From Spirochaetia bacterium (lineage in GTDB: Bacteria > Spirochaetota > Spirochaetia > SZUA-6 > Bin103): a stretch of DNA of 64,000 nucleotides. The stretch lies in the NCBI GenBank assembly GCA_965203905.1, contig CBDBDQ010000005.1, positions 1,696,001 through 1,760,000 of the forward strand, written 5' to 3'. The notes beneath the pieces were generated by a model. The model ran no database searches. It saw only the letters and a program-made list of their open reading frames with translations, and had not been told where the DNA came from. Position 1 is the first letter of the stretch, and each line of letters begins with the position of its first letter. A program made the translations under genes and the position numbers. Positions 1-64,000 of this stretch are shown in pieces.

Positions 1-384
1 CTTGTACAGATGCGCACAGGTGCGTTCGGGCGGGCAGCCGAGTCCGGTGGCGGCGCGGACGACGATCTGCTCCAGGGTGTCGCGCCATGCGCCGCCCGCA
101 ACGCGCAGCCGGGCCGCGTCGAACTGCCTGCAGGCGCGGACGGAAGGGTCCACCAGCGTCTGCTCGCCGCGGCCGTAGGGTGCCGGGGCCGCCGCGGCGT
201 TCAGCGCGTGCGCCTGCTGCGCGGTGATGGGAAAGGAAAGCGGGCCGACTCCGTCGACTTCCACCAGCGGCATCGGTACGAATAGACGGCCCTGAGCGCA
301 GTAATCGCCCGGCCGGTCGATCGCGCGCAGCAACGCTTCCAGCGGCGCCTGGTCCTCATTGTAGGCAACGTCCACGTCGGCCAT
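1..384 (-). CDS. 2OG-Fe(II) oxygenase family protein, N-terminal part (runs off window start)
   Basis: Not in the ORF track because there is no stop in the window. ATG at 384 with AGGAG upstream; reads MADVDVAYNEDQAPLEALLRAIDRPGDYCAQG...PAPYGRGEQTLVDPSVR...AHLYK, resembling the N-terminus of this family as I recall it. Confidence 0.65.
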   Translation of the reverse strand, partial: MADVDVAYNEDQAPLEALLRAIDRPGDYCAQGRLFVPMPLVEVDGVGPLSFPITAQQAHALNAAAAPAPYGRGEQTLVDPSVRACRQFDAARLRVAGGAWRDTLEQIVVRAATGLGCPPERTCAHLYK

Positions 385-604
385 CGTCAGACTCTCCTCG
401 GATTTCGGATTATCAGTCGGGAACCCGAACGAGGGCAAACGGCGGCGGCCTGACGCCCCCTGACGCCCGCACGGTTCCCGGTGCCGAACGGACCGCCCTG
501 CGAGACCACGGTCAGGCTCTGCGCCGCGCCGCCGCCCGCCACCGCCGCCGGCGCGGCAAAACGGCTCCGAGCGATCGCCGATTCATCGATGTGCATCGCC
601 AACG

Positions 605-2134
605 TCACATGCCCCAGACCGTGACCGGTGCGCCGGCCCCGGGCGGCGCTTCGCGGCGGAAGATCTTCTGCTCCCAGCTTCGCTCCGGGGCGCGGTCGAA
701 CACGATCAGTTGGCCCGCCTCCGCCGCGGACCGATCCACGTAGGCGCGCGTCTGGTCGATTCCCTCCGCGACGATCAGCAGGTCGTTCCGCCCCCGCCCT
801 AGCGCGTACTCGCGCTCGATGCGCCCGCCGCCGTTCACGATGCGCTGCAGGTGCGCCTGCAGCAGCAACTGCGGGCCGGCCTCGTGGTACCGCTCGAAGC
901 GCTGCACCCCCCGCTGCGCGGCCCTTCGGGGCTCGGAGTGCTCCCGGAAGAACGCCTGGAACGCCGCGATCAGCCCCGCCACGTCCAGACCGCCGTCCGC
1001 GTCCACGTACCACGCCATCCGCTGCGGCAGCGTCTCTTGCACCACGTAGTTCAGATGACGCGGCGCCACCTCCGCGTAGATCGGGTTGGCGACGCGCGGC
1101 GGGCCGTGCTGGGCCACCAGGCCCAGGTCGCGGACGTATGTCAGGTCTTCGTCCGAGCACGCGACCTCGTCCGCACCGGTCAGGATCGGTTCGATTACGC
1201 GCCGCACGCGTTCCTCGCGCAACTTGTTCCCCAGGTCGTCGATATGGGTGTCCCGGCGCAGGATCAGCCGCTCTTGCGCCTCCAGGATCGCGTCTGCAGT
1301 GATCGGGCGACCGCGGTCGCGGCCCGGCTTGTGGCGGAAGCAGGCGTCGTAGCACAGCGCGTTCACCAGCCACGGCTGGCCGCCGGTACGAGTCACGATC
1401 AGCTCCAGCGCCCCTTCAGTGAACGCCTGCCCGGTCTGCGCCGTGTGCTGCGCGATCAGGGCGCGGATCTCCTGCTCGGAGAAGTCGCCGAGTCGCAACG
1501 ACTCGGACTTGATGTTGAAGGCGCTGCCTCCGAGCACCAGGCGGTTCTCGGCGGTCGAATAGACGCGGTAGTCGCGCACGTCGCGCACGCCGCACAGGAC
1601 GATGCTGTGCGGGAAGCCGTCCGGGCGTTCGTCGTAGCCGGCGCGAAGCTGCCGCAGAACCGACAGCAGGGTGTCGCCGATCAACGTGTCGATCTCGTCG
1701 ATCAGCAGCACCAGCGGCCTGGGGTCGGCCTCGGCCCAGCGCGCGAGCACTTCGATCAGCGCGCCGTCCGCCCCCTCCTGTTCGAGCGCGGCATGGCGCA
1801 CCCGGTTCGGGGTCTCGTCACCCAACGCCCGGCGTGCCCGGCGCGCGAGTTCGCCGAGCATGGCGCGCATCGCCCGCGTCGTATCCTCGCGTCCGGCCGG
1901 GCCCACCTCGAAGTTGGCGTACACGCAACGCCAGTCGCCCACCTCGCCGGAGTTCAGCAGATCGCGCAGTGCAAGCAGCGCCGACGTCTTGCCGGTCTGG
2001 CGCGGCGCGTGCAGCACGAAGTACCGCTTGTCCCTTACGAGGCCGAACGTCTCGTCGAGATCGATTCGCTCCAGAGGCGGGATGTGGTAGTGGTCCGCCG
2101 CAACGATGGGACCGGCGGTGGCGAACGTGCGCAT
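605..2134 (-). CDS. AAA-like P-loop ATPase (AAA_35-like) with a degenerate C-terminal PD-(D/E)xK-like domain
   Basis: Walker A APRQTGKTS, Walker B LLIDEID; C-terminal RIEREYALGRGRNDLLI. The ExK segment expected after it appears to be missing. Confidence 0.75.
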   Translation of the reverse strand: MRTFATAGPIVAADHYHIPPLERIDLDETFGLVRDKRYFVLHAPRQTGKTSALLALRDLLNSGEVGDWRCVYANFEVGPAGREDTTRAMRAMLGELARRARRALGDETPNRVRHAALEQEGADGALIEVLARWAEADPRPLVLLIDEIDTLIGDTLLSVLRQLRAGYDERPDGFPHSIVLCGVRDVRDYRVYSTAENRLVLGGSAFNIKSESLRLGDFSEQEIRALIAQHTAQTGQAFTEGALELIVTRTGGQPWLVNALCYDACFRHKPGRDRGRPITADAILEAQERLILRRDTHIDDLGNKLREERVRRVIEPILTGADEVACSDEDLTYVRDLGLVAQHGPPRVANPIYAEVAPRHLNYVVQETLPQRMAWYVDADGGLDVAGLIAAFQAFFREHSEPRRAAQRGVQRFERYHEAGPQLLLQAHLQRIVNGGGRIEREYALGRGRNDLLIVAEGIDQTRAYVDRSAAEAGQLIVFDRAPERSWEQKIFRREAPPGAGAPVTVWGM

Positions 2135-2251
2135 GGCGGCTCATTGTCACACGGCGCGGCGCGCCTGTCATCGCGCCGCACAGCACGTAGACTCCCGCGG
2201 TACGGCGACTGCACTCGCGTTGCTCACGGCGCCGGACCGCGCGTCGGACAG

Positions 2252-3790
2252 CTACTCCCGTTCGAACCCCTGGTCCGTGAAGTTGAGCGTACGGCTGTTC
2301 TCGGTGACGGTGCGCACGACGTGATCGGGAGCGCCGTCCGGGATCTCCGCCTGGATCTCCAGCGTGACGGTGACCTGGGCGCCTACCAGCCCGGCGAGAT
2401 GGGCGATCACTTCGTCGGCGATCTGGCTGGCGTCCCGGCCGACGCGGGTGGCGTCGAGGGCAACAGAACCGTGAAAGCGCTTTAGCAGGCGAGTTGGGCG
2501 ACGGACACGTGATCGCCGCGCCAGAGCGGCACACGGTCCAGCTCCATCCGCAAGAGTGTAGCGGCGTAAGCAGTCATGAGCCCGTCCTGCGCCCGCAGCC
2601 GGCGGGACGCGCGAACCGCAAGCGGGTCGGATCCCGTCAGGTTCAAGGGCTCCCACGACACCGCTCCATGCGTATCGGATTGTCCCGGTACCAGCAACCA
2701 CCGGTAGGTCTCGGGAATCCGCGTCGTCACCTCCGTTGCAGCCACATCGCGCTGCGTTTCCGCCTGACGCACCTGTTGCGGGGCGAGATTGAGATGCTCC
2801 TGCTCGCCGATGATCGACTCCCAGGCCAGAAAACGCCTCACCGCCTCGTCGAGCTCCTGGAGGCGGGTGGCGTCGGCGGCGAGAAACAGCAGCGTGTTGC
2901 GGTAGATGCGCGGTGAAGTACCGCGCGACTCCAGAATCGCCTGCGCCTGTTGGAGTGCGGAGCTCTCTCCGCCTCGGCTGTGAGGATACTCGATTCCGAT
3001 TACGACAAGCCGTGCGTCCATGTCGTCGGGCACGTCCTGGCCTGAGTGCGGCAAGGGGTGCACACGGCTGAAGTCTCCTCTCTGGCGCAGGTCGGACCGT
3101 ACCCGTTTGGCGATTTCGAGCACTACGCGGTCCGGATTGCGCCGCATCTGCTCGGCTCGATCTTCCGCCAGCTTGGTGACCGTGGGCTGGGTGGCGAACC
3201 AGTAGCGGGCGTTGTCCTCGTAGAGGTAGGTAGCGCCGGTCGCCAGCCGTCGGAGCGCATCCCCGAACACGGCCGGGGGCTCGGCCGGCATCACACGCAT
3301 CACACAGCCTAGCTTGACACGCCGGTCGTCGATCCCCCGCTGGGCAGCTCCGGTAGTGGGAGCGGAACCGAGGAAAATCGCCCGCGCAACGCGGCGACTG
3401 GCGGCGAACTTTCCCAGGTTCGGCTGGTCGCTGTCGACCCGCAGCGGCAGCGAGTCAGCGCCGTCGACATCTTTTCGATGATCGGCGTCCAGTTGTCGTC
3501 GAGGTACCGGGTCAGCTCCGACTGGATGCGCGCGTCTTCGAGCGCGATGCTGCCCGGCAGGATGAGCGGACTGCGGTCTCCTCGCTCCCATAGGTGATGA
3601 ATCACCGCCGCCATCAGACGCAGCACGCCGCGGGTGCGCTGGAACTTGCCCAGTGCCGACCAGTCGGTGTAGAGCCGATCGAATACCTCGGGATGGATCG
3701 GATAGGCGTCCTTGATCCGTTTTTCGTAGTCGGCCTCACGGCACTCGGCTGGGAACTCCTGCTGCTGCGCGCGGTACAGGTGCAGCGCGG
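2252..3790 (-). pseudogene. DUF499-family AAA+ ATPase, fragmented C-terminal half
   Basis: Three consecutive frames give YPIHPEVFDRLY..FQRTRGVLRLMA, then SRRVARAIFLGSAP..PLWRGDHVSV, then KRFHGSVALDATRVGRDA..RTVTENSRTLNF. Frameshift at the T-run 3472-3475, probable internal deletion near 2490, no N-terminal half. Confidence 0.8.
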
Positions 3791-3931
3791 CAACATCGCC
3801 CCCGTCGACCTCGCTCAGGCCGCCATCGGTCCTGGGATGGCGGTATACAACCGCTACGCCAGGGTGCCCCATGATGCGAGTAAGACGTGCCGGTTTGTTG
3901 GTCAGTTATGCGCCGCCTGATGCCCATGCGG

Positions 3932-4456
3932 TCAACAAGCACGACGCGGCCGCCAGCGTGCCAGCCGTTTGTTCACCTCTGCTCCCGGCAGCCTGCACCG
4001 TGGATGATCGCTGATCGCTTTGAGCGCTGAATATAGCGTATCGTGATCGGTCACCTTGGCCGCCATCATCTCGTCGAGCAGCCACAGGACACCATGACAG
4101 ACGACACCCTCGGACACTGCCAGATTTCGAAGCACACGGTCTCCCGTAAGCAGCATCCAGCGGTTCCCCGTGGCGAGAGCAAGAGCAAAGGTGTCGACGA
4201 GGGACAGCGAGGGTCGCATGCGGCGATACTCGAGCGCGCGGGCAACTCCCTCTCCATCAAGTTCCGCCACCCGGAGCCCCCGCTTGCGCAACTCGGCTCC
4301 GCCGTACGGCCTCAGCTCGCGTTCGTACAGCAGATCGGGGACGATGAACACGATTGGAAGATCGAATACTGCCTCCAGGAGAGAACCGCGGGCCAAGTCC
4401 GTCAGCACGGAAGTATCGGAGACGGAGAGACGGGATTCGTGGTGTTCGGACTGCAA
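3932..4456 (-). CDS. PIN-domain protein (putative RNase toxin, DUF3368-like)
   Basis: VSDTSVLTDL, LSLVDTFALALA, LLTGDRVLR and HGVLWLL motifs; directly downstream of the XRE-ImmA gene; start uncertain. Confidence 0.8.
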   Translation of the reverse strand: MQSEHHESRLSVSDTSVLTDLARGSLLEAVFDLPIVFIVPDLLYERELRPYGGAELRKRGLRVAELDGEGVARALEYRRMRPSLSLVDTFALALATGNRWMLLTGDRVLRNLAVSEGVVCHGVLWLLDEMMAAKVTDHDTLYSALKAISDHPRCRLPGAEVNKRLARWRPRRAC

Positions 4457-4471
4457 TCGATTGGTTGCCTG

Positions 4472-5536
4472 TTACTGCTGTGGGGGTTGCTCCATCCACT
4501 GGTGCAAGTCGCGTACGGACATACCCAGCAGTTCCGCAGCCTTCGCTTCGGAGATCACGTTCTCGGCCAACGCACGAGAGCAGAGGCGTTCAAAGCGTGA
4601 AGGCGACTCCGGTTTGATCGGCTGAGGCTCCCGGTATGGCGGGCTGCGCCAGCCAAACCTCGATATGTCACGAAACAGCCGCGTGTAGAGGACGTCGTTG
4701 ATGATACCGAGATCCCGGCAGCGATATACGATTGCCTGCACACTCACCCCGAACACCCGCTTCAGGTTGAACAGTTCGCTCCAGCCAATGGACGTGCGCC
4801 GTCTGCCGATCTCGGTGCGCACGGCATCCGCCGGCATGAGGAACGCTCCCGCGAACCGCTGAGCCGCCTTCTCCGAATCGACCTTGTCGTCAACCGTCAG
4901 AACCAAATGCCCCAGCTCGTGCGTGAGCGTGAACCGCTGGCGTTCTCCTGAGTGATTGCGGTTTACAACTATGACCGCATCGATCGCCTTGTTCCCGCGC
5001 CGTACGTATGCGGTCAACCCTCCGATATCGCTCAGCTCCAAAGCGAGCACCTTGATTCCGCACTCCTCCAGGAGTTCGACCACGCTCAGGATCGGCTTGC
5101 GTCCGAGATCCCAGTGGGTACGCAGGCTGATGGCCGCTTGCTCCACCTCAGACAGGTCGGCAACCACCGGATACGGCGCCTCACGTGGCTTGTCCCACTC
5201 CACGCTCGGCAGCGACAGGAGTCCCTCAACCGAGATATACCGCTCCAGGAGATCTATAACTCTCGCCTGAACAATAGTTTGCTCGCGCTTTCTCGTGATT
5301 GACTTCTTGCGGAACTCGACGGCCTCAAGCACCAAGTCCTGCTCGCTGGTCAGGTACTCGACGGACACTCCCAGGGCTTTGGCCAGCGCGATGAGCACGC
5401 CAGATCCCGGGATCGACTCGTTGCGCTCGTACTTGCCAATCGCTTGAGCCGTCACCCGACCGCCGATTCGCCCCTCCAGGGCGCGCAAGGACAGGCCGGC
5501 AGCAGACCGGGCCAGCTTCAGCCTAGTACCGATCAC
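4472..5536 (-). CDS. XRE-family HTH fused to ImmA/IrrE zinc metallopeptidase
   Basis: N-terminal RLKLARSAAGLSLRAL..AIGKYERN HTH; RQRFTLTHELGH HExxH motif; EKAAQRFAGAFLMP. GTG at 5536 with GGAGGG upstream. Confidence 0.9.
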   Translation of the reverse strand: MIGTRLKLARSAAGLSLRALEGRIGGRVTAQAIGKYERNESIPGSGVLIALAKALGVSVEYLTSEQDLVLEAVEFRKKSITRKREQTIVQARVIDLLERYISVEGLLSLPSVEWDKPREAPYPVVADLSEVEQAAISLRTHWDLGRKPILSVVELLEECGIKVLALELSDIGGLTAYVRRGNKAIDAVIVVNRNHSGERQRFTLTHELGHLVLTVDDKVDSEKAAQRFAGAFLMPADAVRTEIGRRRTSIGWSELFNLKRVFGVSVQAIVYRCRDLGIINDVLYTRLFRDISRFGWRSPPYREPQPIKPESPSRFERLCSRALAENVISEAKAAELLGMSVRDLHQWMEQPPQQ

Positions 5537-5573
5537 GACTGCACCCTCCCCATCTCGGACGCGGTTGTATTGC

Positions 5574-5608
5574 TTGACAAGAATCACGCATGCATGATAG
5601 TATGTAAA
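5574..5608. promoter_or_regulatory. Overlapping divergent sigma70-type promoters around a palindromic candidate operator
   Basis: Plus strand TTGACA (5574-5579), 18 nt, TAGTAT preceded by TG (extended -10); minus strand TTTACA; central 14/16 palindrome ATCACGCATGCATGAT (5583-5598). Confidence 0.65.
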
Positions 5609-5684
5609 CCAAATTAAATCGCCGTCCAGGGCAACGGCACACCGCATGCTGCGGGACGGGAGTCATTTGAAGAGAGGTACACAG

Positions 5685-7025
5685 ATGCGACTACACATGA
5701 ATGCCCCAGGGGCGCGCACCCCGCTGGCGACGCCGCCCGCGACAAGGGTAAACCACAACCCGCAGAATATCGACAGCAACGCACGGTACCAAGCGAATCC
5801 GCTTGACCTCCTGCTCGCCGACATCGCAATCCGCATCCAGCTTAGCCGCACGGACTACGCCAGGGCCGTCCAGCGGTACGAGAGCGTCAGTCAGTGGATC
5901 GAACGGGACAGGAGCCTGCTGCACGGCCTTGTCGAGCTGTTCTGCGCACAAGGGTCGATGGCCATCGGTGCGACGATTGCGGCGAGGGGCACCGACGAGT
6001 TCGACATCGACGTCGTGGTGCAGTTGCTATTGGCGGGCAACGTCTCGCCAGAGACTCCCCTGGACGTGCTGTATGAGGCGATCAGGGGAGAGCCGGGATC
6101 CCGGTACTATCGGATGACAAAGCGACGAACTCGTTGCGTGACTGTCGAATACGAGGATGGCATGCACATCGACTTCACACCGGCGGTTCGCCGCTGGGGC
6201 ACGCCGGACCGCGAAAGCTGGATCTTCCATCATCGGCCAGAAGCGCCTGACGAGCCATCAAGGCGGCTCGTCGCCAACCCGTACGGCTTCGCCGAATGGT
6301 ACACCGAGTGCACACCGCCGGATGGCCCATTTGTCGACTTTTACATGCAACGGGCCGACTCGTACGAACGAGCCTTGCTGAAAATCGAGGCGGATGCTGA
6401 GCCGGTGCCGCCTCAGCAACCAGCGCTCAAGAAGTCGAATGCCACTATTGCCTTGCAGCTCGTGAAGCGTTGGCGCAACGTACAATACGAATCGCGGTCA
6501 GGCCGACGCCCGCCGTCGATCATGATTGCGAAACTCGTTGCCGATGCAGCGAATCGAACGGATGGACTTGGAGAGGAACTGCTGATTCAGGCTGAGCACC
6601 TGTTAGCGAAGTTCCAAGCGGCCCAAAACCGAAACACCCTTGTCAGCATCGTCAATCCTGTGTGTCATCAAGATGTTCTGACCGATCGCTGGCCAGCAAC
6701 TCTTGCCGAGCAAGCAATATTCGTCAAGGATCTGACCGATTTGGTCGCCAAGCTCAAGAGACTGCATAGCGGGTGTGATCTCGGTGAGATGAAGAAGATA
6801 ATGGCAGGGCTATTCGGCGAGGCCCCCACGGAGCGCGTGTTCTCAGACTTCAACGATCGTATCGGCTCTACCGTAATCGATGGAAGTCGCCATATCCGAA
6901 GGACAGGCGGTCTGGCCGTACCGCTGAGACCAGCAAACGGAACTGGAGCTGCTGCGGCCGTAGCTGTTGCGTCCGCAAGAACCCCCAAACACACGTTCTA
7001 TGGTAATGAGGCTAACCACTTCTGA
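5685..7025 (+). CDS. cGAS/DncV-like nucleotidyltransferase (CBASS CD-NTase, SMODS family)
   Basis: QGSMAIGATI..DEFDIDVV catalytic motif, MHIDFTPA third acidic residue, ANPYGFAEWY, QLVKRWRN; flexible tail ending HTFYG+NEANHF. GAGAGG SD before ATG 5685. Confidence 0.9.
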   Translation: MRLHMNAPGARTPLATPPATRVNHNPQNIDSNARYQANPLDLLLADIAIRIQLSRTDYARAVQRYESVSQWIERDRSLLHGLVELFCAQGSMAIGATIAARGTDEFDIDVVVQLLLAGNVSPETPLDVLYEAIRGEPGSRYYRMTKRRTRCVTVEYEDGMHIDFTPAVRRWGTPDRESWIFHHRPEAPDEPSRRLVANPYGFAEWYTECTPPDGPFVDFYMQRADSYERALLKIEADAEPVPPQQPALKKSNATIALQLVKRWRNVQYESRSGRRPPSIMIAKLVADAANRTDGLGEELLIQAEHLLAKFQAAQNRNTLVSIVNPVCHQDVLTDRWPATLAEQAIFVKDLTDLVAKLKRLHSGCDLGEMKKIMAGLFGEAPTERVFSDFNDRIGSTVIDGSRHIRRTGGLAVPLRPANGTGAAAAVAVASARTPKHTFYGNEANHF

Positions 7026-7461
7026 TGCCATGAATGTTCACCGCGACAAAAAGCTGATGCTCAGAACGTGGCCCGGTTTTCGGGTCTTGACCAGTACGAG
7101 CAGGCTCGTCCACTGGCGCGGCGAGCTTCAACCACTATGCCAGATCTACTCCGTTGAGATACGTCACCGCATTGGACGGCGACCTGGGTCTGCGTCTACC
7201 ACTCCGCAAGTGACGGTCGTGCAGCCACAATTGCGTCGTAGGGAAGAAGAACCGCACAAACCAATTCCCCATCACTACGCAAACAAGGAGAGTCCAGAAC
7301 TACCGTTTCTCTGTCTCTTTGATCCGGACACAACAGAGTGGAATCCGAGTATGCCGATCGCGACTACGATCGTACCTTGGACGATTGATTGGCTGGCTTG
7401 CTATGAGGGGTGGCTCGCTACTGGTGTTTGGACGGGGGGCGGTCGAGCACATGATGCGTAG
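7006..7461 (+). CDS. Prokaryotic E2 (UBC-fold) protein of type II short CBASS
   Basis: WRGELQP, PIPHHY, LCLFDP (candidate catalytic Cys), EWNPSMPIATTIVPW..WL..YEGWLATG.W.GG; overlaps the CD-NTase stop; start could also be 7030. Confidence 0.8.
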   Translation: MRLTTSDAMNVHRDKKLMLRTWPGFRVLTSTSRLVHWRGELQPLCQIYSVEIRHRIGRRPGSASTTPQVTVVQPQLRRREEEPHKPIPHHYANKESPELPFLCLFDPDTTEWNPSMPIATTIVPWTIDWLACYEGWLATGVWTGGGRAHDA

Positions 7462-8536
7462 CCTTGGACCGGTAGCCAATAGCAGCGACGAACACATACC
7501 GAGGAAGCGTTCTTCAGGTACGCTTCAACGTCGACGTATCCTCCTTTCTTGGCCTGAGGGGCGTGCATTCCGAATTCTGTCCATCGACGGAGGCGGCATC
7601 CGCGGCATCTTTCCTGCCGCGTTTCTCGCTGGATTGGAGCGGCGATGGCTGGGATCCGACTCAATATCGAGATATTTCGATCTGATCGTAGGGACCTCTA
7701 CAGGCGGTATAATTGCTCTGGGACTCGCGTCAGGCTATACGGCTGCGGAACTCTGTCGTCTATATGTCGAACGCGGATGTGAGATATTTCCACCGATTCC
7801 CAACAATTGGTTCGGTGACCTGACGCGGGACTGGCGGAGGTTCTTCCAGTTATTCAAGGTCCGCTATGACCGAAAGTCGCTTGTCCGCATTCTGCGTGAG
7901 CTGTTCGGAACGCGGAAGTTCGGAGACACCAATACGCGTCTTTGCATACCATCCTTCGACGGCCGCCACGGCGAGCCGTACATATTCAAGACACCGCATC
8001 ACCCCGATTACCGCCTGGATCGCCATGAATCAACGGTGAAGGTAGCCGCAGCCACGGCCGCCGCCCCGACCTACTATGCCCCTATGGAAGACCGAGGCTA
8101 CAGGTTCATTGATGGAGGGGTCTGGGCCAATAACCCCGTCATGATAGCGCTTGTGGACGCACTGTCGTGCTTCGACGTTCCGCGCGAGCGGGTCCGCATA
8201 CTCAGTTTGGGCTGCGGCAACCGCCCTTATACCGTCGGCAAGGTAAAGGCCAAGATGGGGGGGGCTTTCGCTTGGTATGACATCATGTACGGAGCGATGC
8301 GCCTGCAGTCGCACAACGCGATAGGACAAGCAGGCCTACTGGTTAGCCGAGACGGGATTATTCGTGTGGACGCACCAGCAGACGCGCATCGAATCGCACT
8401 CGACGACTGGTCTCGCGCAGTTACGACGCTCCCGCACGCTGCCGAGGAGTCGCTGGAGAAGTACGGAAGCCAGGTCGAATCCGGGTTTCTGCAGGGACCG
8501 GCTGCTGATTACCGACCGGTTCCCGTGGCAGTGTAA
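7451..8536 (+). CDS. Patatin-like phospholipase, CBASS effector (CapV-like)
   Basis: DGGGIRG, GTSTG nucleophile elbow, AAPTYY, DGGVWANNP; overlaps the E2 stop. Confidence 0.9.
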   Translation: MMRSLGPVANSSDEHIPRKRSSGTLQRRRILLSWPEGRAFRILSIDGGGIRGIFPAAFLAGLERRWLGSDSISRYFDLIVGTSTGGIIALGLASGYTAAELCRLYVERGCEIFPPIPNNWFGDLTRDWRRFFQLFKVRYDRKSLVRILRELFGTRKFGDTNTRLCIPSFDGRHGEPYIFKTPHHPDYRLDRHESTVKVAAATAAAPTYYAPMEDRGYRFIDGGVWANNPVMIALVDALSCFDVPRERVRILSLGCGNRPYTVGKVKAKMGGAFAWYDIMYGAMRLQSHNAIGQAGLLVSRDGIIRVDAPADAHRIALDDWSRAVTTLPHAAEESLEKYGSQVESGFLQGPAADYRPVPVAV

Positions 8537-8683
8537 ACGTGCTGCCGGCCCGCACGCCCGCCGTTGGCTGAATCTCCCCGACCACCGAGCGACTCATCCG
8601 TTGTCAATGCCACGTCTACCGGTGTAGGTTACAATCTGTGCGTTACAACTATGGCGTAAAGCGGCACGTCAGGGACGGTTCAT

Positions 8684-9454
8684 ATGGGCTACAAATCCGA
8701 CATTGAGTGGACTGATGCTACCTGGAACCCCGTAACGGGTTGCACCAAAGTATCACGTGGATGTGACAATTGTTACGCAGAGCGCTTGGCAGAACGATTC
8801 CGTGGTACACGCGGACATCCATACGAGTATGGGTTCGATCTGAAGTTGCGTCCGGAACGGTTGTCCCAACCACTTTCATGGAAACGCTCTCGGAGAATAT
8901 TCGTAAATTCGATGAGCGATCTGTTTCACAAAGAGATACCACCAGAATTCCTCGATCGCATTTTCGAGGTCATGGAGGCGGCCGACTGGCACACGTTCCA
9001 AGTGCTCACAAAGCGCAGCTCAATCATGAGGCGCTATCTGACACGGCGATACAAGGGAATGGTAGCTCCACGACACATCTGGTTCGGTGTCTCCGTCGAA
9101 GAACACTTGGTAACCACAAGAATCAAACACCTTCAGGCGACACCTGCCACAATTCGTTTCCTTTCCATTGAGCCGCTTATCGGTCCCGTCGGAGATATTG
9201 AACTTGACGGAATCTCATGGGTCATTGTCGGTGGCGAAAGCGGTCCTAATGCGCGACCAATGAAAGAGCAATGGGTTCTCGACATAAAGGACAACTGTGA
9301 ACGGAATGGGGTTCATTTCTTCTTCAAACAGTGGGGTGGATCCACACCGAAGTCCGGTGGACGCCGACTTCAGGACACGGAATATAACGCCATGCCAGTT
9401 CTTGAGACGAACCTGCCCAAACGGAGGGTTCATGCAATTCAGTTGGCATCCTGA
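8684..9454 (+). CDS. DUF5131 / phage Gp37-Gp68 family protein (three-Cys motif)
   Basis: IEWTDATWNPVTGCTKVSRGCDNCYAE, FVNSMSDLFH, WVIVGGESG, FFFKQWGG. Confidence 0.9.
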   Translation: MGYKSDIEWTDATWNPVTGCTKVSRGCDNCYAERLAERFRGTRGHPYEYGFDLKLRPERLSQPLSWKRSRRIFVNSMSDLFHKEIPPEFLDRIFEVMEAADWHTFQVLTKRSSIMRRYLTRRYKGMVAPRHIWFGVSVEEHLVTTRIKHLQATPATIRFLSIEPLIGPVGDIELDGISWVIVGGESGPNARPMKEQWVLDIKDNCERNGVHFFFKQWGGSTPKSGGRRLQDTEYNAMPVLETNLPKRRVHAIQLAS

Positions 9455-9566
9455 CGAGCCACCGCCGCAGATCGAAGCACATAGCAAGGCAAAGCTGGGT
9501 CGTTATCGCGACTGCTTGCGGCGGAAGGCGGTCGACCGAATCGTTGTGTGCAGCGGGAGGGATTAA
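9432..9566 (+). pseudogene. tcmP: Three-Cys-motif partner protein remnant (44 codons)
   Basis: GGAGG+ATG overlapping the DUF5131 end; MQFSWHPDEPPPQIEAHSKAKL resembles a TcmP N-terminus, and TcmP is the usual DUF5131 partner; far too short to be intact. Confidence 0.6.
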
Positions 9567-10071
9567 CAGGGTGGCTCGGCGCGGGCGAGGAGGTCCTTGA
9601 AGGAGTAGTTGACGCTGTTGGCGCCGAAGTCCGGTTCTCGGCGGAAGGGCCAGCGAATGTAGTGGACCCGGTGGCTGTCGCCGTCAAGGAATTCGACGAT
9701 CGCCAGGCGGTAGTCGTCCGGCTTGTTCAGCGAGTAGAGGATCTCGTTGCGGGTGACGGTGATGGTGTCGGCGTCGTGGACGCGGCCCTTGACCTCGATG
9801 AAACGCAGGCGGCCGGTGCCGGGGACGCCTCGGACACCAGCCGAAACAGCTCCCCGTCGCCGTCGAAGCTCCAAGGCCGCCCCTGCTCGACCACCTCCAG
9901 GCGCGCTTCGTCGTCGCGGTAGAGGATCTCGCTGCCCAACTCGCCGCCCGCCCCGCGGTAGGTGAGTTCCAGCGCGTCGGACCCGAACCAGTGCACACTC
10001 ACCACCGTGACCAGGGCGTCGGTCAGAATGCGACGGACGGACGCGGTAGCTTGCAGGTCTTCCAGCTTCAC
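9563..10071 (-). pseudogene. SNF2-type helicase with C-terminal DUF3883, internally deleted
   Basis: N-terminus (V)KLEDLQ..WFGSDALELTY..GRPWSFDGDGELFRLVSEA is joined out of frame at ~9827 to C-terminus VPGTGRLRFIEVKGR..TVTRNEILYSLNKPDDYRLAIV; helicase core absent. Confidence 0.8.
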
Positions 10072-10097
10072 GCCGGCGATGATAACAGACCCCCGCA

Positions 10098-10133
10098 GCG
10101 ACACATGTCGGTGTCGAGTACGAACGAGGTCAG
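10098..10133 (-). pseudogene. VapC/PIN toxin N-terminal remnant
   Basis: Overlapping the antitoxin stop: CTG ACC TCG TTC GTA CTC GAC ACC GAC = (M)TSFVLDTD, the typical PIN start, then homology is lost. Confidence 0.5.
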
Positions 10134-10429
10134 GCTCCTTCTTGGCTATTGTCGACGATCCGTCTGTTGTCGCTGATCGCCTGCTGCCACTCGTCGAAGA
10201 GCGGGTCGTCTCGGAACATCCCGAATATCTGATGCCAGGGATTGGAGCCGCCGGGCAGGTCGAGTGCTGCTATGCGCCCCCCCTGTGCCATCCGTTCGAG
10301 TATCCCGTGCCTCATCTTGGCCAATGCGGCTTCCGGCGTGTCGGCTTCCACGGCGGTCGCGAACGGTTCGCCACCCGTGGCACGGAATCGATGGTCGTCG
10401 GTGGCCTCTATCAGAATAGGAATCTTCAC
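10130..10429 (-). CDS. Small HicB-like/antitoxin-type protein
   Basis: (V)KIPILIEA..AVEADTPEAALAKM..NPWHQIFGMFRDDPLFDEW, 99 aa; followed by a PIN-like remnant. Confidence 0.6.
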   Translation of the reverse strand: MKIPILIEATDDHRFRATGGEPFATAVEADTPEAALAKMRHGILERMAQGGRIAALDLPGGSNPWHQIFGMFRDDPLFDEWQQAISDNRRIVDNSQEGA

Positions 10430-10612
10430 CGGCTCATCTCCGCGGCTCGTGACCCTCGTTGAGATTGTGCGATTATTCGTAACAGGTACAGGAGTGTGGC
10501 CACCGGTGCCACCGGTGCCGCCGGGCCGGCGCCAGTGATTCCAGTGCGCCGCGCATGTCGTGGGGCGACCCTGGCACGAAGCGTACGCGGGACCAAACGG
10601 AGGCACCTCGGC

Positions 10613-12121
10613 TCATGGGTGCGCGGCGGGTTCCGGGGGCTGGGGCAGGGCGCCCCGCGGGGGTTGATAGTTGGAGGACGGGGCTTCGCATACCGGGCAG
10701 CGCCAGCCGGAGGGCAGGGCTGCGAACGGGGTGCCGGGTGCCACCTGCCCCAACGGGTCACCGTACGCGGGGTCGTACTCGTTGCCGCAGGCGGCGCACG
10801 ACCGGGTTCCGGAGCGCTCCTCGACCGGCGCCTCCGGCGGCGCCGCGGGGGGCGGCGGCTCATCGTCGTCGCGGTAGAAGCGGCGCGTCAGGGCTGCAAG
10901 GGAGGCCGCCAGATCGCGCTCGCGCAGCCGGCGGGCGAAGGTCAGCCAACCGGGATTGCGCCGGTCGAAACCCTCCCGATGGCGCACGGCGTAACGGCGG
11001 CGCAGGCGGGCGAAGGGCAACCGCTCGTCGATGAGGGGCTGGATCGCCACCGCCACCTCGTGCCGGGTCGGGTCGTCGGTCACCGCGAAACTGAGGCCCG
11101 AGGTCACGATGGAGCGGCGCGACAGACGGGCGATCATGGTGCCGGCCAAGTCCCGTGCCTCGGGCAGGCGATCGCAGACCTGCCAGTGGAGGGCGGCGTC
11201 CACGTGGCGCACCCGCACCCCGTGGCGGCCGAGCAGCATACGCCACTCCGCGAGGTGCTCCGGTGCCACGTTCTTCAATACCAACGAGCGCCAGCAGGTG
11301 GTGAACACCGCGCCGATGCCCTGCTGCGCGGCGCGCATGCACAACTGCTCCAGGAACCGGTGCCGGAACGGCTGCGTGCCGGCGCTCAAGCCGATCCAGT
11401 ACCCGGAACCGGAGTGCATCGGATGTACGCCTTCGTAGTCGCCGTACTCCGACGGCGGCAGGCGTTGACCCGCCTCCGCCGGCACCAGCCTGCTCCCCAG
11501 GCGGCCGCGGATCGCGTGCGCCAGGTCCTCCGAAGAGTGCGATGCCTCGGCTCCGGCGGCGGCGAGCGTGTCCTCGGCCGCCCGTACCGCCTCGGCCACG
11601 TACTCCGACGGCACCAGGTAGGGAAGCGTTACGCGGTCGTGGCGGCCGGGCGCACGGGGGCCGCGCCGCGGGTGGTGGTCGGCGGCGATGGCGATACGCC
11701 ACGAGTCGATCTCGTCCGCCGCCAGGAAGTTGAGCAGGCCCGAGGTCAGCGGCAGCAGATCCTGGTGCGGATCGGCGACGTTGATCGCGAATGACGGGCG
11801 GGACCGGAGGCCGCTCAGGATCGACTGGATGATGCCGGCGTCCAGCCAGGGCACGCCGCGGGTGATGCCGCACGCCGCGGCTGAACTGGTGACGTTGGGA
11901 TGGCCGGATGCGTCCGCCCGCTCCACCGCCAGCGGCGCCACGGCGGCACGGAAGCGGGTGACGTACGAATCCGGGATGCCGGCTACGAGCAGGTCTTGCC
12001 GATGGCCGATGGTCAGCCGGTCGCTGCCCCAGGCGCCGGAGAGTTCCGCGACCGTGCGCAGCGCCCCGGTGCCGATGATCCCGCCGGGGCACGCCACGCG
12101 CAGATCCACGCGCCCGTTCAT
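10613..12121 (-). CDS. Nitrite/sulfite reductase-like half-domain protein with C-terminal rubredoxin
   Basis: C-terminal CAACGNEYDPAYGD..PGTPFAALPSGWRCPVC rubredoxin; N-terminal PGGII..LTIGHRQDL ferredoxin-like repeat; ATGA overlap with the nitrate reductase stop. Confidence 0.75.
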   Translation of the reverse strand: MNGRVDLRVACPGGIIGTGALRTVAELSGAWGSDRLTIGHRQDLLVAGIPDSYVTRFRAAVAPLAVERADASGHPNVTSSAAACGITRGVPWLDAGIIQSILSGLRSRPSFAINVADPHQDLLPLTSGLLNFLAADEIDSWRIAIAADHHPRRGPRAPGRHDRVTLPYLVPSEYVAEAVRAAEDTLAAAGAEASHSSEDLAHAIRGRLGSRLVPAEAGQRLPPSEYGDYEGVHPMHSGSGYWIGLSAGTQPFRHRFLEQLCMRAAQQGIGAVFTTCWRSLVLKNVAPEHLAEWRMLLGRHGVRVRHVDAALHWQVCDRLPEARDLAGTMIARLSRRSIVTSGLSFAVTDDPTRHEVAVAIQPLIDERLPFARLRRRYAVRHREGFDRRNPGWLTFARRLRERDLAASLAALTRRFYRDDDEPPPPAAPPEAPVEERSGTRSCAACGNEYDPAYGDPLGQVAPGTPFAALPSGWRCPVCEAPSSNYQPPRGALPQPPEPAAHP

Positions 12122-15100
12122 GCCAGGGCCTCCTCGTGCCGCGCCACCGGCGCCCCCCGCGGCTGCTCGTCGAGCGTGGACACCGTCTCTGCCGTCGCAG
12201 CCGGCTCGGCACACGATGAATCGGGCGACTCAGGCGCGGCAGCGCCGGCGCTTCCCGGTGGCCCGGTCAGCGCCGGTAGCGTGGCGGTCGGGCTCACCGC
12301 CGCCGCCGCCGGTCCACCCAGCTTCGGCGGCGAAGTTCCCGTGTCGGCGGATTCTGCGAGGACCGCGGCCACCTCGGGACGGCAGGTGCCGCAGCCGGTG
12401 CCGGCGCGGGTGGCGGCGCACAGTTCCGGCAGGGTGGCGCTGCCGGCCGCCACCGCCGCGCGCAGGTCGCCGGCGCCGACGCCGTGGCAGGAGCACACCA
12501 GGCGGCCGCGCGGGGTGCCGGGCAGCCCCGCCGCCGCGGGCCGCAGGAGCTGTTCGCGCTGCTCGTCCAGTTCGGAGCCGGTCTCGATCAGCCGCCGGAA
12601 CGCGGCGAACTCCGCGTTGTCGCCGATCAGCACCGCTCCCACCAGGCGGTCGTGGCGCACCACGCACTTCTTGTAGTAGCCCATGCGCCGGTCGAGCAGA
12701 GTCACCTCCTCGAAGCCGTCACCCGCGCCCTCCCCCGCGCCGGGGGCGGTGAGGCCGACCGTGGATACGGAGGTGCCGGGAATCTTCAGCACGTTGTAGG
12801 GGGGCGCATCGGCATACGCCGCCCACTCGTCGCCGGTGACGTGGCGGGCGGCCACCCGCGCCTGTTCCTGCGCGTGCTCGGTGGTGCCGTAGAGACGGCC
12901 GTTGTGCTCGGCGACATCGCCCAGGGCGTAGATCTTCGGATCGCTGGTCTGCAGGTGGGAGTTGACCACCAGTGCACGCCGCGTGTGCAGCCCGGCGGCG
13001 GTGCCGAGTTCACGGTTCGGAGCCGTGCCGACGGCTACCAGCAACAGGTCGCAGTCCAGGAGCAGGCCGCCCTCGGTGCGCACGCCGCTGACGCGCGGGG
13101 TGCCCGTGAAACTGGCCACGCGGTCGTTGAACACCAGCCGTACGCCGCGTTCGATCAGGGCGTCGCGCAGCACCTCGCTGCCGGTGGCGTCGAGCTGCCG
13201 GCCGAGCAGCAGGGACCGGTTCTGCATCACCGTCACCGCCGCCACCTGCCCGGCCAGGGCGGCGGCGAGCTCCAGCCCGAGCAGCCCGCCGCCCACGATC
13301 AGCACCCGCGAGCCGGCGCTCACCAGAGCCATCGCCGCGTGCGCGTCCTCCCGGTTGCGCAGGGTCACCACGCCCTCGCGTTGCGCCGGCAGGTCGGGCA
13401 GGCGGCGGGCGCGGCTGCCGGTGGCCAGCACCAGCCGGTCGTAGCGGTATTCCCGGCCGTTCGCGGCCCGCACGCAGTGCCGGTCGCGGTCGATGGCCGT
13501 CACCGGGGTGCCGGGATGCAGGTCCAGGTCCAGGTCGGCGAGTTCCTCGGGCGTGGTCAACTGCAGCTCCGGCCAGCGCCGCCGGCCGGCCAGGTACTCG
13601 ACCAGCAGCACGCGGTTGTAGAACAGCTCGCGCTCGGCGCTGAACACCCGGATCCGGTCGTGCCGGTTGTGCGCGCGATACTCGCGCACGAACGCCAGCG
13701 CCGCCGGTCCCGCGCCCACCACGCACACCTGCCGCGGCGTCGTGGCCAGCGGCCGGACCGCGACGGCGGTGTACTTGAAGTCGGGCTCCATGGAACGGGG
13801 ATCGACGCGCGGGCTGGTCACGTTGTTGGCGCGCCCCGAGTCCCCGCGCGGGGTATCGGTGCGGCCCCAGTGCATCGGCACGAACACCACCCCCGGCTTG
13901 ATCGCGTCCGACAGCCGCGCCGGCACCCGTATCGCCCCGTACCGGCTGGCGATCTCCACGGTACGGCCTTCCCGCACGCCCAGGCGGGCGGCGTCGTCCG
14001 GGTGCAGTTCGGCGAACGGGCGCCGCTCGTGCTGGCCGAGCCTGGCCACCTTGCCGGTGCGGGTCATGGTGTGCCACTGGTCGCGCAGGCGGCCGGTGGT
14101 GAGCACGAACGGAAAGTCCGCGCACGGCGGCTCGCCGGGATCCTGCTCCGCAACCGCGTGCAGCCGGGCGCGGCCGCTGGCGGTGGCGAAGCGCCGATCG
14201 GTGAACAGCCGCTCGGTACCGGGATGGTCGGCGGCGGGACACGGCCACTGGATGCTGCCGAGCTGCAGCCGGGGGTAGTCGATCCCCGTCATGTCGAGCG
14301 CCGTGCCGGCGGTGAGCCGGGTGTGCTCGGCGAAGATCTCCGCTTCCGAACGGTAGGCGAACGCCTCCTCCCAACCCATGCGGCGGGCAAAGTCGCACAG
14401 GATCCACACGTCGGGCCGCGCCTCGCCCGGCGGCTCCACCACCTTGGGCAGGTGGGTCACGCGGCGCTCCGAGTTGGTCATGGTGCCCTGCTTCTCCAGC
14501 CAGCCGGCGGCCGGCAGCACCACGTCGGCCCAGGGCAGCGAGTGAGAGCGGGAGGAGATGTCCTGCACCACCACGAAGCGGGCGCGTCCGAGCGCCGCCT
14601 CGGCGCGGCGCACGTCGGGCATGCTTACCACCGGGTTGGTGCATATGATCCAGATCGCCTTGAGCGTGCCCGCCTCCAGGGCGCTGAACATCTCGGTGGC
14701 GGTCAGACCCGGCCTGGCCGGCACCTGCTCCACCCCCCACAGCGCAGCCACCGCGCGCCGGTGCGCCGGGTTGGCGAGGTCGCGGTGCGCCGGCAGCATG
14801 GTGGCCAGCCCGCCTACCTCGCGCCCGCCCATGGCATTGGGCTGGCCGGTGAGGGAGAAGGGACCGGAGCCGGGCTTGCCGATCTGGCCAGTCAGCAGCG
14901 ACAGGTTCAGCAGCGCCAGGTTCTTGTCGACGCCGGCGGCGCTCTGGTTCAGGCCCATCGCCCACAGCGACAGGAAGGTGGGCGCGGAGCCGATCATCTC
15001 TGCGGCCCGCTCCAGGTCGGCGCGTGCCACCCCGCACGTCGCCGCGGCCAGGTCCAGGTCGACGCCGGCGAGCTGGCGCGCCACCTCGTCCCAGCCCTCG

Positions 15101-15846
15101 GTGTGGCGCTCCAGGAACGGGCGGTCGACGAAGCCCCCGTCCAGCAGGCAGCGGGCCAGCGCCAGGTAGCAGGCGACATCGCTGCCGGGATTGATCTGCA
15201 GGTGCAGGTCGGCTATGGAGCAGCTCTGGGTGCGGCGCGGGTCGACTACGATCACCCGTGTCTCCGGGTCGCTCTGCCGGCGCGCCTCGATGCGCTGGAA
15301 CAGGATCGGGTGGCACCAGGCCGGGTTGGCGCCGGCGATCAGGAAGCAGCTCGCGCGCTCGATGTCGGCGTAGGCGATCGGCACGCTGTCCTCGCCCAGG
15401 GCCAGCTTGTAGGCGGTGACCGCGGTGCTCATGCACAGCCGCGAGTTGGTGTCGATGTTGTTGCTGCCGATGAAGCCCTTCATCAGCTTGTTGGCGACGT
15501 AGTACTCCTCGGTGAGGAGCTGGCCGGAGACGTAGAACGCCACCGACTCGGGGCCGTGGCGGTCGATCAGGGCGCGAAAGGTGGCGGCGACCCGGTCCAG
15601 GGCGCGGTCCCAGGTGGTGCGCGTCAGCGGTTGCGCGCGGCTGCCGCGCAGCAGCGGATACCGCAGGCGGTCGTCGGTGTCGGCGACCGTGTGATGCAGG
15701 TTGAGTCCCTTGGCGCACAGCCGGCCCCGGTTGGCCGGGTGCGCGGCGTCGCCGCGCAGGGTCAGGCGGCCGTTGCCGTGGCGGGTGACCTCGATGCCGC
15801 AGCCCACGCCGCAGTACGAGCAGGTGGTCTTGAAGCTGCGATCCAC
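12118..15846 (-). CDS. nasA: Assimilatory nitrate reductase (molybdopterin) fused to NAD(P)H/FAD oxidoreductase and BFD-like 2Fe-2S domain
   Basis: CSYCGVGC..GRLCAKG Fe4S4 motif, NNIDTNSRLCM, GQPNAMGGRE, LTTGRLRDQWHTMTRTG; then VVGAGPAA, IVGGGLLGLE and CSCHGV..GTGCGTC. GTG at 15846 chosen as start. Confidence 0.9.
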   Translation of the reverse strand: MDRSFKTTCSYCGVGCGIEVTRHGNGRLTLRGDAAHPANRGRLCAKGLNLHHTVADTDDRLRYPLLRGSRAQPLTRTTWDRALDRVAATFRALIDRHGPESVAFYVSGQLLTEEYYVANKLMKGFIGSNNIDTNSRLCMSTAVTAYKLALGEDSVPIAYADIERASCFLIAGANPAWCHPILFQRIEARRQSDPETRVIVVDPRRTQSCSIADLHLQINPGSDVACYLALARCLLDGGFVDRPFLERHTEGWDEVARQLAGVDLDLAAATCGVARADLERAAEMIGSAPTFLSLWAMGLNQSAAGVDKNLALLNLSLLTGQIGKPGSGPFSLTGQPNAMGGREVGGLATMLPAHRDLANPAHRRAVAALWGVEQVPARPGLTATEMFSALEAGTLKAIWIICTNPVVSMPDVRRAEAALGRARFVVVQDISSRSHSLPWADVVLPAAGWLEKQGTMTNSERRVTHLPKVVEPPGEARPDVWILCDFARRMGWEEAFAYRSEAEIFAEHTRLTAGTALDMTGIDYPRLQLGSIQWPCPAADHPGTERLFTDRRFATASGRARLHAVAEQDPGEPPCADFPFVLTTGRLRDQWHTMTRTGKVARLGQHERRPFAELHPDDAARLGVREGRTVEIASRYGAIRVPARLSDAIKPGVVFVPMHWGRTDTPRGDSGRANNVTSPRVDPRSMEPDFKYTAVAVRPLATTPRQVCVVGAGPAALAFVREYRAHNRHDRIRVFSAERELFYNRVLLVEYLAGRRRWPELQLTTPEELADLDLDLHPGTPVTAIDRDRHCVRAANGREYRYDRLVLATGSRARRLPDLPAQREGVVTLRNREDAHAAMALVSAGSRVLIVGGGLLGLELAAALAGQVAAVTVMQNRSLLLGRQLDATGSEVLRDALIERGVRLVFNDRVASFTGTPRVSGVRTEGGLLLDCDLLLVAVGTAPNRELGTAAGLHTRRALVVNSHLQTSDPKIYALGDVAEHNGRLYGTTEHAQEQARVAARHVTGDEWAAYADAPPYNVLKIPGTSVSTVGLTAPGAGEGAGDGFEEVTLLDRRMGYYKKCVVRHDRLVGAVLIGDNAEFAAFRRLIETGSELDEQREQLLRPAAAGLPGTPRGRLVCSCHGVGAGDLRAAVAAGSATLPELCAATRAGTGCGTCRPEVAAVLAESADTGTSPPKLGGPAAAAVSPTATLPALTGPPGSAGAAAPESPDSSCAEPAATAETVSTLDEQPRGAPVARHEEALA

Positions 15847-15854
15847 GGCTGCCT

Positions 15855-17702
15855 TCAGTACACGTCGCGCTGATAGCGGCGCGCCCGCTTCAGGCTCATC
15901 AGGTAGTTGGCGGCAGCGTCCGCGGAGCGGCCGCCGTGGATGGCGATCACCTGCCGCAACGCCTCGTCGACGGCCGGCGCCATCCGCTCGGCGTCCCCGC
16001 ACACGTACAGGTGGGCGCCCTCCTCCAGCCAGCGGAACAACTCGGCGCCCTGTTCGGAGATTCGGTGCTGGACATACACCTTGTGCCCCTGATCGCGCGA
16101 GAAGGCGGTGGTGAGGCGGGTGAGGGTGCCGTCGCCCAACCACGCCTCCAGCTCGTCGCGATAGAGAAAATCGGTGGCGCGGTTCGGGTTGCCGAAGAAC
16201 AGCCAGCTCCGCGCCCCGGCGCCGGCACGCGCCTGCCGCTCCTGCAGGAAGCCACGGAACGGCGCGATGCCGGTGCCGGGGCCGATCATCACGATGGGAG
16301 CCAGATCGTCGTCCGGCAGGCGGAAGTTGCGGTTGACGTGCAGGTACACCTGGACGGCCGCACCCGGGTGGGTACGCAGGCCGAGGAAGGTGGAACACAC
16401 GCCGTCGCGCGCACGCCCGGCGGCGACCCAGTGCACCATGGCGACGGTCAGGTGAATGGCATCCGCGGCGGCCAGCGGGCTGGAGGCGATCGAGTAGAGC
16501 CGCGGCCGCAGCGGAGCCAGTGCCGCCACCAGCTCCTGCGCGTTCAGCACGCCGGTGGCGGCGTCGCGCAGCAGGTCGAGCACGTCCACGCCGCCGCCGG
16601 CGCGCTCGGCCGGCATGCCCAGCCGCTCGGCCAGGGCGGCCCGCGGCCGGGTCAGGTCACAGCAGCGCAGCAGCGCCTCGCGCAGCGGTTGCCGGCTGCC
16701 GCCGTGCTCGACCGGCTCATCGGCGGCGCAACCGGCGGCGGCGAGTACCGCCTCCACCAGTGCCGGGTGGTTGCACGGCAGCACCCCGAGCGCGTCGCCC
16801 GGCCGATAGGCGATCTGCGAGCCGCCGATATCGAGAGCGACGTGGCGGATGTCCTTCACCGAGTCCGCTCCGGTGAGCGTGCGGCACTCCCGCAGCGACG
16901 CCCGGAATGGCTGGGCAGCGTCGTAGCCGGCGCCGGGATCGGGCTGCGCGGCGTCCGCCTCCGGCTCGGACAGCGCCCCGGCGAGCCCGGCGACCTGCGC
17001 GCTCCCGTTCCCGGTGCCACCGGGTGCGCCGGTGGCGCCCGCGGCCGCCGGCCAGCGTTCCTGCCAGCCGGCGAACGAGTCCAGATCCACGTCGCAGTCG
17101 GTGCACTCGCACAGACGGGTGCCGCCGAGGGCGGCCAGACGTTGATCCAATACGTGGCCGAATGCGCAGAAGTGCTGGTAGCTGGAATCGCCGAGCGCCA
17201 GCACCGCGAAGCTCACCTCGGCGAAGCTCGGCGCCTCCTCGCGGTTCAGTTCCGCCCAGAGCGGCTGGGCCGCATCCGGGGGTTCACCGTCGCCGTAGGT
17301 GCTGGCGATCACCAGCAGCGTGCCGGCGCCGGCCAGCGCCTCCGGCGACGCCTCGGCGGCGTCGATCACGCGCGCCGCGAAGCCGCGCGTGCGCGCCTGC
17401 TTGGCGGTCTTGCGCGCCAGCGACTCCGCGGTGCCGGTCTGGCTTGCGTACAGCACCGCCAGGGGCAGGGTCGGCGCCGCCACGGCCGGCGTTCGCCCGG
17501 CGCCGGCGAGGTCGGCACCGCTGAGCATTCCCGCCAGGTAGCCGTCCAGCCAGATCCGCTGCGCGACACTGAACGGCGCCTGCTCCGACACCAGGCCGAG
17601 CGCCGGGTCCTGGTTCGAAACTGCCGGCCGGCGGGCGACCCCGGTGCGTCGATTTTCATCGTTTTCGGTGTCACGGAGTGGCCGTGCTGCCTCAACTGCC
17701 AT
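15855..17702 (-). CDS. Diflavin reductase (CysJ-like flavoprotein subunit)
   Basis: Flavodoxin YASQTGTAE, STYGDGEPP, LGDSSY; FAD/NADPH motifs RLYSIASS, MIGPGTGIAPF, YVCGD; ends RYQRDVY. Confidence 0.9.
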   Translation of the reverse strand: MAVEAARPLRDTENDENRRTGVARRPAVSNQDPALGLVSEQAPFSVAQRIWLDGYLAGMLSGADLAGAGRTPAVAAPTLPLAVLYASQTGTAESLARKTAKQARTRGFAARVIDAAEASPEALAGAGTLLVIASTYGDGEPPDAAQPLWAELNREEAPSFAEVSFAVLALGDSSYQHFCAFGHVLDQRLAALGGTRLCECTDCDVDLDSFAGWQERWPAAAGATGAPGGTGNGSAQVAGLAGALSEPEADAAQPDPGAGYDAAQPFRASLRECRTLTGADSVKDIRHVALDIGGSQIAYRPGDALGVLPCNHPALVEAVLAAAGCAADEPVEHGGSRQPLREALLRCCDLTRPRAALAERLGMPAERAGGGVDVLDLLRDAATGVLNAQELVAALAPLRPRLYSIASSPLAAADAIHLTVAMVHWVAAGRARDGVCSTFLGLRTHPGAAVQVYLHVNRNFRLPDDDLAPIVMIGPGTGIAPFRGFLQERQARAGAGARSWLFFGNPNRATDFLYRDELEAWLGDGTLTRLTTAFSRDQGHKVYVQHRISEQGAELFRWLEEGAHLYVCGDAERMAPAVDEALRQVIAIHGGRSADAAANYLMSLKRARRYQRDVY

Positions 17703-19500
17703 GGATCGGCGCTCCTGCCGGGACTCCCGGCGCCGCGGCCGTGCGGGTAGCATCTGCCTCGCCGGCAAGGTGCGTCACGGCGGCGACGCCCTGGCGGCGA
17801 ATGAACTCGTTGAAACTCTCCCCGGCCCGCCGGTGAGCCTGGTAGGCGCGCATCACCCGGGTCAGGAGCGCCGGCAGTTGTGCCACCGGGACCGCCCGGT
17901 ACGCCTCTTCGGCGAGCGCCTGCTCCTGATCCATGCCGCCGCCGAACAAGACGTTGTAGGCCTCCACCGGCTCGCCGTCATGGGTCGTTCCGACACCGAG
18001 CAGGCCGATGTCGCCGCAGTAGTGCTGGGCGCAGGAGTTGGGGCAGCCGGTCAGGTGGATGTTGATCGGGCCGTCGAGCGGCACGTTGCGTTCCAGGTGG
18101 CGGGCCAGGGCGACGGCGGCGCCCTTGGTGTCGGTCATGGCGTACTTGCAGCCGGCGTTGCCGGTGCACGCCACGGTACCGGCCGCGTAGCTCGACGGCG
18201 ACGCGCTCAGCCCGATCTGCTCCAGCGCCGCCGCCAGCGCGGTGGTGTCACGGTCGGCCACGTGCGGAATCAGCGGATTCTGGAACACGGTAAGGCGCAG
18301 CTCGCCCGCCCCGAACCGGTCCGCCAGGTCCGCCAGCGCCGCCATCCGGTCACCGGACAGCCGGCCGCCCGGTACGCCAGCCCCCACCCAGTTGCGACCG
18401 GGCTGGCACTGGCGGTGCACGCCGACGTGCGCGCCGCGCAGCACCGGTTTCGGTTCGGCGCACTGCTCGAGCGGCAGGCGCCGCAGCGCCGCGCCGAGCA
18501 GCGCCTCGGTCTCCGCTACGAACCGCTCGATTCCCCAGCGCTCCAGCACGTACTTGAGGCGTGCGCGCTTGCGGTTGGTGCGGTCGCCGGCGGCCGCAAA
18601 CACGCGCAGCATCGCCGCGACCACCGCGACGCACTCCTCCGGCGGCACCACGATTCCGGCGTCGTGGCCGAAGCTGCCGTGCCCGGTGATGCCGCCGAGC
18701 AACACGCGGAAGTACACGCCGGGCGCCAGTTCCGCGCCCGGCTCCGCGGCCTGTTCCGGGACCCGCACCGCGCGCAGGGCGATGTCATTGGTGGCCCCGG
18801 CCACGCTCACCTGGCCGCCGCTGTCGAATGCCACGTTGAACTTGCGCGGCAGCCCGTACAGGTCGCGGCTGTGGAGGATGTAGTGATGCAATGCGCGCGC
18901 CTGCGGGCGCACGTCGCACAGCTCCTGCGGGTCGAAGCCGGAGGTGGGCGTGGCGGTGACGTTGCGGATGTTGTCGGCTCCCGCCCCGCGCGAGGTGAGG
19001 CCGAGATCGTACAGGCCCATCAGCAGGTCGGGGGCATGGCCGGCGGCCACCTCGCGCAGCTGCAGATTGCCGCGCGTGGTCAGGTCGGCATAGCCCCCGG
19101 CGTACTCGGCGGCGAGTGCGGCCAGGCCGCGCAGTTGGCGCGAGCTGATCTGATTTGCCGGGATGCGCAGCCGGCACATGTACCCATCCTGCGCCGGGGC
19201 GGTGTGGAACAGGCCGTGAAACTTGTAGCGGAACACGTCATCCGCTTCCGGGAACCGCTCGTGCGCCGCATTGGCCACCACGGTGTCCCAGATGTCGAGC
19301 GGGTTGCGCTCGTGCTTGATCCGTTCCTCCCGCGACAGCTCGTCGACCGGTACGCCGTGTACCAGCGCCGCGTCCTGCGCCCCCGGCGACTCCCGCCGCC
19401 GCAGGGCGCCGGCAAACAGCTCTTCGAGATAGCGGCGCTGTTCGTCGGTGAACGGTGCCGCCGCGGGCGTTCCGGGAGCGGCGCCGTCGATCGAGGCCAC
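17692..19500 (-). CDS. nirA: NirA-family siroheme nitrite reductase
   Basis: FRYKFHGLF, MCRLRIP, LTTRGNLQLRE, LPRKFNVAF; siroheme/Fe4S4 cysteines ACTGNAGC and LTGCPNSC. Confidence 0.9.
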   Translation of the reverse strand: MASIDGAAPGTPAAAPFTDEQRRYLEELFAGALRRRESPGAQDAALVHGVPVDELSREERIKHERNPLDIWDTVVANAAHERFPEADDVFRYKFHGLFHTAPAQDGYMCRLRIPANQISSRQLRGLAALAAEYAGGYADLTTRGNLQLREVAAGHAPDLLMGLYDLGLTSRGAGADNIRNVTATPTSGFDPQELCDVRPQARALHHYILHSRDLYGLPRKFNVAFDSGGQVSVAGATNDIALRAVRVPEQAAEPGAELAPGVYFRVLLGGITGHGSFGHDAGIVVPPEECVAVVAAMLRVFAAAGDRTNRKRARLKYVLERWGIERFVAETEALLGAALRRLPLEQCAEPKPVLRGAHVGVHRQCQPGRNWVGAGVPGGRLSGDRMAALADLADRFGAGELRLTVFQNPLIPHVADRDTTALAAALEQIGLSASPSSYAAGTVACTGNAGCKYAMTDTKGAAVALARHLERNVPLDGPINIHLTGCPNSCAQHYCGDIGLLGVGTTHDGEPVEAYNVLFGGGMDQEQALAEEAYRAVPVAQLPALLTRVMRAYQAHRRAGESFNEFIRRQGVAAVTHLAGEADATRTAAAPGVPAGAPIHGS

Positions 19501-19502
19501 GG

Positions 19503-20861
19503 TTACGCGGCGCTCGGGGCGACTTCGAGCCGTGCCCGGCGCAGCCGCTCTTCCATCTCTGCGCGCGCCTCCACCTCGGCCGCCGGGGAGAAGCGCACCA
19601 GCAGCGTCAGCGAAGAGGCGCAGACCACGACGACCCCCAAGAGCAGCAGCGCCTGGGGCCATGGCAATCCCTCCATTCGGAACAGCAAGCCCGCGGCCAC
19701 CGCACCGGCGTTGCCGCCCGCACCGACGATGCCGGCCACCGAGCCGAGCGCCTTGCGGTTGATGAACGGCACCACCGAGTAGGACGCTCCCTCCGACATC
19801 TGCACGAACATGCTGAACGCCACCAGGGTGACGATCGCCACCGGGAGCACCGCCATGCGCGAGAACAGGATCAGGGCCAGCCCCTCGCCTGCCAGCACCA
19901 CGCCGAGAAAGGCCACCCGGCCCTTCAGGCCCCACTTCCTGCCGGCGCGGTCGCCGAACACGCCGCCCAGGGTGCGGGCGAAGATGTTCATCAGCCCGAA
20001 CAGCCCGGCGACGATCCCGGCCGCCTTCAGTCCCAGGTCGAAGTAATCCCTGAAGTACAGGGCGGCGATGTTGTTGACCGTGAGCTCGATGCCGAAGCAC
20101 GCGCCGTAGATCACGAACAGCACCCATACCCGCCGGTCGCGCGCCGCCAGCAGGAACGACCCCTTGGCCTGGCCGGCGCTCGCCATGCGCCGCGCGGCGC
20201 GCAGCTCGCGGTAGTTGCCGTCCACCGTGTCGGTGGTCAGGAACCAGTACAGCACCCCGGTAACGAGCATGGCGATGCCGGGCACCACCATCGCCAGGCG
20301 CCAGCTGATGGCGTCGGTGAATCCCAAGGCAACGAACAGGGCGAAGATCAGCGGCATCGCCATCTGCGTGACGCCGCCGCCGAGGTTGCCCCAGCCGGCC
20401 GTGGTGGCGTTCGCCGTGCCGACCACGTTGGGTGCGAAGGTCATCGAGGTGTGGTACTGGGTGATGACGAAGCTGGCCCCGACCGCGCCGATCGCCAGCC
20501 GGAACAGCAGGAACGAGGTGTAGCTGTTCGCCAAGCCGATGCCCATGACGGGAAGCGCGCCAAGCAGCAGCAGCCAGGTATAGGTGATGCGCGGCCCGAA
20601 ACGGTCGCACACCCAGCCGATCACCAGCCGTGCGACGACCGTGATCGCCACCGAGGCGATGATGGTGTTGCCGATCTGGGCCTGGGTGAGCGCCAGTTCC
20701 TCGCGCACCACCGCCATCAGCGGCGCGATCCCGAACCAGCCGAAGAAGCACAGGAAGAACGCGAACCAGGTCGTATGGAAGATGCGCATGGCCGGTTTCC
20801 GGTAGTTGAACAGGTCGATGCGCGTGGCCTTCGCGATCGCCAGAGAGGGGGAGTCGGACAA
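19503..20861 (-). CDS. NarK/NRT2-type MFS nitrate/nitrite transporter
   Basis: Hydrophobic multi-TM profile; nitrate signatures GTANATTAGWGNLGGG and GSVAGIVGAGGNAG; TTG start after GGAGG. Confidence 0.92.
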   Translation of the reverse strand: MSDSPSLAIAKATRIDLFNYRKPAMRIFHTTWFAFFLCFFGWFGIAPLMAVVREELALTQAQIGNTIIASVAITVVARLVIGWVCDRFGPRITYTWLLLLGALPVMGIGLANSYTSFLLFRLAIGAVGASFVITQYHTSMTFAPNVVGTANATTAGWGNLGGGVTQMAMPLIFALFVALGFTDAISWRLAMVVPGIAMLVTGVLYWFLTTDTVDGNYRELRAARRMASAGQAKGSFLLAARDRRVWVLFVIYGACFGIELTVNNIAALYFRDYFDLGLKAAGIVAGLFGLMNIFARTLGGVFGDRAGRKWGLKGRVAFLGVVLAGEGLALILFSRMAVLPVAIVTLVAFSMFVQMSEGASYSVVPFINRKALGSVAGIVGAGGNAGAVAAGLLFRMEGLPWPQALLLLGVVVVCASSLTLLVRFSPAAEVEARAEMEERLRRARLEVAPSAA

Positions 20862-20900
20862 CGGGGACCTCCGAGGAGCCGTTTTGTTGCCTACCCATAG

Positions 20901-20915
20901 GCAAGACCCGTGCCA
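20901..20915 (-). promoter_or_regulatory. sigma54 (-24/-12) promoter of the nitrate assimilation operon
   Basis: Minus strand TGGCACGGGTCTTGC matches TGGCAC-N5-TTGC, 40 bp upstream of the transporter start; AT-rich tract further upstream (20950-21045). Confidence 0.85.
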
Positions 20916-21151
20916 TTGCCCTTGCAGCGCCCCATCGGCCTCAGGCGGCCTTTTGAGAAATACAAAAACGTATGTTAGCGGATTATCAGATACCTATTTG
21001 TAGTTTTTGATGTATCACGTTACTCAAGTGTAGGTTTTGGTTCACTGTGCAACCAGGCCGACCCGGTGGATGCGACCAGAGCGTTGAGAGAAGCCGTCAA
21101 GGCGATACAGGAACGACAGTCGGCGGCGCGCCGGTCGCGCGGCGCCGTGTC

Positions 21152-21349
21152 TCACGTGGTTGATGTGTTTTGAGGATTGCTCAACATGCTGATGATATGC
21201 TTGGCCAAATGGTCGGAGATTTCGCGGTGTCGGGGTACTGGTTGGGGAACGCCGGTCTTCGGGTTACGGTACCAATCGTGCTTGGCGCCGTGTCTCACGA
21301 GTATGCAGCCCGCCTGCTCTATCTCTCGGATCAGGTCGCGTCGTTTCAC
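21152..21349 (-). CDS. hicA: HicA-family toxin
   Basis: MKRRDLIREIEQAGCILVRHGAKHDWYRNP..VPRHREI. Confidence 0.88.
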   Translation of the reverse strand: MKRRDLIREIEQAGCILVRHGAKHDWYRNPKTGVPQPVPRHREISDHLAKHIISMLSNPQNTSTT

Positions 21350-21537
21350 GACACAACGAGTTCGTCCACCTTGCGAACACCAGCAACAACGCCGACGCTC
21401 AAGTCGCGATAGAGGTCCCGCAGGTGCTCCTTGAGGTCGGCCAAGGTCTCACCCTGACTCCAGTAATCGGGGTAGTCTTGGAGATAGCCGATCCAGATGC
21501 CGTCCGCTTGCCAGTACACGAATTTCACTGTTGTCAT
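21346..21537 (-). CDS. hicB: Short HicB-family antitoxin
   Basis: WIGYLQDYPDYWSQGETLADLKEHL; 4-bp overlap with hicA. Confidence 0.8.
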   Translation of the reverse strand: MTTVKFVYWQADGIWIGYLQDYPDYWSQGETLADLKEHLRDLYRDLSVGVVAGVRKVDELVVS

Positions 21538-21758
21538 CGCCGGAGTCCTTGCACACTGCTCAGTTGGATACGCTCGGGGCTGTCCCTCACTAGGGATCTT
21601 GGAAACGTCTCTCCGTCGTCGGTCAATAGCATCACAGGACTATCGTCCGATCATAGCACACGGACGCGGAATCCGTTGCGCGGCGCAAGCAGCAGGGAGG
21701 TCGGCGAGATACGGGGTCGGCGTGACGGTGGTGACCGGCGTACCGGAGACGTGAGGCG

Positions 21759-22058
21759 TCAGTCGTCGCGGAGGGCGTGGTGTTCGGACCAGAGGCGCAG
21801 CGCCAGGGCGAAGTCGCGCTCGCGCAGCGCTACCAGGGCGCGCACCGCGAGCGACTCGGGACAGCGGTGCAGGGAGCAGGCGCGCTCGGCGGCGGCGCGC
21901 GCCGGTGCGGTGTGTCCGGCGCTGAGCGCCGCGCGCGCCCGCTGCCGCAGGCCGGCCGCGCAGCGTTCGATGAGCAGGACCTGCCGCAGGTCGGTGTGGC
22001 ACCGGTGGCACTCGGGCCCGCCGCGATGGCGGACGCCGCAGGTGGGGCATCGCTGCAC
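21759..22058 (-). CDS. Small Zn-ribbon + TPR-like protein
   Basis: CPTC..CHRC followed by Ala/Leu-rich helical repeats; starts 3 bp after the Hsp70 stop. Confidence 0.6.
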   Translation of the reverse strand: MQRCPTCGVRHRGGPECHRCHTDLRQVLLIERCAAGLRQRARAALSAGHTAPARAAAERACSLHRCPESLAVRALVALRERDFALALRLWSEHHALRDD

Positions 22059-22061
22059 GCG

Positions 22062-23828
22062 CTACTCCAGGTAGAACAGGATTTCTTCCAGGTCCCGCGT
22101 GGCTACGGCGGCGCGCTCGGTATCGCCGGCATTCGCAGCATCGCGAAGATCCTCCATCAGGTTGACGATCTCCTCCTTGTCTTCATCCGGGGCTTTTGCC
22201 AGGACCGCTTCCGCCCGCCTCAGCAGGTCGCGGATCTCGGGCGGTAGTTCCGGTGCGCCCGCCAGTTGCGGGGCATCGGCTGCGTCCGGCTCCGTTTCCG
22301 CGCCCCAGCGGGCGCTGATCCGCTCTTGCGAGGCGTCGAGCGCCTCCTCCGTGGAGCGGCCGATCGCCTGCTCGATCACGCCGCGGATCTCGCGGCCGGT
22401 GGCCCGCTCCACGGCGTGCACGCTCAGGATGCCGTCCAGGTCCAGGTGGTAGGTGAACAGCAGGCCGCGGTCGCGAGCTCCCTGCTGGCTGTTCAACCCC
22501 TCGAACAGGAAGGTGCCGATCTCGACGTTCTGCAACGCGTCCGCGTCCTCCCCCTGATACACCTTGATCTCGGCGGACGGCTGATTCTCGTACACCGTGT
22601 AGAACGCCTCGGTGTGGGTGGCAGGCAGCTTCGCGTTGCGCCGGATCAGCGGCACGAACTGATGCGCGTAGGGACGCCCGTCGAGTTCACCCAGGATGCT
22701 GGTGCCGAACGTGTAAGGCGTGATGTCGACCAGCACGGCCGGCATGTCCAGACCCATTTCGATGCCCGCCTGCACGCCGGCCCCCAGCGCCACGCACAGC
22801 TCCGGGTTCACTTCCCCGTGCGGCTCCTGTCCCAGGCGCTCGGCCAGCAGTTGGGAGACGCGCGGAATGCGGGTCGATCCGCCGACCAGCAGAATCCGGT
22901 CCAGCTCGTTCGGGCGCACCGCCGCGTCATTGAGTGCGGTGGTGACGGCGCGCATGGTGCCGGCCAGCAGCTCCTCGATGGCGCCCTCGAAGTCGGTGCG
23001 GCTCCACTCCCATGACAGGTGCTTCACGGCGCCGTCCACCGTGGCCACGTGATCTTCCTCGACCAGCACGTACGGCTGCCGGGAGAGTTCGACCTTCGCC
23101 TGTTCCGCGGCCCTGCGCAGCCGCGCCTGCAGCACGCGGTCGTCGCGTGCGCCGTCGAGCCCGGCATCCGTCTCCAGGTGGTCGTTGATGCGATCCAGGA
23201 TCAGCGCGTCGAAGTCGTCGCCGCCGAGGTGATTGTCGCCGCTCGTAGCCAGCACTTCGACCACCCCGCTCTCGATCTTCACCACCGACACGTCGAACGT
23301 GCCGCCGCCAAGGTCGTACACCAGAATCTTGCGTTCCCCGTCGTCGCCGCCGTGGTAGGCGAGGGCGGCCGCGGTGGGTTCGTTGATGATCCGCACCACC
23401 TCCAGGCCGGCGATCCGGCCCGCCTCGCGGGTCGCCTGCCGCTGGGCGTCGGTAAAGTAGGCGGGCACGGTGATCACCGCCTTGCGCACCGGACGTCCGA
23501 GCGCACCGGCCGCCCGCTCCTTGAGCGCCTTCAGGATGAACGCCGATATCTCCTGCGGGCTGTACGCTTCCGATCCCATGCGCACGCGCGTGTCGGAGCC
23601 CATCAGCCGCTTGATCGAGCGTACCGTCCGTTCCGGGGCTACCGCATACTGGTTGCGCGCCTGGTGTCCCACCACGATCGCTCCCGCGTCGTCCAGGCCC
23701 ACGCACGAGGGCAGGATCGCGTCGTCATCCGTGCCGACGATCCGTGGCGCGGCGCCGGCGATGATCGCCACCTCCGAGTTGGTGGTGCCCAGGTCGATGC
23801 CGATCACCGGCTCACGATCGGCTGCCAT
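22062..23828 (-). CDS. Hsp70/DnaK-family protein (non-housekeeping paralog)
   Basis: IGIDLGTTNS, VITVPAYF, IINEPTAAALAY, YDLGGGTFDVS, LVGGSTRIP; divergent linker VLVDITPYTFG and a short C-terminal region ending ILFYLE. Confidence 0.92.
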   Translation of the reverse strand: MAADREPVIGIDLGTTNSEVAIIAGAAPRIVGTDDDAILPSCVGLDDAGAIVVGHQARNQYAVAPERTVRSIKRLMGSDTRVRMGSEAYSPQEISAFILKALKERAAGALGRPVRKAVITVPAYFTDAQRQATREAGRIAGLEVVRIINEPTAAALAYHGGDDGERKILVYDLGGGTFDVSVVKIESGVVEVLATSGDNHLGGDDFDALILDRINDHLETDAGLDGARDDRVLQARLRRAAEQAKVELSRQPYVLVEEDHVATVDGAVKHLSWEWSRTDFEGAIEELLAGTMRAVTTALNDAAVRPNELDRILLVGGSTRIPRVSQLLAERLGQEPHGEVNPELCVALGAGVQAGIEMGLDMPAVLVDITPYTFGTSILGELDGRPYAHQFVPLIRRNAKLPATHTEAFYTVYENQPSAEIKVYQGEDADALQNVEIGTFLFEGLNSQQGARDRGLLFTYHLDLDGILSVHAVERATGREIRGVIEQAIGRSTEEALDASQERISARWGAETEPDAADAPQLAGAPELPPEIRDLLRRAEAVLAKAPDEDKEEIVNLMEDLRDAANAGDTERAAVATRDLEEILFYLE

Positions 23829-24586
23829 CAACCCGCTCCCTCCGTTCCCTGCAGGCGGTTGACCGCCACTTCGGCCAGGCGCAGCACCGCGCCGTCGCGC
23901 ACGAAACCACTGACGAATTCCTCCACCACGACCCCCTCTTCCTGCTGCTTGGACCGGCGTGTCTCCACGGCGTGCATGGTGCGGGCATCGAACCGCGCTC
24001 CCACCGCGGACCCGCCGCGCACGCCGAACTGCGCCAACATGCGGTCGCAGCGCCTGATCGCAAGCTCGTAGCCCTCGATCACCCCGGCGATTCCGGGCTC
24101 CATGCGGCGCCACAGCTTGCGCGCGCCCTTGCGCCGCCGCTTCCTGCCCTTGCTGCCGGCGCTCCGCAGCCGCGCCGCAGCGTCGCGGCCGCGTACCAGG
24201 GCGTCTCGCAGCTCCAGAACCGGCAGCAGACAGCGATTCTCGGCCGCGCGGGCGACCCGCTGTTCGAAGGCCGCCAGTTCCTCGTCGCGGCGTTCCAGCA
24301 CGCGATCGATCGCTTCGTAGCGGGCCGCGGCGCTGGTCAGCTCGCGCCCCGCCCGTGACTGCTCCCGGTTCTGCAGCCGCACCTCCTGCCGCAGCGCGGC
24401 GAGCTCCGAGAACAGGGTGTGCAGGTCACAGGGCGGGGCGCCACGATCTGCCTCCTGCTCGGCCGCTTCCTCCGGCGCGGCGTCCAGTTCATCCAGCCAC
24501 TGCGTGAACTGTTCCAGCGCCTGCCGCTTCCAGTCGCCGTGGCTGCGCTCGGTCTGCGCCACCGCGTCCAACCGCACGCCGTTCAC
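23828..24586 (-). CDS. grpE: GrpE-like nucleotide exchange factor with N-terminal coiled-coil extension
   Basis: LLPVLELRDAL, VGARFDARTMHAV, VVVEEFVSGF..VLRLAEVAV. Confidence 0.82.
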   Translation of the reverse strand: MNGVRLDAVAQTERSHGDWKRQALEQFTQWLDELDAAPEEAAEQEADRGAPPCDLHTLFSELAALRQEVRLQNREQSRAGRELTSAAARYEAIDRVLERRDEELAAFEQRVARAAENRCLLPVLELRDALVRGRDAAARLRSAGSKGRKRRRKGARKLWRRMEPGIAGVIEGYELAIRRCDRMLAQFGVRGGSAVGARFDARTMHAVETRRSKQQEEGVVVEEFVSGFVRDGAVLRLAEVAVNRLQGTEGAG

Positions 24587-24891
24587 TGCGTCAGCCCTTC
24601 CGCCGCCAGCAGCGCCTGCAGGCCGGGCGCCTTGCGAGCCCCCGTGCGCGCCTGCACCAGGGCCTCCAGCGCCAGCTCCCAGTCGCTGTACGCCGCGATC
24701 CCGAACAGGGCGGTCCGCACCCGCGAGCGGTCATCCTGCAGCGCCTCGTAGGCGGCCGTGACGCGCTGGAAGCGCTCCGGATCGCGGCTCGGGGGGTGAC
24801 GGCGGATCAAGGCCAGGTAACGCTGCCGTATCTCCTCCTGGCTGGCGCCCGGGGCAAGATCCAGGGTCAGGTAGTGGGCCAACATCAACAT
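24583..24891 (-). CDS. Small DnaJ-like J-domain protein (HPP instead of HPD)
   Basis: HYLTLDLAPGASQEEIRQRYLALIRRHPPSRDPERFQRVTAAYEAL. Confidence 0.8.
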   Translation of the reverse strand: MLMLAHYLTLDLAPGASQEEIRQRYLALIRRHPPSRDPERFQRVTAAYEALQDDRSRVRTALFGIAAYSDWELALEALVQARTGARKAPGLQALLAAEGLTQ

Positions 24892-27722
24892 CGCTCCTTG
24901 CCGGCGCCGCCGGCGTCATCCCTGGTATACAGCAAGGCGTCCAACTCCGGCGACAGTGCCGCGCGCCGCGCGTGAGTCCCACACCAGGTGGCCAAGTCGT
25001 CGAGTATCCGTCCGACCGCTCCGTCGCCGCGTACGGCGTGCGCGGTCTCGGTCATGATCTCCGGCGCCGCGCCGCGCAGTCCCGCGCTGTCGATCATCGC
25101 TTCCAGGCGATCCAGTATCACCAGGGTCTCATCTTCCTCGAACAGCAGCCCCTGCCCGCGCCGATCCAACCGTCCATTGCGCGCGGCCCTGCTCAGCGCC
25201 GCCCGGAACTCCCGCGGCGACGGCCCGGTCTCCGTCTCCTCCGCGGGCTCGTCCAGGCCGGCATCCCCGGCATCTTCGGCGGCCTCGGGATCTTGCAGAC
25301 CTCCCAGGATCCGATCCAGCATCCCCGGCGCACCCAGATCTTCGATTATCTCCCGCAGATCCTCGAACGACGGAACCATCCGCTCCAGCGACTCGAAGTC
25401 GAACTGCTGCAAGGCCTGCCGCAGCGGCTGGTCCACCAGGGGGGCGAGGCGCTTCGCCGCCTCACGCAAGCGCCGGCGCCCGGGGGCATCGGCGTGCTCG
25501 ACGACCTCGAGCAAACGTGTCGCATCGTAGTCCTCGCGCTCTTCGTAGCGGATCACCGCGAGGTAGAACCGCAACAGGGGGTCGTGATCGGTCGCACGGC
25601 CACCGCGCAGACGGCGTTCCAGCTCGTCGCGAACGGTCTTGCGTCCCTCGCAGGCAAGCAGCGTGTCGAAGCAGGCGGTCAGGCGATCGCCGTCGAGGCG
25701 CGCCAGCAGCGCCTGCCACCACCGGGTCAGGACCGGAGCGACCCGCAGACTCCCGTACAGGATGCGGCAGTCGGCCGGCAGGTCGGCCACCAGCTCCAGC
25801 GCTTCATCCGGGTCGAGCCGGGCGATGGCACCGGCGGCCCGGGCCAGAACCTGGCGCAACGCGGAGGCGATGCCCGGATCGACGTTCTTGACGTTGCGAT
25901 TCTCCCCCAGGTCATGAATCGCCACCGCCAGCGTCCGGAGCCGCGCCGCCGGCGCCAGCGGCTCCAGGAGCGGGGCGGCTACCGCTTCGACACCCGCACC
26001 GGCCTCGGCATCGGCGCCGGCCCGGACCAGTTCCAGGAGCAGGCGCTTGACCCGCAGGATCGGCTCCAGCCGCGGCCGCCGCAGGTCGGCGGCGCGCGCC
26101 AGATCCCGCGCCGCGAGCGGGAATCTGCCGCGCTTGCGGCTCTGATCGGCGGACTTGAGAAAGCCGATCGCCTGCAGGTCGAGGATGCGGTCGTCGTAGG
26201 GGGCGCGCCGGAGCGCCTCGCCGAGCGCCGCCTCGGCACGCCGGTAGGCGTTGCGGGCGTAGTGCTGGGTCGCCAGCTCCAGCCACGGTTCGGGGGCGTC
26301 GGGGTAGCGTGCCGCCAGCTCCTGCAGGATGGCGCTCAGCCGGCCTTCGTCAGCCGTCGGGTTCCGGCGCAACAGGTCGAGCAGGAAGTGATAGCCGGTG
26401 GTGGATTGCGGATCGGCGGCCAGGCTGGCCAGCATCAGGTCAACCAGCACCAGGTCGGGGTCCTGGGGGGGCGTGCCGAGCAGAGAGGCGACGTGCCGGG
26501 TCTCGTCAGCGTCGAGGCCGTACCGGTGAATCCCCGCTTCGGCACCGCTCCGGGCGAGCGATTCGAGCACCCACCCGCGGGCCAGCGGCTGATCTTCCGG
26601 GCACGGGAACGGCACGGACAGGTTGTCGAGGTACATCACCGCGGCGCTCGGATCCCAGATTTCGCCGGGGTCGGCGTGCTGGAGCAGCAGGGTGGCCTGC
26701 GTCGTGATGCTGATGAAGTACTCCTCCGGCACCGTCTGCGCCGCGACGTCGAAGAAAACGGATACCGGCACCGAGCTCTCGAAACATGCCCGCGCCGCGA
26801 TCATCAGCAGGTCGATCCGCGCCGCGAGGGGATTCTCGGGGTAGACGACGTCCGCGAGGCTGACCAGGTGCCGCACGATCTGAGGCTCGGCGCCGCGGTG
26901 CAGCGCCTGGTGCAGCCTGGCGGCCATGGCCGCGACCAGCGCGTCATCGGTGCCGAGCGCCTGCTGGACCGCGGCCGGGCCCGTCACCTCGCCGCCGGCG
27001 GCGCAGCGCTTGAGCTCGGCCACCGTGCCGCTGAGCGCGAATCCCTCCGGCAGCAGGCGGGCGGCGCGCTCGAGGCCGCGGTCGTCGCCGGCGCAGAAGC
27101 TCGCCATCGCCTTGCAGAACGTCCGCCAGGGGGCATAGGGCGAACGCCGCGGAATGCCGTCCAGGAGACCTGCCGCGCATTCCCAGTCCCCGCGGTCCAT
27201 GGCTTCGACGCTGCGTTCCACCGGCGCCGCGTCGCGCCGCAACGGGTGGTCGGCCGGGAGAGATTGCAGCGGCTTCCAGCAACGGTCGATCACCACCCGG
27301 TCAGCCACTACCCGTGCGGCCGTGTCCAGCGGCGGCCGGGTGCCGAGATACTCGGCATAGACCGCCGCCGCCTCGCCCCCGTCCAGGCAGCGCAGATAGC
27401 GGACCAGGTCAGGCTCCGACAGGTCCTGAACCGCGATCGCCGCCTGCTGCTGACCGGCGCGGTCGCGCATGGCGGCCGCCTCCCCGGCCAGGCCCTTGCG
27501 GGCCAACTCGCGCGCGCGTTCGACGCAGGCGCAGAACAGCCACAGGGGCAGCTCACCGGAATCACTCCCCTGACGCGGCACGCGCCGGAGCAGCTCCAGC
27601 GCCTTGCGCGGGTTGCCCTCGTCCAGGTCTTGGCGGGCCTGCGCGAGCAGGCGCTCGGGCGGCAGACGCTGTTGCGGGGAACGCTTCTTCTTGCGGTGCT
27701 TCGCACGCCGCTTAGCGCGCAT
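24885..27722 (-). CDS. Large alpha-helical/TPR-like protein, first gene of the Hsp70 operon
   Basis: 945 aa; basic N-terminus; TPR-like segments (ELAARYPDAPEPWLELA..RRAEAALGEALRRAPYD); overlaps the J-like gene start. Confidence 0.7.
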   Translation of the reverse strand: MRAKRRAKHRKKKRSPQQRLPPERLLAQARQDLDEGNPRKALELLRRVPRQGSDSGELPLWLFCACVERARELARKGLAGEAAAMRDRAGQQQAAIAVQDLSEPDLVRYLRCLDGGEAAAVYAEYLGTRPPLDTAARVVADRVVIDRCWKPLQSLPADHPLRRDAAPVERSVEAMDRGDWECAAGLLDGIPRRSPYAPWRTFCKAMASFCAGDDRGLERAARLLPEGFALSGTVAELKRCAAGGEVTGPAAVQQALGTDDALVAAMAARLHQALHRGAEPQIVRHLVSLADVVYPENPLAARIDLLMIAARACFESSVPVSVFFDVAAQTVPEEYFISITTQATLLLQHADPGEIWDPSAAVMYLDNLSVPFPCPEDQPLARGWVLESLARSGAEAGIHRYGLDADETRHVASLLGTPPQDPDLVLVDLMLASLAADPQSTTGYHFLLDLLRRNPTADEGRLSAILQELAARYPDAPEPWLELATQHYARNAYRRAEAALGEALRRAPYDDRILDLQAIGFLKSADQSRKRGRFPLAARDLARAADLRRPRLEPILRVKRLLLELVRAGADAEAGAGVEAVAAPLLEPLAPAARLRTLAVAIHDLGENRNVKNVDPGIASALRQVLARAAGAIARLDPDEALELVADLPADCRILYGSLRVAPVLTRWWQALLARLDGDRLTACFDTLLACEGRKTVRDELERRLRGGRATDHDPLLRFYLAVIRYEEREDYDATRLLEVVEHADAPGRRRLREAAKRLAPLVDQPLRQALQQFDFESLERMVPSFEDLREIIEDLGAPGMLDRILGGLQDPEAAEDAGDAGLDEPAEETETGPSPREFRAALSRAARNGRLDRRGQGLLFEEDETLVILDRLEAMIDSAGLRGAAPEIMTETAHAVRGDGAVGRILDDLATWCGTHARRAALSPELDALLYTRDDAGGAGKERC

Positions 27723-27809
27723 GCCGAAAGTGTCGCACCATTGCCCCGGCTCTGTCTCCGGCGGGCTCCGCCCCGCAAACCGCCCGCAACCGCCCGCACC
27801 GGCTGCCGA

Positions 27810-28982
27810 TCAGTACCTGCCGATGGCGGAGAAGTCGAGTTCGATGATCGGTTGCTCGGCCCCTTCCGGGGAGCTGAAGACGATGAAACCGAGGTCGGCG
27901 AGTCGGATGAGCTCGCGGCGGAAGGTGCGCGGGGTGACGGAGCGATACGCGGATCTGACGTAGGGCGACGCCATCAGGTGCGCCAGCGAGATCTGTTTCG
28001 ACGGCTTTTCGGCAAAGGGATCGTCCGGCTCTGTCTCACTGAGCAGGAAAGTCAGCAGGCGGTACTCCCGGTCGTTGAGGATCCGGCGTCGCTTACCCGC
28101 TCTCCGGTTGTACGCCCGCAACATGGTGGAGCGGTACACCAGCCGGTTCAGCTTGGTCTTGATGAAGTTGTTGATGCCGCCGAGTTCCGCGGCAAAGCCC
28201 TTGAGGGCGAAGTTCACGAACGGCGAGACGTGGAACGGCTGCGACGTGCGGCACTCCTGGAGACGCATCTTGTACTCGTCGCCGTTACGGTAGAAGTAGT
28301 TGGACAAGCCGTAGAAGCCATGCACGTTGTAGCCATCCTGGTACAGCATCGCGGCCTCCACCAGCCGCGAGACGCGGCCGTTGCCGTCGCCGAACGGATG
28401 GATGGTGACCAGGAAGAAGTGACCGAGGAGCGCGCGGATCACCGGGTGCTCGCGTAGCATCCTGGCGGAACTGACGAACGCCACGAACCCCTCCATCAAC
28501 TGCGGGATGTCCTCGGGTGGAGCACCACGATGCACCCCGCCGAGCGCGGGTGTTCCGGCGACCACACGGTGACGACGAAATCTACCGGGTACGTTGTCCT
28601 TCTCGTCGGAATCGCGAGTCATCAACCGATGCATCTGCAGGATGTCCTCCAGTTGCAATGGCCGCTTGCCGCTTTCGAATCTGGACCGGACCCAGTCCTG
28701 CGCGTTGCCCGCGTTCCTGATCTGCACCTGCTCGCGCGTCCGGCTCCGTACGGTGTCGCCGCCATCCAATGACTCCGCCACCTGCTCCTCGGATAGCGGA
28801 TTGCCCTCAAGAGCGGTGGTTCCGTGTACCGCACGCACGCGATTGAGCCGGTCGAGCTGGTCGCGCCAGTCCCGCGGCAACATGAGGTTGTAGGCCGTCC
28901 CTCGGTACGCTTCGATCGTGATCAACAGCGTGGGGTCATCGATCTCTAACCGGTAATCGAACTCGAACCGCTCCCAATCCAT
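27810..28982 (-). CDS. Fic-domain protein
   Basis: HPFGDGNGRVSR Fic motif; AVHGTTALEGN. Confidence 0.9.
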   Translation of the reverse strand: MDWERFEFDYRLEIDDPTLLITIEAYRGTAYNLMLPRDWRDQLDRLNRVRAVHGTTALEGNPLSEEQVAESLDGGDTVRSRTREQVQIRNAGNAQDWVRSRFESGKRPLQLEDILQMHRLMTRDSDEKDNVPGRFRRHRVVAGTPALGGVHRGAPPEDIPQLMEGFVAFVSSARMLREHPVIRALLGHFFLVTIHPFGDGNGRVSRLVEAAMLYQDGYNVHGFYGLSNYFYRNGDEYKMRLQECRTSQPFHVSPFVNFALKGFAAELGGINNFIKTKLNRLVYRSTMLRAYNRRAGKRRRILNDREYRLLTFLLSETEPDDPFAEKPSKQISLAHLMASPYVRSAYRSVTPRTFRRELIRLADLGFIVFSSPEGAEQPIIELDFSAIGRY

Positions 28983-29001
28983 CGCCACTATGACCTATTA
29001 T

Positions 29002-29102
29002 TTGACCGCGTTTTCGACCAGTCAATTATCTGTATAATATATAATTAATAGTAGTACCGTCAATTACTTGACGACTTGCTTGACACCTTCCTTGACGTGT
29101 TC
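29002..29102. promoter_or_regulatory. AT-rich control region upstream of fic with repeated TTGAC/GTCAA boxes
   Basis: Palindrome CGTCAA-ttac-TTGACG (29058-29073); CTTGAC recurring at 12-bp spacing (29067, 29079, 29091); TTGAC..GTCAA at ~29002-29025. Confidence 0.45.
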
Positions 29103-29131
29103 GTGTCCGCATTCGAGGCGGTCCGGGGGCG

Positions 29132-30913
29132 TCAGCGGGACTGGTCGGCGGCCTGGGTGAACCGGGGGACCACCTCCAGCACCCGGTCCACGGCGGCCTC
29201 CCAGAAGGCGGGGCGGGTCAGATCCTCGCCCAGGTGCCGGTGCGCCAGCTCCTCGCAGGTCATGGAGCCGGTGTCCCGCAGCAGGCGGGCGTAGGCGGCG
29301 GCGAAGCCGGGGCCCTCGGCGCGGGCACGTGCCGAGAGGCCGTTGCTGAACAGGTACCCGAACACGTAGGGGAAGTTGTAGAAGGGCATGCCGGTGAGGT
29401 AGAAGTGCAGCTTCGAGGCCCAGAACAGCGGGTGATAGCCATCCGCGGCCAGCCCGTCGCAGTAGGCCTCGCGTTGCGCCTCCACCATCAGCTCGTTCAG
29501 CTCGTCGGCGGTCAGCGGCCCGCGCTCGCGGCGCTCGAAGAAGGCCACCTCGAACAGGAAGCGCGCGCGCAGGTTCATCATCATCGCCACCGCCTCGTCG
29601 CCGATGTTGCCGAGCAGCGCCAGCTCCTCCTCGCCGTCGGCGGCGTCCAGCGCGGCGTCCATGATCAGGGTCTCGCAGAAGGTGCTGGCGGTCTCGGCCA
29701 GGGCCATCGGGTAGCCGGTGGCGAAGTAGGGCCGCTCGCGCAGCAGCCAGGCGTGGTAGGCGTGGCCGAGCTCGTGGGCCAGCGTCGACACGCCGCCGAA
29801 GGTGCGGCCGAAGGTCATGAAGATGCGCGTCTGCCGGCTCAGCGGCAGGTCGGTGCAGAAGCCGCCGGCGGCCTTGCCGGGGCGATCCTCCACCTCGATC
29901 CAGCGTTCGCCGAAGGCATGCCGGGCGAACTCGCCGAGGTCACCGCCGAAGGCCGCGAAGCGCTCCACGATGTAGTCGGCGGCGGCGCCGTAGTCGAAGG
30001 GCCGCTCGTTGCGCGAGACCGGCGCCACCAGGTCGGCCCAGCGCATCCGGTCCACCTCCAGGAGCCGGGCCTTGGACTCGAGGTAGGGCAGCAGGCGGGC
30101 GCTGCGAGCCGCGATCGCCTCCCACATCGCATCCAGGGTCTCGCGCTGCAGGCGGTTGAGATGCAGCGGTTCCCACAGGATGGTGTCCCAGCCGCGGCCG
30201 GCGTAGAGGCTGAGGCGGAAGCCGGCCTGGCTGTTGAGCGTCATCGCGGCCAGGTCCTGCACCTCGCGCCAGGCCTCCTCCATGCCGGCGAACGCGACCG
30301 CGCGCACCGCCCGGTCGGGGTCTTCCAGCCGGTGCACCAGTTGCCCCATGGAGAGGCTGCGCCGCTCGCCGTCGTCACTCACCTCGGCGCGCAGCGAGCC
30401 GGCCAGCTTGTCGTACAGCCGGCTCCAGGCGTGGTAGCCGTTGGCGGCCAGGGTCTCGGCCAGGGACTCGCGCTCCGGGTCCATCTTGCGCCGCGCCAGG
30501 GTGCGCTGCCGTTCCAGGAAGAAGGCGATGGCGGCCGGCCCCGGCTGCTCGCCGACGCGGCGCCAGGCGGCGTCCGACAGGCGCAGCAGGCGCTTGTCGA
30601 TCTCCACCTCGACGGTCTTGAGGCGCGCCTCCATGGCGTCCAGGCGGCCGCCGAGCTGGGTGGCCACCGCATCCCCGGTATCTGCCGCCGCCAGGCACTC
30701 CACGAAGCTGTACGCCTCGCCCAGCTCCGCGGCGCGCTGCTGCCAGGCCGCGATCGCCTCGGCCCACTCCCCCGGATCCGCTCCGAGCGCCGCCACTTGC
30801 TCGGCCAGGGCATCTATGCCCTTGTCCAGCCGGCGCAGGAACTGCGCCAGCTCCGCAGAACCCGAGCCACCGGCGAAGATCGCCTCCATATCCCACGTTT
30901 CCTGCAATTGCAT
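29132..30913 (-). CDS. pepF: M3B oligoendopeptidase F
   Basis: TLAHELGHAYH, LAETAS, PFYNFPYVFGYL, KAAGGFC; AAGGAG SD. Confidence 0.88.
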   Translation of the reverse strand: MQLQETWDMEAIFAGGSGSAELAQFLRRLDKGIDALAEQVAALGADPGEWAEAIAAWQQRAAELGEAYSFVECLAAADTGDAVATQLGGRLDAMEARLKTVEVEIDKRLLRLSDAAWRRVGEQPGPAAIAFFLERQRTLARRKMDPERESLAETLAANGYHAWSRLYDKLAGSLRAEVSDDGERRSLSMGQLVHRLEDPDRAVRAVAFAGMEEAWREVQDLAAMTLNSQAGFRLSLYAGRGWDTILWEPLHLNRLQRETLDAMWEAIAARSARLLPYLESKARLLEVDRMRWADLVAPVSRNERPFDYGAAADYIVERFAAFGGDLGEFARHAFGERWIEVEDRPGKAAGGFCTDLPLSRQTRIFMTFGRTFGGVSTLAHELGHAYHAWLLRERPYFATGYPMALAETASTFCETLIMDAALDAADGEEELALLGNIGDEAVAMMMNLRARFLFEVAFFERRERGPLTADELNELMVEAQREAYCDGLAADGYHPLFWASKLHFYLTGMPFYNFPYVFGYLFSNGLSARARAEGPGFAAAYARLLRDTGSMTCEELAHRHLGEDLTRPAFWEAAVDRVLEVVPRFTQAADQSR

Positions 30914-30991
30914 CGCTCACTCCTTTGTATGTGAGGCTGTCGCAATCCGACAGCTTCATAGTGTATCGTAGCGCCGGCACCTCGGTTTTTC

Positions 30992-32359
30992 ATGGACTGG
31001 AAAGAATATCTTCAAGAGACACAGGGCAGCGTGGTCGACGAGCTGCTCGCCTTCATTCGCATACCCAGCGTCAGCGCCCTGCCGGCGCACGCGGCCGACG
31101 TGGCCGCCGCCGGCGCCTGGGTGCACGCGCGACTCGAAGCCGCCGGGCTGGAACACGTGCAGACCCTGGCGACCGGCGGCCACCCGGTGGTGTACGCCGA
31201 CTGGCTGCACGCGCCGGGCGCTCCCACCGTGCTGATCTACGGCCACTTCGACGTGCAGCCCGCGCTGGCGGAGGACGGCTGGAGCGGTCCTCCGTTCGAA
31301 CCGCGGCTGGCCGACGACCGCATCTACGCCCGCGGCGCCTCCGACGACAAGGGCAACATGTTCGCCCCCATCGTCGCGGTGGAGGCGCTGCTGCGAACCC
31401 GCGGCGTGCTGCCGGTCAACGTCAAGTTCCTGCTGGAGGGCCAGGAGGAGATCGGCAGCCCGCAGCTCGGCGCCTTCGTGAGCGCCAACCGGGAGTTGCT
31501 GGGGTGCGACCTGGCGCTGTCGGCGGACGGCTCGCAGTGGAGCGAGCGGGAGCCCACGCTGCTGCTGTCGCTGCGCGGCATCTGCGCCCTGCAGGTGGAC
31601 ATCGGCGGGCCGCGGAACGACATGCACTCCGGCATGTACGGCGGCACGATCCGGAACCCGTTGCATGCCCTGGCCGAGTTGATCGCCGGGCTGCACGACG
31701 GCGATGGCCGGGTGGCGGTGGCCGGGTTCTACGACGGCGTGGCGGACCCCACCCCGGAGCAGCGCGGGCAGTACGCCAGGGTACCGTTCGACGAGACCGC
31801 GTACCTGGCCGCCACCGGCGTCCCCGAGCTGTACGGCGAGCGCGGCTGGTCCACCTACGAGCGGGAGTGGATCCGGCCCACGCTGGAGGTGAACGGCATG
31901 TGGGGCGGCTTCCAGGGCGACGGCACCAAGACCGTGCTGCCGGCCACGGCCCACGCCAAGATCACCTGCCGGCTGGTCGCCGACCAGCAGCCGGCGCGCA
32001 TCCTGGAGCTGGTGAGCGCCCACCTGATGCGCCACGCACCGGCCGGCGTGCGGGTGCGTTGCCAGCCCAGCGAGGTGCACGGCGCGCCCTACCTGGTGCC
32101 CGCCGACCACCCCGGCAACCGGGCCGCGGCGGCGGTGCTGGAGCGGCTCTACGGGAGGGCGCCGTTGCACACCGGCTCCGGAGGCAGCATTCCGGTGTGC
32201 GGGCTGCTGCTGGAGGAGCTGGGCATCCACACCATCGGCTTCTCCTTCGCCCTCGACGACGAGGGAGCCCACGGACCGAACGAGTTCTTCCGGCTGGCCA
32301 GCTTTCGCCGCGCGCAGGAGGCGTACTGCCTGATCCTGCAAGAATTGGCGGCAGCATGA
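30992..32359 (+). CDS. M20 family dipeptidase/amidohydrolase
   Basis: YGHFDVQP, ARGASDDKG, EGQEEIGS, HGPNE. Confidence 0.9.
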   Translation: MDWKEYLQETQGSVVDELLAFIRIPSVSALPAHAADVAAAGAWVHARLEAAGLEHVQTLATGGHPVVYADWLHAPGAPTVLIYGHFDVQPALAEDGWSGPPFEPRLADDRIYARGASDDKGNMFAPIVAVEALLRTRGVLPVNVKFLLEGQEEIGSPQLGAFVSANRELLGCDLALSADGSQWSEREPTLLLSLRGICALQVDIGGPRNDMHSGMYGGTIRNPLHALAELIAGLHDGDGRVAVAGFYDGVADPTPEQRGQYARVPFDETAYLAATGVPELYGERGWSTYEREWIRPTLEVNGMWGGFQGDGTKTVLPATAHAKITCRLVADQQPARILELVSAHLMRHAPAGVRVRCQPSEVHGAPYLVPADHPGNRAAAAVLERLYGRAPLHTGSGGSIPVCGLLLEELGIHTIGFSFALDDEGAHGPNEFFRLASFRRAQEAYCLILQELAAA

Positions 32360-33114
32360 CGGCGCTGCAGAGCCGAGCCCGCGGCGCCGCGGGCAGCGTC
32401 GCGGGAGCGCTCCTCGCCGCCAGCCTGCTGGTGGCGGGATGCAGCGTGGACCAGGAGATAGCGGTGCGCCTGAACGGCGCCGGCGAGGCCCAGGTGCGGG
32501 TGGAGCTGCAGCCGGTGTTCATCGACTACCTGCTCGCACTGGCGGAGATTGCCGACGAGGTGGAGCTGCCGGACGACCCCTCCGAGGCTCTGTTCGACAT
32601 CGAAGAGGTGGAAGCGGCTATCGCCGACTGGCCCGGGGTGGAGGCGGCGCGGATCGCCACGCCGACGCCGGCGCAGCTGGAGCTGGACCTGACGTTCGAC
32701 GATCTGCAGGCGGCGTTCGCCCTCACCGAGGCCGGCGCCGGCACGACGCCCCTGATCAGCCTCACCGGGGGCAGGCGCCGCACCCTGAGCGTGCATCTGG
32801 ACAGCGACAACTACTCCCAGCTCACCGCGCTGTTCCCGGTGCTGGAGCATCCGCTGGTGATCAGTCTCGGGCCGCAGCCCGACCTGGAGGTCAATGACGA
32901 GGAATACCTGGAGATGATGCAGTTCGTGCTCGGTGACGACGGCCCACCGGCGATCCTCGATGCGGAGGTGAAGGTGCGGGTGCAGGTCGAGGGCCGCGTC
33001 GTGGAGCAGCAGGGCGGCGAGCTGCAGGAGGACGGCAGCGTGCTGATCACCATCCCGCTGCTGCGCATTCTGGTGCTCGATCAGCCCCTCGACTACCGCG
33101 TCGTGTTCGAATAG
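32356..33114 (+). CDS. Putative lipoprotein of unknown function
   Basis: ATGA overlap with the M20 gene; hydrophobic signal ending in lipobox LVAGC. Confidence 0.7.
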   Translation: MTALQSRARGAAGSVAGALLAASLLVAGCSVDQEIAVRLNGAGEAQVRVELQPVFIDYLLALAEIADEVELPDDPSEALFDIEEVEAAIADWPGVEAARIATPTPAQLELDLTFDDLQAAFALTEAGAGTTPLISLTGGRRRTLSVHLDSDNYSQLTALFPVLEHPLVISLGPQPDLEVNDEEYLEMMQFVLGDDGPPAILDAEVKVRVQVEGRVVEQQGGELQEDGSVLITIPLLRILVLDQPLDYRVVFE

Positions 33115-33141
33115 CGGAACGCGCCGCAAAGGAGCCGCCGC

Positions 33142-34416
33142 ATGCAAGTTCGCCAGAGTCCGGGAGATACCGGTTGGTTCGTGCACGACCGGTTCGGCCT
33201 GTTCATCCACTGGGGCCTGTACGCCCTGCCGGCGCGTCACGAGTGGGTGATGCAGAAGGAGGAGATCGAGCCGAAGACGTACGAACGCTACTTCGACTAC
33301 TTCGAGCCCGACCTCTACGACCCCGCGCAGTGGGCGGAGGCTGCCGCGGCGGCGGGCATGAAGTACTTCGTGGTGACCACCAAGCACCACGAGGGGTTCT
33401 GCCTGTGGGACACCGCCCTGACCGACTACAAGGCGCCCAACACCCCGGCCGGCCGTGACCTGCTGCGACCGATGGTGGAGGCGTTCCGCACCGAGGGCCT
33501 GCGGGTCGGCTTCTACCACTCGGTGATCGACTGGCATCATCCCCAGTTCGTCATCGACGACCTGCACGCCCTTCGCAATAGCCCGCAGCGCGCACAGCTC
33601 AACGCGCAGCGCGACCAGAGCAAGTACATCGAGTACCTGCACGGCCAGGTGCGCGAGCTGCTGACCGGGTTCGGCCGCCTCGACATCCTGTGGTGCGACT
33701 TCAGCTATCCCGATCGGGGCAAGGGGCGGGCCGACTGGGACAGCCCGCGCCTGTACCGGATGATCCGCGAGTTGCAGCCGCACGTGGTGCTCAACGACCG
33801 CCTGGACCTGGACGACGGCTGGGACATCCGCACCCCGGAGCAGTGGCAGCCGCAGTCGTGGATCACGGTCGATGGGCAGCCGGTGGTGTGGGAGGCGTGC
33901 CAGACCTTCTCCGGCGCCTGGGGCTACCACCGCGACGAGGCCTCGTGGAAGAGCGTAGGCCAGTTGATCCGCATGCTGGTGGACACGGTGAGCAAGGGTG
34001 GCAACCTGCTCCTCAACGTGGGTCCCACCGGGCGCGGCGAGTTCGACCGTCGTGCCCTGGAACGCCTGCGCGGCATGGGCGAGTGGATGCGGCGCCACAG
34101 CCGCTCCATTTACGGCTGCACCCAGGCACCGGCGGAGTTCGCGACTCCTACCGACTGCCGGCTGACCTGGCATCCCGAGAAAAAGCGGCTCTACGTGCAC
34201 CTGTTCGCGTGGCCGTTCCGCCACCTCCACCTGCCCGGCTATGCCGGCAAGGTCGCCTACGCGCAACTGCTGAACGACGCCTCGGAGCTGTCGATGCAGG
34301 CGGTGAGCGAGCACCAGCAGCGGGTGGAGGGCGTACCCGCCGACAGCGTGGTGCTGGAGCTCCCGGTACTGCAGCCGGACACCCCGGTGCCGGTGGTCGA
34401 GCTGTTCCTGCGCTAG
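33142..34416 (+). CDS. Alpha-L-fucosidase (GH29)
   Basis: RFGLFIHWG, TTKHHEGF, ILWCD nucleophile, GNLLLNVGP. Confidence 0.92.
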   Translation: MQVRQSPGDTGWFVHDRFGLFIHWGLYALPARHEWVMQKEEIEPKTYERYFDYFEPDLYDPAQWAEAAAAAGMKYFVVTTKHHEGFCLWDTALTDYKAPNTPAGRDLLRPMVEAFRTEGLRVGFYHSVIDWHHPQFVIDDLHALRNSPQRAQLNAQRDQSKYIEYLHGQVRELLTGFGRLDILWCDFSYPDRGKGRADWDSPRLYRMIRELQPHVVLNDRLDLDDGWDIRTPEQWQPQSWITVDGQPVVWEACQTFSGAWGYHRDEASWKSVGQLIRMLVDTVSKGGNLLLNVGPTGRGEFDRRALERLRGMGEWMRRHSRSIYGCTQAPAEFATPTDCRLTWHPEKKRLYVHLFAWPFRHLHLPGYAGKVAYAQLLNDASELSMQAVSEHQQRVEGVPADSVVLELPVLQPDTPVPVVELFLR

Positions 34417-34602
34417 GAGGCTGCCGGTTGGCGCGTCAGCGGCATAAGCGACGGACTCCGTACGGGATGGCGAGGCTGGGCCGAAGGCGGCGCTTTCGGG
34501 GCGCCGAGTGCGCGGCCCGATGATCGCTACGTCGGTCGCCCGGCCGCACGATGTCCCGCGGGCAGCGGGGAGCCTGCCCCGGGGGCACGCCCGGGGAGCG
34601 GC

Positions 34603-35310
34603 ATGGGCCTGCTACTGATCGTCGCGCTCGTCGCGGCGCTCGGTGTCCTCTTCCTCGTCACCCGCGTGGTGGTGCGCCGGCGCCGGGTGCGCGCCAGTCG
34701 CAAGCGGGCCCGCGGCCCACTCCCGGAGGTCGCAAAGCGCGCCCAGGAGCGGGCGCGGGAGCTGCTCGGGCGCAGCGACGTGCTGATCGCCGCCACCAAG
34801 ACCACCAGCTTCCAACCCAGCGCCGAGGTGATCGAGCTGTCCCTGGTCGATACCACGGGCGCGGTGCGGCTGGACCGGGTGATGCTGCCCACCGGCACCA
34901 TCACCCGCGAAGCGATCGCCGCGCACGGCCTCGACCGCGACGAGCTGCAGCGGCTGCAGGCGCCCCACTATCTGGACGTGCACGAGGAGATCGAAACGGC
35001 CCTGGCGGCGGCCACCGTGGTGCTGGCATACGACGCGCCACTGGAGCACCGCCGCCTGTACCGTACCGCCGCCGGCCACGAGCGCGAGCTGCCGGAAGTT
35101 CCCTGGGAGTGCGCACAGGTGCTCTATGTCGAGTACTCCGGCACGCCCGCCGGCAAGGGGCCGGATTCGCGCCGCTGGACCCTGAGCCAGGCGGTCAGGC
35201 GCGAGGGAGTCCCCGCCGGCAAGCCGCACCTGCGCGCCCTCGGCGATTGTCGCACCGTGCTGCACCTGCTGCAGGCGATAACCGGCAGCGACGACACCCC
35301 CCGCCGCTGA
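34603..35310 (+). CDS. Membrane-anchored DEDDh 3'-5' exonuclease-like protein, catalytic residues degenerate
   Basis: N-terminal TM helix; exonuclease fold motifs (EVIELSLVD, AHGL, RALGDC) but ExoI reads AATKTT. Confidence 0.65.
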   Translation: MGLLLIVALVAALGVLFLVTRVVVRRRRVRASRKRARGPLPEVAKRAQERARELLGRSDVLIAATKTTSFQPSAEVIELSLVDTTGAVRLDRVMLPTGTITREAIAAHGLDRDELQRLQAPHYLDVHEEIETALAAATVVLAYDAPLEHRRLYRTAAGHERELPEVPWECAQVLYVEYSGTPAGKGPDSRRWTLSQAVRREGVPAGKPHLRALGDCRTVLHLLQAITGSDDTPRR

Positions 35311-35339
35311 TCCCGCCCCATGCGACCCGCCGGGACAGC

Positions 35340-35735
35340 CTATTTGGGAAACACGATCCGCACCGAGTCTCTGGTAATCCGAGCGATGTAGGGCGGGACC
35401 CGCGTGCTCAGAATCTGGCGGATCGCAGAATCATGCTTGTGCAGCAGCGTTGCCTGATCGTCGCCAGAGATGTTGTTGCTGCGAAAGGCAAAGTAGCGGA
35501 CACGGTAGTCCTGGACAGCTCGCAGTTCGATGTCGGCATGACGGACTCGGTTGTCGCCGCTCAAGACCGCCCAGCCGTTGCCGCCTGCCAGTGCCAGCCA
35601 CTCTGAATCATCCCGCTCGTCGGGCCTGAAGTGATCGGAGTGAAGTTCCACCCATAGCCAAGAGCTGACAAGGCGGAAGGTATCGTATACCTGCCGAGGC
35701 ACCGATCTACCAGGAACGTGAAAATCGTCCGTCCT
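35340..35735 (-). pseudogene. VapC45-like PIN toxin, probably frameshifted
   Basis: FTFLVDRCLGR..ALSALGY in one frame continues as VELHSDHF..DDSEWL..GWAVLSGDNRVR in another; frame change at ~35653. Confidence 0.65.
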
Positions 35736-36429
35736 ATGCGGCGGAACGCCTGCCCCGGAGATCCTGCTCGAAGTGGATCGCTTCTCGTACCCGTTCCAGG
35801 GTCATCGCGTAGTCATGAGCCAGAACATCAATTGTGTCCCCGCCCCTGTGACGCTGGTACAGTATCTCCGTCGGTATGCCGGTCCCGCTGAGGCACGGCC
35901 TGCCGAACTGAACCGCGGGATCGATCTCGATTGTCCGTGGCTCCGCCGACTCTACCTCGGCAGTGGGAAACGGAAAGAGCTTGCAGGCTCCCCCGGAGGG
36001 GTGCCGCTCGATTCGCCGCAGAGCAGCTCGCAGCACCTTGTCGAGCAGAATCTGCTTGTCGTCGTTGCTGACGTTGGTCAGCAACCCGGAAACCAAAGCA
36101 AACAGCTCGTATCCATCGGTGAGGATATCCTGCTCTGCCAAGGGGTGCTCCGACTGCCAGGCGACAGACAGAATCTCGATGGCTGTTCTCACGCGGAAGA
36201 GCGTTACGCGGTGACGCTTCCGGATCGAATTGAGAACGTGGAGTTCAACCAGATTGCGAAACGAGAGCATACGGCGCGCGGAGTCATCCAACTGAAGCAC
36301 GGGATGGAACTGTCCCCATCCCGTCTTCGTGCCAAGAAACCAAGCTCGAACAGTGGCTACCGGAGCCCTGACGTAGCGAGCGGCATCCGCAAACGTGTAT
36401 GCGCCAAGTGTGGAGATCTCAAGACTCAC
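35734..36429 (-). CDS. VapB45-like antitoxin (HTH + DUF433)
   Basis: YTFADAARY, LSFRNLVELHV, IDPAVQFGRPCLSGTGIPT..GDTIDVLAHDY. Confidence 0.85.
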   Translation of the reverse strand: MSLEISTLGAYTFADAARYVRAPVATVRAWFLGTKTGWGQFHPVLQLDDSARRMLSFRNLVELHVLNSIRKRHRVTLFRVRTAIEILSVAWQSEHPLAEQDILTDGYELFALVSGLLTNVSNDDKQILLDKVLRAALRRIERHPSGGACKLFPFPTAEVESAEPRTIEIDPAVQFGRPCLSGTGIPTEILYQRHRGGDTIDVLAHDYAMTLERVREAIHFEQDLRGRRSAA

Positions 36430-36613
36430 GGGCAGAGCACCTGTCGAAGTGGTGCAACAGCGCGACTCCGGCCGGCAATGGCGATGTGCGCGCATTTCTC
36501 TTTGGCGGCGCTGATGCCTTCACGCATCTTTCGGATGTTACCCCCGGCCGTTCGGCCGGTCAACGAGAATACTTGGCCGGAGGCACATGGGCCCGCGGCC
36601 AGGTGCGTACGTG

Positions 36614-37561
36614 TCAGGTGCGAAAGTAGGGTGGGCAGTCGGGGTGGCAGGTCTCCCAGGCGGCATCGAACGCCTCCACCAGAGGGGCGTCCAGGGCACC
36701 GGCGCGGCAGGCGTCGAGGTTGGCGGCAAGCTGCTCCAGGGTGCTGGCCCCGAGGATGACGGCGTCGCCGGCGGCGGCGTCCAGGTCGCTGTGGTGACGC
36801 ATCCAGGCCAGTGCCGCCGCCGCCATGCCGATCCCCGCGGCTTCGCATGCCGCCTGCACTCCCTCCATGGCGGTCAGGTAGGCGGGCTGCCAGTAGCGCG
36901 GCACGTAGTTTGCCTGCTCGCTGAAGCGGCCTTGGGACGGCACCTCCGTCGCGCCGAGATAGCGCCCCGTCAGCAGGCCGCCGGCGAGCGGGTTGTAGGC
37001 GTAGAAGCTCATGCCCAGGTGGCGCAGGCACGGCAGCAGCTCGGGCTCCACGTCGCGGGTCACCGCGTTGTACATGCCCTGGTACACCTCGGGCAGCGGC
37101 CAGCCGTGGCGGCGGCACAAGTGGTGCGCGTCCGCCACCTGCCAGGCGGCGTAGTTGCTCAGCCCCAGCCGCCGGAACCTGCCGGCGGCGTGCAGCCGGG
37201 CGCATGCCTCCAGCGTCGCTTCCAGAGGCGTGGCGTTGTCCGGGCTGTGCAGGTAGAACAGGTCCACCGCGTCGCACTGCAAGCGCTGGAGAGAACCCGT
37301 AAGCTGCCGTTCCACTTCCTCGGGACGCAGCGACGGTGTGCCGTTCGCGGCGCCGGGATGGGCCTTGGTGGCCAGGGTGATGCCCTCCCAGCCGCGCTGC
37401 GCCAGGATCTCGCCCAGGATTCTCTCCGTCTCGCCGCCACCGTACATGAACGCGGTATCGAGCTCACCGGCGCCCCAATCCGTAAACGCCGCCACGGCCC
37501 GCGCGGCCGCCTCCAGGTCCATCCTCCGGCCGAATGTCATCGTCCCCAACACAATGCGCAT
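36614..37561 (-). CDS. Aldo/keto reductase (AKR7/aflatoxin aldehyde reductase-like)
   Basis: LGTMTFG, DTAFMYGGG, LFYLHSPD, LGLSNYAAW, YQGMYN, YNPLAGGLL; AAAGGAG SD. Confidence 0.9.
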   Translation of the reverse strand: MRIVLGTMTFGRRMDLEAAARAVAAFTDWGAGELDTAFMYGGGETERILGEILAQRGWEGITLATKAHPGAANGTPSLRPEEVERQLTGSLQRLQCDAVDLFYLHSPDNATPLEATLEACARLHAAGRFRRLGLSNYAAWQVADAHHLCRRHGWPLPEVYQGMYNAVTRDVEPELLPCLRHLGMSFYAYNPLAGGLLTGRYLGATEVPSQGRFSEQANYVPRYWQPAYLTAMEGVQAACEAAGIGMAAAALAWMRHHSDLDAAAGDAVILGASTLEQLAANLDACRAGALDAPLVEAFDAAWETCHPDCPPYFRT

Positions 37562-37691
37562 CACTGCACTCCTTTCATTCAACGTAGACGGTGCGGTCGG
37601 AGGCGTCACCGGAATACTTAATGGACGCTGCGTATCGCGGAGGTCTGGAACAGCTCGACGATCCTATCCGTATCGCTGCTCGCGAACGCGG

Positions 37692-38714
37692 CTACGGGTG
37701 CGCGCGGCTCACGCGGGCCAGGAAGTCGGCAGTCGTGGCGCAGTCCACGATCCATTCCCCCGCTTCGGCGAGGCGATCCGCGTCGGTGACGCCGGCGAGC
37801 ACCGCCGACAACCGCTCCGCCGCCGCCGGACCGAACCGGCGCTCCGCCAAACGGTGCAGCAACGCCCTCTGCCGCTCGATCCCCTGTTCGATCCCTTGCT
37901 CAATCCCGCGTTCGATGCCTCGCTCGATCCCGCGTTCGATGCCTTGCTCCAGGATCTCCGCTCCCCAGCGATCGATCTTCTCCGCCAACACTGCGCTTAC
38001 CTCCTCATACTCGCGAATCGACGGCAACTCCACGCCCCACTTCCGGCCCAGGACGCCGAGCCACAGGTCGAAGCTCCTCGTCAGGCCCGGTTCGCCCGCT
38101 TCCGCAAGCCACTCCCCCAACTCCCGTACCCGCTCGGGCAACGCGCCCACCTGCACGCTCTGCTCCACCTCCGCTACCCATCGCAGCAGGTTCGCTCGCG
38201 GCAGATCATCCGCCTTTACCGCCACCAGATCAACCACGTGGTAGCTCACAGCGAGCTGCGACGGGCCGTCCTGCTCCGTCCGCTGCACCAGCCCGGCGAG
38301 CGTCGGCGGCGCGTCCCACCGCGTGTCGCCGTTGTACACAACCACGTGCAGCGCCGGATCGGCACGATCTCCCTTGCCCCATGTGGTGCGGTCACGGTAC
38401 AGCCGCTGGTAGAGCAGGCTCGTGTAGTTCAGGAACCGTAGCGGCATCGAGTAATCCACGCTCGACTGGTGCTCGATCACCACGTGCAGCGTCTGTACTC
38501 CGCCGCGGCCGTCGCGGCGGTCGATCGACCAGACCACGTCACCGAGCCGTCGGCGCAGTTCGTCGGTGACGTTCTCGGTGGCGCCGTCGCGCAGGGTGGC
38601 GAAGTCGAGCGCCTCGGCCCAGCCGGCAGGGCGCAGCGGCGCGATGAACCCGATGAGCAGGTCCTTGGCGATGCGTCGATGGGTGAGCAGTCGTTTGTAC
38701 GCAGGGTCGTCCAT
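37692..38714 (-). CDS. Rpn/YhgA-like PD-(D/E)xK nuclease
   Basis: DPAYKRLL, GDVVW, IEHQS, MPLRFLNY, VVYNG; C-terminal GIE(R/Q) repeats and RRFG motif. Confidence 0.85.
   Translation of the reverse strand: MDDPAYKRLLTHRRIAKDLLIGFIAPLRPAGWAEALDFATLRDGATENVTDELRRRLGDVVWSIDRRDGRGGVQTLHVVIEHQSSVDYSMPLRFLNYTSLLYQRLYRDRTTWGKGDRADPALHVVVYNGDTRWDAPPTLAGLVQRTEQDGPSQLAVSYHVVDLVAVKADDLPRANLLRWVAEVEQSVQVGALPERVRELGEWLAEAGEPGLTRSFDLWLGVLGRKWGVELPSIREYEEVSAVLAEKIDRWGAEILEQGIERGIERGIERGIEQGIEQGIERQRALLHRLAERRFGPAAAERLSAVLAGVTDADRLAEAGEWIVDCATTADFLARVSRAHP
37873..37948 (-). repeat. 12-bp coding tandem repeat (GIER/GIEQ x6) in rpn
   Basis: Protein reads EQGIERGIERGIERGIEQGIEQGIERQ. Confidence 0.85.
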
Positions 38715-38917
38715 GATTCCGTGTCGGCGCGGTGCCCGTTACCACTGACAATGCCTTGGAGTCAGCGGCGCTTCAGTGCCTGGCATCGGAGCGTCGGCGA
38801 CTACCGATCTCGGAAGCGGAAGGTGTCTGCGGCCTGCTGGCGGGTGAGTTGGAGCGTCACCAGAACGCACCGCTCGGGACACGAATGTGGACATTTCTTG
38901 TGCTAAAATCGGTTGCA

Positions 38918-40120
38918 GTGGGACGCAGATACGAACGGAGCCATCCGTGGATTACCTTCACGATCGATTTGCGGCCCGCCGGGCCGCGGGTGTGGTCACT
39001 GCTGGGACAGGCGGTGGCGCGCTGCGGACAGATCGCCGAAGCTGTCCTGCCACCCTTGAAAGCTGCGGAGATGTATCGGCTATACCTCTCCCGAGGAGCG
39101 CGCGCCACCACCGCGATCGAGGGCAACACGCTGAGCGAAGCGCAGGTCAGAGCCCGGCTCGCGGGACAGCTGGAGCTTCCGCTGTCGCAGGAGTACCTGG
39201 GTCGCGAGGTGGACAACATCCTGGACTCCTGCGAGGCAATCTGGCAGGAGATCAGGAGTGGCCGGTCGCCGAGTCTCTCCGCGGAGCTGCTTGCCGACTA
39301 CAACCGCCGCGTCCTGGCCGGCCTGGAAGCGCACCTCGATGAGGGCGTGATCCCGGGCGAGATCCCACACCATCGGGTGGCCGTCGGCGGCTACCAGGGC
39401 GCACCGCGTGGCGACTGCGCATACTTGCTCGATCGGCTGTGTGCCTGGTTGGAGCACGACCATCCTCCGGAAGGCGTCGCGTTCTTTCCTGCGGCGGATC
39501 ACCGCATCGCTGTCTCGTTGCTGCACGCCATACTGGCCCACCTCTACCTGGCATGGATTCACCCGTTCGGCGACGGCAACGGCCGCACCGCGCGGCTCGT
39601 GGAGTTCATGCTGCTGGCGCGCTCCGGGGTGCCCGCTCCGGCCACCCATCTGCTGAGCAATCACTACAACCAGACCCGTACCGAATACTACCGACAGCTC
39701 GATCGTTCCAGCCGAGCCAACGCCGGTAGCGGCGACCCCGTGGAGTTCGTGTGCTACGCCTTGCAGGGATTCGTTGACGGCCTGCGGGAGCAGTGCGCGT
39801 ATGTCGGCCGCGTACAACTCGGCATCGCATGGGAGCACCTGGTGTACGAGACATTCAACGCCGAGCCGCCGACCGCCGCCAACGCCCGGCGCCGGACGCT
39901 GGTGCTCGCACTCGGCGCCGACGGGCGGCCCGTGCCGAAGCCGGAGATCCCCGACCTCACGCCCGCCCTCGCACGCAGCTACGCCACGAGGACCGAAAAG
40001 ACCCTCACCCGCGACCTGAACTGGCTCCGCGACCGGGAGCTCGTGCTCCGCACCGCGCTGGGGTACCGGGCACGGGTGGAGCGCATGCGCAGCTTCCAGC
40101 CTGACGCCGCGCTGCCGTAA
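38918..40120 (+). CDS. Fic-domain protein
   Basis: HPFGDGNGRTAR; ARATTAIEGN; start either GTG 38918 (after TGcTAAAAT) or ATG 38885. Confidence 0.88.
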   Translation: MGRRYERSHPWITFTIDLRPAGPRVWSLLGQAVARCGQIAEAVLPPLKAAEMYRLYLSRGARATTAIEGNTLSEAQVRARLAGQLELPLSQEYLGREVDNILDSCEAIWQEIRSGRSPSLSAELLADYNRRVLAGLEAHLDEGVIPGEIPHHRVAVGGYQGAPRGDCAYLLDRLCAWLEHDHPPEGVAFFPAADHRIAVSLLHAILAHLYLAWIHPFGDGNGRTARLVEFMLLARSGVPAPATHLLSNHYNQTRTEYYRQLDRSSRANAGSGDPVEFVCYALQGFVDGLREQCAYVGRVQLGIAWEHLVYETFNAEPPTAANARRRTLVLALGADGRPVPKPEIPDLTPALARSYATRTEKTLTRDLNWLRDRELVLRTALGYRARVERMRSFQPDAALP

Positions 40121-40154
40121 CGAATGGATGATCCGGACATCGCACCGCTGGGGC

Positions 40155-41285
40155 TTACAGCTCGACCGGTTGTTCGGTGCCGTGCGAACTGAATAACTTC
40201 GCGAGATCCTCCACGGTGAGGTCCAGCAGGTTGGCCATACGCCGATTGGAGACATGACCCCCTTGGAGTGCGAGGCGCATCACTTCCATGAACGGTCTGG
40301 AGAACTGTGGCGGGGCGACGTTCTTGGGCACGGCATTGCCGTTATTGCGGAGCGCTGCGTCGGAGACCGACTGCGCAGTTGCACGAGACAGCCGGTCGAG
40401 CGCGACCAGCCGCCACTTCAGCGCGGAAGCCGTCACCTGCAATTCGTCGGCTACCCGGTTCAGCCGCTGGATGAGTGCATCTCCGGACAGATTCGACCAA
40501 CTGCCGAAGCGCGCCAGTGTGGCCGAGGGCATGAGAGCCGCAGCGGAGAAATTGTTGGCCAGTTGCTCCACCCGGTTTCCACCGGTATCTCTCACTTCCT
40601 CAAAGTGCGCGGGGGGCATCGCCTCCCACGTGAGGATATGAAAAAATTCATGAGCGAGATCGAAGTGACGGCGTCCCGGGACTTCGTGGCGCGCGATCAG
40701 GATGGCATCGAGTTCCGGAAGACGGCAGGCGGCGCCCGAGATGCCGCGCCGCGCTTCGACCATGAGGACCAGTACGCCGAATTCCCGTTCTACGACCTCG
40801 GTCAAGCGGCTCGCCGGGATATCGCCAAGAGCGAACTCGGCCGCGAACCGTTCACCGGCTTGCATGGCGTCCTCAAATCTGGAGCGCCGCGTCAGCCCAA
40901 GCGTACGGCGCATCAGCGGTGTGCTGTGTCCAACCGCCGCGGCCAAGGTCAGGAAGGCGGCGATCCAGCGGCCCGCGTGGTGTTCGTAGGTCGAAAGCTG
41001 TTCAGTCTCGACACCGGTGTGCCGCCAGCAGAAACGACCTTCGCCGACCAGCCGAAAAGGATCGGTGAAGTACTCCAGGGAAGCGTCCAGCACCTCGACC
41101 GCGAGCACCAGTTCCTCCGCCGTCACTTTCCGGATACCGGTCTCTATGGCCGAGACGGTCTGGCGATCGTTGAAGCCGAGCAGGTGGGCAAGGTCTTCCT
41201 GCGACAGCTTGCGCTCCTCCCGTAGCGCCTTGATCCGTGTACCGATCAACGATGTCGGCTGGCGAAGTCTTGCACCTGCGGTCAT
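40155..41285 (-). CDS. XRE-family HTH fused to ImmA/IrrE metallopeptidase
   Basis: IGTRIKALREERKLSQEDLA..VSAIETG HTH; RRHFDLAHEFFH; EQLANNFSAAALMP. Confidence 0.88.
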   Translation of the reverse strand: MTAGARLRQPTSLIGTRIKALREERKLSQEDLAHLLGFNDRQTVSAIETGIRKVTAEELVLAVEVLDASLEYFTDPFRLVGEGRFCWRHTGVETEQLSTYEHHAGRWIAAFLTLAAAVGHSTPLMRRTLGLTRRSRFEDAMQAGERFAAEFALGDIPASRLTEVVEREFGVLVLMVEARRGISGAACRLPELDAILIARHEVPGRRHFDLAHEFFHILTWEAMPPAHFEEVRDTGGNRVEQLANNFSAAALMPSATLARFGSWSNLSGDALIQRLNRVADELQVTASALKWRLVALDRLSRATAQSVSDAALRNNGNAVPKNVAPPQFSRPFMEVMRLALQGGHVSNRRMANLLDLTVEDLAKLFSSHGTEQPVEL

Positions 41286-41386
41286 GCAAGGAATATATGC
41301 GAAACGGCGAATGTCACGGGATGCTTGCCCGCGCGGCGCCCGGGAGACGACCGGGACGTGCCAGCAGCTCGGGCGAGTAGCGGCGG

Positions 41387-42649
41387 TTACAGCTTCAGGC
41401 GGCCTTCGGCGGAGAAGGGCAGCGGCTGCGGGGGGCCGGTGACCTGGGCGTTGGGGCGGGCGTCCACTTCGGCGGCCAGGTTGACGGACACCTGAAGCTG
41501 GTGCAGCGACAGGGTGTCGCGGATCCAGGCCAGGCGTACCGCGGTGGGGTCGGGGATGGTGCTGGTGCGGATGGCGGCCTGGATCGCGAGCCGGTCGTCG
41601 GCCATCACCATGGGGATCTTCACGGCCGTGGTGGCGGTGGAGGTGAGGGCGTTGGGATAGGTCTCGGCGAAGCTGAGCTTGTCGAACAGGCGCTGGGTGG
41701 TGACGTCGACCACGCCGATGCCGTTGACGTTGCCGCCGGTCGCCGGCGTGGTGTCCAGCGCCACCAGGCGGGTGATGGCGGGACCGCCGCTGGCGAACGG
41801 CGTGGTGTAGCGTCCCACCACGTTGCAGTCGAGGCCGGTGCCGCTGATGTCCTTGCCGATGCGGCCGATCACCAGCACGTCCAGCTCGTCCAGCGGCAGC
41901 CGCGGGTAGAGGTCCCATGCCAGCTCCAGCAGCGCCGGCTCGCGTTCGGGGATGGCCGCCGCCGGCACCAGTTCCAGGTGGTGGGTCTGATGGCGCGCGT
42001 TCTCCACCACCGCCAGGCCGCCGATCACGTTGCCGCGCGCCAGCACCGTCTGTCCGACCGCGGCGATGCGCTCCGCCAACTGGCCGAAGCCGCGGGTATG
42101 GCAGGTCTCGGCGCCCTTCTGCTTGCCCAGGCCGATCGCCAGCATCTTGATCAGCCCGCTCTCATAGCGGCCGCGGAACGAGCTGTGCGGCTTGATCCGG
42201 GCCAGGATCAGCGTGGCATCGGCCTCCGCCGCGAGCTTGTCGCAGTACGCGGGCAGAGCGGGCGCCGCCGCGCCCAGCGCCACCACCTCCATGGAGGATC
42301 GGATCGGCGCCCCCACGGCGGCCTCGGTGACCCCCATCTTGGCCAGCAGCTCGGTCTGGCCGGCGGCGGTGGCCCCGCCGTGGCTGCCCATCGCCGGCAC
42401 CACGAACGGCTCCGCACCGAGCCGCCGCACGGCCGCCGCCAGCAGCCGCACCAGCTCGGGCAGGTTCGCCAGGCCGCGGCTGCCCACCGCCAGCGCCACC
42501 CGCTGCCCCGGCCGCACCATCCCGGCCAGCCCGCCGGCGGCCAGCGCCGCCTCAAGTGTCGCCTCCAGATCGGCAATCGGCGACACCGGGAACTCCTGCC
42601 GTACCGGCACCACGTCCGGCAGTGGCACCCCCTCCAGGATGCGGTCTAT
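41387..42649 (-). CDS. Lactate racemase LarA-like N-domain / DUF362 protein (start unclear)
   Basis: VALAVGSRG, VPAMGSHGG, RIKPH, GLGKQKGA, GKDISGTGLD. Confidence 0.78.
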   Translation of the reverse strand: MDRILEGVPLPDVVPVRQEFPVSPIADLEATLEAALAAGGLAGMVRPGQRVALAVGSRGLANLPELVRLLAAAVRRLGAEPFVVPAMGSHGGATAAGQTELLAKMGVTEAAVGAPIRSSMEVVALGAAAPALPAYCDKLAAEADATLILARIKPHSSFRGRYESGLIKMLAIGLGKQKGAETCHTRGFGQLAERIAAVGQTVLARGNVIGGLAVVENARHQTHHLELVPAAAIPEREPALLELAWDLYPRLPLDELDVLVIGRIGKDISGTGLDCNVVGRYTTPFASGGPAITRLVALDTTPATGGNVNGIGVVDVTTQRLFDKLSFAETYPNALTSTATTAVKIPMVMADDRLAIQAAIRTSTIPDPTAVRLAWIRDTLSLHQLQVSVNLAAEVDARPNAQVTGPPQPLPFSAEGRLKL

Positions 42650-42659
42650 GGCAGTACGA

Positions 42660-43196
42660 TCAGAACCTGGCAACGATCCGCTCCAGGGTGTTCCAGTTGC
42701 GCGCCGTGGCGACGACGCCGAGCCGCTTCTCGAGGTACGCATACGAGAGGGTCATCGCCTTGACGCCATCCGGAGTCCAGACGTAGACCTCGGAACCCTC
42801 GATCGCGATGGCCTCGGGATGGTGATCCTCCTCCAGCAGCGCCCCTGCCACCTCGGGATCGGGCTCCTCGGAGAGGAAGTTCACCAGGTAGCGCGACGGG
42901 TTGGACACGACCTCCTGCAACGGATTGTGCACCAGCACCGCCCGAACCTGGTTGGCCGTTCGGACCACGCAGGGAACGTTTACGTCGAACTCGGCGCTGA
43001 GCAGACGCCGCACGGCGCCGGCCACTTCACTGGGATTGTCCGACTCGGTGGAAACGATCACGTTCCCGCTCTGCAGGACGGTGGCCACCCCGGAGTAGCC
43101 CTGGTCGGCCAACGCCGCCCTGAGTTTCGCCATCGGCACCCGATTGCCGGTCCCGACGTTGATGCCCCGTGGCATCACGAGATAGCGCTCGGTCAT
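42660..43196 (-). CDS. DUF1697 family protein
   Basis: RGINVG..RVPMAKLR, TVLQSGNV, TARNWNT. Confidence 0.85.
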   Translation of the reverse strand: MTERYLVMPRGINVGTGNRVPMAKLRAALADQGYSGVATVLQSGNVIVSTESDNPSEVAGAVRRLLSAEFDVNVPCVVRTANQVRAVLVHNPLQEVVSNPSRYLVNFLSEEPDPEVAGALLEEDHHPEAIAIEGSEVYVWTPDGVKAMTLSYAYLEKRLGVVATARNWNTLERIVARF

Positions 43197-43585
43197 CGAA
43201 GCTCGTATTCGAGGACGCAGGAGTGCTTGCCCGCGTCGTTGTCGATCTTGAGCGTGCCCGAGATTCCGGCCAGCTCACCGGTGCCGGAGTCCGGAACGAT
43301 CGTCACCGTGAGCGCGGCCTCGCCTTTTTCCATCAGACCGTGGTGTTGCATGAGGAATGAGCCCGCCTTGCCGCCGACCGAGCCGGTGAAGTGCTCGATG
43401 GCAACGTATCCGGCCGAGCCGGGGGTGGCCGTGTAGGCCGCAACCATCTGCGCCTCGGACCTGCCGACCAGGTCACCCGAGAATTGCTTGCGAACCACGT
43501 TCCGGTTGAGCTTGATGCCGTCCTGCTCGAAGAAGGGAGGCTCGGCCTCGATGGTGACTTCGAAGGTTCCGCGAGCGCTAGCCAT
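43193..43585 (-). CDS. DUF3224 family protein
   Basis: GSAGYVAIEHFTG, IVPDSGTGELAGISG. Confidence 0.85.
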   Translation of the reverse strand: MASARGTFEVTIEAEPPFFEQDGIKLNRNVVRKQFSGDLVGRSEAQMVAAYTATPGSAGYVAIEHFTGSVGGKAGSFLMQHHGLMEKGEAALTVTIVPDSGTGELAGISGTLKIDNDAGKHSCVLEYELR

Positions 43586-43598
43586 CAGCAAGTCCCCG

Positions 43599-45791
43599 CT
43601 ACTCCCAGGTACGCTGCGCCACGGCTGCCGCCGCGGCCACGATCTGGTCGTCGCTGACCAGGGTCGCCAGTTCCAGCGCGCGCGACACTGGCGGTGAAAT
43701 GTCCAGCGAGGTGAGCACCGCGACCGGGGCGTCCAGGTCGTCGAAGAAGCGGCTCTGCACCTGGTCCGCCACCGTCGCCGCGATGCCGTGGCTGCGTGCC
43801 GCCTCCTCCACGATCAATACCGCGCCGGTCCTGCCCAGCGAGGCGCCGATGGTGGCGTAGTCCAGGTCGACGTGGTCCAGGGTCTTGAGGTCGATGACCT
43901 CCGCGTTGGCACCCTCGGCCCGCATCCGCTCGGCCAGCGCCAGGCAGCGTCCCACCAGGTGCCCGTAGGTGACGATGGTGAGGTCGTCGCCCTGCGCCAC
44001 CACTTCCGCCTGGCCCAACGGCAGGAAGTAGTCCAGATCCCCCTCGGGCACCGGGAAGGACTGGGTGTAGAGGGCGTGGTGCTCCAGGATCACCACCGGA
44101 TCGAGGGACTGCATGGCGCTGTTGAACAGCCCGATGTAATCGTACGAGTTGGCCGGCGCGATGATGCGGAACCCGGGGAACAGTCCGTAGAGCCCGACCG
44201 GATCCATGGAGTGCTGGGCGCCGTAGCCGAGGCCGGTGCCGATGCGGGTGCGCACCACCAGCGGCACCTCGGTGGTGTTGCCGTACATGTGGCGGCCCTT
44301 GCTGATCTGGTTGAAGAGCTGGTCGGCGGCCACCAGGGCGAAGTCGGCGAACATGATCTCCACCACCACGCGCATGCCGATTTGTGCGGCGCCGAAGCCC
44401 AGGCCGGCGAAGCCGCCCTCGGAGATGGGGGTGTTGATGACGCGCTCGGGGAACCGCGTCGGCAGCCCCTTGGTGGCGCCGTAGGCGCCGCCGCCGAGAT
44501 TGGCCACCTCCTCGCCGAATACGATGGTGCGCGGGTCGCGCTCCAGCCAGCGGCCGGTCACCGCGGCGATGGCATCGGAGTAGGCCAGCGCACCGCCGTC
44601 GGCCCGGTTGCCGCCGCCGTACCCGAACTCGCTGAAGGAAACACCGTCCCACTCGCCTCCGGCGCTGCGCATGCCGTCGGACGCGGTGTGCGGCTCCGGC
44701 CAAAGCTCCGCGCGCACGCTCCAGCTCCCGCCGTCGCCGCGCGCGGCACACGCCTCCATGGCCGCCACCACCGCCTGCTCGCTGCCGGCGCGGATCTGCT
44801 CCACCTCGGCCGCGCTGAGGGTGCCGGCCTGCTCCAGGGCCTCGGGCAGGACGCGGGTCACCTCCTTGCGCGCGTACTGCGCCTCCTCCTCGCGGCTGCG
44901 GTAGCGGAACGCGCTGCCGGGTACGTCGCCGGCGTGGTGGAAGCGGCGGTAGCACTTGGCCTCGATCAGCGCCGGCCGGCCGCCTTCGCGCAGCGCGCCG
45001 GCCACCTGGCCCACCACCTGGTAGATGGCCACCGGGTCGCTGCCGTCGACGATGTAGGCGTCCATGTCGTAGGCGGCGGCGCGCACCGACAGGTCCTCCA
45101 CCGCCGAGGCCTCCTGCACCGAGGTGGCGACCGCGTACAGGTTGTTCTCCACGAAGCAGATCAGCGGCAGGTCCCAGAGCCCGACCATGTTCAGCGCCTC
45201 GTGCAACGCACCCTGGTGCAGGGCGCCGTCGCCGACGAAGGCCACCACCACGTTGCCGCTGCCGGTGTGCTTCTCGGCGTAAGCGGCGCCGGCGGCCAGC
45301 GGCACCCCGCCGCCGACGATGGCGTTGGAGCCGAGGAAGCCCGCCTCCGGGTAGCGCAGGTGCATGGAGCCGCCGCGCCCGCCGCAGTAGCCGGGCGCCA
45401 GGCCCATGATCTCCGCCATGGTGCGGCGCACCACCTCCAGCCCCTCCTCCGGCAGCGCGGCCGCGGCGGCGTCCCAGTCGCCCGGCACCCGGTACTGCAG
45501 CGCCTTGGCCAGGAACTGGTGGTGCGAGCGGTAGGTGGCCGCGAACTTGTCGCCGGGGCGCAGGGCGGCAACGGTGGCCGCCGCGGTGGCTTCCTGGCCG
45601 ACGCTGGTGTGCACCGGTCCCCACACGGCGTCGCTGCCCTTCAACTCCAGCAGGGCCAGCTCGAAGCGGTTGATCAGCAGCACGTCGAACAGCATGCGCG
45701 CCGCCACCGGCTTGGGCAGGGCGGCCAGGTCGTCCGCCTCGGAGGACCACCGCTGCCATTGGAACCGAGGCTTGAGATTCTTGCGTTTCAT
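43599..45791 (-). CDS. Fused alpha/beta E1 subunit of a 2-oxoacid/acetoin dehydrogenase (TPP-dependent)
   Basis: HTSVGQE, GRGGSMH, GDGA..N TPP motif; beta half GEEV, NTPISE, GAQHS, EVIDL. Confidence 0.88.
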   Translation of the reverse strand: MKRKNLKPRFQWQRWSSEADDLAALPKPVAARMLFDVLLINRFELALLELKGSDAVWGPVHTSVGQEATAAATVAALRPGDKFAATYRSHHQFLAKALQYRVPGDWDAAAAALPEEGLEVVRRTMAEIMGLAPGYCGGRGGSMHLRYPEAGFLGSNAIVGGGVPLAAGAAYAEKHTGSGNVVVAFVGDGALHQGALHEALNMVGLWDLPLICFVENNLYAVATSVQEASAVEDLSVRAAAYDMDAYIVDGSDPVAIYQVVGQVAGALREGGRPALIEAKCYRRFHHAGDVPGSAFRYRSREEEAQYARKEVTRVLPEALEQAGTLSAAEVEQIRAGSEQAVVAAMEACAARGDGGSWSVRAELWPEPHTASDGMRSAGGEWDGVSFSEFGYGGGNRADGGALAYSDAIAAVTGRWLERDPRTIVFGEEVANLGGGAYGATKGLPTRFPERVINTPISEGGFAGLGFGAAQIGMRVVVEIMFADFALVAADQLFNQISKGRHMYGNTTEVPLVVRTRIGTGLGYGAQHSMDPVGLYGLFPGFRIIAPANSYDYIGLFNSAMQSLDPVVILEHHALYTQSFPVPEGDLDYFLPLGQAEVVAQGDDLTIVTYGHLVGRCLALAERMRAEGANAEVIDLKTLDHVDLDYATIGASLGRTGAVLIVEEAARSHGIAATVADQVQSRFFDDLDAPVAVLTSLDISPPVSRALELATLVSDDQIVAAAAAVAQRTWE

Positions 45792-45799
45792 CAGTTCAC

Positions 45800-46567
45800 C
45801 TAGTCCATATGGAAGCCGCCGTTGACGTCGAGGATCTCGCCGGTGATGTACCGGGCGCGGTCGGACGCCAGGAACGCCACGGCGTCCGCCACCTCGTCCG
45901 CGGTGGCGTAACGCTTGAACGGAATGTTGGCGGCGAAGTTTTGGTTCATCTCGTCTCCCCAGGCGCGCGTCAGGTCGGTGTCGACGGGGCCGGGCGCAAC
46001 CGCGTTCACGTTCACGCCGTGGGCGGCGGCGGCCAGCGCCATCGACTTGGTGAGGGCGATGATCCCGGCCTTGGAGGCGGCGTAGTCGGCCGGGGCCACG
46101 TAGCCGCCGATCTTGGCCGCCAGGGAGGCGATGCTGACGATCTTGCCGTGACCCTGCGCGCACATCACCTTGAGCGCCTCGCGGCTGGTGAGGAAGGTGC
46201 CGCGCAGGTTGATGGTCATGGTGCGGTCCCACTGCTCGGCGCCGAGCTCCAGCAGCGGACACATGGCGATGACGCCGGCGTTGTTCACCAGGATGTCGAT
46301 GCCGCCGTGCTCGCGCGCCACGCCACCGATCAGCGCCACGATCTGCTCCTCCGAAGCGACGTCCGTCCGCCGCGCGTGGCCGTGCCGGCCGCTGGCCGTC
46401 ACCAGCTCGGCGGTGGCCTCGGCCGCCGCCAGGTCGATGTCGCTCACCACCACGTCGGCGCCGTCCCGCGCCAGGGCCAGGCAGATCGCCCGGCCGATGC
46501 CGCGCGCCGCGCCGGTGACCACGGCCACGGGCGCGCGCCCGCCGCTTTCCCGCTGTTCGCTGCTCAC
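45800..46567 (-). CDS. Short-chain dehydrogenase/reductase
   Basis: TGAARGIG, NNAG, YAASK, VNGG; AGGAGG SD before GTG. Confidence 0.92.
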   Translation of the reverse strand: MSSEQRESGGRAPVAVVTGAARGIGRAICLALARDGADVVVSDIDLAAAEATAELVTASGRHGHARRTDVASEEQIVALIGGVAREHGGIDILVNNAGVIAMCPLLELGAEQWDRTMTINLRGTFLTSREALKVMCAQGHGKIVSIASLAAKIGGYVAPADYAASKAGIIALTKSMALAAAAHGVNVNAVAPGPVDTDLTRAWGDEMNQNFAANIPFKRYATADEVADAVAFLASDRARYITGEILDVNGGFHMD

Positions 46568-46603
46568 CGCTCCTCCTCGCTGACGAGCCAATCCGACAGC
46601 CTC

Positions 46604-47050
46604 CTAGCGCAGGGTGTCGGGAGCCTGCCGCAGTTCCACCACTTCGCCGTCGGGACCGAGCAAGTACACCACCCAGACCCCGGGCCGGAATTCGACCGGG
46701 GCGTCGCTCAGGAAGCGTACGCCGGCCGCGCGCAGGCGCTCCACCTCGTCGTGGATCTCACTCACGCGCATGCCGAAGTGGATGTAACCGTGATCCGCCT
46801 GCGTGCGCTCGGCCGCCAGCGCCCGCCCCTCCGGCGTCCGGTACCGGAACAGCTCCAGCATGAACTCGCCGAGAAAGAGGTGGACGATGTCAGCGCAGGC
46901 GCCGTTCACGCCGATCACCCGCCCCAAGGGGAGTTCGGGATCGGCCGGCAGCCGGCGCCGCTCCTCGAACCCGAACAAGCCGGTGTAGAAGCCGATCGAG
47001 CGCTCCATGTCGGCCACGCTCAGGGCCACGTGGTCAGCTCCGTGGATCAT
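46604..47050 (-). CDS. VOC/glyoxalase family protein
   Basis: HVALSVADMERSIGFY, HFGMRV, GPDGEVVEL. Confidence 0.88.
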   Translation of the reverse strand: MIHGADHVALSVADMERSIGFYTGLFGFEERRRLPADPELPLGRVIGVNGACADIVHLFLGEFMLELFRYRTPEGRALAAERTQADHGYIHFGMRVSEIHDEVERLRAAGVRFLSDAPVEFRPGVWVVYLLGPDGEVVELRQAPDTLR

Positions 47051-47288
47051 GCAGCGGCAGGGTACTGCAAACCGGGCCGAACTGCTACGCCGCGCCGCGG
47101 CTTGAGTCAGAGCGTCGCATGACTCATGATCGGCGCCGGCAGCCACCGTGCAGTCGTCAGCCGGGACGGGCCGCACGGTCTCGGCGCCGGCGCCGGCGGG
47201 CACCGCGCCCGATGCCGTGTTACCCTTTCGAGCGTCTGGAGACGCGGTCACCAGCACCTCATGGTGCCCGGATGGAAGGAGCAGGTTT

Positions 47289-49100
47289 ATGCCGATGAAG
47301 CAGCGAGCTACCGGCAGGGTCGGTCGCCACGGACTCCTTGCGGCTCTCCTGGTCCTGTTGGTTGCGACTGGAGCGATACCACAGCCTGATGACCGGGCTG
47401 GGGTAGCCTGGCGACCGGTGCGCATCGGTGGCGGCTTCGCGTCGCCCATGGGGAATACGGGATACTCGCTCACCGCCGTCGCCTGGGGCGACGGGAAGTT
47501 CGTAGCGGTGGGAGGTGGCGGCACGATCGTGCACAGCGGGGACGGCGACCACTGGGAGGAGGCGAGCGCGGGCGCGACCGGCGACTGGCTCGATGCAATT
47601 GCCTGGGGCGACGGGAAGTTCGTGGCGGTGGGAAGTGGCGGCACGATCGTGCACAGTGGGGACGGCGACCGCTGGCAGGAGGCGAGCGCGGGCGCGACCG
47701 GGGAATGGCTCGGAGGCGTTGCGTGGGGCGACGGGAAGTTCGTGGCGGTGGGAAGTGGCGGCACCACCGTGCACAGCAGGGACGGGGATCACTGGGAGCA
47801 GGCGAGCGCCGGCGCCAACGTGGACTGGCTCGCGGCCGTCGCCTGGGGCGCCGGGCGGTTCGTAGCGGTCGGCGGTGACGGTGCCATCGTACACAGCGCG
47901 GACGGGGACCGCTGGCAGGAAGCGAGCGCGGGCGCGACCGGCGACCGACTCGATGCAATTGCCTGGGGCGCCGGGAAGTTCGTGGCGATCGGGAGTGACG
48001 GTACGATCGTGCACAGCGCGGACGGGGAGCGCTGGCAGGAGGCGAGATCCAGCGGCACGGCGGACCGCCTCCGAAGCGTTACCTGGGGCGACGGAAAGTT
48101 CGTGGTGGTCAGCGGCGACGGCAAGGTTTTCCACAGCAGGGAGGGAGATCGTTGGCAGGAGGCAAGCGGCCATGCGGACCATCTCTATGGCGTTGCGTAC
48201 GGCAACGGCGTATTCGTTGCCGTCGGGTGGGGAGCCAGGATCATGCGCAGCACCGATTCCGGCGGGGAACGCTGGCTGGAAGCGAGCGCCAGCCCTGCCG
48301 ATGGTGTCTTGTTGCCTCTCAACGGCGTTGGTTGGAACGGCACGCGCTTTGTCGCGGTCGGTGAGTCCACGATCTTGCACAGCAGCAGTGGGGAGCGTTG
48401 GAGAGATGCGGGCGCCCGCGATATCGCGGACTGGCTCGAAGGCGTAGCCGGGGGTAACGGGAAGTCCGTCGCGGTTGGGAGTACGATCCTGTACAGCAGC
48501 GATGGGGAGCGCTGGAAGGAGGCGAGCACCCGTGGAACGGCGGATTGGCTCAGAGGCGTCACTTGGGGCGGCGGCAAGTTCGTGGCAGTCGGGAGTGGCG
48601 GCTCGATCGTGTACAGCCGGGACGGTGAACGCTGGGAACAGGCGGGCGCGGGAGTAACGGCGGATTGGCTCGGAGGCGTCACCTGGGGCGGCGGCAAGTT
48701 CGTGGCGGTGGGGGGTGGCGGCACGATCCTGCACAGCCGGGACGGTGAACGCTGGGAGCATGCGGACGCCGGAGCAACGGCGGAATGGCTCAGAGGCGTC
48801 ACCTGGGGCGACAGCAAGTTCGTGGCGGTGGGGAGTGGCGGCACGATCCTGCACAGCACGGACGGGGAGCGCTGGGAAGAGGCGAGCGCCGGAGTGACGG
48901 CGGATTGGCTCCGAGGCGTTGCCTGGGGCGGCGGCAAGTTCGTGGCAGTCGGGAGTGGCGGTACGATCGTGTACAGCAGCGATGGAGAGCACTGGAAGGC
49001 GAGCGCCAGCGGTGCCGCGAACGATCTCGCAGGCGTTGTCTGGGGCGCCGGGAGGTTCGTCACGGTCGGGAGGAACGGCACGATCGCGGTGAGTCCGTAA
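47289..49100 (+). CDS. Secreted beta-propeller repeat protein (Asp-box/BNR-like), 14 repeats
   Basis: Signal-like N-terminus; 14 ~40-aa units of type WLxxVxWGxGKFVAVGSGGTIxHSxDGxRW; AAGGAG SD. Confidence 0.85.
   Translation: MPMKQRATGRVGRHGLLAALLVLLVATGAIPQPDDRAGVAWRPVRIGGGFASPMGNTGYSLTAVAWGDGKFVAVGGGGTIVHSGDGDHWEEASAGATGDWLDAIAWGDGKFVAVGSGGTIVHSGDGDRWQEASAGATGEWLGGVAWGDGKFVAVGSGGTTVHSRDGDHWEQASAGANVDWLAAVAWGAGRFVAVGGDGAIVHSADGDRWQEASAGATGDRLDAIAWGAGKFVAIGSDGTIVHSADGERWQEARSSGTADRLRSVTWGDGKFVVVSGDGKVFHSREGDRWQEASGHADHLYGVAYGNGVFVAVGWGARIMRSTDSGGERWLEASASPADGVLLPLNGVGWNGTRFVAVGESTILHSSSGERWRDAGARDIADWLEGVAGGNGKSVAVGSTILYSSDGERWKEASTRGTADWLRGVTWGGGKFVAVGSGGSIVYSRDGERWEQAGAGVTADWLGGVTWGGGKFVAVGGGGTILHSRDGERWEHADAGATAEWLRGVTWGDSKFVAVGSGGTILHSTDGERWEEASAGVTADWLRGVAWGGGKFVAVGSGGTIVYSSDGEHWKASASGAANDLAGVVWGAGRFVTVGRNGTIAVSP
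47460..49095 (+). repeat. ~120-bp coding tandem repeats, 14 units
   Basis: Recurring GCCTGGGGCGxCGGGAAGTTCGTGGCGGTGGG..CACGATCGTGCACAGC at ~120-bp period. Confidence 0.9.
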
Positions 49101-49238
49101 CCTGTGATCTATCCAAGCGACGGTCGCGGGTGCTACGTTAGTCGCGACGTCCGTCGCCATCTCTGATGCAGCCAGAACTGTACTCTGCCGCAGACATCCG
49201 CAACTCCGTAGTCGGGATCCGTCCGGTCCGTTAGCAAG

Positions 49239-50258
49239 ATGCCGTTGCGTGCATTGCCCAGGGGTGTGACAGCCGCGGCCCGCGGTGCTGCCGGAGCGTT
49301 GCTGGCGGTCCTGCTCGGCGGCTGCTTTCTGCTGCCGCAGGAGGAGGGCGTGCTGCCCCCGCCGCTGCTCAAGACTCCCGAGATAACCTATCGCACGGTG
49401 ACGGCGGAGGAAACGGTGATCGAGGACCGGGTGACGGTAGGCGGGGTGTTCATCTATCCCAGCCAGTACTCCCTCAAGTTCCGCTTTCGCGCCGGACCGT
49501 TGCGCGGCATCTACGTGCGTTACGGCGACGAGGTGACGCCCGGGCAGGTCGTCGCCGAGCTGGACACCGACCGCCTGCAGCTCGACGTGCGGCGCCAGGA
49601 GATCGTGCTGCGCAAGGCGGAGCTGGCCGCCGAGCGGGCCCGCGCGCAGGGAGCCGATCGCTTCACCACCGAGAATGCCGACCTGGACATCGAGCTGGAA
49701 CGGTTGCGCCTGCAGCAGCTCCAGGAGGAGCTTGCCAAGTCGCAGTTGCGCGCTCCGGTGGCGGGCGAGGTGGTGTACATCGCACCGCTCAGCGAGGGCG
49801 AGTCGGTGGATGCGTTCCGCACCGTGGTCCAGATTGCCGATCCGAGCGAGATCCTGCTCAGCTACAACGGTCCCAAGCGCTCCGAGTTCGCCCTGGGGGC
49901 CGACGTCGCGGTCGACATCCGCGGCACCAGGTATCAGGGCGAGGTGGTGATGACGCCCCTCAACGTGCCGCGCGACGCGCCGGATGAGATGCGCGAGCTG
50001 ATCCTGATGCGGGTGCAGGACCTGCCGGCGGAGGTGGAGAAGGGCGACACCGCCAGCGTGGTGCTGATCCGCGCGCGGCGCGAGGACGTGATCGTGCTGC
50101 CGCGCAACCTGGTGCAGACCTACCTGGGGCGGCGCTTCGTGTACGTGCTGGTCGACGGGCTGCGCGAGGAGCGCAACGTCGAGGTGGGCATCCAGACGCC
50201 GACCCAGGTGGAGGTCGCGGCCGGTCTGGAGGTGGGCGAAGAGGTGGTCGTACGCTAG
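49239..50258 (+). CDS. Membrane-fusion/periplasmic adaptor lipoprotein
   Basis: Lipobox LLGGC, GDEVTPGQVVAEL, LRAPVAGEV, GLEVGEEVV. Confidence 0.85.
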   Translation: MPLRALPRGVTAAARGAAGALLAVLLGGCFLLPQEEGVLPPPLLKTPEITYRTVTAEETVIEDRVTVGGVFIYPSQYSLKFRFRAGPLRGIYVRYGDEVTPGQVVAELDTDRLQLDVRRQEIVLRKAELAAERARAQGADRFTTENADLDIELERLRLQQLQEELAKSQLRAPVAGEVVYIAPLSEGESVDAFRTVVQIADPSEILLSYNGPKRSEFALGADVAVDIRGTRYQGEVVMTPLNVPRDAPDEMRELILMRVQDLPAEVEKGDTASVVLIRARREDVIVLPRNLVQTYLGRRFVYVLVDGLREERNVEVGIQTPTQVEVAAGLEVGEEVVVR

Positions 50259-50263
50259 TCCTG

Positions 50264-53101
50264 GTGCTGCGCAAGATGGCCAGCAACCGGTGGCTGGTGC
50301 TGGCCCTGCTGGGCGGCTCGGTGCTGTCGGTGGCGCTGCTGGCCAGCGTTCCCATCTACACCGACGGCGTGCTGCAGCGCCTGCTGACCCGCGACCTGGA
50401 GCGCTACCAGGAACGTACCGGGCGCTACCCCGGCACCACCGCCGCCATCTACAACTTCTACCGGCTGGTGGAGTCGCCCGCCGCCAAGGCGCCGTTCCAC
50501 GACTCCCTGGAGGAGGAAATCCTCACCAACCTGGTGCCCAACCTGGGGGTGCCGGTGGCGGCCGCCATGAAGCGCCTCACCCTCGACTACCTGTACGACA
50601 TCCGCCCGCAGCCGGAGGAGAGCCGCGAGCCGACCGTGAAGAAGTTCAGCCGGGTGGAGGCGGTGCGGGACCTGGAGGCGCACGTCACCCTGCTGCACGG
50701 CCGCATGTTCCGGCCGCAGCCGGTGGACGGCGTGTACGAGGCGATCGTCAGCGCCGAGGCGATGCAGCAACTGGAGCTGATCCTGGACCGCAGCTACCTG
50801 CTGCACGACCTGCTGCAGGAGGAGCCGCGGCTGCAGGTCAGGGTGGTGGGGGTGTACACCAAGAAGGATCCCAGCGACCTGTTCTGGTTCCAGCGCTTCA
50901 CCACGTTCTCGGAGAGTTTTCTCATCGACTACGACACCTTCGTGCGCGACTTCCTGTACCAGCCGACGCGCAACCTGACCAACGGCGCCTGGTACTTCGC
51001 CCTGGACTATCACCAGATCACGCTGGACAACGTGCCCAACCTGCTGCGCCGCTACGACGAGTACCTGCGCGCCTCGGCGCAGCGGCGCGTGGAGCTGGAC
51101 TTCGGCATCGCCAGGCTGCTGGAGGAGTACAACCGGCGCGCGGCGATCCTGAAGCTCACCCTGTCGTTCCTGCACGTCCCGATCGTGCTGGTGCTGGCGT
51201 TCTTCATGTACATGGTGTCGCAGCTCATCGTGGAGGGTGACCTGGCCGAGATCGCGGTGCTGGAGAGCCGGGGCGCGGCCGGTTCGCAGCTGTTCACGGT
51301 GTACCTGGTGCAGAGCCTGCTGCTGGCCGTGGCGGCGCTGGCGCTCGGTCCGCCGCTGGCCCTGGTGATCGTGCGCTTCCTGGGCGCCGCCAACGGATTC
51401 CTGGAGTTCGTCGGCCGTACCACGCTGCGCGCTCACATCGGCCTGCGCGCCTACTGGTTCGCGCTCGCGGGGGCGGGAATCTTCCTGGCGGCCACCCTGC
51501 TGCCGGCTACCCGCGCCGCGCGCACCTCCATCGTCGAGCTGCGCGGCCGCGGTGCGCGGGCCCGGCGCTACACCTTCTGGCGCCGCTACTACCTCGACCT
51601 GGTGCTGATCGGCATCGCCATCTACGGCCTGGTGCAGTTCCAGCAGCGGCGCGAGATCCTGCTGCTCACCGCCGCCACCGGCTCCGACCTGCCGCTGGAT
51701 CCGCTGCTGTTCCTCACCTCGGTGGTGTTCATCCTCGGCAGCGCCATGCTCGCGCTGCGCCTGTTCCCGCTGCTGGTGCAGGCGCTGTTCCGCAGCGCCC
51801 GGCGGCGCTGGTCTCCGCCGTTCTACGCCGCCTTCATCCAGGTGGCACGCGCCCGCGGCCACGAGCAGTTCCTGATGGTGTTCCTGATCCTCACCCTGGC
51901 GCTGGGCATCTACAACAGCAGCGCGGCGCGCACCGTCAACCGCAACATCGAGGAGCGCATCTACTACGCCGCCGGGGCCGACCTCACGCTGCAGCCCTAC
52001 TTTCCCAGCGACGCGCCGAGCCCCGGGTTGGGCGACGCAGCGGGACTCGGCGGCCCCGGGGCCGCGCCGGCTTCCAGCTCCTCGTCCGTCCAGTACCGGG
52101 AGCCCCCCTATCATCCGTACACCGAGCTGCCGGGGTTGCAGCAGACCACCCGCGTGCTGCGCCAGGCGCGGGCCCAGGTGTCGCTGCCGGGCAACCGGCG
52201 TACCATGGCGGAGATGATGGCAATCGTGCCCGGGGAGTTCGGCAAGGTGGCGTGGTTCCGCCGTGACCTGCTTCCGGCGCACTGGTACCACTACCTCAAC
52301 CGGCTCACCGACGACCCCAAGGCGATGCTGCTCTCCACCTCGATCGCCGACGAGTACGACCTCAAGCGCGGCGACACCATTCTCGTTACCTGGCAGGGCC
52401 AGGACGTGGTGGACGGGGTGGTGTACGGCTTCGTCGACTTCTGGCCCACGTTCATGCCGGTCGGCGGCCGCTCCACGCCCAAGCTGGTGGTGGCCAACTT
52501 CAACTACATCCGCGCCAAGATGGCCGTCGAGCCGTACGAGATCTGGGCGCGGCGGGAACCGCGCGCCACCAGCGCGGAGATATACGCCGCCATCGAGGAG
52601 CGCGAGCTGGACCTCGTCGCGCTGCAGGACGCCGCCCAGCAGGTGATCGAGGCCAAGAACGATCCGTTGCTGCAAGGCACCAATGGGGTGCTGACGCTCG
52701 GTTTCTCGGTGGCGATGCTGATCAGCCTGGTGGGCTTCGTAATGTACTGGGTGCTGACCCTGCGCGCGCGCACGCTGCAGTTCGGAGTGCTGCGCGCCAT
52801 CGGCATGTCCAGCCGCCGGGTGCTGCTGATGCTGGTGGTGGAGCAGCTCCTGATCACCGGCGCCGCCATCGTCGCCGGGGTCGTGATCGGCCGCGTGGCG
52901 GGGCTGCTGTTCGTGCCGCTGCTGCAGGTGGTGTACACCGCCGCCGACCAGGTGCCGCCGTTCCGGGTGGCCAGCGAGATCGGCGACCTGCTGCGCATCT
53001 ACGCCGTGGCCGGAGTGCTGCTGCTGCTCGGCGCGGTGCTGTTCCGCACCCTGCTGGCGCGCCTGGACATCCACCAGGCCCTCAAGCTGGGGGAAGAATG
53101 A
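50264..53101 (+). CDS. FtsX/MacB-like ABC transporter permease
   Basis: Multiple TM blocks; EIAVLESRGA and FGVLRAIGMS FtsX motifs. Confidence 0.88.
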   Translation: MLRKMASNRWLVLALLGGSVLSVALLASVPIYTDGVLQRLLTRDLERYQERTGRYPGTTAAIYNFYRLVESPAAKAPFHDSLEEEILTNLVPNLGVPVAAAMKRLTLDYLYDIRPQPEESREPTVKKFSRVEAVRDLEAHVTLLHGRMFRPQPVDGVYEAIVSAEAMQQLELILDRSYLLHDLLQEEPRLQVRVVGVYTKKDPSDLFWFQRFTTFSESFLIDYDTFVRDFLYQPTRNLTNGAWYFALDYHQITLDNVPNLLRRYDEYLRASAQRRVELDFGIARLLEEYNRRAAILKLTLSFLHVPIVLVLAFFMYMVSQLIVEGDLAEIAVLESRGAAGSQLFTVYLVQSLLLAVAALALGPPLALVIVRFLGAANGFLEFVGRTTLRAHIGLRAYWFALAGAGIFLAATLLPATRAARTSIVELRGRGARARRYTFWRRYYLDLVLIGIAIYGLVQFQQRREILLLTAATGSDLPLDPLLFLTSVVFILGSAMLALRLFPLLVQALFRSARRRWSPPFYAAFIQVARARGHEQFLMVFLILTLALGIYNSSAARTVNRNIEERIYYAAGADLTLQPYFPSDAPSPGLGDAAGLGGPGAAPASSSSSVQYREPPYHPYTELPGLQQTTRVLRQARAQVSLPGNRRTMAEMMAIVPGEFGKVAWFRRDLLPAHWYHYLNRLTDDPKAMLLSTSIADEYDLKRGDTILVTWQGQDVVDGVVYGFVDFWPTFMPVGGRSTPKLVVANFNYIRAKMAVEPYEIWARREPRATSAEIYAAIEERELDLVALQDAAQQVIEAKNDPLLQGTNGVLTLGFSVAMLISLVGFVMYWVLTLRARTLQFGVLRAIGMSSRRVLLMLVVEQLLITGAAIVAGVVIGRVAGLLFVPLLQVVYTAADQVPPFRVASEIGDLLRIYAVAGVLLLLGAVLFRTLLARLDIHQALKLGEE

Positions 53102-53847
53102 GCAGCCTCGGTCGCTACTCGGGCAGCGGCGCCGGGACCATCTTCAGCTCCCCGTTCGTGCTCACGGCTGCCGATCTGACTCGTTCCTTCCGCGTCGGTG
53201 GAACCACGGTATACGCGCTGCAGGAGGTGAGCCTGCGGGTGCCGCGGGCGCGCCTCACCATCCTGCAGGGGCCCTCCGGCTCGGGCAAGACCACGCTGAT
53301 CAACATCCTCGGCGCCCTCGACTACCCCGACGGCGGCCGGGTGGAGTTCGACGACCTCAACATCGTGACCCTGAACGAGGGGGAACGGGACGAGTTGCGG
53401 CGCCGGCGCATGGGCTTCGTGTTCCAGTCGGTGGCCCTGATCGGAATGATGTCGGCGTTCGAGAACGTCGACTTCGCGCTGCGCGTGGCCGGCTACGACG
53501 ACACGCGGCGGGAGCAACGGGCGCAGGAGTGCCTGGCCCTGGTGGGGTTGCGCGGGCGCATGCACCACCGTCCGGGCGAGCTGTCCGGCGGCGAGCAGCA
53601 GCGGGTGGCGATCGCGCGGGCCATAGCGCACGAGCCGGCCTTGCTGTTCGCCGACGAGCCGACCGCGGAGCTGGATACCCACACCGGGCTGCAGGTGATC
53701 GGCATGGTGCGCGGGCTGGTACGCGAGCAGGGGGTGACGGTGGTGATGAGCAGCCACGATCCCTACATCATCGAGCTGGCCGATCACGTGGTGCAGTTGG
53801 AGGATGGCCGCGTCCTGGAGCCGGGGAGCCGGGATGATCAGCGCTGA
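53098..53847 (+). CDS. ABC transporter ATP-binding protein (LolD/MacB-like)
   Basis: [22 protein letters not shown]. Confidence 0.92.
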   Translation: MSSLGRYSGSGAGTIFSSPFVLTAADLTRSFRVGGTTVYALQEVSLRVPRARLTILQGPSGSGKTTLINILGALDYPDGGRVEFDDLNIVTLNEGERDELRRRRMGFVFQSVALIGMMSAFENVDFALRVAGYDDTRREQRAQECLALVGLRGRMHHRPGELSGGEQQRVAIARAIAHEPALLFADEPTAELDTHTGLQVIGMVRGLVREQGVTVVMSSHDPYIIELADHVVQLEDGRVLEPGSRDDQR

Positions 53848-54718
53848 AAACCTGGTACGGATCTACAAGACCGAGGAGTTCGAGGTGATCGCCCTGCAGG
53901 GCCTCGACCTGGAGGTCGCCGACGGCGAGCTGATGGCGATCATCGGCAACAGCGGCAGCGGCAAGTCGACCCTGCTCAACGTGATCGGCGGGCTGGACCT
54001 GCCCTCGGCCGGGAAGATCACCGTGGCCGGACGCGACCTGCTGAAGCTGTCGCGCCTGGAGCTGATCCGCTACCGGCGCGAGAAGGTGGGCTTCGTGTGG
54101 CAGAGCAGTGCCCGCAACCTCATTCCCTACCTCTCGGCGGTACAGAACGTGGAGGTGCCGATGCTGCTCACCGGCCGTCCCGAGCGCCGGGGCCGGGCGC
54201 AACGGCTGCTGGAGCTGGTGGGGATGTCGCACCGCCTCCACAGCCGGCCGGGGCAGCTTTCCGGCGGCGAGCAGCAGCGGGTGGCGATCGCCATCGCCCT
54301 GGCCAACGAACCGCCCCTGGTGCTGGCCGACGAACCCACCGGCAGCGTCGACGGGCGCACCGCCGCGGGAGTGCTGGAGGCGCTGCGCACGGTCAACCGC
54401 GAGCTCGGGGTCACCGTGGTGATCGTCACCCATGACCGGCGCATCGCCCAGGCGGTGGATCGGGTGGTGGCGATCCGCGACGGGCGCACCAGCAGCGAAT
54501 TCATCCGCCGTGGCACCTACACCAGCGAGATGGCGCATCTGGCCACCCACATGGAGGAGGCGGAGAGCCACGAGGAGCTGGCGGTGGTGGACCGCGCCGG
54601 GCGGCTGCAGGTGCCCGCCGACTACCTGCGCGCCCTGGGAGTGGAGGGCCGCGACCGGCTGCAGGTGGAGCTGGAAGAGAACCGCATCGTCCTGCGGCGT
54701 CCGACGGAGGAAGCATGA
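53834..54718 (+). CDS. ABC transporter ATP-binding protein with C-terminal AbrB-like extension
   Basis: [22 protein letters not shown]; C-terminal [11 protein letters not shown]. Confidence 0.9.
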
Positions 54719-55233
54719 CGGAGCGAGCCGGAAGCGGCGAGGCGCCGGTGATCGGGGTGATCATGGGCAGCACCTCGGACTGGGAGACCATGCGCCACGC
54801 CGACGAGACGCTGCAACAGTTCAGCGTTGCCTACGAGTGCCAGGTGGTCTCGGCGCACCGCACGCCGGACCGGATGCGCGACTACGCGCGGACCGCGGCC
54901 GGGCGCGGCCTGCAGGTGATCATCGCCGCCGCCGGCGGCGCCGCCCACCTGCCGGGCATGGTGGCGGCGCACACCCCGCTGCCGGTGCTCGGCGTGCCGG
55001 TGCAGAGCCATGCGCTGCACGGCATCGACTCCCTGCTCTCGATCGTGCAGATGCCGGCGGGAGTGCCGGTCGGCACGCTGGCCATCGGCCGCGCCGGCGC
55101 CGTCAACGCCGCCCTGCTGGCGGTAGCGGTGGTCGCCCTGGGCCGGCCGCGGCTGCGCGCCGAGCTGGAGGCGTTTCGCGCCCGCCAGACCGAGACCGTG
55201 CTGCAGGCGACACTGCCGCCCGCGAGTGGCTGA
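54715..55233 (+). CDS. purE: N5-CAIR mutase
   Basis: [33 protein letters not shown]. Confidence 0.96.
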
Positions 55234-55334
55234 GGCCTCTGTCGATGACCGTCTCAGTACTGTCGCGGCAGGCCTGGACCCGCGGCGGCGCGCCGCAGCC
55301 GGCGCCCCGGGTGCGCGCGTAACGGGCTGCCGGG

Positions 55335-56543
55335 ATGGCACGTGGACACCGGCGCCCGCAACCAATCCTGCCGGGGGCGACGATCGGCATTCTCGGCAGC
55401 GGCCAGCTCGGCCGCATGCTGGCGCTGGCCGCGGCGGCGCTCGGTTACCGGGTGCGGGTGTACTCGCCCGACACGGACTCGCCGGCCGGCCAGGTCGCCG
55501 CGGGCGAGGTGGTGGGCGGCTACGAGGATGCCGCCGCCATCGCCCGCTTCGCCGCCGGAGTGGACCTGCTCACCTTCGAGTTCGAGAATCTTTCCAGTGC
55601 GGCGGTGGCGGCGGCAACGCGCCATGCCGTGGTGCGCCCCGGTGCGGAGGTGCTGGCGACGGCCCAGAACCGGCAGCGCGAGAAGCAGTACCTCAGTGCC
55701 GCTGGTTTCCCGGTAACCACGTGGAGCCCGTTGCCGGTGCCGGCCAACCGCGAGCCATCCGCGCGGCCGTCCTCCGCCGGCACGCCCCGCGCCGGCGGCC
55801 CGGGCGTCGATCCCGCGCCGCCCGAAGTCGGCTTTCCGGCCATCGTGAAGACCGCCGGCTTCGGCTACGACGGCAAGGGCCAGCGCCGCGTGGGGGACGC
55901 CGCCGAGCTCGCCGCCGCGGTCGCGGAAGCGGGCTCGGGGCCGCTCATCGTGGAGCAGGTGGTGCCCTTCGACCGCGAGCTGTCGGTCATCGGCGCGCGC
56001 TCGCCCGGCGGCGAGTTCCGCGTCTACGGGCCGTTCGAGAATAGCCACCGGCGCCACATCCTGGATCTGACCAGCTCCCCCGTCGCGATCGGCGAAGCGC
56101 TACGGCGCCACGCGCGCGAGCTGGTACGCGACCTCATGGAGCAACTCGACGTGATCGGCCTGCTGTGCGTGGAGCTGTTCCAGGCAGGCGACCGGCTGAT
56201 CGTCAACGAGGTGGCGCCGCGGCCCCACAACTCGGGCCACCTGACCATCGACGCCTGCGAGACCGGCCAGTTCGAGCAGCACATCCGCGCCGTGTGCGGG
56301 CTGCCGCTGGGCGACCCGGCGCAGCACACCCCCGCGGCGATGGCAAACCTGCTCGGCGACCTGTGGCCGCACGGCGCCACTCCCGCGTGGCAGCGGGCGC
56401 TGGCGCAGCCCGGTGTAAAGCTACACCTGTACGCCAAGAGTGAACCGCGGCCCGGACGCAAGATGGGCCACCTCACCGCCCTGGCGTCCGACACCGCGAC
56501 CGCGGTCCACCGCGCCACCTCCGCCCGAAAGCAGCTCGGCTGA
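55335..56543 (+). CDS. purK: N5-CAIR synthetase
   Basis: GILGSGQLGRM, TFEFEN, GYDGKGQ, NEVAPRPHNSGH, GRKMGH. Confidence 0.95.
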   Translation: MARGHRRPQPILPGATIGILGSGQLGRMLALAAAALGYRVRVYSPDTDSPAGQVAAGEVVGGYEDAAAIARFAAGVDLLTFEFENLSSAAVAAATRHAVVRPGAEVLATAQNRQREKQYLSAAGFPVTTWSPLPVPANREPSARPSSAGTPRAGGPGVDPAPPEVGFPAIVKTAGFGYDGKGQRRVGDAAELAAAVAEAGSGPLIVEQVVPFDRELSVIGARSPGGEFRVYGPFENSHRRHILDLTSSPVAIGEALRRHARELVRDLMEQLDVIGLLCVELFQAGDRLIVNEVAPRPHNSGHLTIDACETGQFEQHIRAVCGLPLGDPAQHTPAAMANLLGDLWPHGATPAWQRALAQPGVKLHLYAKSEPRPGRKMGHLTALASDTATAVHRATSARKQLG

Positions 56544-56659
56544 CACGCTCCGGTGAGGCCCGTCTTGTGATAGGATGGGTACGCGCTGAATCAGCATGCG
56601 GTCTGCCACGGCGCAGAGACGCTGGACCGGTGTCTGCGGCGTGAAAAGGAGATCGAATC

Positions 56660-56980
56660 ATGATCATGACTACCACCCCCACGATCCAGGGGAAGAACAT
56701 CCGTGACTATCGCGGCATCGTCACCGGAGAGGCGATCATCGGCGCCAACATCTTCAAGGACTTCTTCGCCGGCATCCGCGACATCGTCGGTGGCCGGTCC
56801 GCGGCCTACGAAGGAGAGCTGCGCAACGCCCGTGAGATGGCCCTGCAGGAGTTGGAGGAAGCGGCGCGGCAGCAGGGCGGCAACGCGGTCGTGGGCATCG
56901 ATCTCGACTACGAGGTCGTCGGCCAGGGCGGCAGCATGCTGATGGTGAGCGCCAGCGGCACCGCCGTCACCGTCGACTGA
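56660..56980 (+). CDS. ybjQ: YbjQ/UPF0145 family protein
   Basis: [34 protein letters not shown]; AAAGGAG SD. Confidence 0.9.
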
Positions 56981-57021
56981 AGCGATATCGCGCGGCGATA
57001 CCCTGATGACGGAGTGCTGAA

Positions 57022-58368
57022 GTGACCATCGAGCAGCAGTATCTGGATCGGCACCGGCGATCGGCGCAGGCGTATGAGCGCGCCGGCGGGGCGTTTCCCG
57101 GTGGCGTGACCCACGATGCGCGCTACCTGGAGCCGTTTCCCATCGTCCTCACCGGCGCCCAGGGCACGCGCAAGGTGGACCTGGACGACAACCAGTACAT
57201 CGACTACGTGATGGGCCACGGCGCCCTGCTGCTCGGGCACAGCCATCCCGCCATCGTGGCGGCGGTGAGCGAGCAGATGCAGCGCGGCACCCACCTGGGA
57301 GGCAACACCGAGCTGGAGTTGCGCTGGGCCGAGGCGGTGCAGCGGCTGATGCCGTCGGCGGAGCGGGTGCGGTTCCACAGTTCCGGCACCGAGGCCACGC
57401 TGATGGCGTTGCGCCTGGCACGCGCCTTCACCGGGCGCAGCAAGGTGCTGCGTTTTCAAGAGCATTTCCACGGCTGGCACGACTACGCCGCGGCCATTCC
57501 GGGTGACGGACCGTTTGCCGGCCCCGGCATCCCGGCGGCGGTGGGCGCGAGCGTACGGGTCATCCCCGCGGGCGACGCGGAGTTGCTGGAGCGGACCCTG
57601 GCCGGCGACCCTGAAATCGCGGCGGTGATCCTGGAGCCCACCGGCGCCCTCGGCGGTCGCCTGCCGTTAGCCGCCGAGTTTGTGCGCCAGGTGCGCGAGA
57701 GCACCACCCGGCACGGCGTGCTGCTGATCTTCGACGAGGTCGTCACCGGCTTCCGCATCACCCCGGGCGGCGCCCAGCGGCGGCTGGGGATCCGGCCCGA
57801 CCTCACCACCATGGCCAAGATCGTCGCCGGCGGTCTGCCGGGCGGGGCGGTGGGCGGCCGCGCCGAGATTCTCGATCAGATCGCCATGTCCGGCGGCGCC
57901 CGCCGCGTGGCCCATCCCGGCACCTTCAACGCCAACCCGCTGAGCGCGGTCGCCGGCAGCACCTGTCTCGGGCTGGTGGCCAGCGAGCCTCTGACCGAGC
58001 GTGCCGGGCGCGCCGCCGACCGGTTGTGTACCGGCATGAATCGGCTGTTCGCGGACAGCGGCACGCAGGGCTTCGCCTACCACGACAGCTCGCTGCTGCA
58101 CGTGGCGCCCAATGTCGAGGGGGACGGCAGCCCGGCGGCGGTCGCGGCCGCCCTGCCGGCGCTGACCAGTACCCGCGGCGGAGCGGTGGCACAGCGCTTT
58201 CGCCTGGCGCTGCTGAACGAGGGGGTGGACGCCATGCGCGGCGTCGGCTACATCGTGTCGGCGCTGCACAGCGATGCGGACATCGACGCCACCCTGGTCG
58301 CCTTCGGCCGCGCCCTGGAACGCCTGCGGTCAGAGGGAATCCTCCAACGCCGCGCCGCCGCCGCGTAG
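57022..58368 (+). CDS. Class III aminotransferase (glutamate-1-semialdehyde aminomutase-like)
   Basis: SGTEA, FHG, LIFDEVVTGFR, PLP lysine in TMAKIVAGG, GTFNANP. Confidence 0.88.
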   Translation: MTIEQQYLDRHRRSAQAYERAGGAFPGGVTHDARYLEPFPIVLTGAQGTRKVDLDDNQYIDYVMGHGALLLGHSHPAIVAAVSEQMQRGTHLGGNTELELRWAEAVQRLMPSAERVRFHSSGTEATLMALRLARAFTGRSKVLRFQEHFHGWHDYAAAIPGDGPFAGPGIPAAVGASVRVIPAGDAELLERTLAGDPEIAAVILEPTGALGGRLPLAAEFVRQVRESTTRHGVLLIFDEVVTGFRITPGGAQRRLGIRPDLTTMAKIVAGGLPGGAVGGRAEILDQIAMSGGARRVAHPGTFNANPLSAVAGSTCLGLVASEPLTERAGRAADRLCTGMNRLFADSGTQGFAYHDSSLLHVAPNVEGDGSPAAVAAALPALTSTRGGAVAQRFRLALLNEGVDAMRGVGYIVSALHSDADIDATLVAFGRALERLRSEGILQRRAAAA

Positions 58369-58378
58369 GGATTGAATT

Positions 58379-58873
58379 CTACACGCGAATCACGGGATAC
58401 TGTGGAAACCGGTCGTTCCAGGTATCCATGTTGAATACACCAACCTTACTGACAATCGGCCTGCTCCAAGCGCTCGAATTGGGACCAAGTAATGGAAGTT
58501 TCTGCTTCAGTGCATCAAGTCTACTGAGCAGGACCTTCCTGTCTATTCCAGTGATGAGGACGAAGTAATCTATCGGCTTGTGAGCTCGTCCAGATGCCCA
58601 TTCATAGAGGAACGAGTCGCGATACTTGTACTTGAGCGACTCGTCAAGCTGGCCTCGCTTGAAACGCGCCCGGAATCCCTCAGTGTTTTCTTCTGGGACT
58701 TGGGTAGCTTCCGGGTCCTTTATCTCGACAAACAAGAAACGTTCCGGTAGCTCAATTATGAAGTCGACCGCCTTCATACAGTGACTAAGACCATGGCTTG
58801 AGCCATCATCGAACTTGCGACCACTTATGGCCCCATTAAATGTGATCTGAATAGTGCCTTCGGAGAGCGTCAC
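58379..58873 (-). CDS. Putative PD-(D/E)xK nuclease-fold protein
   Basis: AVDFIIE..LFVEIKD (D..ExK); GTGA overlap with the ATPase stop; lower GC than flanks. Confidence 0.6.
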   Translation of the reverse strand: MTLSEGTIQITFNGAISGRKFDDGSSHGLSHCMKAVDFIIELPERFLFVEIKDPEATQVPEENTEGFRARFKRGQLDESLKYKYRDSFLYEWASGRAHKPIDYFVLITGIDRKVLLSRLDALKQKLPLLGPNSSAWSRPIVSKVGVFNMDTWNDRFPQYPVIRV

Positions 58874-59892
58874 CTAACTGGCTCGCTCATGCTTCGGTCG
58901 ATTTCACGGTCATATAGCTCGTCAAACGTTTCGGCGATCGCATTCGGTGCGATATCCAGGTAATGATGAGTGGTTCGACACGCTATTTCCCTAGTATCCT
59001 TGTCCCGGTAGAGGGAATGAAATGCTATCTTGTCATCGTCGGTGCTGAGCAAGTCAAGTTCTTTGAGGATGACATAGTCATGGGTGGCGAGCAGAATCTG
59101 AACGCCGATACGTTGCAGCTCGAGCAGAACCTTTATCAGTGTCCCAAAGACTTTGGGATTCAGATTGGTCTCAGGTTCGTCCCATAGCAACAGCGACCCA
59201 TCTCGCAACGTGCCGTTTTGAATCAGGAGCCACAGTAGGGCTAGCTTACGGACACCCTCTGCAAGCAACGAAAACTCGAGATTACCCTGTCTATTTCGGA
59301 GAAAAAACTCTTCGTGTTGGATGCTGACCTTGCCCTGAATCGCATCCTGAAGGATAGCCAACAAGCGCTTGCGGCTCGGTTCCGTCGGACCACGTAGTAT
59401 TGGTGTATAGGCGCGGTCGAGAATGTCCTTGTAGATTTCCTCGAAGTGAATCTCCCGAGTCTCATAGAGAGATCGGAACCCGGGAGCGTTCGAAAGCATC
59501 TCCTTTACCGGAATGTAGACAGATTCGATAGGATTGTCTATCCAGGCTCTCGATCTTGTTGACTTTACCGTAGACCCGGAGCGGGTCCGGCTGGAAAATG
59601 ATGACTGTAGTCTGAGTGAGCCACGGAAGACTCGTATAGTTGCCTTCGAGTTGCCCTGTTGGCGTTTGACTAGACGTCCTAATGAACGACCTGAAGGAAG
59701 GAACACTCGTACGAGTTTATCCACAAATCGGCCATCTGTTTTGTAGGCATCACACGCCGCATGGCAGACTTTCATGAAATGAGTCTTACCAGTGCCGTTG
59801 GCGCCTACTAAGACATTGATTCCTGGGGATAGGTCCAGGGTCAGTTTGGAGAACGCCGTAAAGCACTCAAGTTCAACTCGGCTCAATCCCAC
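58870..59892 (-). CDS. ABC-type (AAA_15/AAA_21, AbiEii-like) ATPase
   Basis: GANGTGKT Walker A, LAEG signature, LLWDEPE Walker B, ATHD H-loop; no TM partner; start uncertain. Confidence 0.82.
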   Translation of the reverse strand: MGLSRVELECFTAFSKLTLDLSPGINVLVGANGTGKTHFMKVCHAACDAYKTDGRFVDKLVRVFLPSGRSLGRLVKRQQGNSKATIRVFRGSLRLQSSFSSRTRSGSTVKSTRSRAWIDNPIESVYIPVKEMLSNAPGFRSLYETREIHFEEIYKDILDRAYTPILRGPTEPSRKRLLAILQDAIQGKVSIQHEEFFLRNRQGNLEFSLLAEGVRKLALLWLLIQNGTLRDGSLLLWDEPETNLNPKVFGTLIKVLLELQRIGVQILLATHDYVILKELDLLSTDDDKIAFHSLYRDKDTREIACRTTHHYLDIAPNAIAETFDELYDREIDRSMSEPVR

Positions 59893-60097
59893 GGTCACCC
59901 GCTGCAGCTCCCCATCGCCGGTACGATGATCCCGCAGTCCGGCCGACTCGCGGGCAGAGGTCAAGAAACACCCATCCAACATTAGGTATGGTCAAGACCG
60001 CACGACTATATCACACCGCTGCGGAACGGACCTGTGGCGGCGTCGCCGGGATCGCCGCTGGTCACCGCGAGGTCACCCGCCCCGCCCGGCAAGGGGA

Positions 60098-60126
60098 TTG
60101 ACAGCACTCCCGCCGCGGCATAACTT
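60098..60126 (+). promoter_or_regulatory. sigma70-type promoter
   Basis: TTGACA-17 nt-TAACTT, followed by GGAGG and ATG 60149. Confidence 0.7.
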
Positions 60127-60148
60127 GTAACGTCACGGGAGGTGCGAG

Positions 60149-60403
60149 ATGCGCATCACGATAGCAGTACTGATCATGGGGGCAATTACCTTGTTCGCCA
60201 TGTCGCTGGTGTTCGACGACGTGCTTCCCTTCTCGCTCAGCGTTCCTCAGGTGGTGGCCCAGCCGGTAGTGGAGGCCGCGCCAGCGGTGACCGCTCCTGC
60301 CAGTGTCACTACCTCAAGCGTGGTCCAGACGCAGAGTATGACCCAGGAGGAAACGTGGAGCAAGGGGTATGCCGGCGCCGGGTGCGCGGCGGGAGGCCAT
60401 TAG
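60149..60403 (+). CDS. Small exported/membrane-anchored protein of unknown function (84 aa)
   Basis: Own promoter, SD and terminator; hydrophobic N-terminus, Pro/Ala/Thr linker, C-terminal WSKGYAGAGCAAGGH. Confidence 0.7.
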   Translation: MRITIAVLIMGAITLFAMSLVFDDVLPFSLSVPQVVAQPVVEAAPAVTAPASVTTSSVVQTQSMTQEETWSKGYAGAGCAAGGH

Positions 60404-60431
60404 GCCCCGCGCCATCCGACACCTGTCTACG

Positions 60432-60474
60432 AGGACTTCGGTGGCCTGACCCGGCTGTCGGAGTCCTTTTTGTT
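60432..60474 (+). terminator. Intrinsic terminator
   Basis: AGGACTTCGGTGGCC / GGCTGTCGGAGTCCT stem (with G-U pairs) followed by TTTTGTT. Confidence 0.75.
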
Positions 60475-60479
60475 GCACC

Positions 60480-63400
60480 ATGGATACTGACGCGCTGAAC
60501 CTGTTCCATCCCGCCGTGGCGAGCTGGTTTCGCGGTGCCTTTGCCGCCCCGTCGCCGGCGCAGCGCGCGGCGTGGCCGGCCATCAAGGCCGCCAGCCACA
60601 CCCTGATCGCGGCGCCGACCGGCTCCGGCAAGACGCTGGCGGCGTTCCTGTGTGCCATCGACGAGCTGGTGCGGGAGGCCGCCGCGGGTACCCTGACGGA
60701 CGAGACCCGGGTCGTCTACGTCTCCCCGCTGAAGGCTCTCAGCAACGACATCGAGCGCAACCTGCAGGCTCCCCTGCAGGGCGTCTGCACGCTGTTGCAG
60801 AACTCCGATGCGGTCGACGCGGCGCAGATCCGCGCCGGCCTGCGTACCGGCGATACGCCGGCTTCCGTCCGCACCGCCATGACCAAGCGGCCGCCGCACA
60901 TCGTGGTCACCACGCCGGAGTCACTCTACCTGCTGCTCACCAGCGCCGGCGGCCGCGGCATGCTGGCCACCACGCGCACCGTGATCGTGGACGAGATTCA
61001 CGCCATTCTCGGCTCCAAGCGCGGCTCCCACCTGGCGCTGAGCCTGGAGCGACTGGACGCCCTCACCGTGAAACCGGTGACCCGCATCGGCCTGTCCGCA
61101 ACCCAGCGTCCCATCGCCACGGCCGCCGCCTTCCTGACCGGAATGGGGGATTGCCAGTCCGCCGCCGATCCGCCGCCGGCCTGCCGCATCGTCGACAGCG
61201 GCCACCGCCGCGCCATGGACGTGGCGCTGGAGCTGCCCGCCTCACCCCTGGAGGCGGTGATGGCGAACGAGGTGTGGGAAGAACTGTACCAGCGCCTGGC
61301 GGAGCTGATCCTGGATCACCGCACCACCCTGATCTTCGTCAACACGCGGCGCCTGGCGGAGCGCATGAGCCATGCTCTGGAGGCACTGCTGGGAGCCGAG
61401 CAGGTGGCAGCTCACCACGGCAGCCTGTCGCGTGAGCAGCGTCTGGACGCCGAGCAGCGGCTGAAGGCCGGCAACCTGCGCGTCATCGTCGCCACCGCGT
61501 CGCTGGAGCTGGGCATCGACATCGGCGTGGTCGACCTGGTGTGCCAGTTCGGCTCGCCCAAGTCGATCATGGCGTTCCTGCAGCGCGTCGGGCGCTCCGG
61601 TCACCACATCTCCGGCACCCCCAAGGGCCGGCTGTTCCCCCTTACCCGCGACGAACTGGTGGAGTGCACGGCGCTGCTGGCCGCGGCCCAGGCCGGAGAA
61701 CTGGATCGCATCAGCGTGCCGCCGCAGCCGCTGGACGTGCTGGCGCAACAGATCGTGGCCGAGGTGAGCACGCGGGAGTGGGCGACCGATGCGCTGTTCG
61801 CCGTCTGCCGGCGCGCGTATTCCTACCGCGAGCTGCCGCGCGAGCGGTTCGATTGCGTGGTGCGCATGCTGGCCGAGGGGTTCTCCACCGCGCGCGGGCG
61901 CCGCGCCGCCTACCTGCATCACGACGCCATCGGCGGCCGGGTGCGTGCCCGCCGCGGCGCCGGCCTGGCCGCGCTGACCAACGGCGGCGCGATTCCCGAC
62001 AACTTCGACTACCAGGTGCGGGTCGATCCGCAGGACCTGTTCATCGGCAGCGTCCACGAGGACTTCGCCGTGGAGAGCGTACCCGGCGACATCTTTCTGC
62101 TCGGCAACAAGTCGTGGGAGATCGTCAAGGTCGAGACCGGGGTGGTGCGGGTGGTGGATGCCGGTGGCAAGCCGCCGACCCTGCCGTTCTGGCTGGGGGA
62201 GGCCCCGGGGCGCAGCGACGAGCTGTCGCAGGCGGTGTCCGGCCTGCGGGCGCGGGTGCAGCGGCTGGTCGAGGCGGACGGCGCGGCCGCCGCCTGCCGC
62301 TGGCTGGCAGGGGAGGTGGGGCTGGATGCCGCGGCCGCGGACCAGGTGGTGGGGTACCTGCACGCCGGCATGAACGCCCTGGGCGCCATGCCCACCCATG
62401 CCACCGCGGTGATGGAGCGCTTCTTCGATGAAGCCGGCGACATGCACCTGGTGATTCACTCTCCGCGCGGCAGCCGCCTCAACCGCGCCTGGGGGCTGGC
62501 GCTGCGCAAGCGTTTCTGCCGCAACTTCAACTTCGAGCTGCAGGCGGCGGCCAATGAAGACACCCTGGTGCTGTCGCTGGGCCAGACCCACAGCTTCCCG
62601 CTGGCCGACGTGTGGCGCTACCTGAATCGCACCAGCGTGCGCGAGGTGCTGGTGCAGGCGCTGCTCGACGCACCCATGTTTCAGACCCGCTGGCGCTGGA
62701 ACGCCTCCTGCGCCCTGGCCGTGCTGCGCCAGCGCGGCGGCAAGCGGGTGGCACCCTACCTGCAGCGGATGCAGTCCGAGGACCTGTTGTCGCTGGTGTT
62801 TCCCGATCAGCTTGCCTGTCAGGAGAACCTCAGCGGCGAGCGCGAGATCCCCGACCACCCCCTGGTGACCCAGGCGATCGGCGACTGCCTGACCGAGGCG
62901 ATGGACATCGCACAGCTCGAGTCGCTGCTGGAGGAGATGGATCGGGGCGCGGTGACCCTGGTGGCGCGCGACCTGCGCGAGCCGTCTCCCTTCGCCCAGG
63001 AGATCATCAATGCGCGGCCGTACGCGTTCCTGGATGACGCGCCCCTGGAGGAGCGCCGCACGCAGGCGATTCGCAACCGGCGCTGGATCACGCCGGAGGA
63101 AGCGCGCGAGTTCGGAGCGCTCGATGCCGCCGCCATCGCCCAGGTACGTGCCGAGGCGCTGCCGCGGGTGGAAGACGCCGACGAACTGCACGATGCCCTG
63201 GAGCTGCTCACCTTCATCGACGAGGCCGAAGGGGTAGGCGCCGGATGGGAGGAGCTGTTTGCCGCCCTGGCCGGCCAGGGCCGGGCCACGCGACTGACCC
63301 TGCCCGCCACCTCCGCCGGGCCCCCCGCGGCACGCTGGATCGCGGCCGAGCGGCTGCCCCTGTGGCAGGCCCTGGTCGATCCGCTACGCTCCGAACCGGC

Positions 63401-64000
63401 GCTGCAGCTCCCGGCGGAGCTGACCGAGCGGACGTGGCGGCGCGAAGAGGCGTTGCGCGAGGTGGTGCGCGGCCGCCTGGAGGCGGCCGGCCCGATCAGC
63501 GCCGCCGCCCTGGCACGGCAGATCGGCGTGTCGCGGCAGGAGGTGGAGCTGGCGCTGCTGGCGCTGGAGATCGAAGGCGCGGTGCTGCGCGGCGAGTTCA
63601 CCGGCGGCGGCGGCGAGGAGTGGTGTGAGCGGCGCCTGCTGGCACGGATCCATCGCTACACCCTGGGTCGCCTGCGCCGCGAGATCGAGCCGCTGGCGTT
63701 CGACGACTACCTGCGGTTTCTGTTCGACTGGCAGATGGTCGCTCCCATCACCGGGCACAGCGCTGGCGAGGCGGCGGAGGGTCCGGACGCGCTGCTTGCC
63801 GTAGTCCACCAGCTCGCGGGATACGAGGCTCCCGCGGCGGCCTGGGAGGAGTGGATCCTGCCGGCGCGGGTGCCCGGCTACGACCCGGCCTGGCTCGATC
63901 TGCTGTGCGCCGGGGGCGACGTGGCGTGGGCGCGGCTACGGCCGCCGAACGGAAATCGACACGGCAACAGCGGCGGTCCGGTGGCGAGCAGCCCCATCGC
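60480..64000 (+). CDS. lhr: Lhr-family DEAD/DEAH helicase (runs off window end)
   Basis: Not in the ORF track because there is no stop. [68 protein letters not shown]. Confidence 0.9.

Follow-up and report, generated by a model that had tools for sequence, protein, structure and literature searches.

Can one protein be the antitoxin of a PIN nuclease and, at the same time, the repressor of a separate immune operon? This question is raised by a five-gene locus of the window (the whole 64,000-nt stretch of DNA analysed), in which a CBASS operon lies back to back with a gene encoding a fused helix-turn-helix (HTH) and peptidase protein, followed by a PIN gene. How abortive-infection systems can be kept silent and yet inducible is an active question.

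Organization and origin of the locus

On the minus strand, the PIN gene (3932-4456, 174 aa from TTG 4456) begins 15 nt past the stop of the fusion gene (4472-5536, 354 aa from GTG 5536). The plus strand carries the genes of a CD-NTase, i.e. the CBASS cyclase (5685-7025, 446 aa), a stand-alone E2-like protein of the Cap2-short type (about 7003-7461) and a patatin-like phospholipase effector (about 7451-8536), the latter two each overlapping the stop of the preceding gene. The long ORF of the fusion spans 4472-5647 (minus strand), and its most likely start is GTG 5536, since GGAGGG lies 7 nt upstream of this codon and the PADLOC alignments all start around residue 38-41 of this ORF. With the gene starts so refined, the divergent control region measures 148 bp from start codon to start codon (5537-5684; delimited from the sequence and an alignment with three orthologous cassettes). 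An earlier note on this DNA had described a head-to-head arrangement with about 150 bp between the starts, and an HTH and a peptidase joined in one polypeptide followed by a PIN gene; both descriptions were borne out, the latter by a single 354-aa ORF with the respective Pfam domains and by a PIN fold in the downstream product.

The CBASS operon itself appears unremarkable. Type II-short (E2-only) CBASS is a recognised class, and the overlapping CD-NTase/E2/patatin operon resembles members of it that have a phospholipase effector. The CD-NTase matched the PADLOC cyclase model PDLC00800 (4e-148) and Pfam SMODS (4e-10), shows GS...DxD nucleotidyltransferase motifs in its translation, and is 24-27% identical to the cyclase of a second CBASS in the same genome. 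The E2 matched PDLC00877 (1e-47) and no family of Pfam or NCBIfam, while the patatin was recognised by Pfam (3e-29), a PADLOC effector model (3e-110) and, above the cut-off, NCBIfam CBASS_lipase (5e-73), with intact GGGIRG, GTSTG and DGG motifs. Since E2 and patatin are the only ORFs between 7025 and 8536 that match CBASS models, and PADLOC found no E1-E2 or JAB match among the scanned ORFs, the system is, by its sequence matches, of type II-short, i.e. CD-NTase, stand-alone E2 and patatin phospholipase, as the E2-only label given to it previously had implied.

The entire five-gene locus lies within a low-GC island and adjoins a broken hmaC, and the whole cassette recurs in 3 of 23 other genomes of the family; its horizontal acquisition as a unit is part of the explanation that we consider best. 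The broken neighbour would also suit the idea that the cassette is a decaying, non-functional passenger of a degraded defence island, as would two relatives, one (G020) with the PIN gene split across two frames and two stops in the CD-NTase gene, the other (G006) with only a remnant of the cassette. In the window, however, none of the five ORFs is broken, the catalytic motifs are present and the stop/start junctions overlap, and the fusion is 77-79% identical among the family cassettes of two genera, versus 60-70% for the CD-NTase, so that we give decay hardly any credence.

The fusion protein and its PIN partner

The fusion comprises an XRE-type HTH (about residues 1-65; Pfam HTH_3, 2.8e-11), a linker strand with F75-R76-K77, an M78/IrrE-type Zn peptidase (Peptidase_M78, 1.4e-19) with H206-E207-xx-H210 and E222, and a C-terminal helical tail. 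In a survey of 39 homologs (35-62% identity, many phyla; 42 fusion sequences for motif and repeat counts), H206, E207, H210 and E222 were invariant across the 42 sequences, all of which also have an aromatic residue after the HTH (F in 32, Y in 9, W in 1) next to an arginine, with a lysine following in 38. Judged from this conservation, the fusion carries a CapH-type aromatic-Arg-Lys cleavage motif; according to the available part of a recent preprint, CapH is cut between F82 and R83 (bioRxiv 10.64898/2026.05.16.725639).

The structure model of the fusion (pLDDT 91.1) places its peptidase closest to Thauera CapP (7t5t, the top PDB fold, aligned by Foldseek over 174 columns), followed by IrrE (3dti) and PprI (8sln), while the HTH superimposes on P22 c2 (the best match), 434, ImmR and SinR with an rmsd of about 1 A. 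PADLOC classes the protein as RmrA, the antitoxin of RosmerTA: by profile score it is nearer to RmrA (8e-55, full length) than to capP (1e-18) or capH (1e-3). The best alignment (PDLC03949, 8.1e-55) pairs residues 41-385 of the long ORF with profile positions 5-333 of 363, and all 14 PADLOC RmrA profiles listed match the fusion. The NCBIfam spr1629-family repressor/antitoxin model matched at 6e-30, below its cut-off.

The downstream protein is a VapC-like nuclease and putative toxin, as suggested by sequence and by its predicted fold. It matched Pfam PIN weakly (7e-4, below cut-off), no PADLOC family at E <= 0.01, and hence no RmrT profile, and no PDB sequence at E <= 1. Its AlphaFold model (pLDDT 95.6) matched the PIN/VapC structures 1y82, 3h87, 7by2 and 5h4g in Foldseek, and in 32 homologs E47 never varies, with conservation of D14, D20, D88 and D106 at 90% or more.

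Modelling of the two proteins together supports binding of the fusion over the PIN active site. The predicted complex reached an ipSAE of 0.81 (median of three runs) versus 0.01 for the best control, a level attained by 116 of 157 solved complexes and by 2 of 215 mismatched pairs; the runs agreed in at least 89% of contacts, and the pLDDT of the partner was at least 85. The predicted interface covers PIN residues 14-16, 40-47, 65-90 and 106-108, including the acidic active-site residues, and the HTH domain of the fusion takes part in it.

The participation of the HTH leaves room for another view of the PIN protein, namely that the fusion is a CapH-CapP-type CBASS regulator and PIN an accessory factor (a transcript-shaping RNase, co-sensor or co-repressor) rather than a toxin: PIN could then modulate DNA binding, and it is true that PIN partners which have lost acidic residues (loci L025, L029 and L022) are nevertheless retained. 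We judge this improbable in the face of the conservation of the four acidic residues, the covering of the active site by the fusion in the model, and the very short gaps to, or overlaps with, the preceding gene, as is typical of toxin-antitoxin pairs. Moreover, the analogous VapC52 is a tRNA-cleaving toxin, according to the accessible text of its description (PMC13273310).

Control region and candidate operator

The control region contains an inverted repeat, CTTGACA-N23-TGTAAAC (5573-5609), which is conserved upstream of fusion genes and represents a candidate operator. Read in the orientation of the fusion, it is GTTTACA-N23-TGTCAAG, ends 36 nt before GTG 5536 and has two mismatches in the fusion-proximal half-site (TGTCAAG); the TGTAAAC arm is invariant in the four family cassettes. 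Of 42 fusion genes, 39 are closely preceded by the repeat GTTTACA-N21-24-TGTAAAC. Its exact form occurs in 23 of 107 fetched loci, once in each, always just before the fusion start and nowhere else in these 107 loci. A relaxed pattern (GTTTACA-N21-24-TGTNAA) has two occurrences in the 8-Mb genome of the organism, both before fusion genes, versus three for the reversed control pattern. The distance to the fusion start is 9-43 nt (120 nt in the paralog L008), and that to the first divergent gene some 66-730 nt, as reckoned from ORF starts and motif places. Despite this position close to the fusion gene, control of the divergent promoter by the fusion is plausible.

The left arm of the candidate operator contains TTGACA, the -35-like hexamer of a sigma-70-like promoter candidate on the CBASS side, TTGACA(5574)-N18-TAGTAT(5603) (5574-5603, plus strand), which matches the consensus and has a TG before the -10 element. 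Taken alone this call is weak, since a consensus scan of the 6.1-kb region returned four sites versus 2.1 +/- 1.5 in shuffles. The same scan called no promoter on the minus strand, where we infer one from TTTACA (5608-5603). The overlapping promoters proposed earlier thus have a promoter-like counterpart on the plus strand, whereas the minus-strand member was not recovered by the scan.

The palindrome that the earlier note had placed between the two starts, ATCACGCATGCATGAT (5583-5598), does exist: 7 of its 8 pairs match, and it falls between the two arms of the inverted repeat. The three orthologous cassettes, however, do not preserve it. Dinucleotide shuffling of the 148 bp gave a palindrome at least as good in 227 of 5000 trials, and a post hoc test within the 23-nt spacer gave 19 of 5000. 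The conserved inverted repeat that flanks the palindrome, and not the palindrome, is the likely operator. Spacers at other loci, inspected by eye, often hold palindromes of their own with differing sequences.

Linkage to PIN genes and to divergent operons

Of the 39 loci (fusion at least 35% identical), 32 have a PIN gene immediately following the fusion, versus none of 41 more distant loci, with fusion-PIN gaps of -56 to +17 nt and a single one of 113 nt. PADLOC applied to 140 upstream ORFs from 37 loci revealed divergent CBASS operons at six (L010, L013, L017, L020, L021 and L044), which differ in composition: TRIP13/HORMA with TIR-SAVED or NucC, TGT with a nucleosidase-type effector, patatin-cyclase-E2 and, on a short contig, a lone cyclase. 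At three further loci (L015, L019 and L025) the divergent operon is of the Bub type, encoding E1, E2 and DUF6527 in a ubiquitin-like system. The earlier note had counted a lack of enrichment of fusion homologs beside CBASS among the findings that would speak against its proposal, but the homologs are strongly associated with CBASS, at 6 of the 39 loci and in the three family cassettes. The association is not clade-specific (at least three changes on the tree; 145 of 500 label shuffles as good). The head-to-head arrangement is conserved rather than accidental, and the combination of a CBASS operon back to back with a portable repressor-protease/PIN cassette is real and widespread.

Many other fusion-PIN pairs adjoin housekeeping genes and keep the same operator; a tree clade of 12 rows lacks any recognisable immune operon, its neighbours including aconitase, Dus, VIT1 and Lnt. 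Since the front-end pair of fusion and PIN also occurs without an immune operon, its basic function may be that of an autonomous toxin-antitoxin or defence pair, whose operator autoregulation alone could explain. Extended to the present locus, this would mean that PIN and fusion are a self-sufficient toxin-antitoxin or abortive-infection pair of the RosmerTA/VapBC52 kind, which regulates itself but not CBASS, its position beside CBASS reflecting the tendency of defence genes to cluster and to move together. Such a reading gains from the full-length RmrA match (the best in PADLOC), the predicted complex with PIN, the many homologous pairs beside housekeeping genes and an operator that is always fusion-proximal. 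On the other hand, a divergent CBASS or Bub operon is present at 9 of the 39 loci, with five more cases in the window, the three family cassettes and one paralog (a fusion gene elsewhere in this genome, opposite a ThiF/E1-like gene), and in the window one operator arm coincides with the -35-like hexamer of the CBASS-side promoter. A further argument comes from loci L020 and L021, whose fusion proteins are near-identical (tree branches 0.019 and 0.005). Their DNA, too, hardly differs across the control region and for about eight codons beyond the point where the first divergent gene of L020 starts with ATG, yet their cargo differs (a TRIP13-HORMA-NucC CBASS in L020, a patatin-E2 CBASS in L021); the control region therefore moves together with the front end. 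Finally, published CapH/CapP pairs occupy the same upstream position and regulate the operon, according to the part of the report available (bioRxiv 10.1101/2022.04.27.489752). We consider the purely autonomous pair rather unlikely here.

Relation to known systems

In ImmR/ImmA of ICEBs1 and in DdrO/IrrE (PprI) of Deinococcus, damage activates an M78 peptidase, which then cleaves an XRE repressor and so de-represses genes. These systems consist of two proteins without a toxin partner, and they control either a mobile element or a repair regulon.

CapH/CapP shares with the fusion an XRE HTH and an IrrE/M78 peptidase encoded upstream of, and divergently from, an immune operon, as well as the aromatic-Arg site after the HTH. 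CapH and CapP are usually separate proteins, whereas here they correspond to one polypeptide, which has a PIN gene as its constant partner. CapP also has a C-terminal HTH+GAF module and, in 33% of cases, a cysteine-switch loop that occludes the active site. The loop is absent from the window fusion, none of three aligned paralogs has a cysteine in the stretch from H210 to E222, and the approximately 80 residues beyond the peptidase are probably too few for the full module; sensing of single-stranded DNA by the fusion is for these reasons not assured. Bub operons are often associated with CapH and CapP (168 of 544; PMC11601596).

VapBC52 of Mycobacterium tuberculosis (Rv2514c/Rv2515c) is described, in the accessible text of its report, as a PIN toxin with an HTH-IrrE-peptidase antitoxin that cleaves itself when triggered by ssDNA, the FR motif of VapB52 lying at F75-R76 (NAR 2026, PMC13273310). 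The two PIN proteins share the fold and four conserved acidic residues. In sequence, however, the two systems are only distantly related: the fusion matched 9vzy_A, the probable VapB52 chain, weakly and in the peptidase region only (E 0.003), and the window PIN had no PDB sequence match. The same text likens VapC52 to DUF4411-type PIN proteins, while the window PIN gave the weak match to the generic Pfam family; VapB52 has the cysteine switch that the fusion lacks, and a divergent immune operon, such as the window pair has, is not mentioned in the available part of that report (PMC13273310). RosmerTA (RmrT/RmrA; Millman et al. 2022, 10.1101/2022.05.11.491447) likewise has an antitoxin with a Zn-peptidase, but its toxin is RmrT, to which the window PIN shows no profile match, and it is described as a two-gene defence system rather than as something that regulates the operon next to it. 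In NetFlax, the hub of ImmA/Rosmer antitoxins (PMC10440598) also comprises Zn-peptidase antitoxins, paired with varied toxins.

The concept is thus already published, and the earlier view that this form had not been characterised is outdated. The part of Lau et al. (2022) available reports 15 CBASS systems with an apparent CapH-CapP fusion, a minority form, and, in Nocardia, a DISARM operon accompanied by a vapC-like gene and a fusion-like protein (bioRxiv 10.1101/2022.04.27.489752), and the self-cleaving HTH-peptidase antitoxin of a PIN toxin appeared in print in 2026 (PMC13273310). In the literature searched we did not find the PIN gene as a near-constant partner of a fusion subfamily (the PIN linkage of Lau et al.'s 15 fusions being outside its scope), a control region that moves with the fusion-PIN pair while the cargo operon swaps, or a sharply defined operator candidate conserved across phyla.

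Proposed mechanism and significance

In our opinion the fusion is probably a self-cleaving repressor-antitoxin that controls both the CBASS and the PIN arm. This view is based on gene content, on conservation of the cassette, of the operator-like repeat and of the motifs, and on the predicted complex. That the fusion binds DNA and is cleaved, that the PIN protein is toxic and that the system is inducible, we infer from the analogous CapH/CapP and VapBC52. As long as the cell is at rest, the fusion would occupy the inverted repeat at 5573-5609 through its HTH, and since the repeat would overlap the -35 elements of both divergent promoters, the CBASS operon and the fusion's own operon would be kept low. 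The fusion would also hold the PIN nuclease inactive, its HTH-proximal surface and C-terminal helices covering the active site. Single-stranded DNA derived from phage or from damage would activate the peptidase, which would cut the fusion's own linker at F75|R76, a position matching the CapP cut of CapH, and so detach the HTH from the remainder of the protein. Loss of the HTH would de-repress CBASS and, by splitting the two-part PIN-binding surface, free the RNase toxin.

More tentatively, and with somewhat less confidence than doubt, we propose that PIN, fusion and the GTTTACA-N22/23-TGTAAAC region form a mobile 'sensor-toxin front end', either free-standing or repeatedly placed before unrelated immune operons (CBASS, Bub, nuclease), in which one autoproteolytic event would switch on the cargo and release the RNase. 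If this is true, one and the same protein serves as the antitoxin of a toxin-antitoxin pair and as the repressor that senses damage for a separate immune system, and an operator sequence would be defined for a whole class of immune regulators. The locus described here is an intact and compact example: a single protein could couple the transcriptional priming of CBASS to the release of a second, independent toxin.

Genes of the low-GC island

GC content in the window is about 65-77% and falls to 52-62% across 4000-9500, and this low-GC island contains five closely packed genes. Two of them lie on the minus strand: the gene for a 174-aa putative PIN toxin (3932-4456) and the adjoining gene of the HTH-peptidase fusion, whose long ORF (4472-5647) encodes 391 aa. 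They face a CBASS operon on the plus strand, composed of genes for a CD-NTase (5685-7025), an E2-like protein (about 7003-7461) whose junctions with both neighbours overlap, and a patatin phospholipase (about 7451-8536). This gene content, with start codons 148 bp apart, agrees with the description given in the earlier note.

The fusion most likely starts at the GTG at 5536, since the sequence GGAGGG is present 7 nt upstream and all profile alignments begin at residue 38-41 of the long ORF. The resulting 354-aa protein (4472-5536, minus strand) combines an XRE-type HTH (HTH_3, 2.8e-11) with an M78/IrrE peptidase domain (1.4e-19) carrying the HELGH motif. The best solved-structure matches of its AlphaFold model (pLDDT 91.1) are Thauera CapP and Deinococcus IrrE/PprI, while the N-terminus matches phage P22 c2 and related repressors. 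The 174-aa protein gave only a sub-threshold Pfam PIN match; its AlphaFold model (pLDDT 95.6) has a PIN/VapC-like structure, and the acidic residues D14, E47, D88 and D106 are retained, each being at least 90% conserved among 32 homologs.

No tRNA gene was found in window positions 1-16000, and no convincing direct repeats flank the island. The segments 2261-3872 and 9563-9874 (both minus strand) represent a broken hmaC gene (DUF499 ATPase of the Hma defence system), whose pieces align, in different frames, to profile positions 860-940, 413-739 and 310-413, the first ~309 positions being missing; a 103-aa NOV_C (DUF3883) fragment is also present on the island's far side. An older defence locus may have received the low-GC CBASS island as an insertion, or have lost part of its sequence to it. 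Positions 8684-9454 (plus strand), where GC content is lowest (52-54%), encode an intact DUF5131 protein (2e-95; PADLOC candidates PDC-M30B/M41B, 1e-103), and a promoter-like site of its own is located at 8607-8635. This gene is not part of the cassette in three related genomes, and no partner gene was identified for it in 9455-10600. Just past the hmaC fragments, 605-2134 (minus strand) encodes a 509-aa ATPase of the AAA_22/AAA_16 type, which matched no PADLOC model.

The cassette in related genomes

The family is represented in the genome library by only 24 genomes, from two genera. A CD-NTase 60-70% identical to that of the window is encoded in 3 of the 23 other genomes, and all three share the same layout, in which the PIN-fusion pair faces CD-NTase-E2-patatin. 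The fusion is 77-79% identical across these three cassettes and the cyclase is less conserved. Decay of the cassette is also visible: in G020 (locus L097) the PIN gene is split between two frames and the CD-NTase match contains two stops (one TAG and one TAA), while in the remnant of G006 (L103, 5837-6807) the fusion is reduced to its last 220 residues (90% identity), which abut a C-terminal CD-NTase fragment. An E2 scrap was also found in the latter, at the contig end. In G009, a second fusion copy (L099, 3811-4818), 63% identical to that of the window, is located ~1.2 kb past the patatin gene of the cassette.

No fusion was detected within the 14-15 kb fetched around other CBASS operons of the family. 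A second CBASS in the same genome (L102; contig C3, 106 kb), composed of patatin and then CD-NTase genes (products 37% and 25% identical to those of the window), had no fusion or PIN match in 15 kb fetched.

Association of the fusion with a PIN partner

One genome per species was scanned by pattern and tblastn, which yielded 80 loci, 39 with a fusion 35-62% identical to that of the window and 41 with a more distant one. The 39 loci originate from Acidobacteriota, Chloroflexota, Cyanobacteriota, Gemmatimonadota, Nitrospirota and many Pseudomonadota. A PIN homolog directly follows the fusion in 32 of them (28 full-length homologs, and four truncated or cut by a contig end), with gaps between the two genes of -56 to +17 nt, plus one of 113 nt. 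Seven loci had no PIN match, three of these with downstream sequence too short to judge, and none of the 41 more distant loci gave one. Acidic residues have been lost in some of the PIN partners.

The window's own genome encodes two paralogs of the fusion. One of them (L008, 8784-12782; contig C5, about 2.47 Mb), 42% identical, lies in a separate low-GC patch with a PIN paralog (37%) after it, carries an operator-like repeat as does the window, and faces a 543-aa ThiF/E1-like protein gene ~780 bp away, with no DUF6527 or E2 partner among the ORFs scanned. In the other (L007, 2621-11630; contig C5, about 0.9 Mb), 45% identical, the fusion is followed by an uncharacterised 399-aa protein and not by PIN, and no inverted repeat is present. 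L007 adjoins genes for an SMC/AAA_23-like ATPase, a histidine-kinase-type ATPase and a response-regulator/TCAD9 protein.

A conserved inverted repeat upstream of the fusion

In an alignment of four family cassettes the word TGTAAAC is invariant, and in L020 and L021, two of the fetched loci, it forms one arm of GTTTACA-N23-TGTAAAC. We searched the 200 nt upstream of 42 fusion genes for this inverted repeat, allowing a spacing of 21-24 nt and up to three mismatches, and found it in 39 (21 of them perfect), ending 1-43 nt before the fusion start codon, except in the paralog L008 (120 nt); it is absent upstream of the L033, L045 and L007 fusions. The exact repeat occurs in 23 of 107 loci, once in each, always just before the fusion gene and nowhere else. 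Where immune operons face the fusion, it lies 66-230 nt from the first gene of the operon (730 nt in L013).

In the window, the repeat reads CTTGACA (5573-5579)-N23-TGTAAAC (5603-5609), the fusion-distal arm being perfect and the fusion-proximal arm having two mismatches. The latter includes TTGACA, the -35-like hexamer on the CBASS side, while the perfect arm, read on the other strand, provides TTTACA as a -35-like hexamer directed at the fusion gene. The promoter-like match on the CBASS strand, TTGACA(5574)-N18-TAGTAT, comes from a consensus scan in which the region gave 4 matches against 2.1 expected, a marginal enrichment. A relaxed pattern matched twice in the 8-Mb genome, before the window fusion and before the PIN-linked paralog (L008); this count does not exceed that of a reversed control pattern (3), and therefore only the positions of the two matches carry weight. 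Within the HTH region of the fusions, which is strongly conserved, R10, G14, Y36 and E37 are invariant and A32, I33 and K35 at least 90% conserved, which fits a half-site common to the fusions. Since the inverted repeat is kept in pairs without a divergent gene, it is at least a candidate autoregulatory element.

The palindrome noted earlier between the two start codons is indeed present (ATCACGCATGCATGAT, 5583-5598, 7 of 8 pairs), but is not conserved across the three orthologous cassettes. Since 227 of 5000 intergenic shuffles also produced an equally good or better one, which puts it only modestly above chance, we dropped it as an operator in favour of the flanking inverted repeat. The AT-rich repeat spacers (22-23 nt) of L024, L027, L038, L041, L044 and the window often hold short palindromes of their own, whose sequences differ between loci (as judged by eye, with significance computed for that of the window only).

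Genes facing the module

A tblastn search of the 80 loci with the CBASS proteins of the window detected CBASS only at L021 among homologs of at least 35% identity, plus a weak CD-NTase match at L013 and, in the distant homolog L061, a match ~7 kb downstream. Other CBASS types are missed by such a search, and profile scanning was therefore needed. PADLOC was applied to the four nearest upstream ORFs per locus, 140 in all from 37 loci (the other two lacked upstream sequence), and Pfam to those left unexplained.

A divergent CBASS faces the fusion in six loci: L010 (TRIP13, cyclase, TIR-SAVED), L013 (TGT, cyclase, nucleosidase-type effector, second cyclase), L017 (cyclase, on a short contig), L020 (TRIP13-HORMA-cyclase-NucC), L021 (patatin-cyclase, with E2 detected by tblastn) and L044 (TRIP13-HORMA-HORMA-cyclase). 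Bub-type operons (DUF6791-ThiF E1, Prok-E2_E/Multiubiquitin, DUF6527) face L015, L019 and L025, and PD-(D/E)XK nuclease genes face L024 and L029. Several loci face uncharacterised proteins, and others are located beside genes with no evident relation to immunity (aconitase, Dus, VIT1, Lnt, TetR, serine recombinase). Such free-standing pairs indicate that the module can be self-sufficient.

In a maximum-likelihood tree of the 42 fusions, a 12-row clade has no immune-linked member, while the 10 CBASS-linked and 4 Bub-linked rows all fall, interleaved, in a 30-row clade. CBASS linkage was not clade-specific: at least three changes are needed on the tree, no better than label shuffles (145/500 did as well).

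The clearest sign of modularity is provided by L020 and L021. The fusion proteins of these two loci hardly differ (branch lengths 0.019 and 0.005), and their DNA is near-identical across the whole control region and ~8 codons past the first divergent ATG of L020, whereas the operons behind this shared region differ (TRIP13-HORMA-NucC CBASS versus patatin-E2 CBASS). In the region compared between them (9640-10060), ~100 nt of L021 separate the conserved first ATG, common to the TRIP13 gene of L020, from the start of the patatin ORF. This stretch resembles a leftover from the exchange of one CBASS type for another behind an unchanged front end.

Relation to known systems and proposed mechanism

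According to published reports, CapH represses its own CBASS operon and is cut by the ssDNA-activated peptidase CapP (Lau et al., 10.1101/2022.04.27.489752), between F82 and R83 (10.64898/2026.05.16.725639), and CapH and CapP accompany 168 of 544 Bub operons (PMC11601596). The fusion can be likened to CapH+CapP in most of the features that define them, but is not two proteins and has no cysteine switch. Profile scores identify it as an RmrA of the RosmerTA system (PADLOC 8e-55), while its PIN partner matches no RmrT model, and a RosmerTA call by PADLOC is therefore not expected. The window pair is also analogous, though only distantly related, to VapBC52 of M. tuberculosis, described in PMC13273310: the antitoxin VapB52 (HTH plus IrrE-type peptidase) neutralises the PIN toxin VapC52, with a reported stoichiometry of 1:2, and undergoes ssDNA-dependent self-cleavage at an FR motif.

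The earlier note did not recognise the arrangement as characterised in this form; however, the Lau et al. preprint (10.1101/2022.04.27.489752) already describes an apparent capH-capP fusion in 15 CBASS systems, as well as a DISARM operon in which a vapC-like gene accompanies a fusion-like protein. The near-constant PIN partnership, the travelling control region and the operator consensus were not found in the literature searched in full text, although supplementary tables of the preprints may hold some of this. Among the papers listed by a literature search for the two half-sites, the matches were all primers or unrelated motifs and hence uninformative.

All 42 fusions have an invariant Arg after an aromatic residue, followed by Lys in 38, and in the protein of the window this motif is located ten residues past the HTH, in a segment modelled as a beta-strand (residues 68-77). 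The fusion-PIN complex was predicted as 1:1 with both alignments, in three runs and with three controls; it scored 0.81 (median of three runs) versus 0.01 for the best control. Among solved complexes 116 of 157 attained this mark, and among mismatched pairs 2 of 215. At least 89% of contacts were common to the runs, with a partner pLDDT of at least 85. The predicted interface comprises residues 41-49 and 59-65 (HTH domain) and 323-342 (C-terminal helices) of the fusion and, on the PIN side, residues including D14, E47, D88 and D106. The model supports rather than demonstrates binding of the fusion to PIN, and likeness to solved toxin-antitoxin complexes may contribute to the score.

A cut at F75/R76 would part the two halves of the predicted PIN-binding interface and leave the HTH separate from the remaining protein. 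For this reason we consider it most likely, and rather probable overall, that one self-cleaving protein acts both as repressor of the divergent promoters and as antitoxin of the PIN RNase. The lack of a cysteine switch and the short tail after the peptidase speak against such a dual role, which is further weakened by the existence of free-standing pairs and by the loss of acidic residues in some PIN partners.
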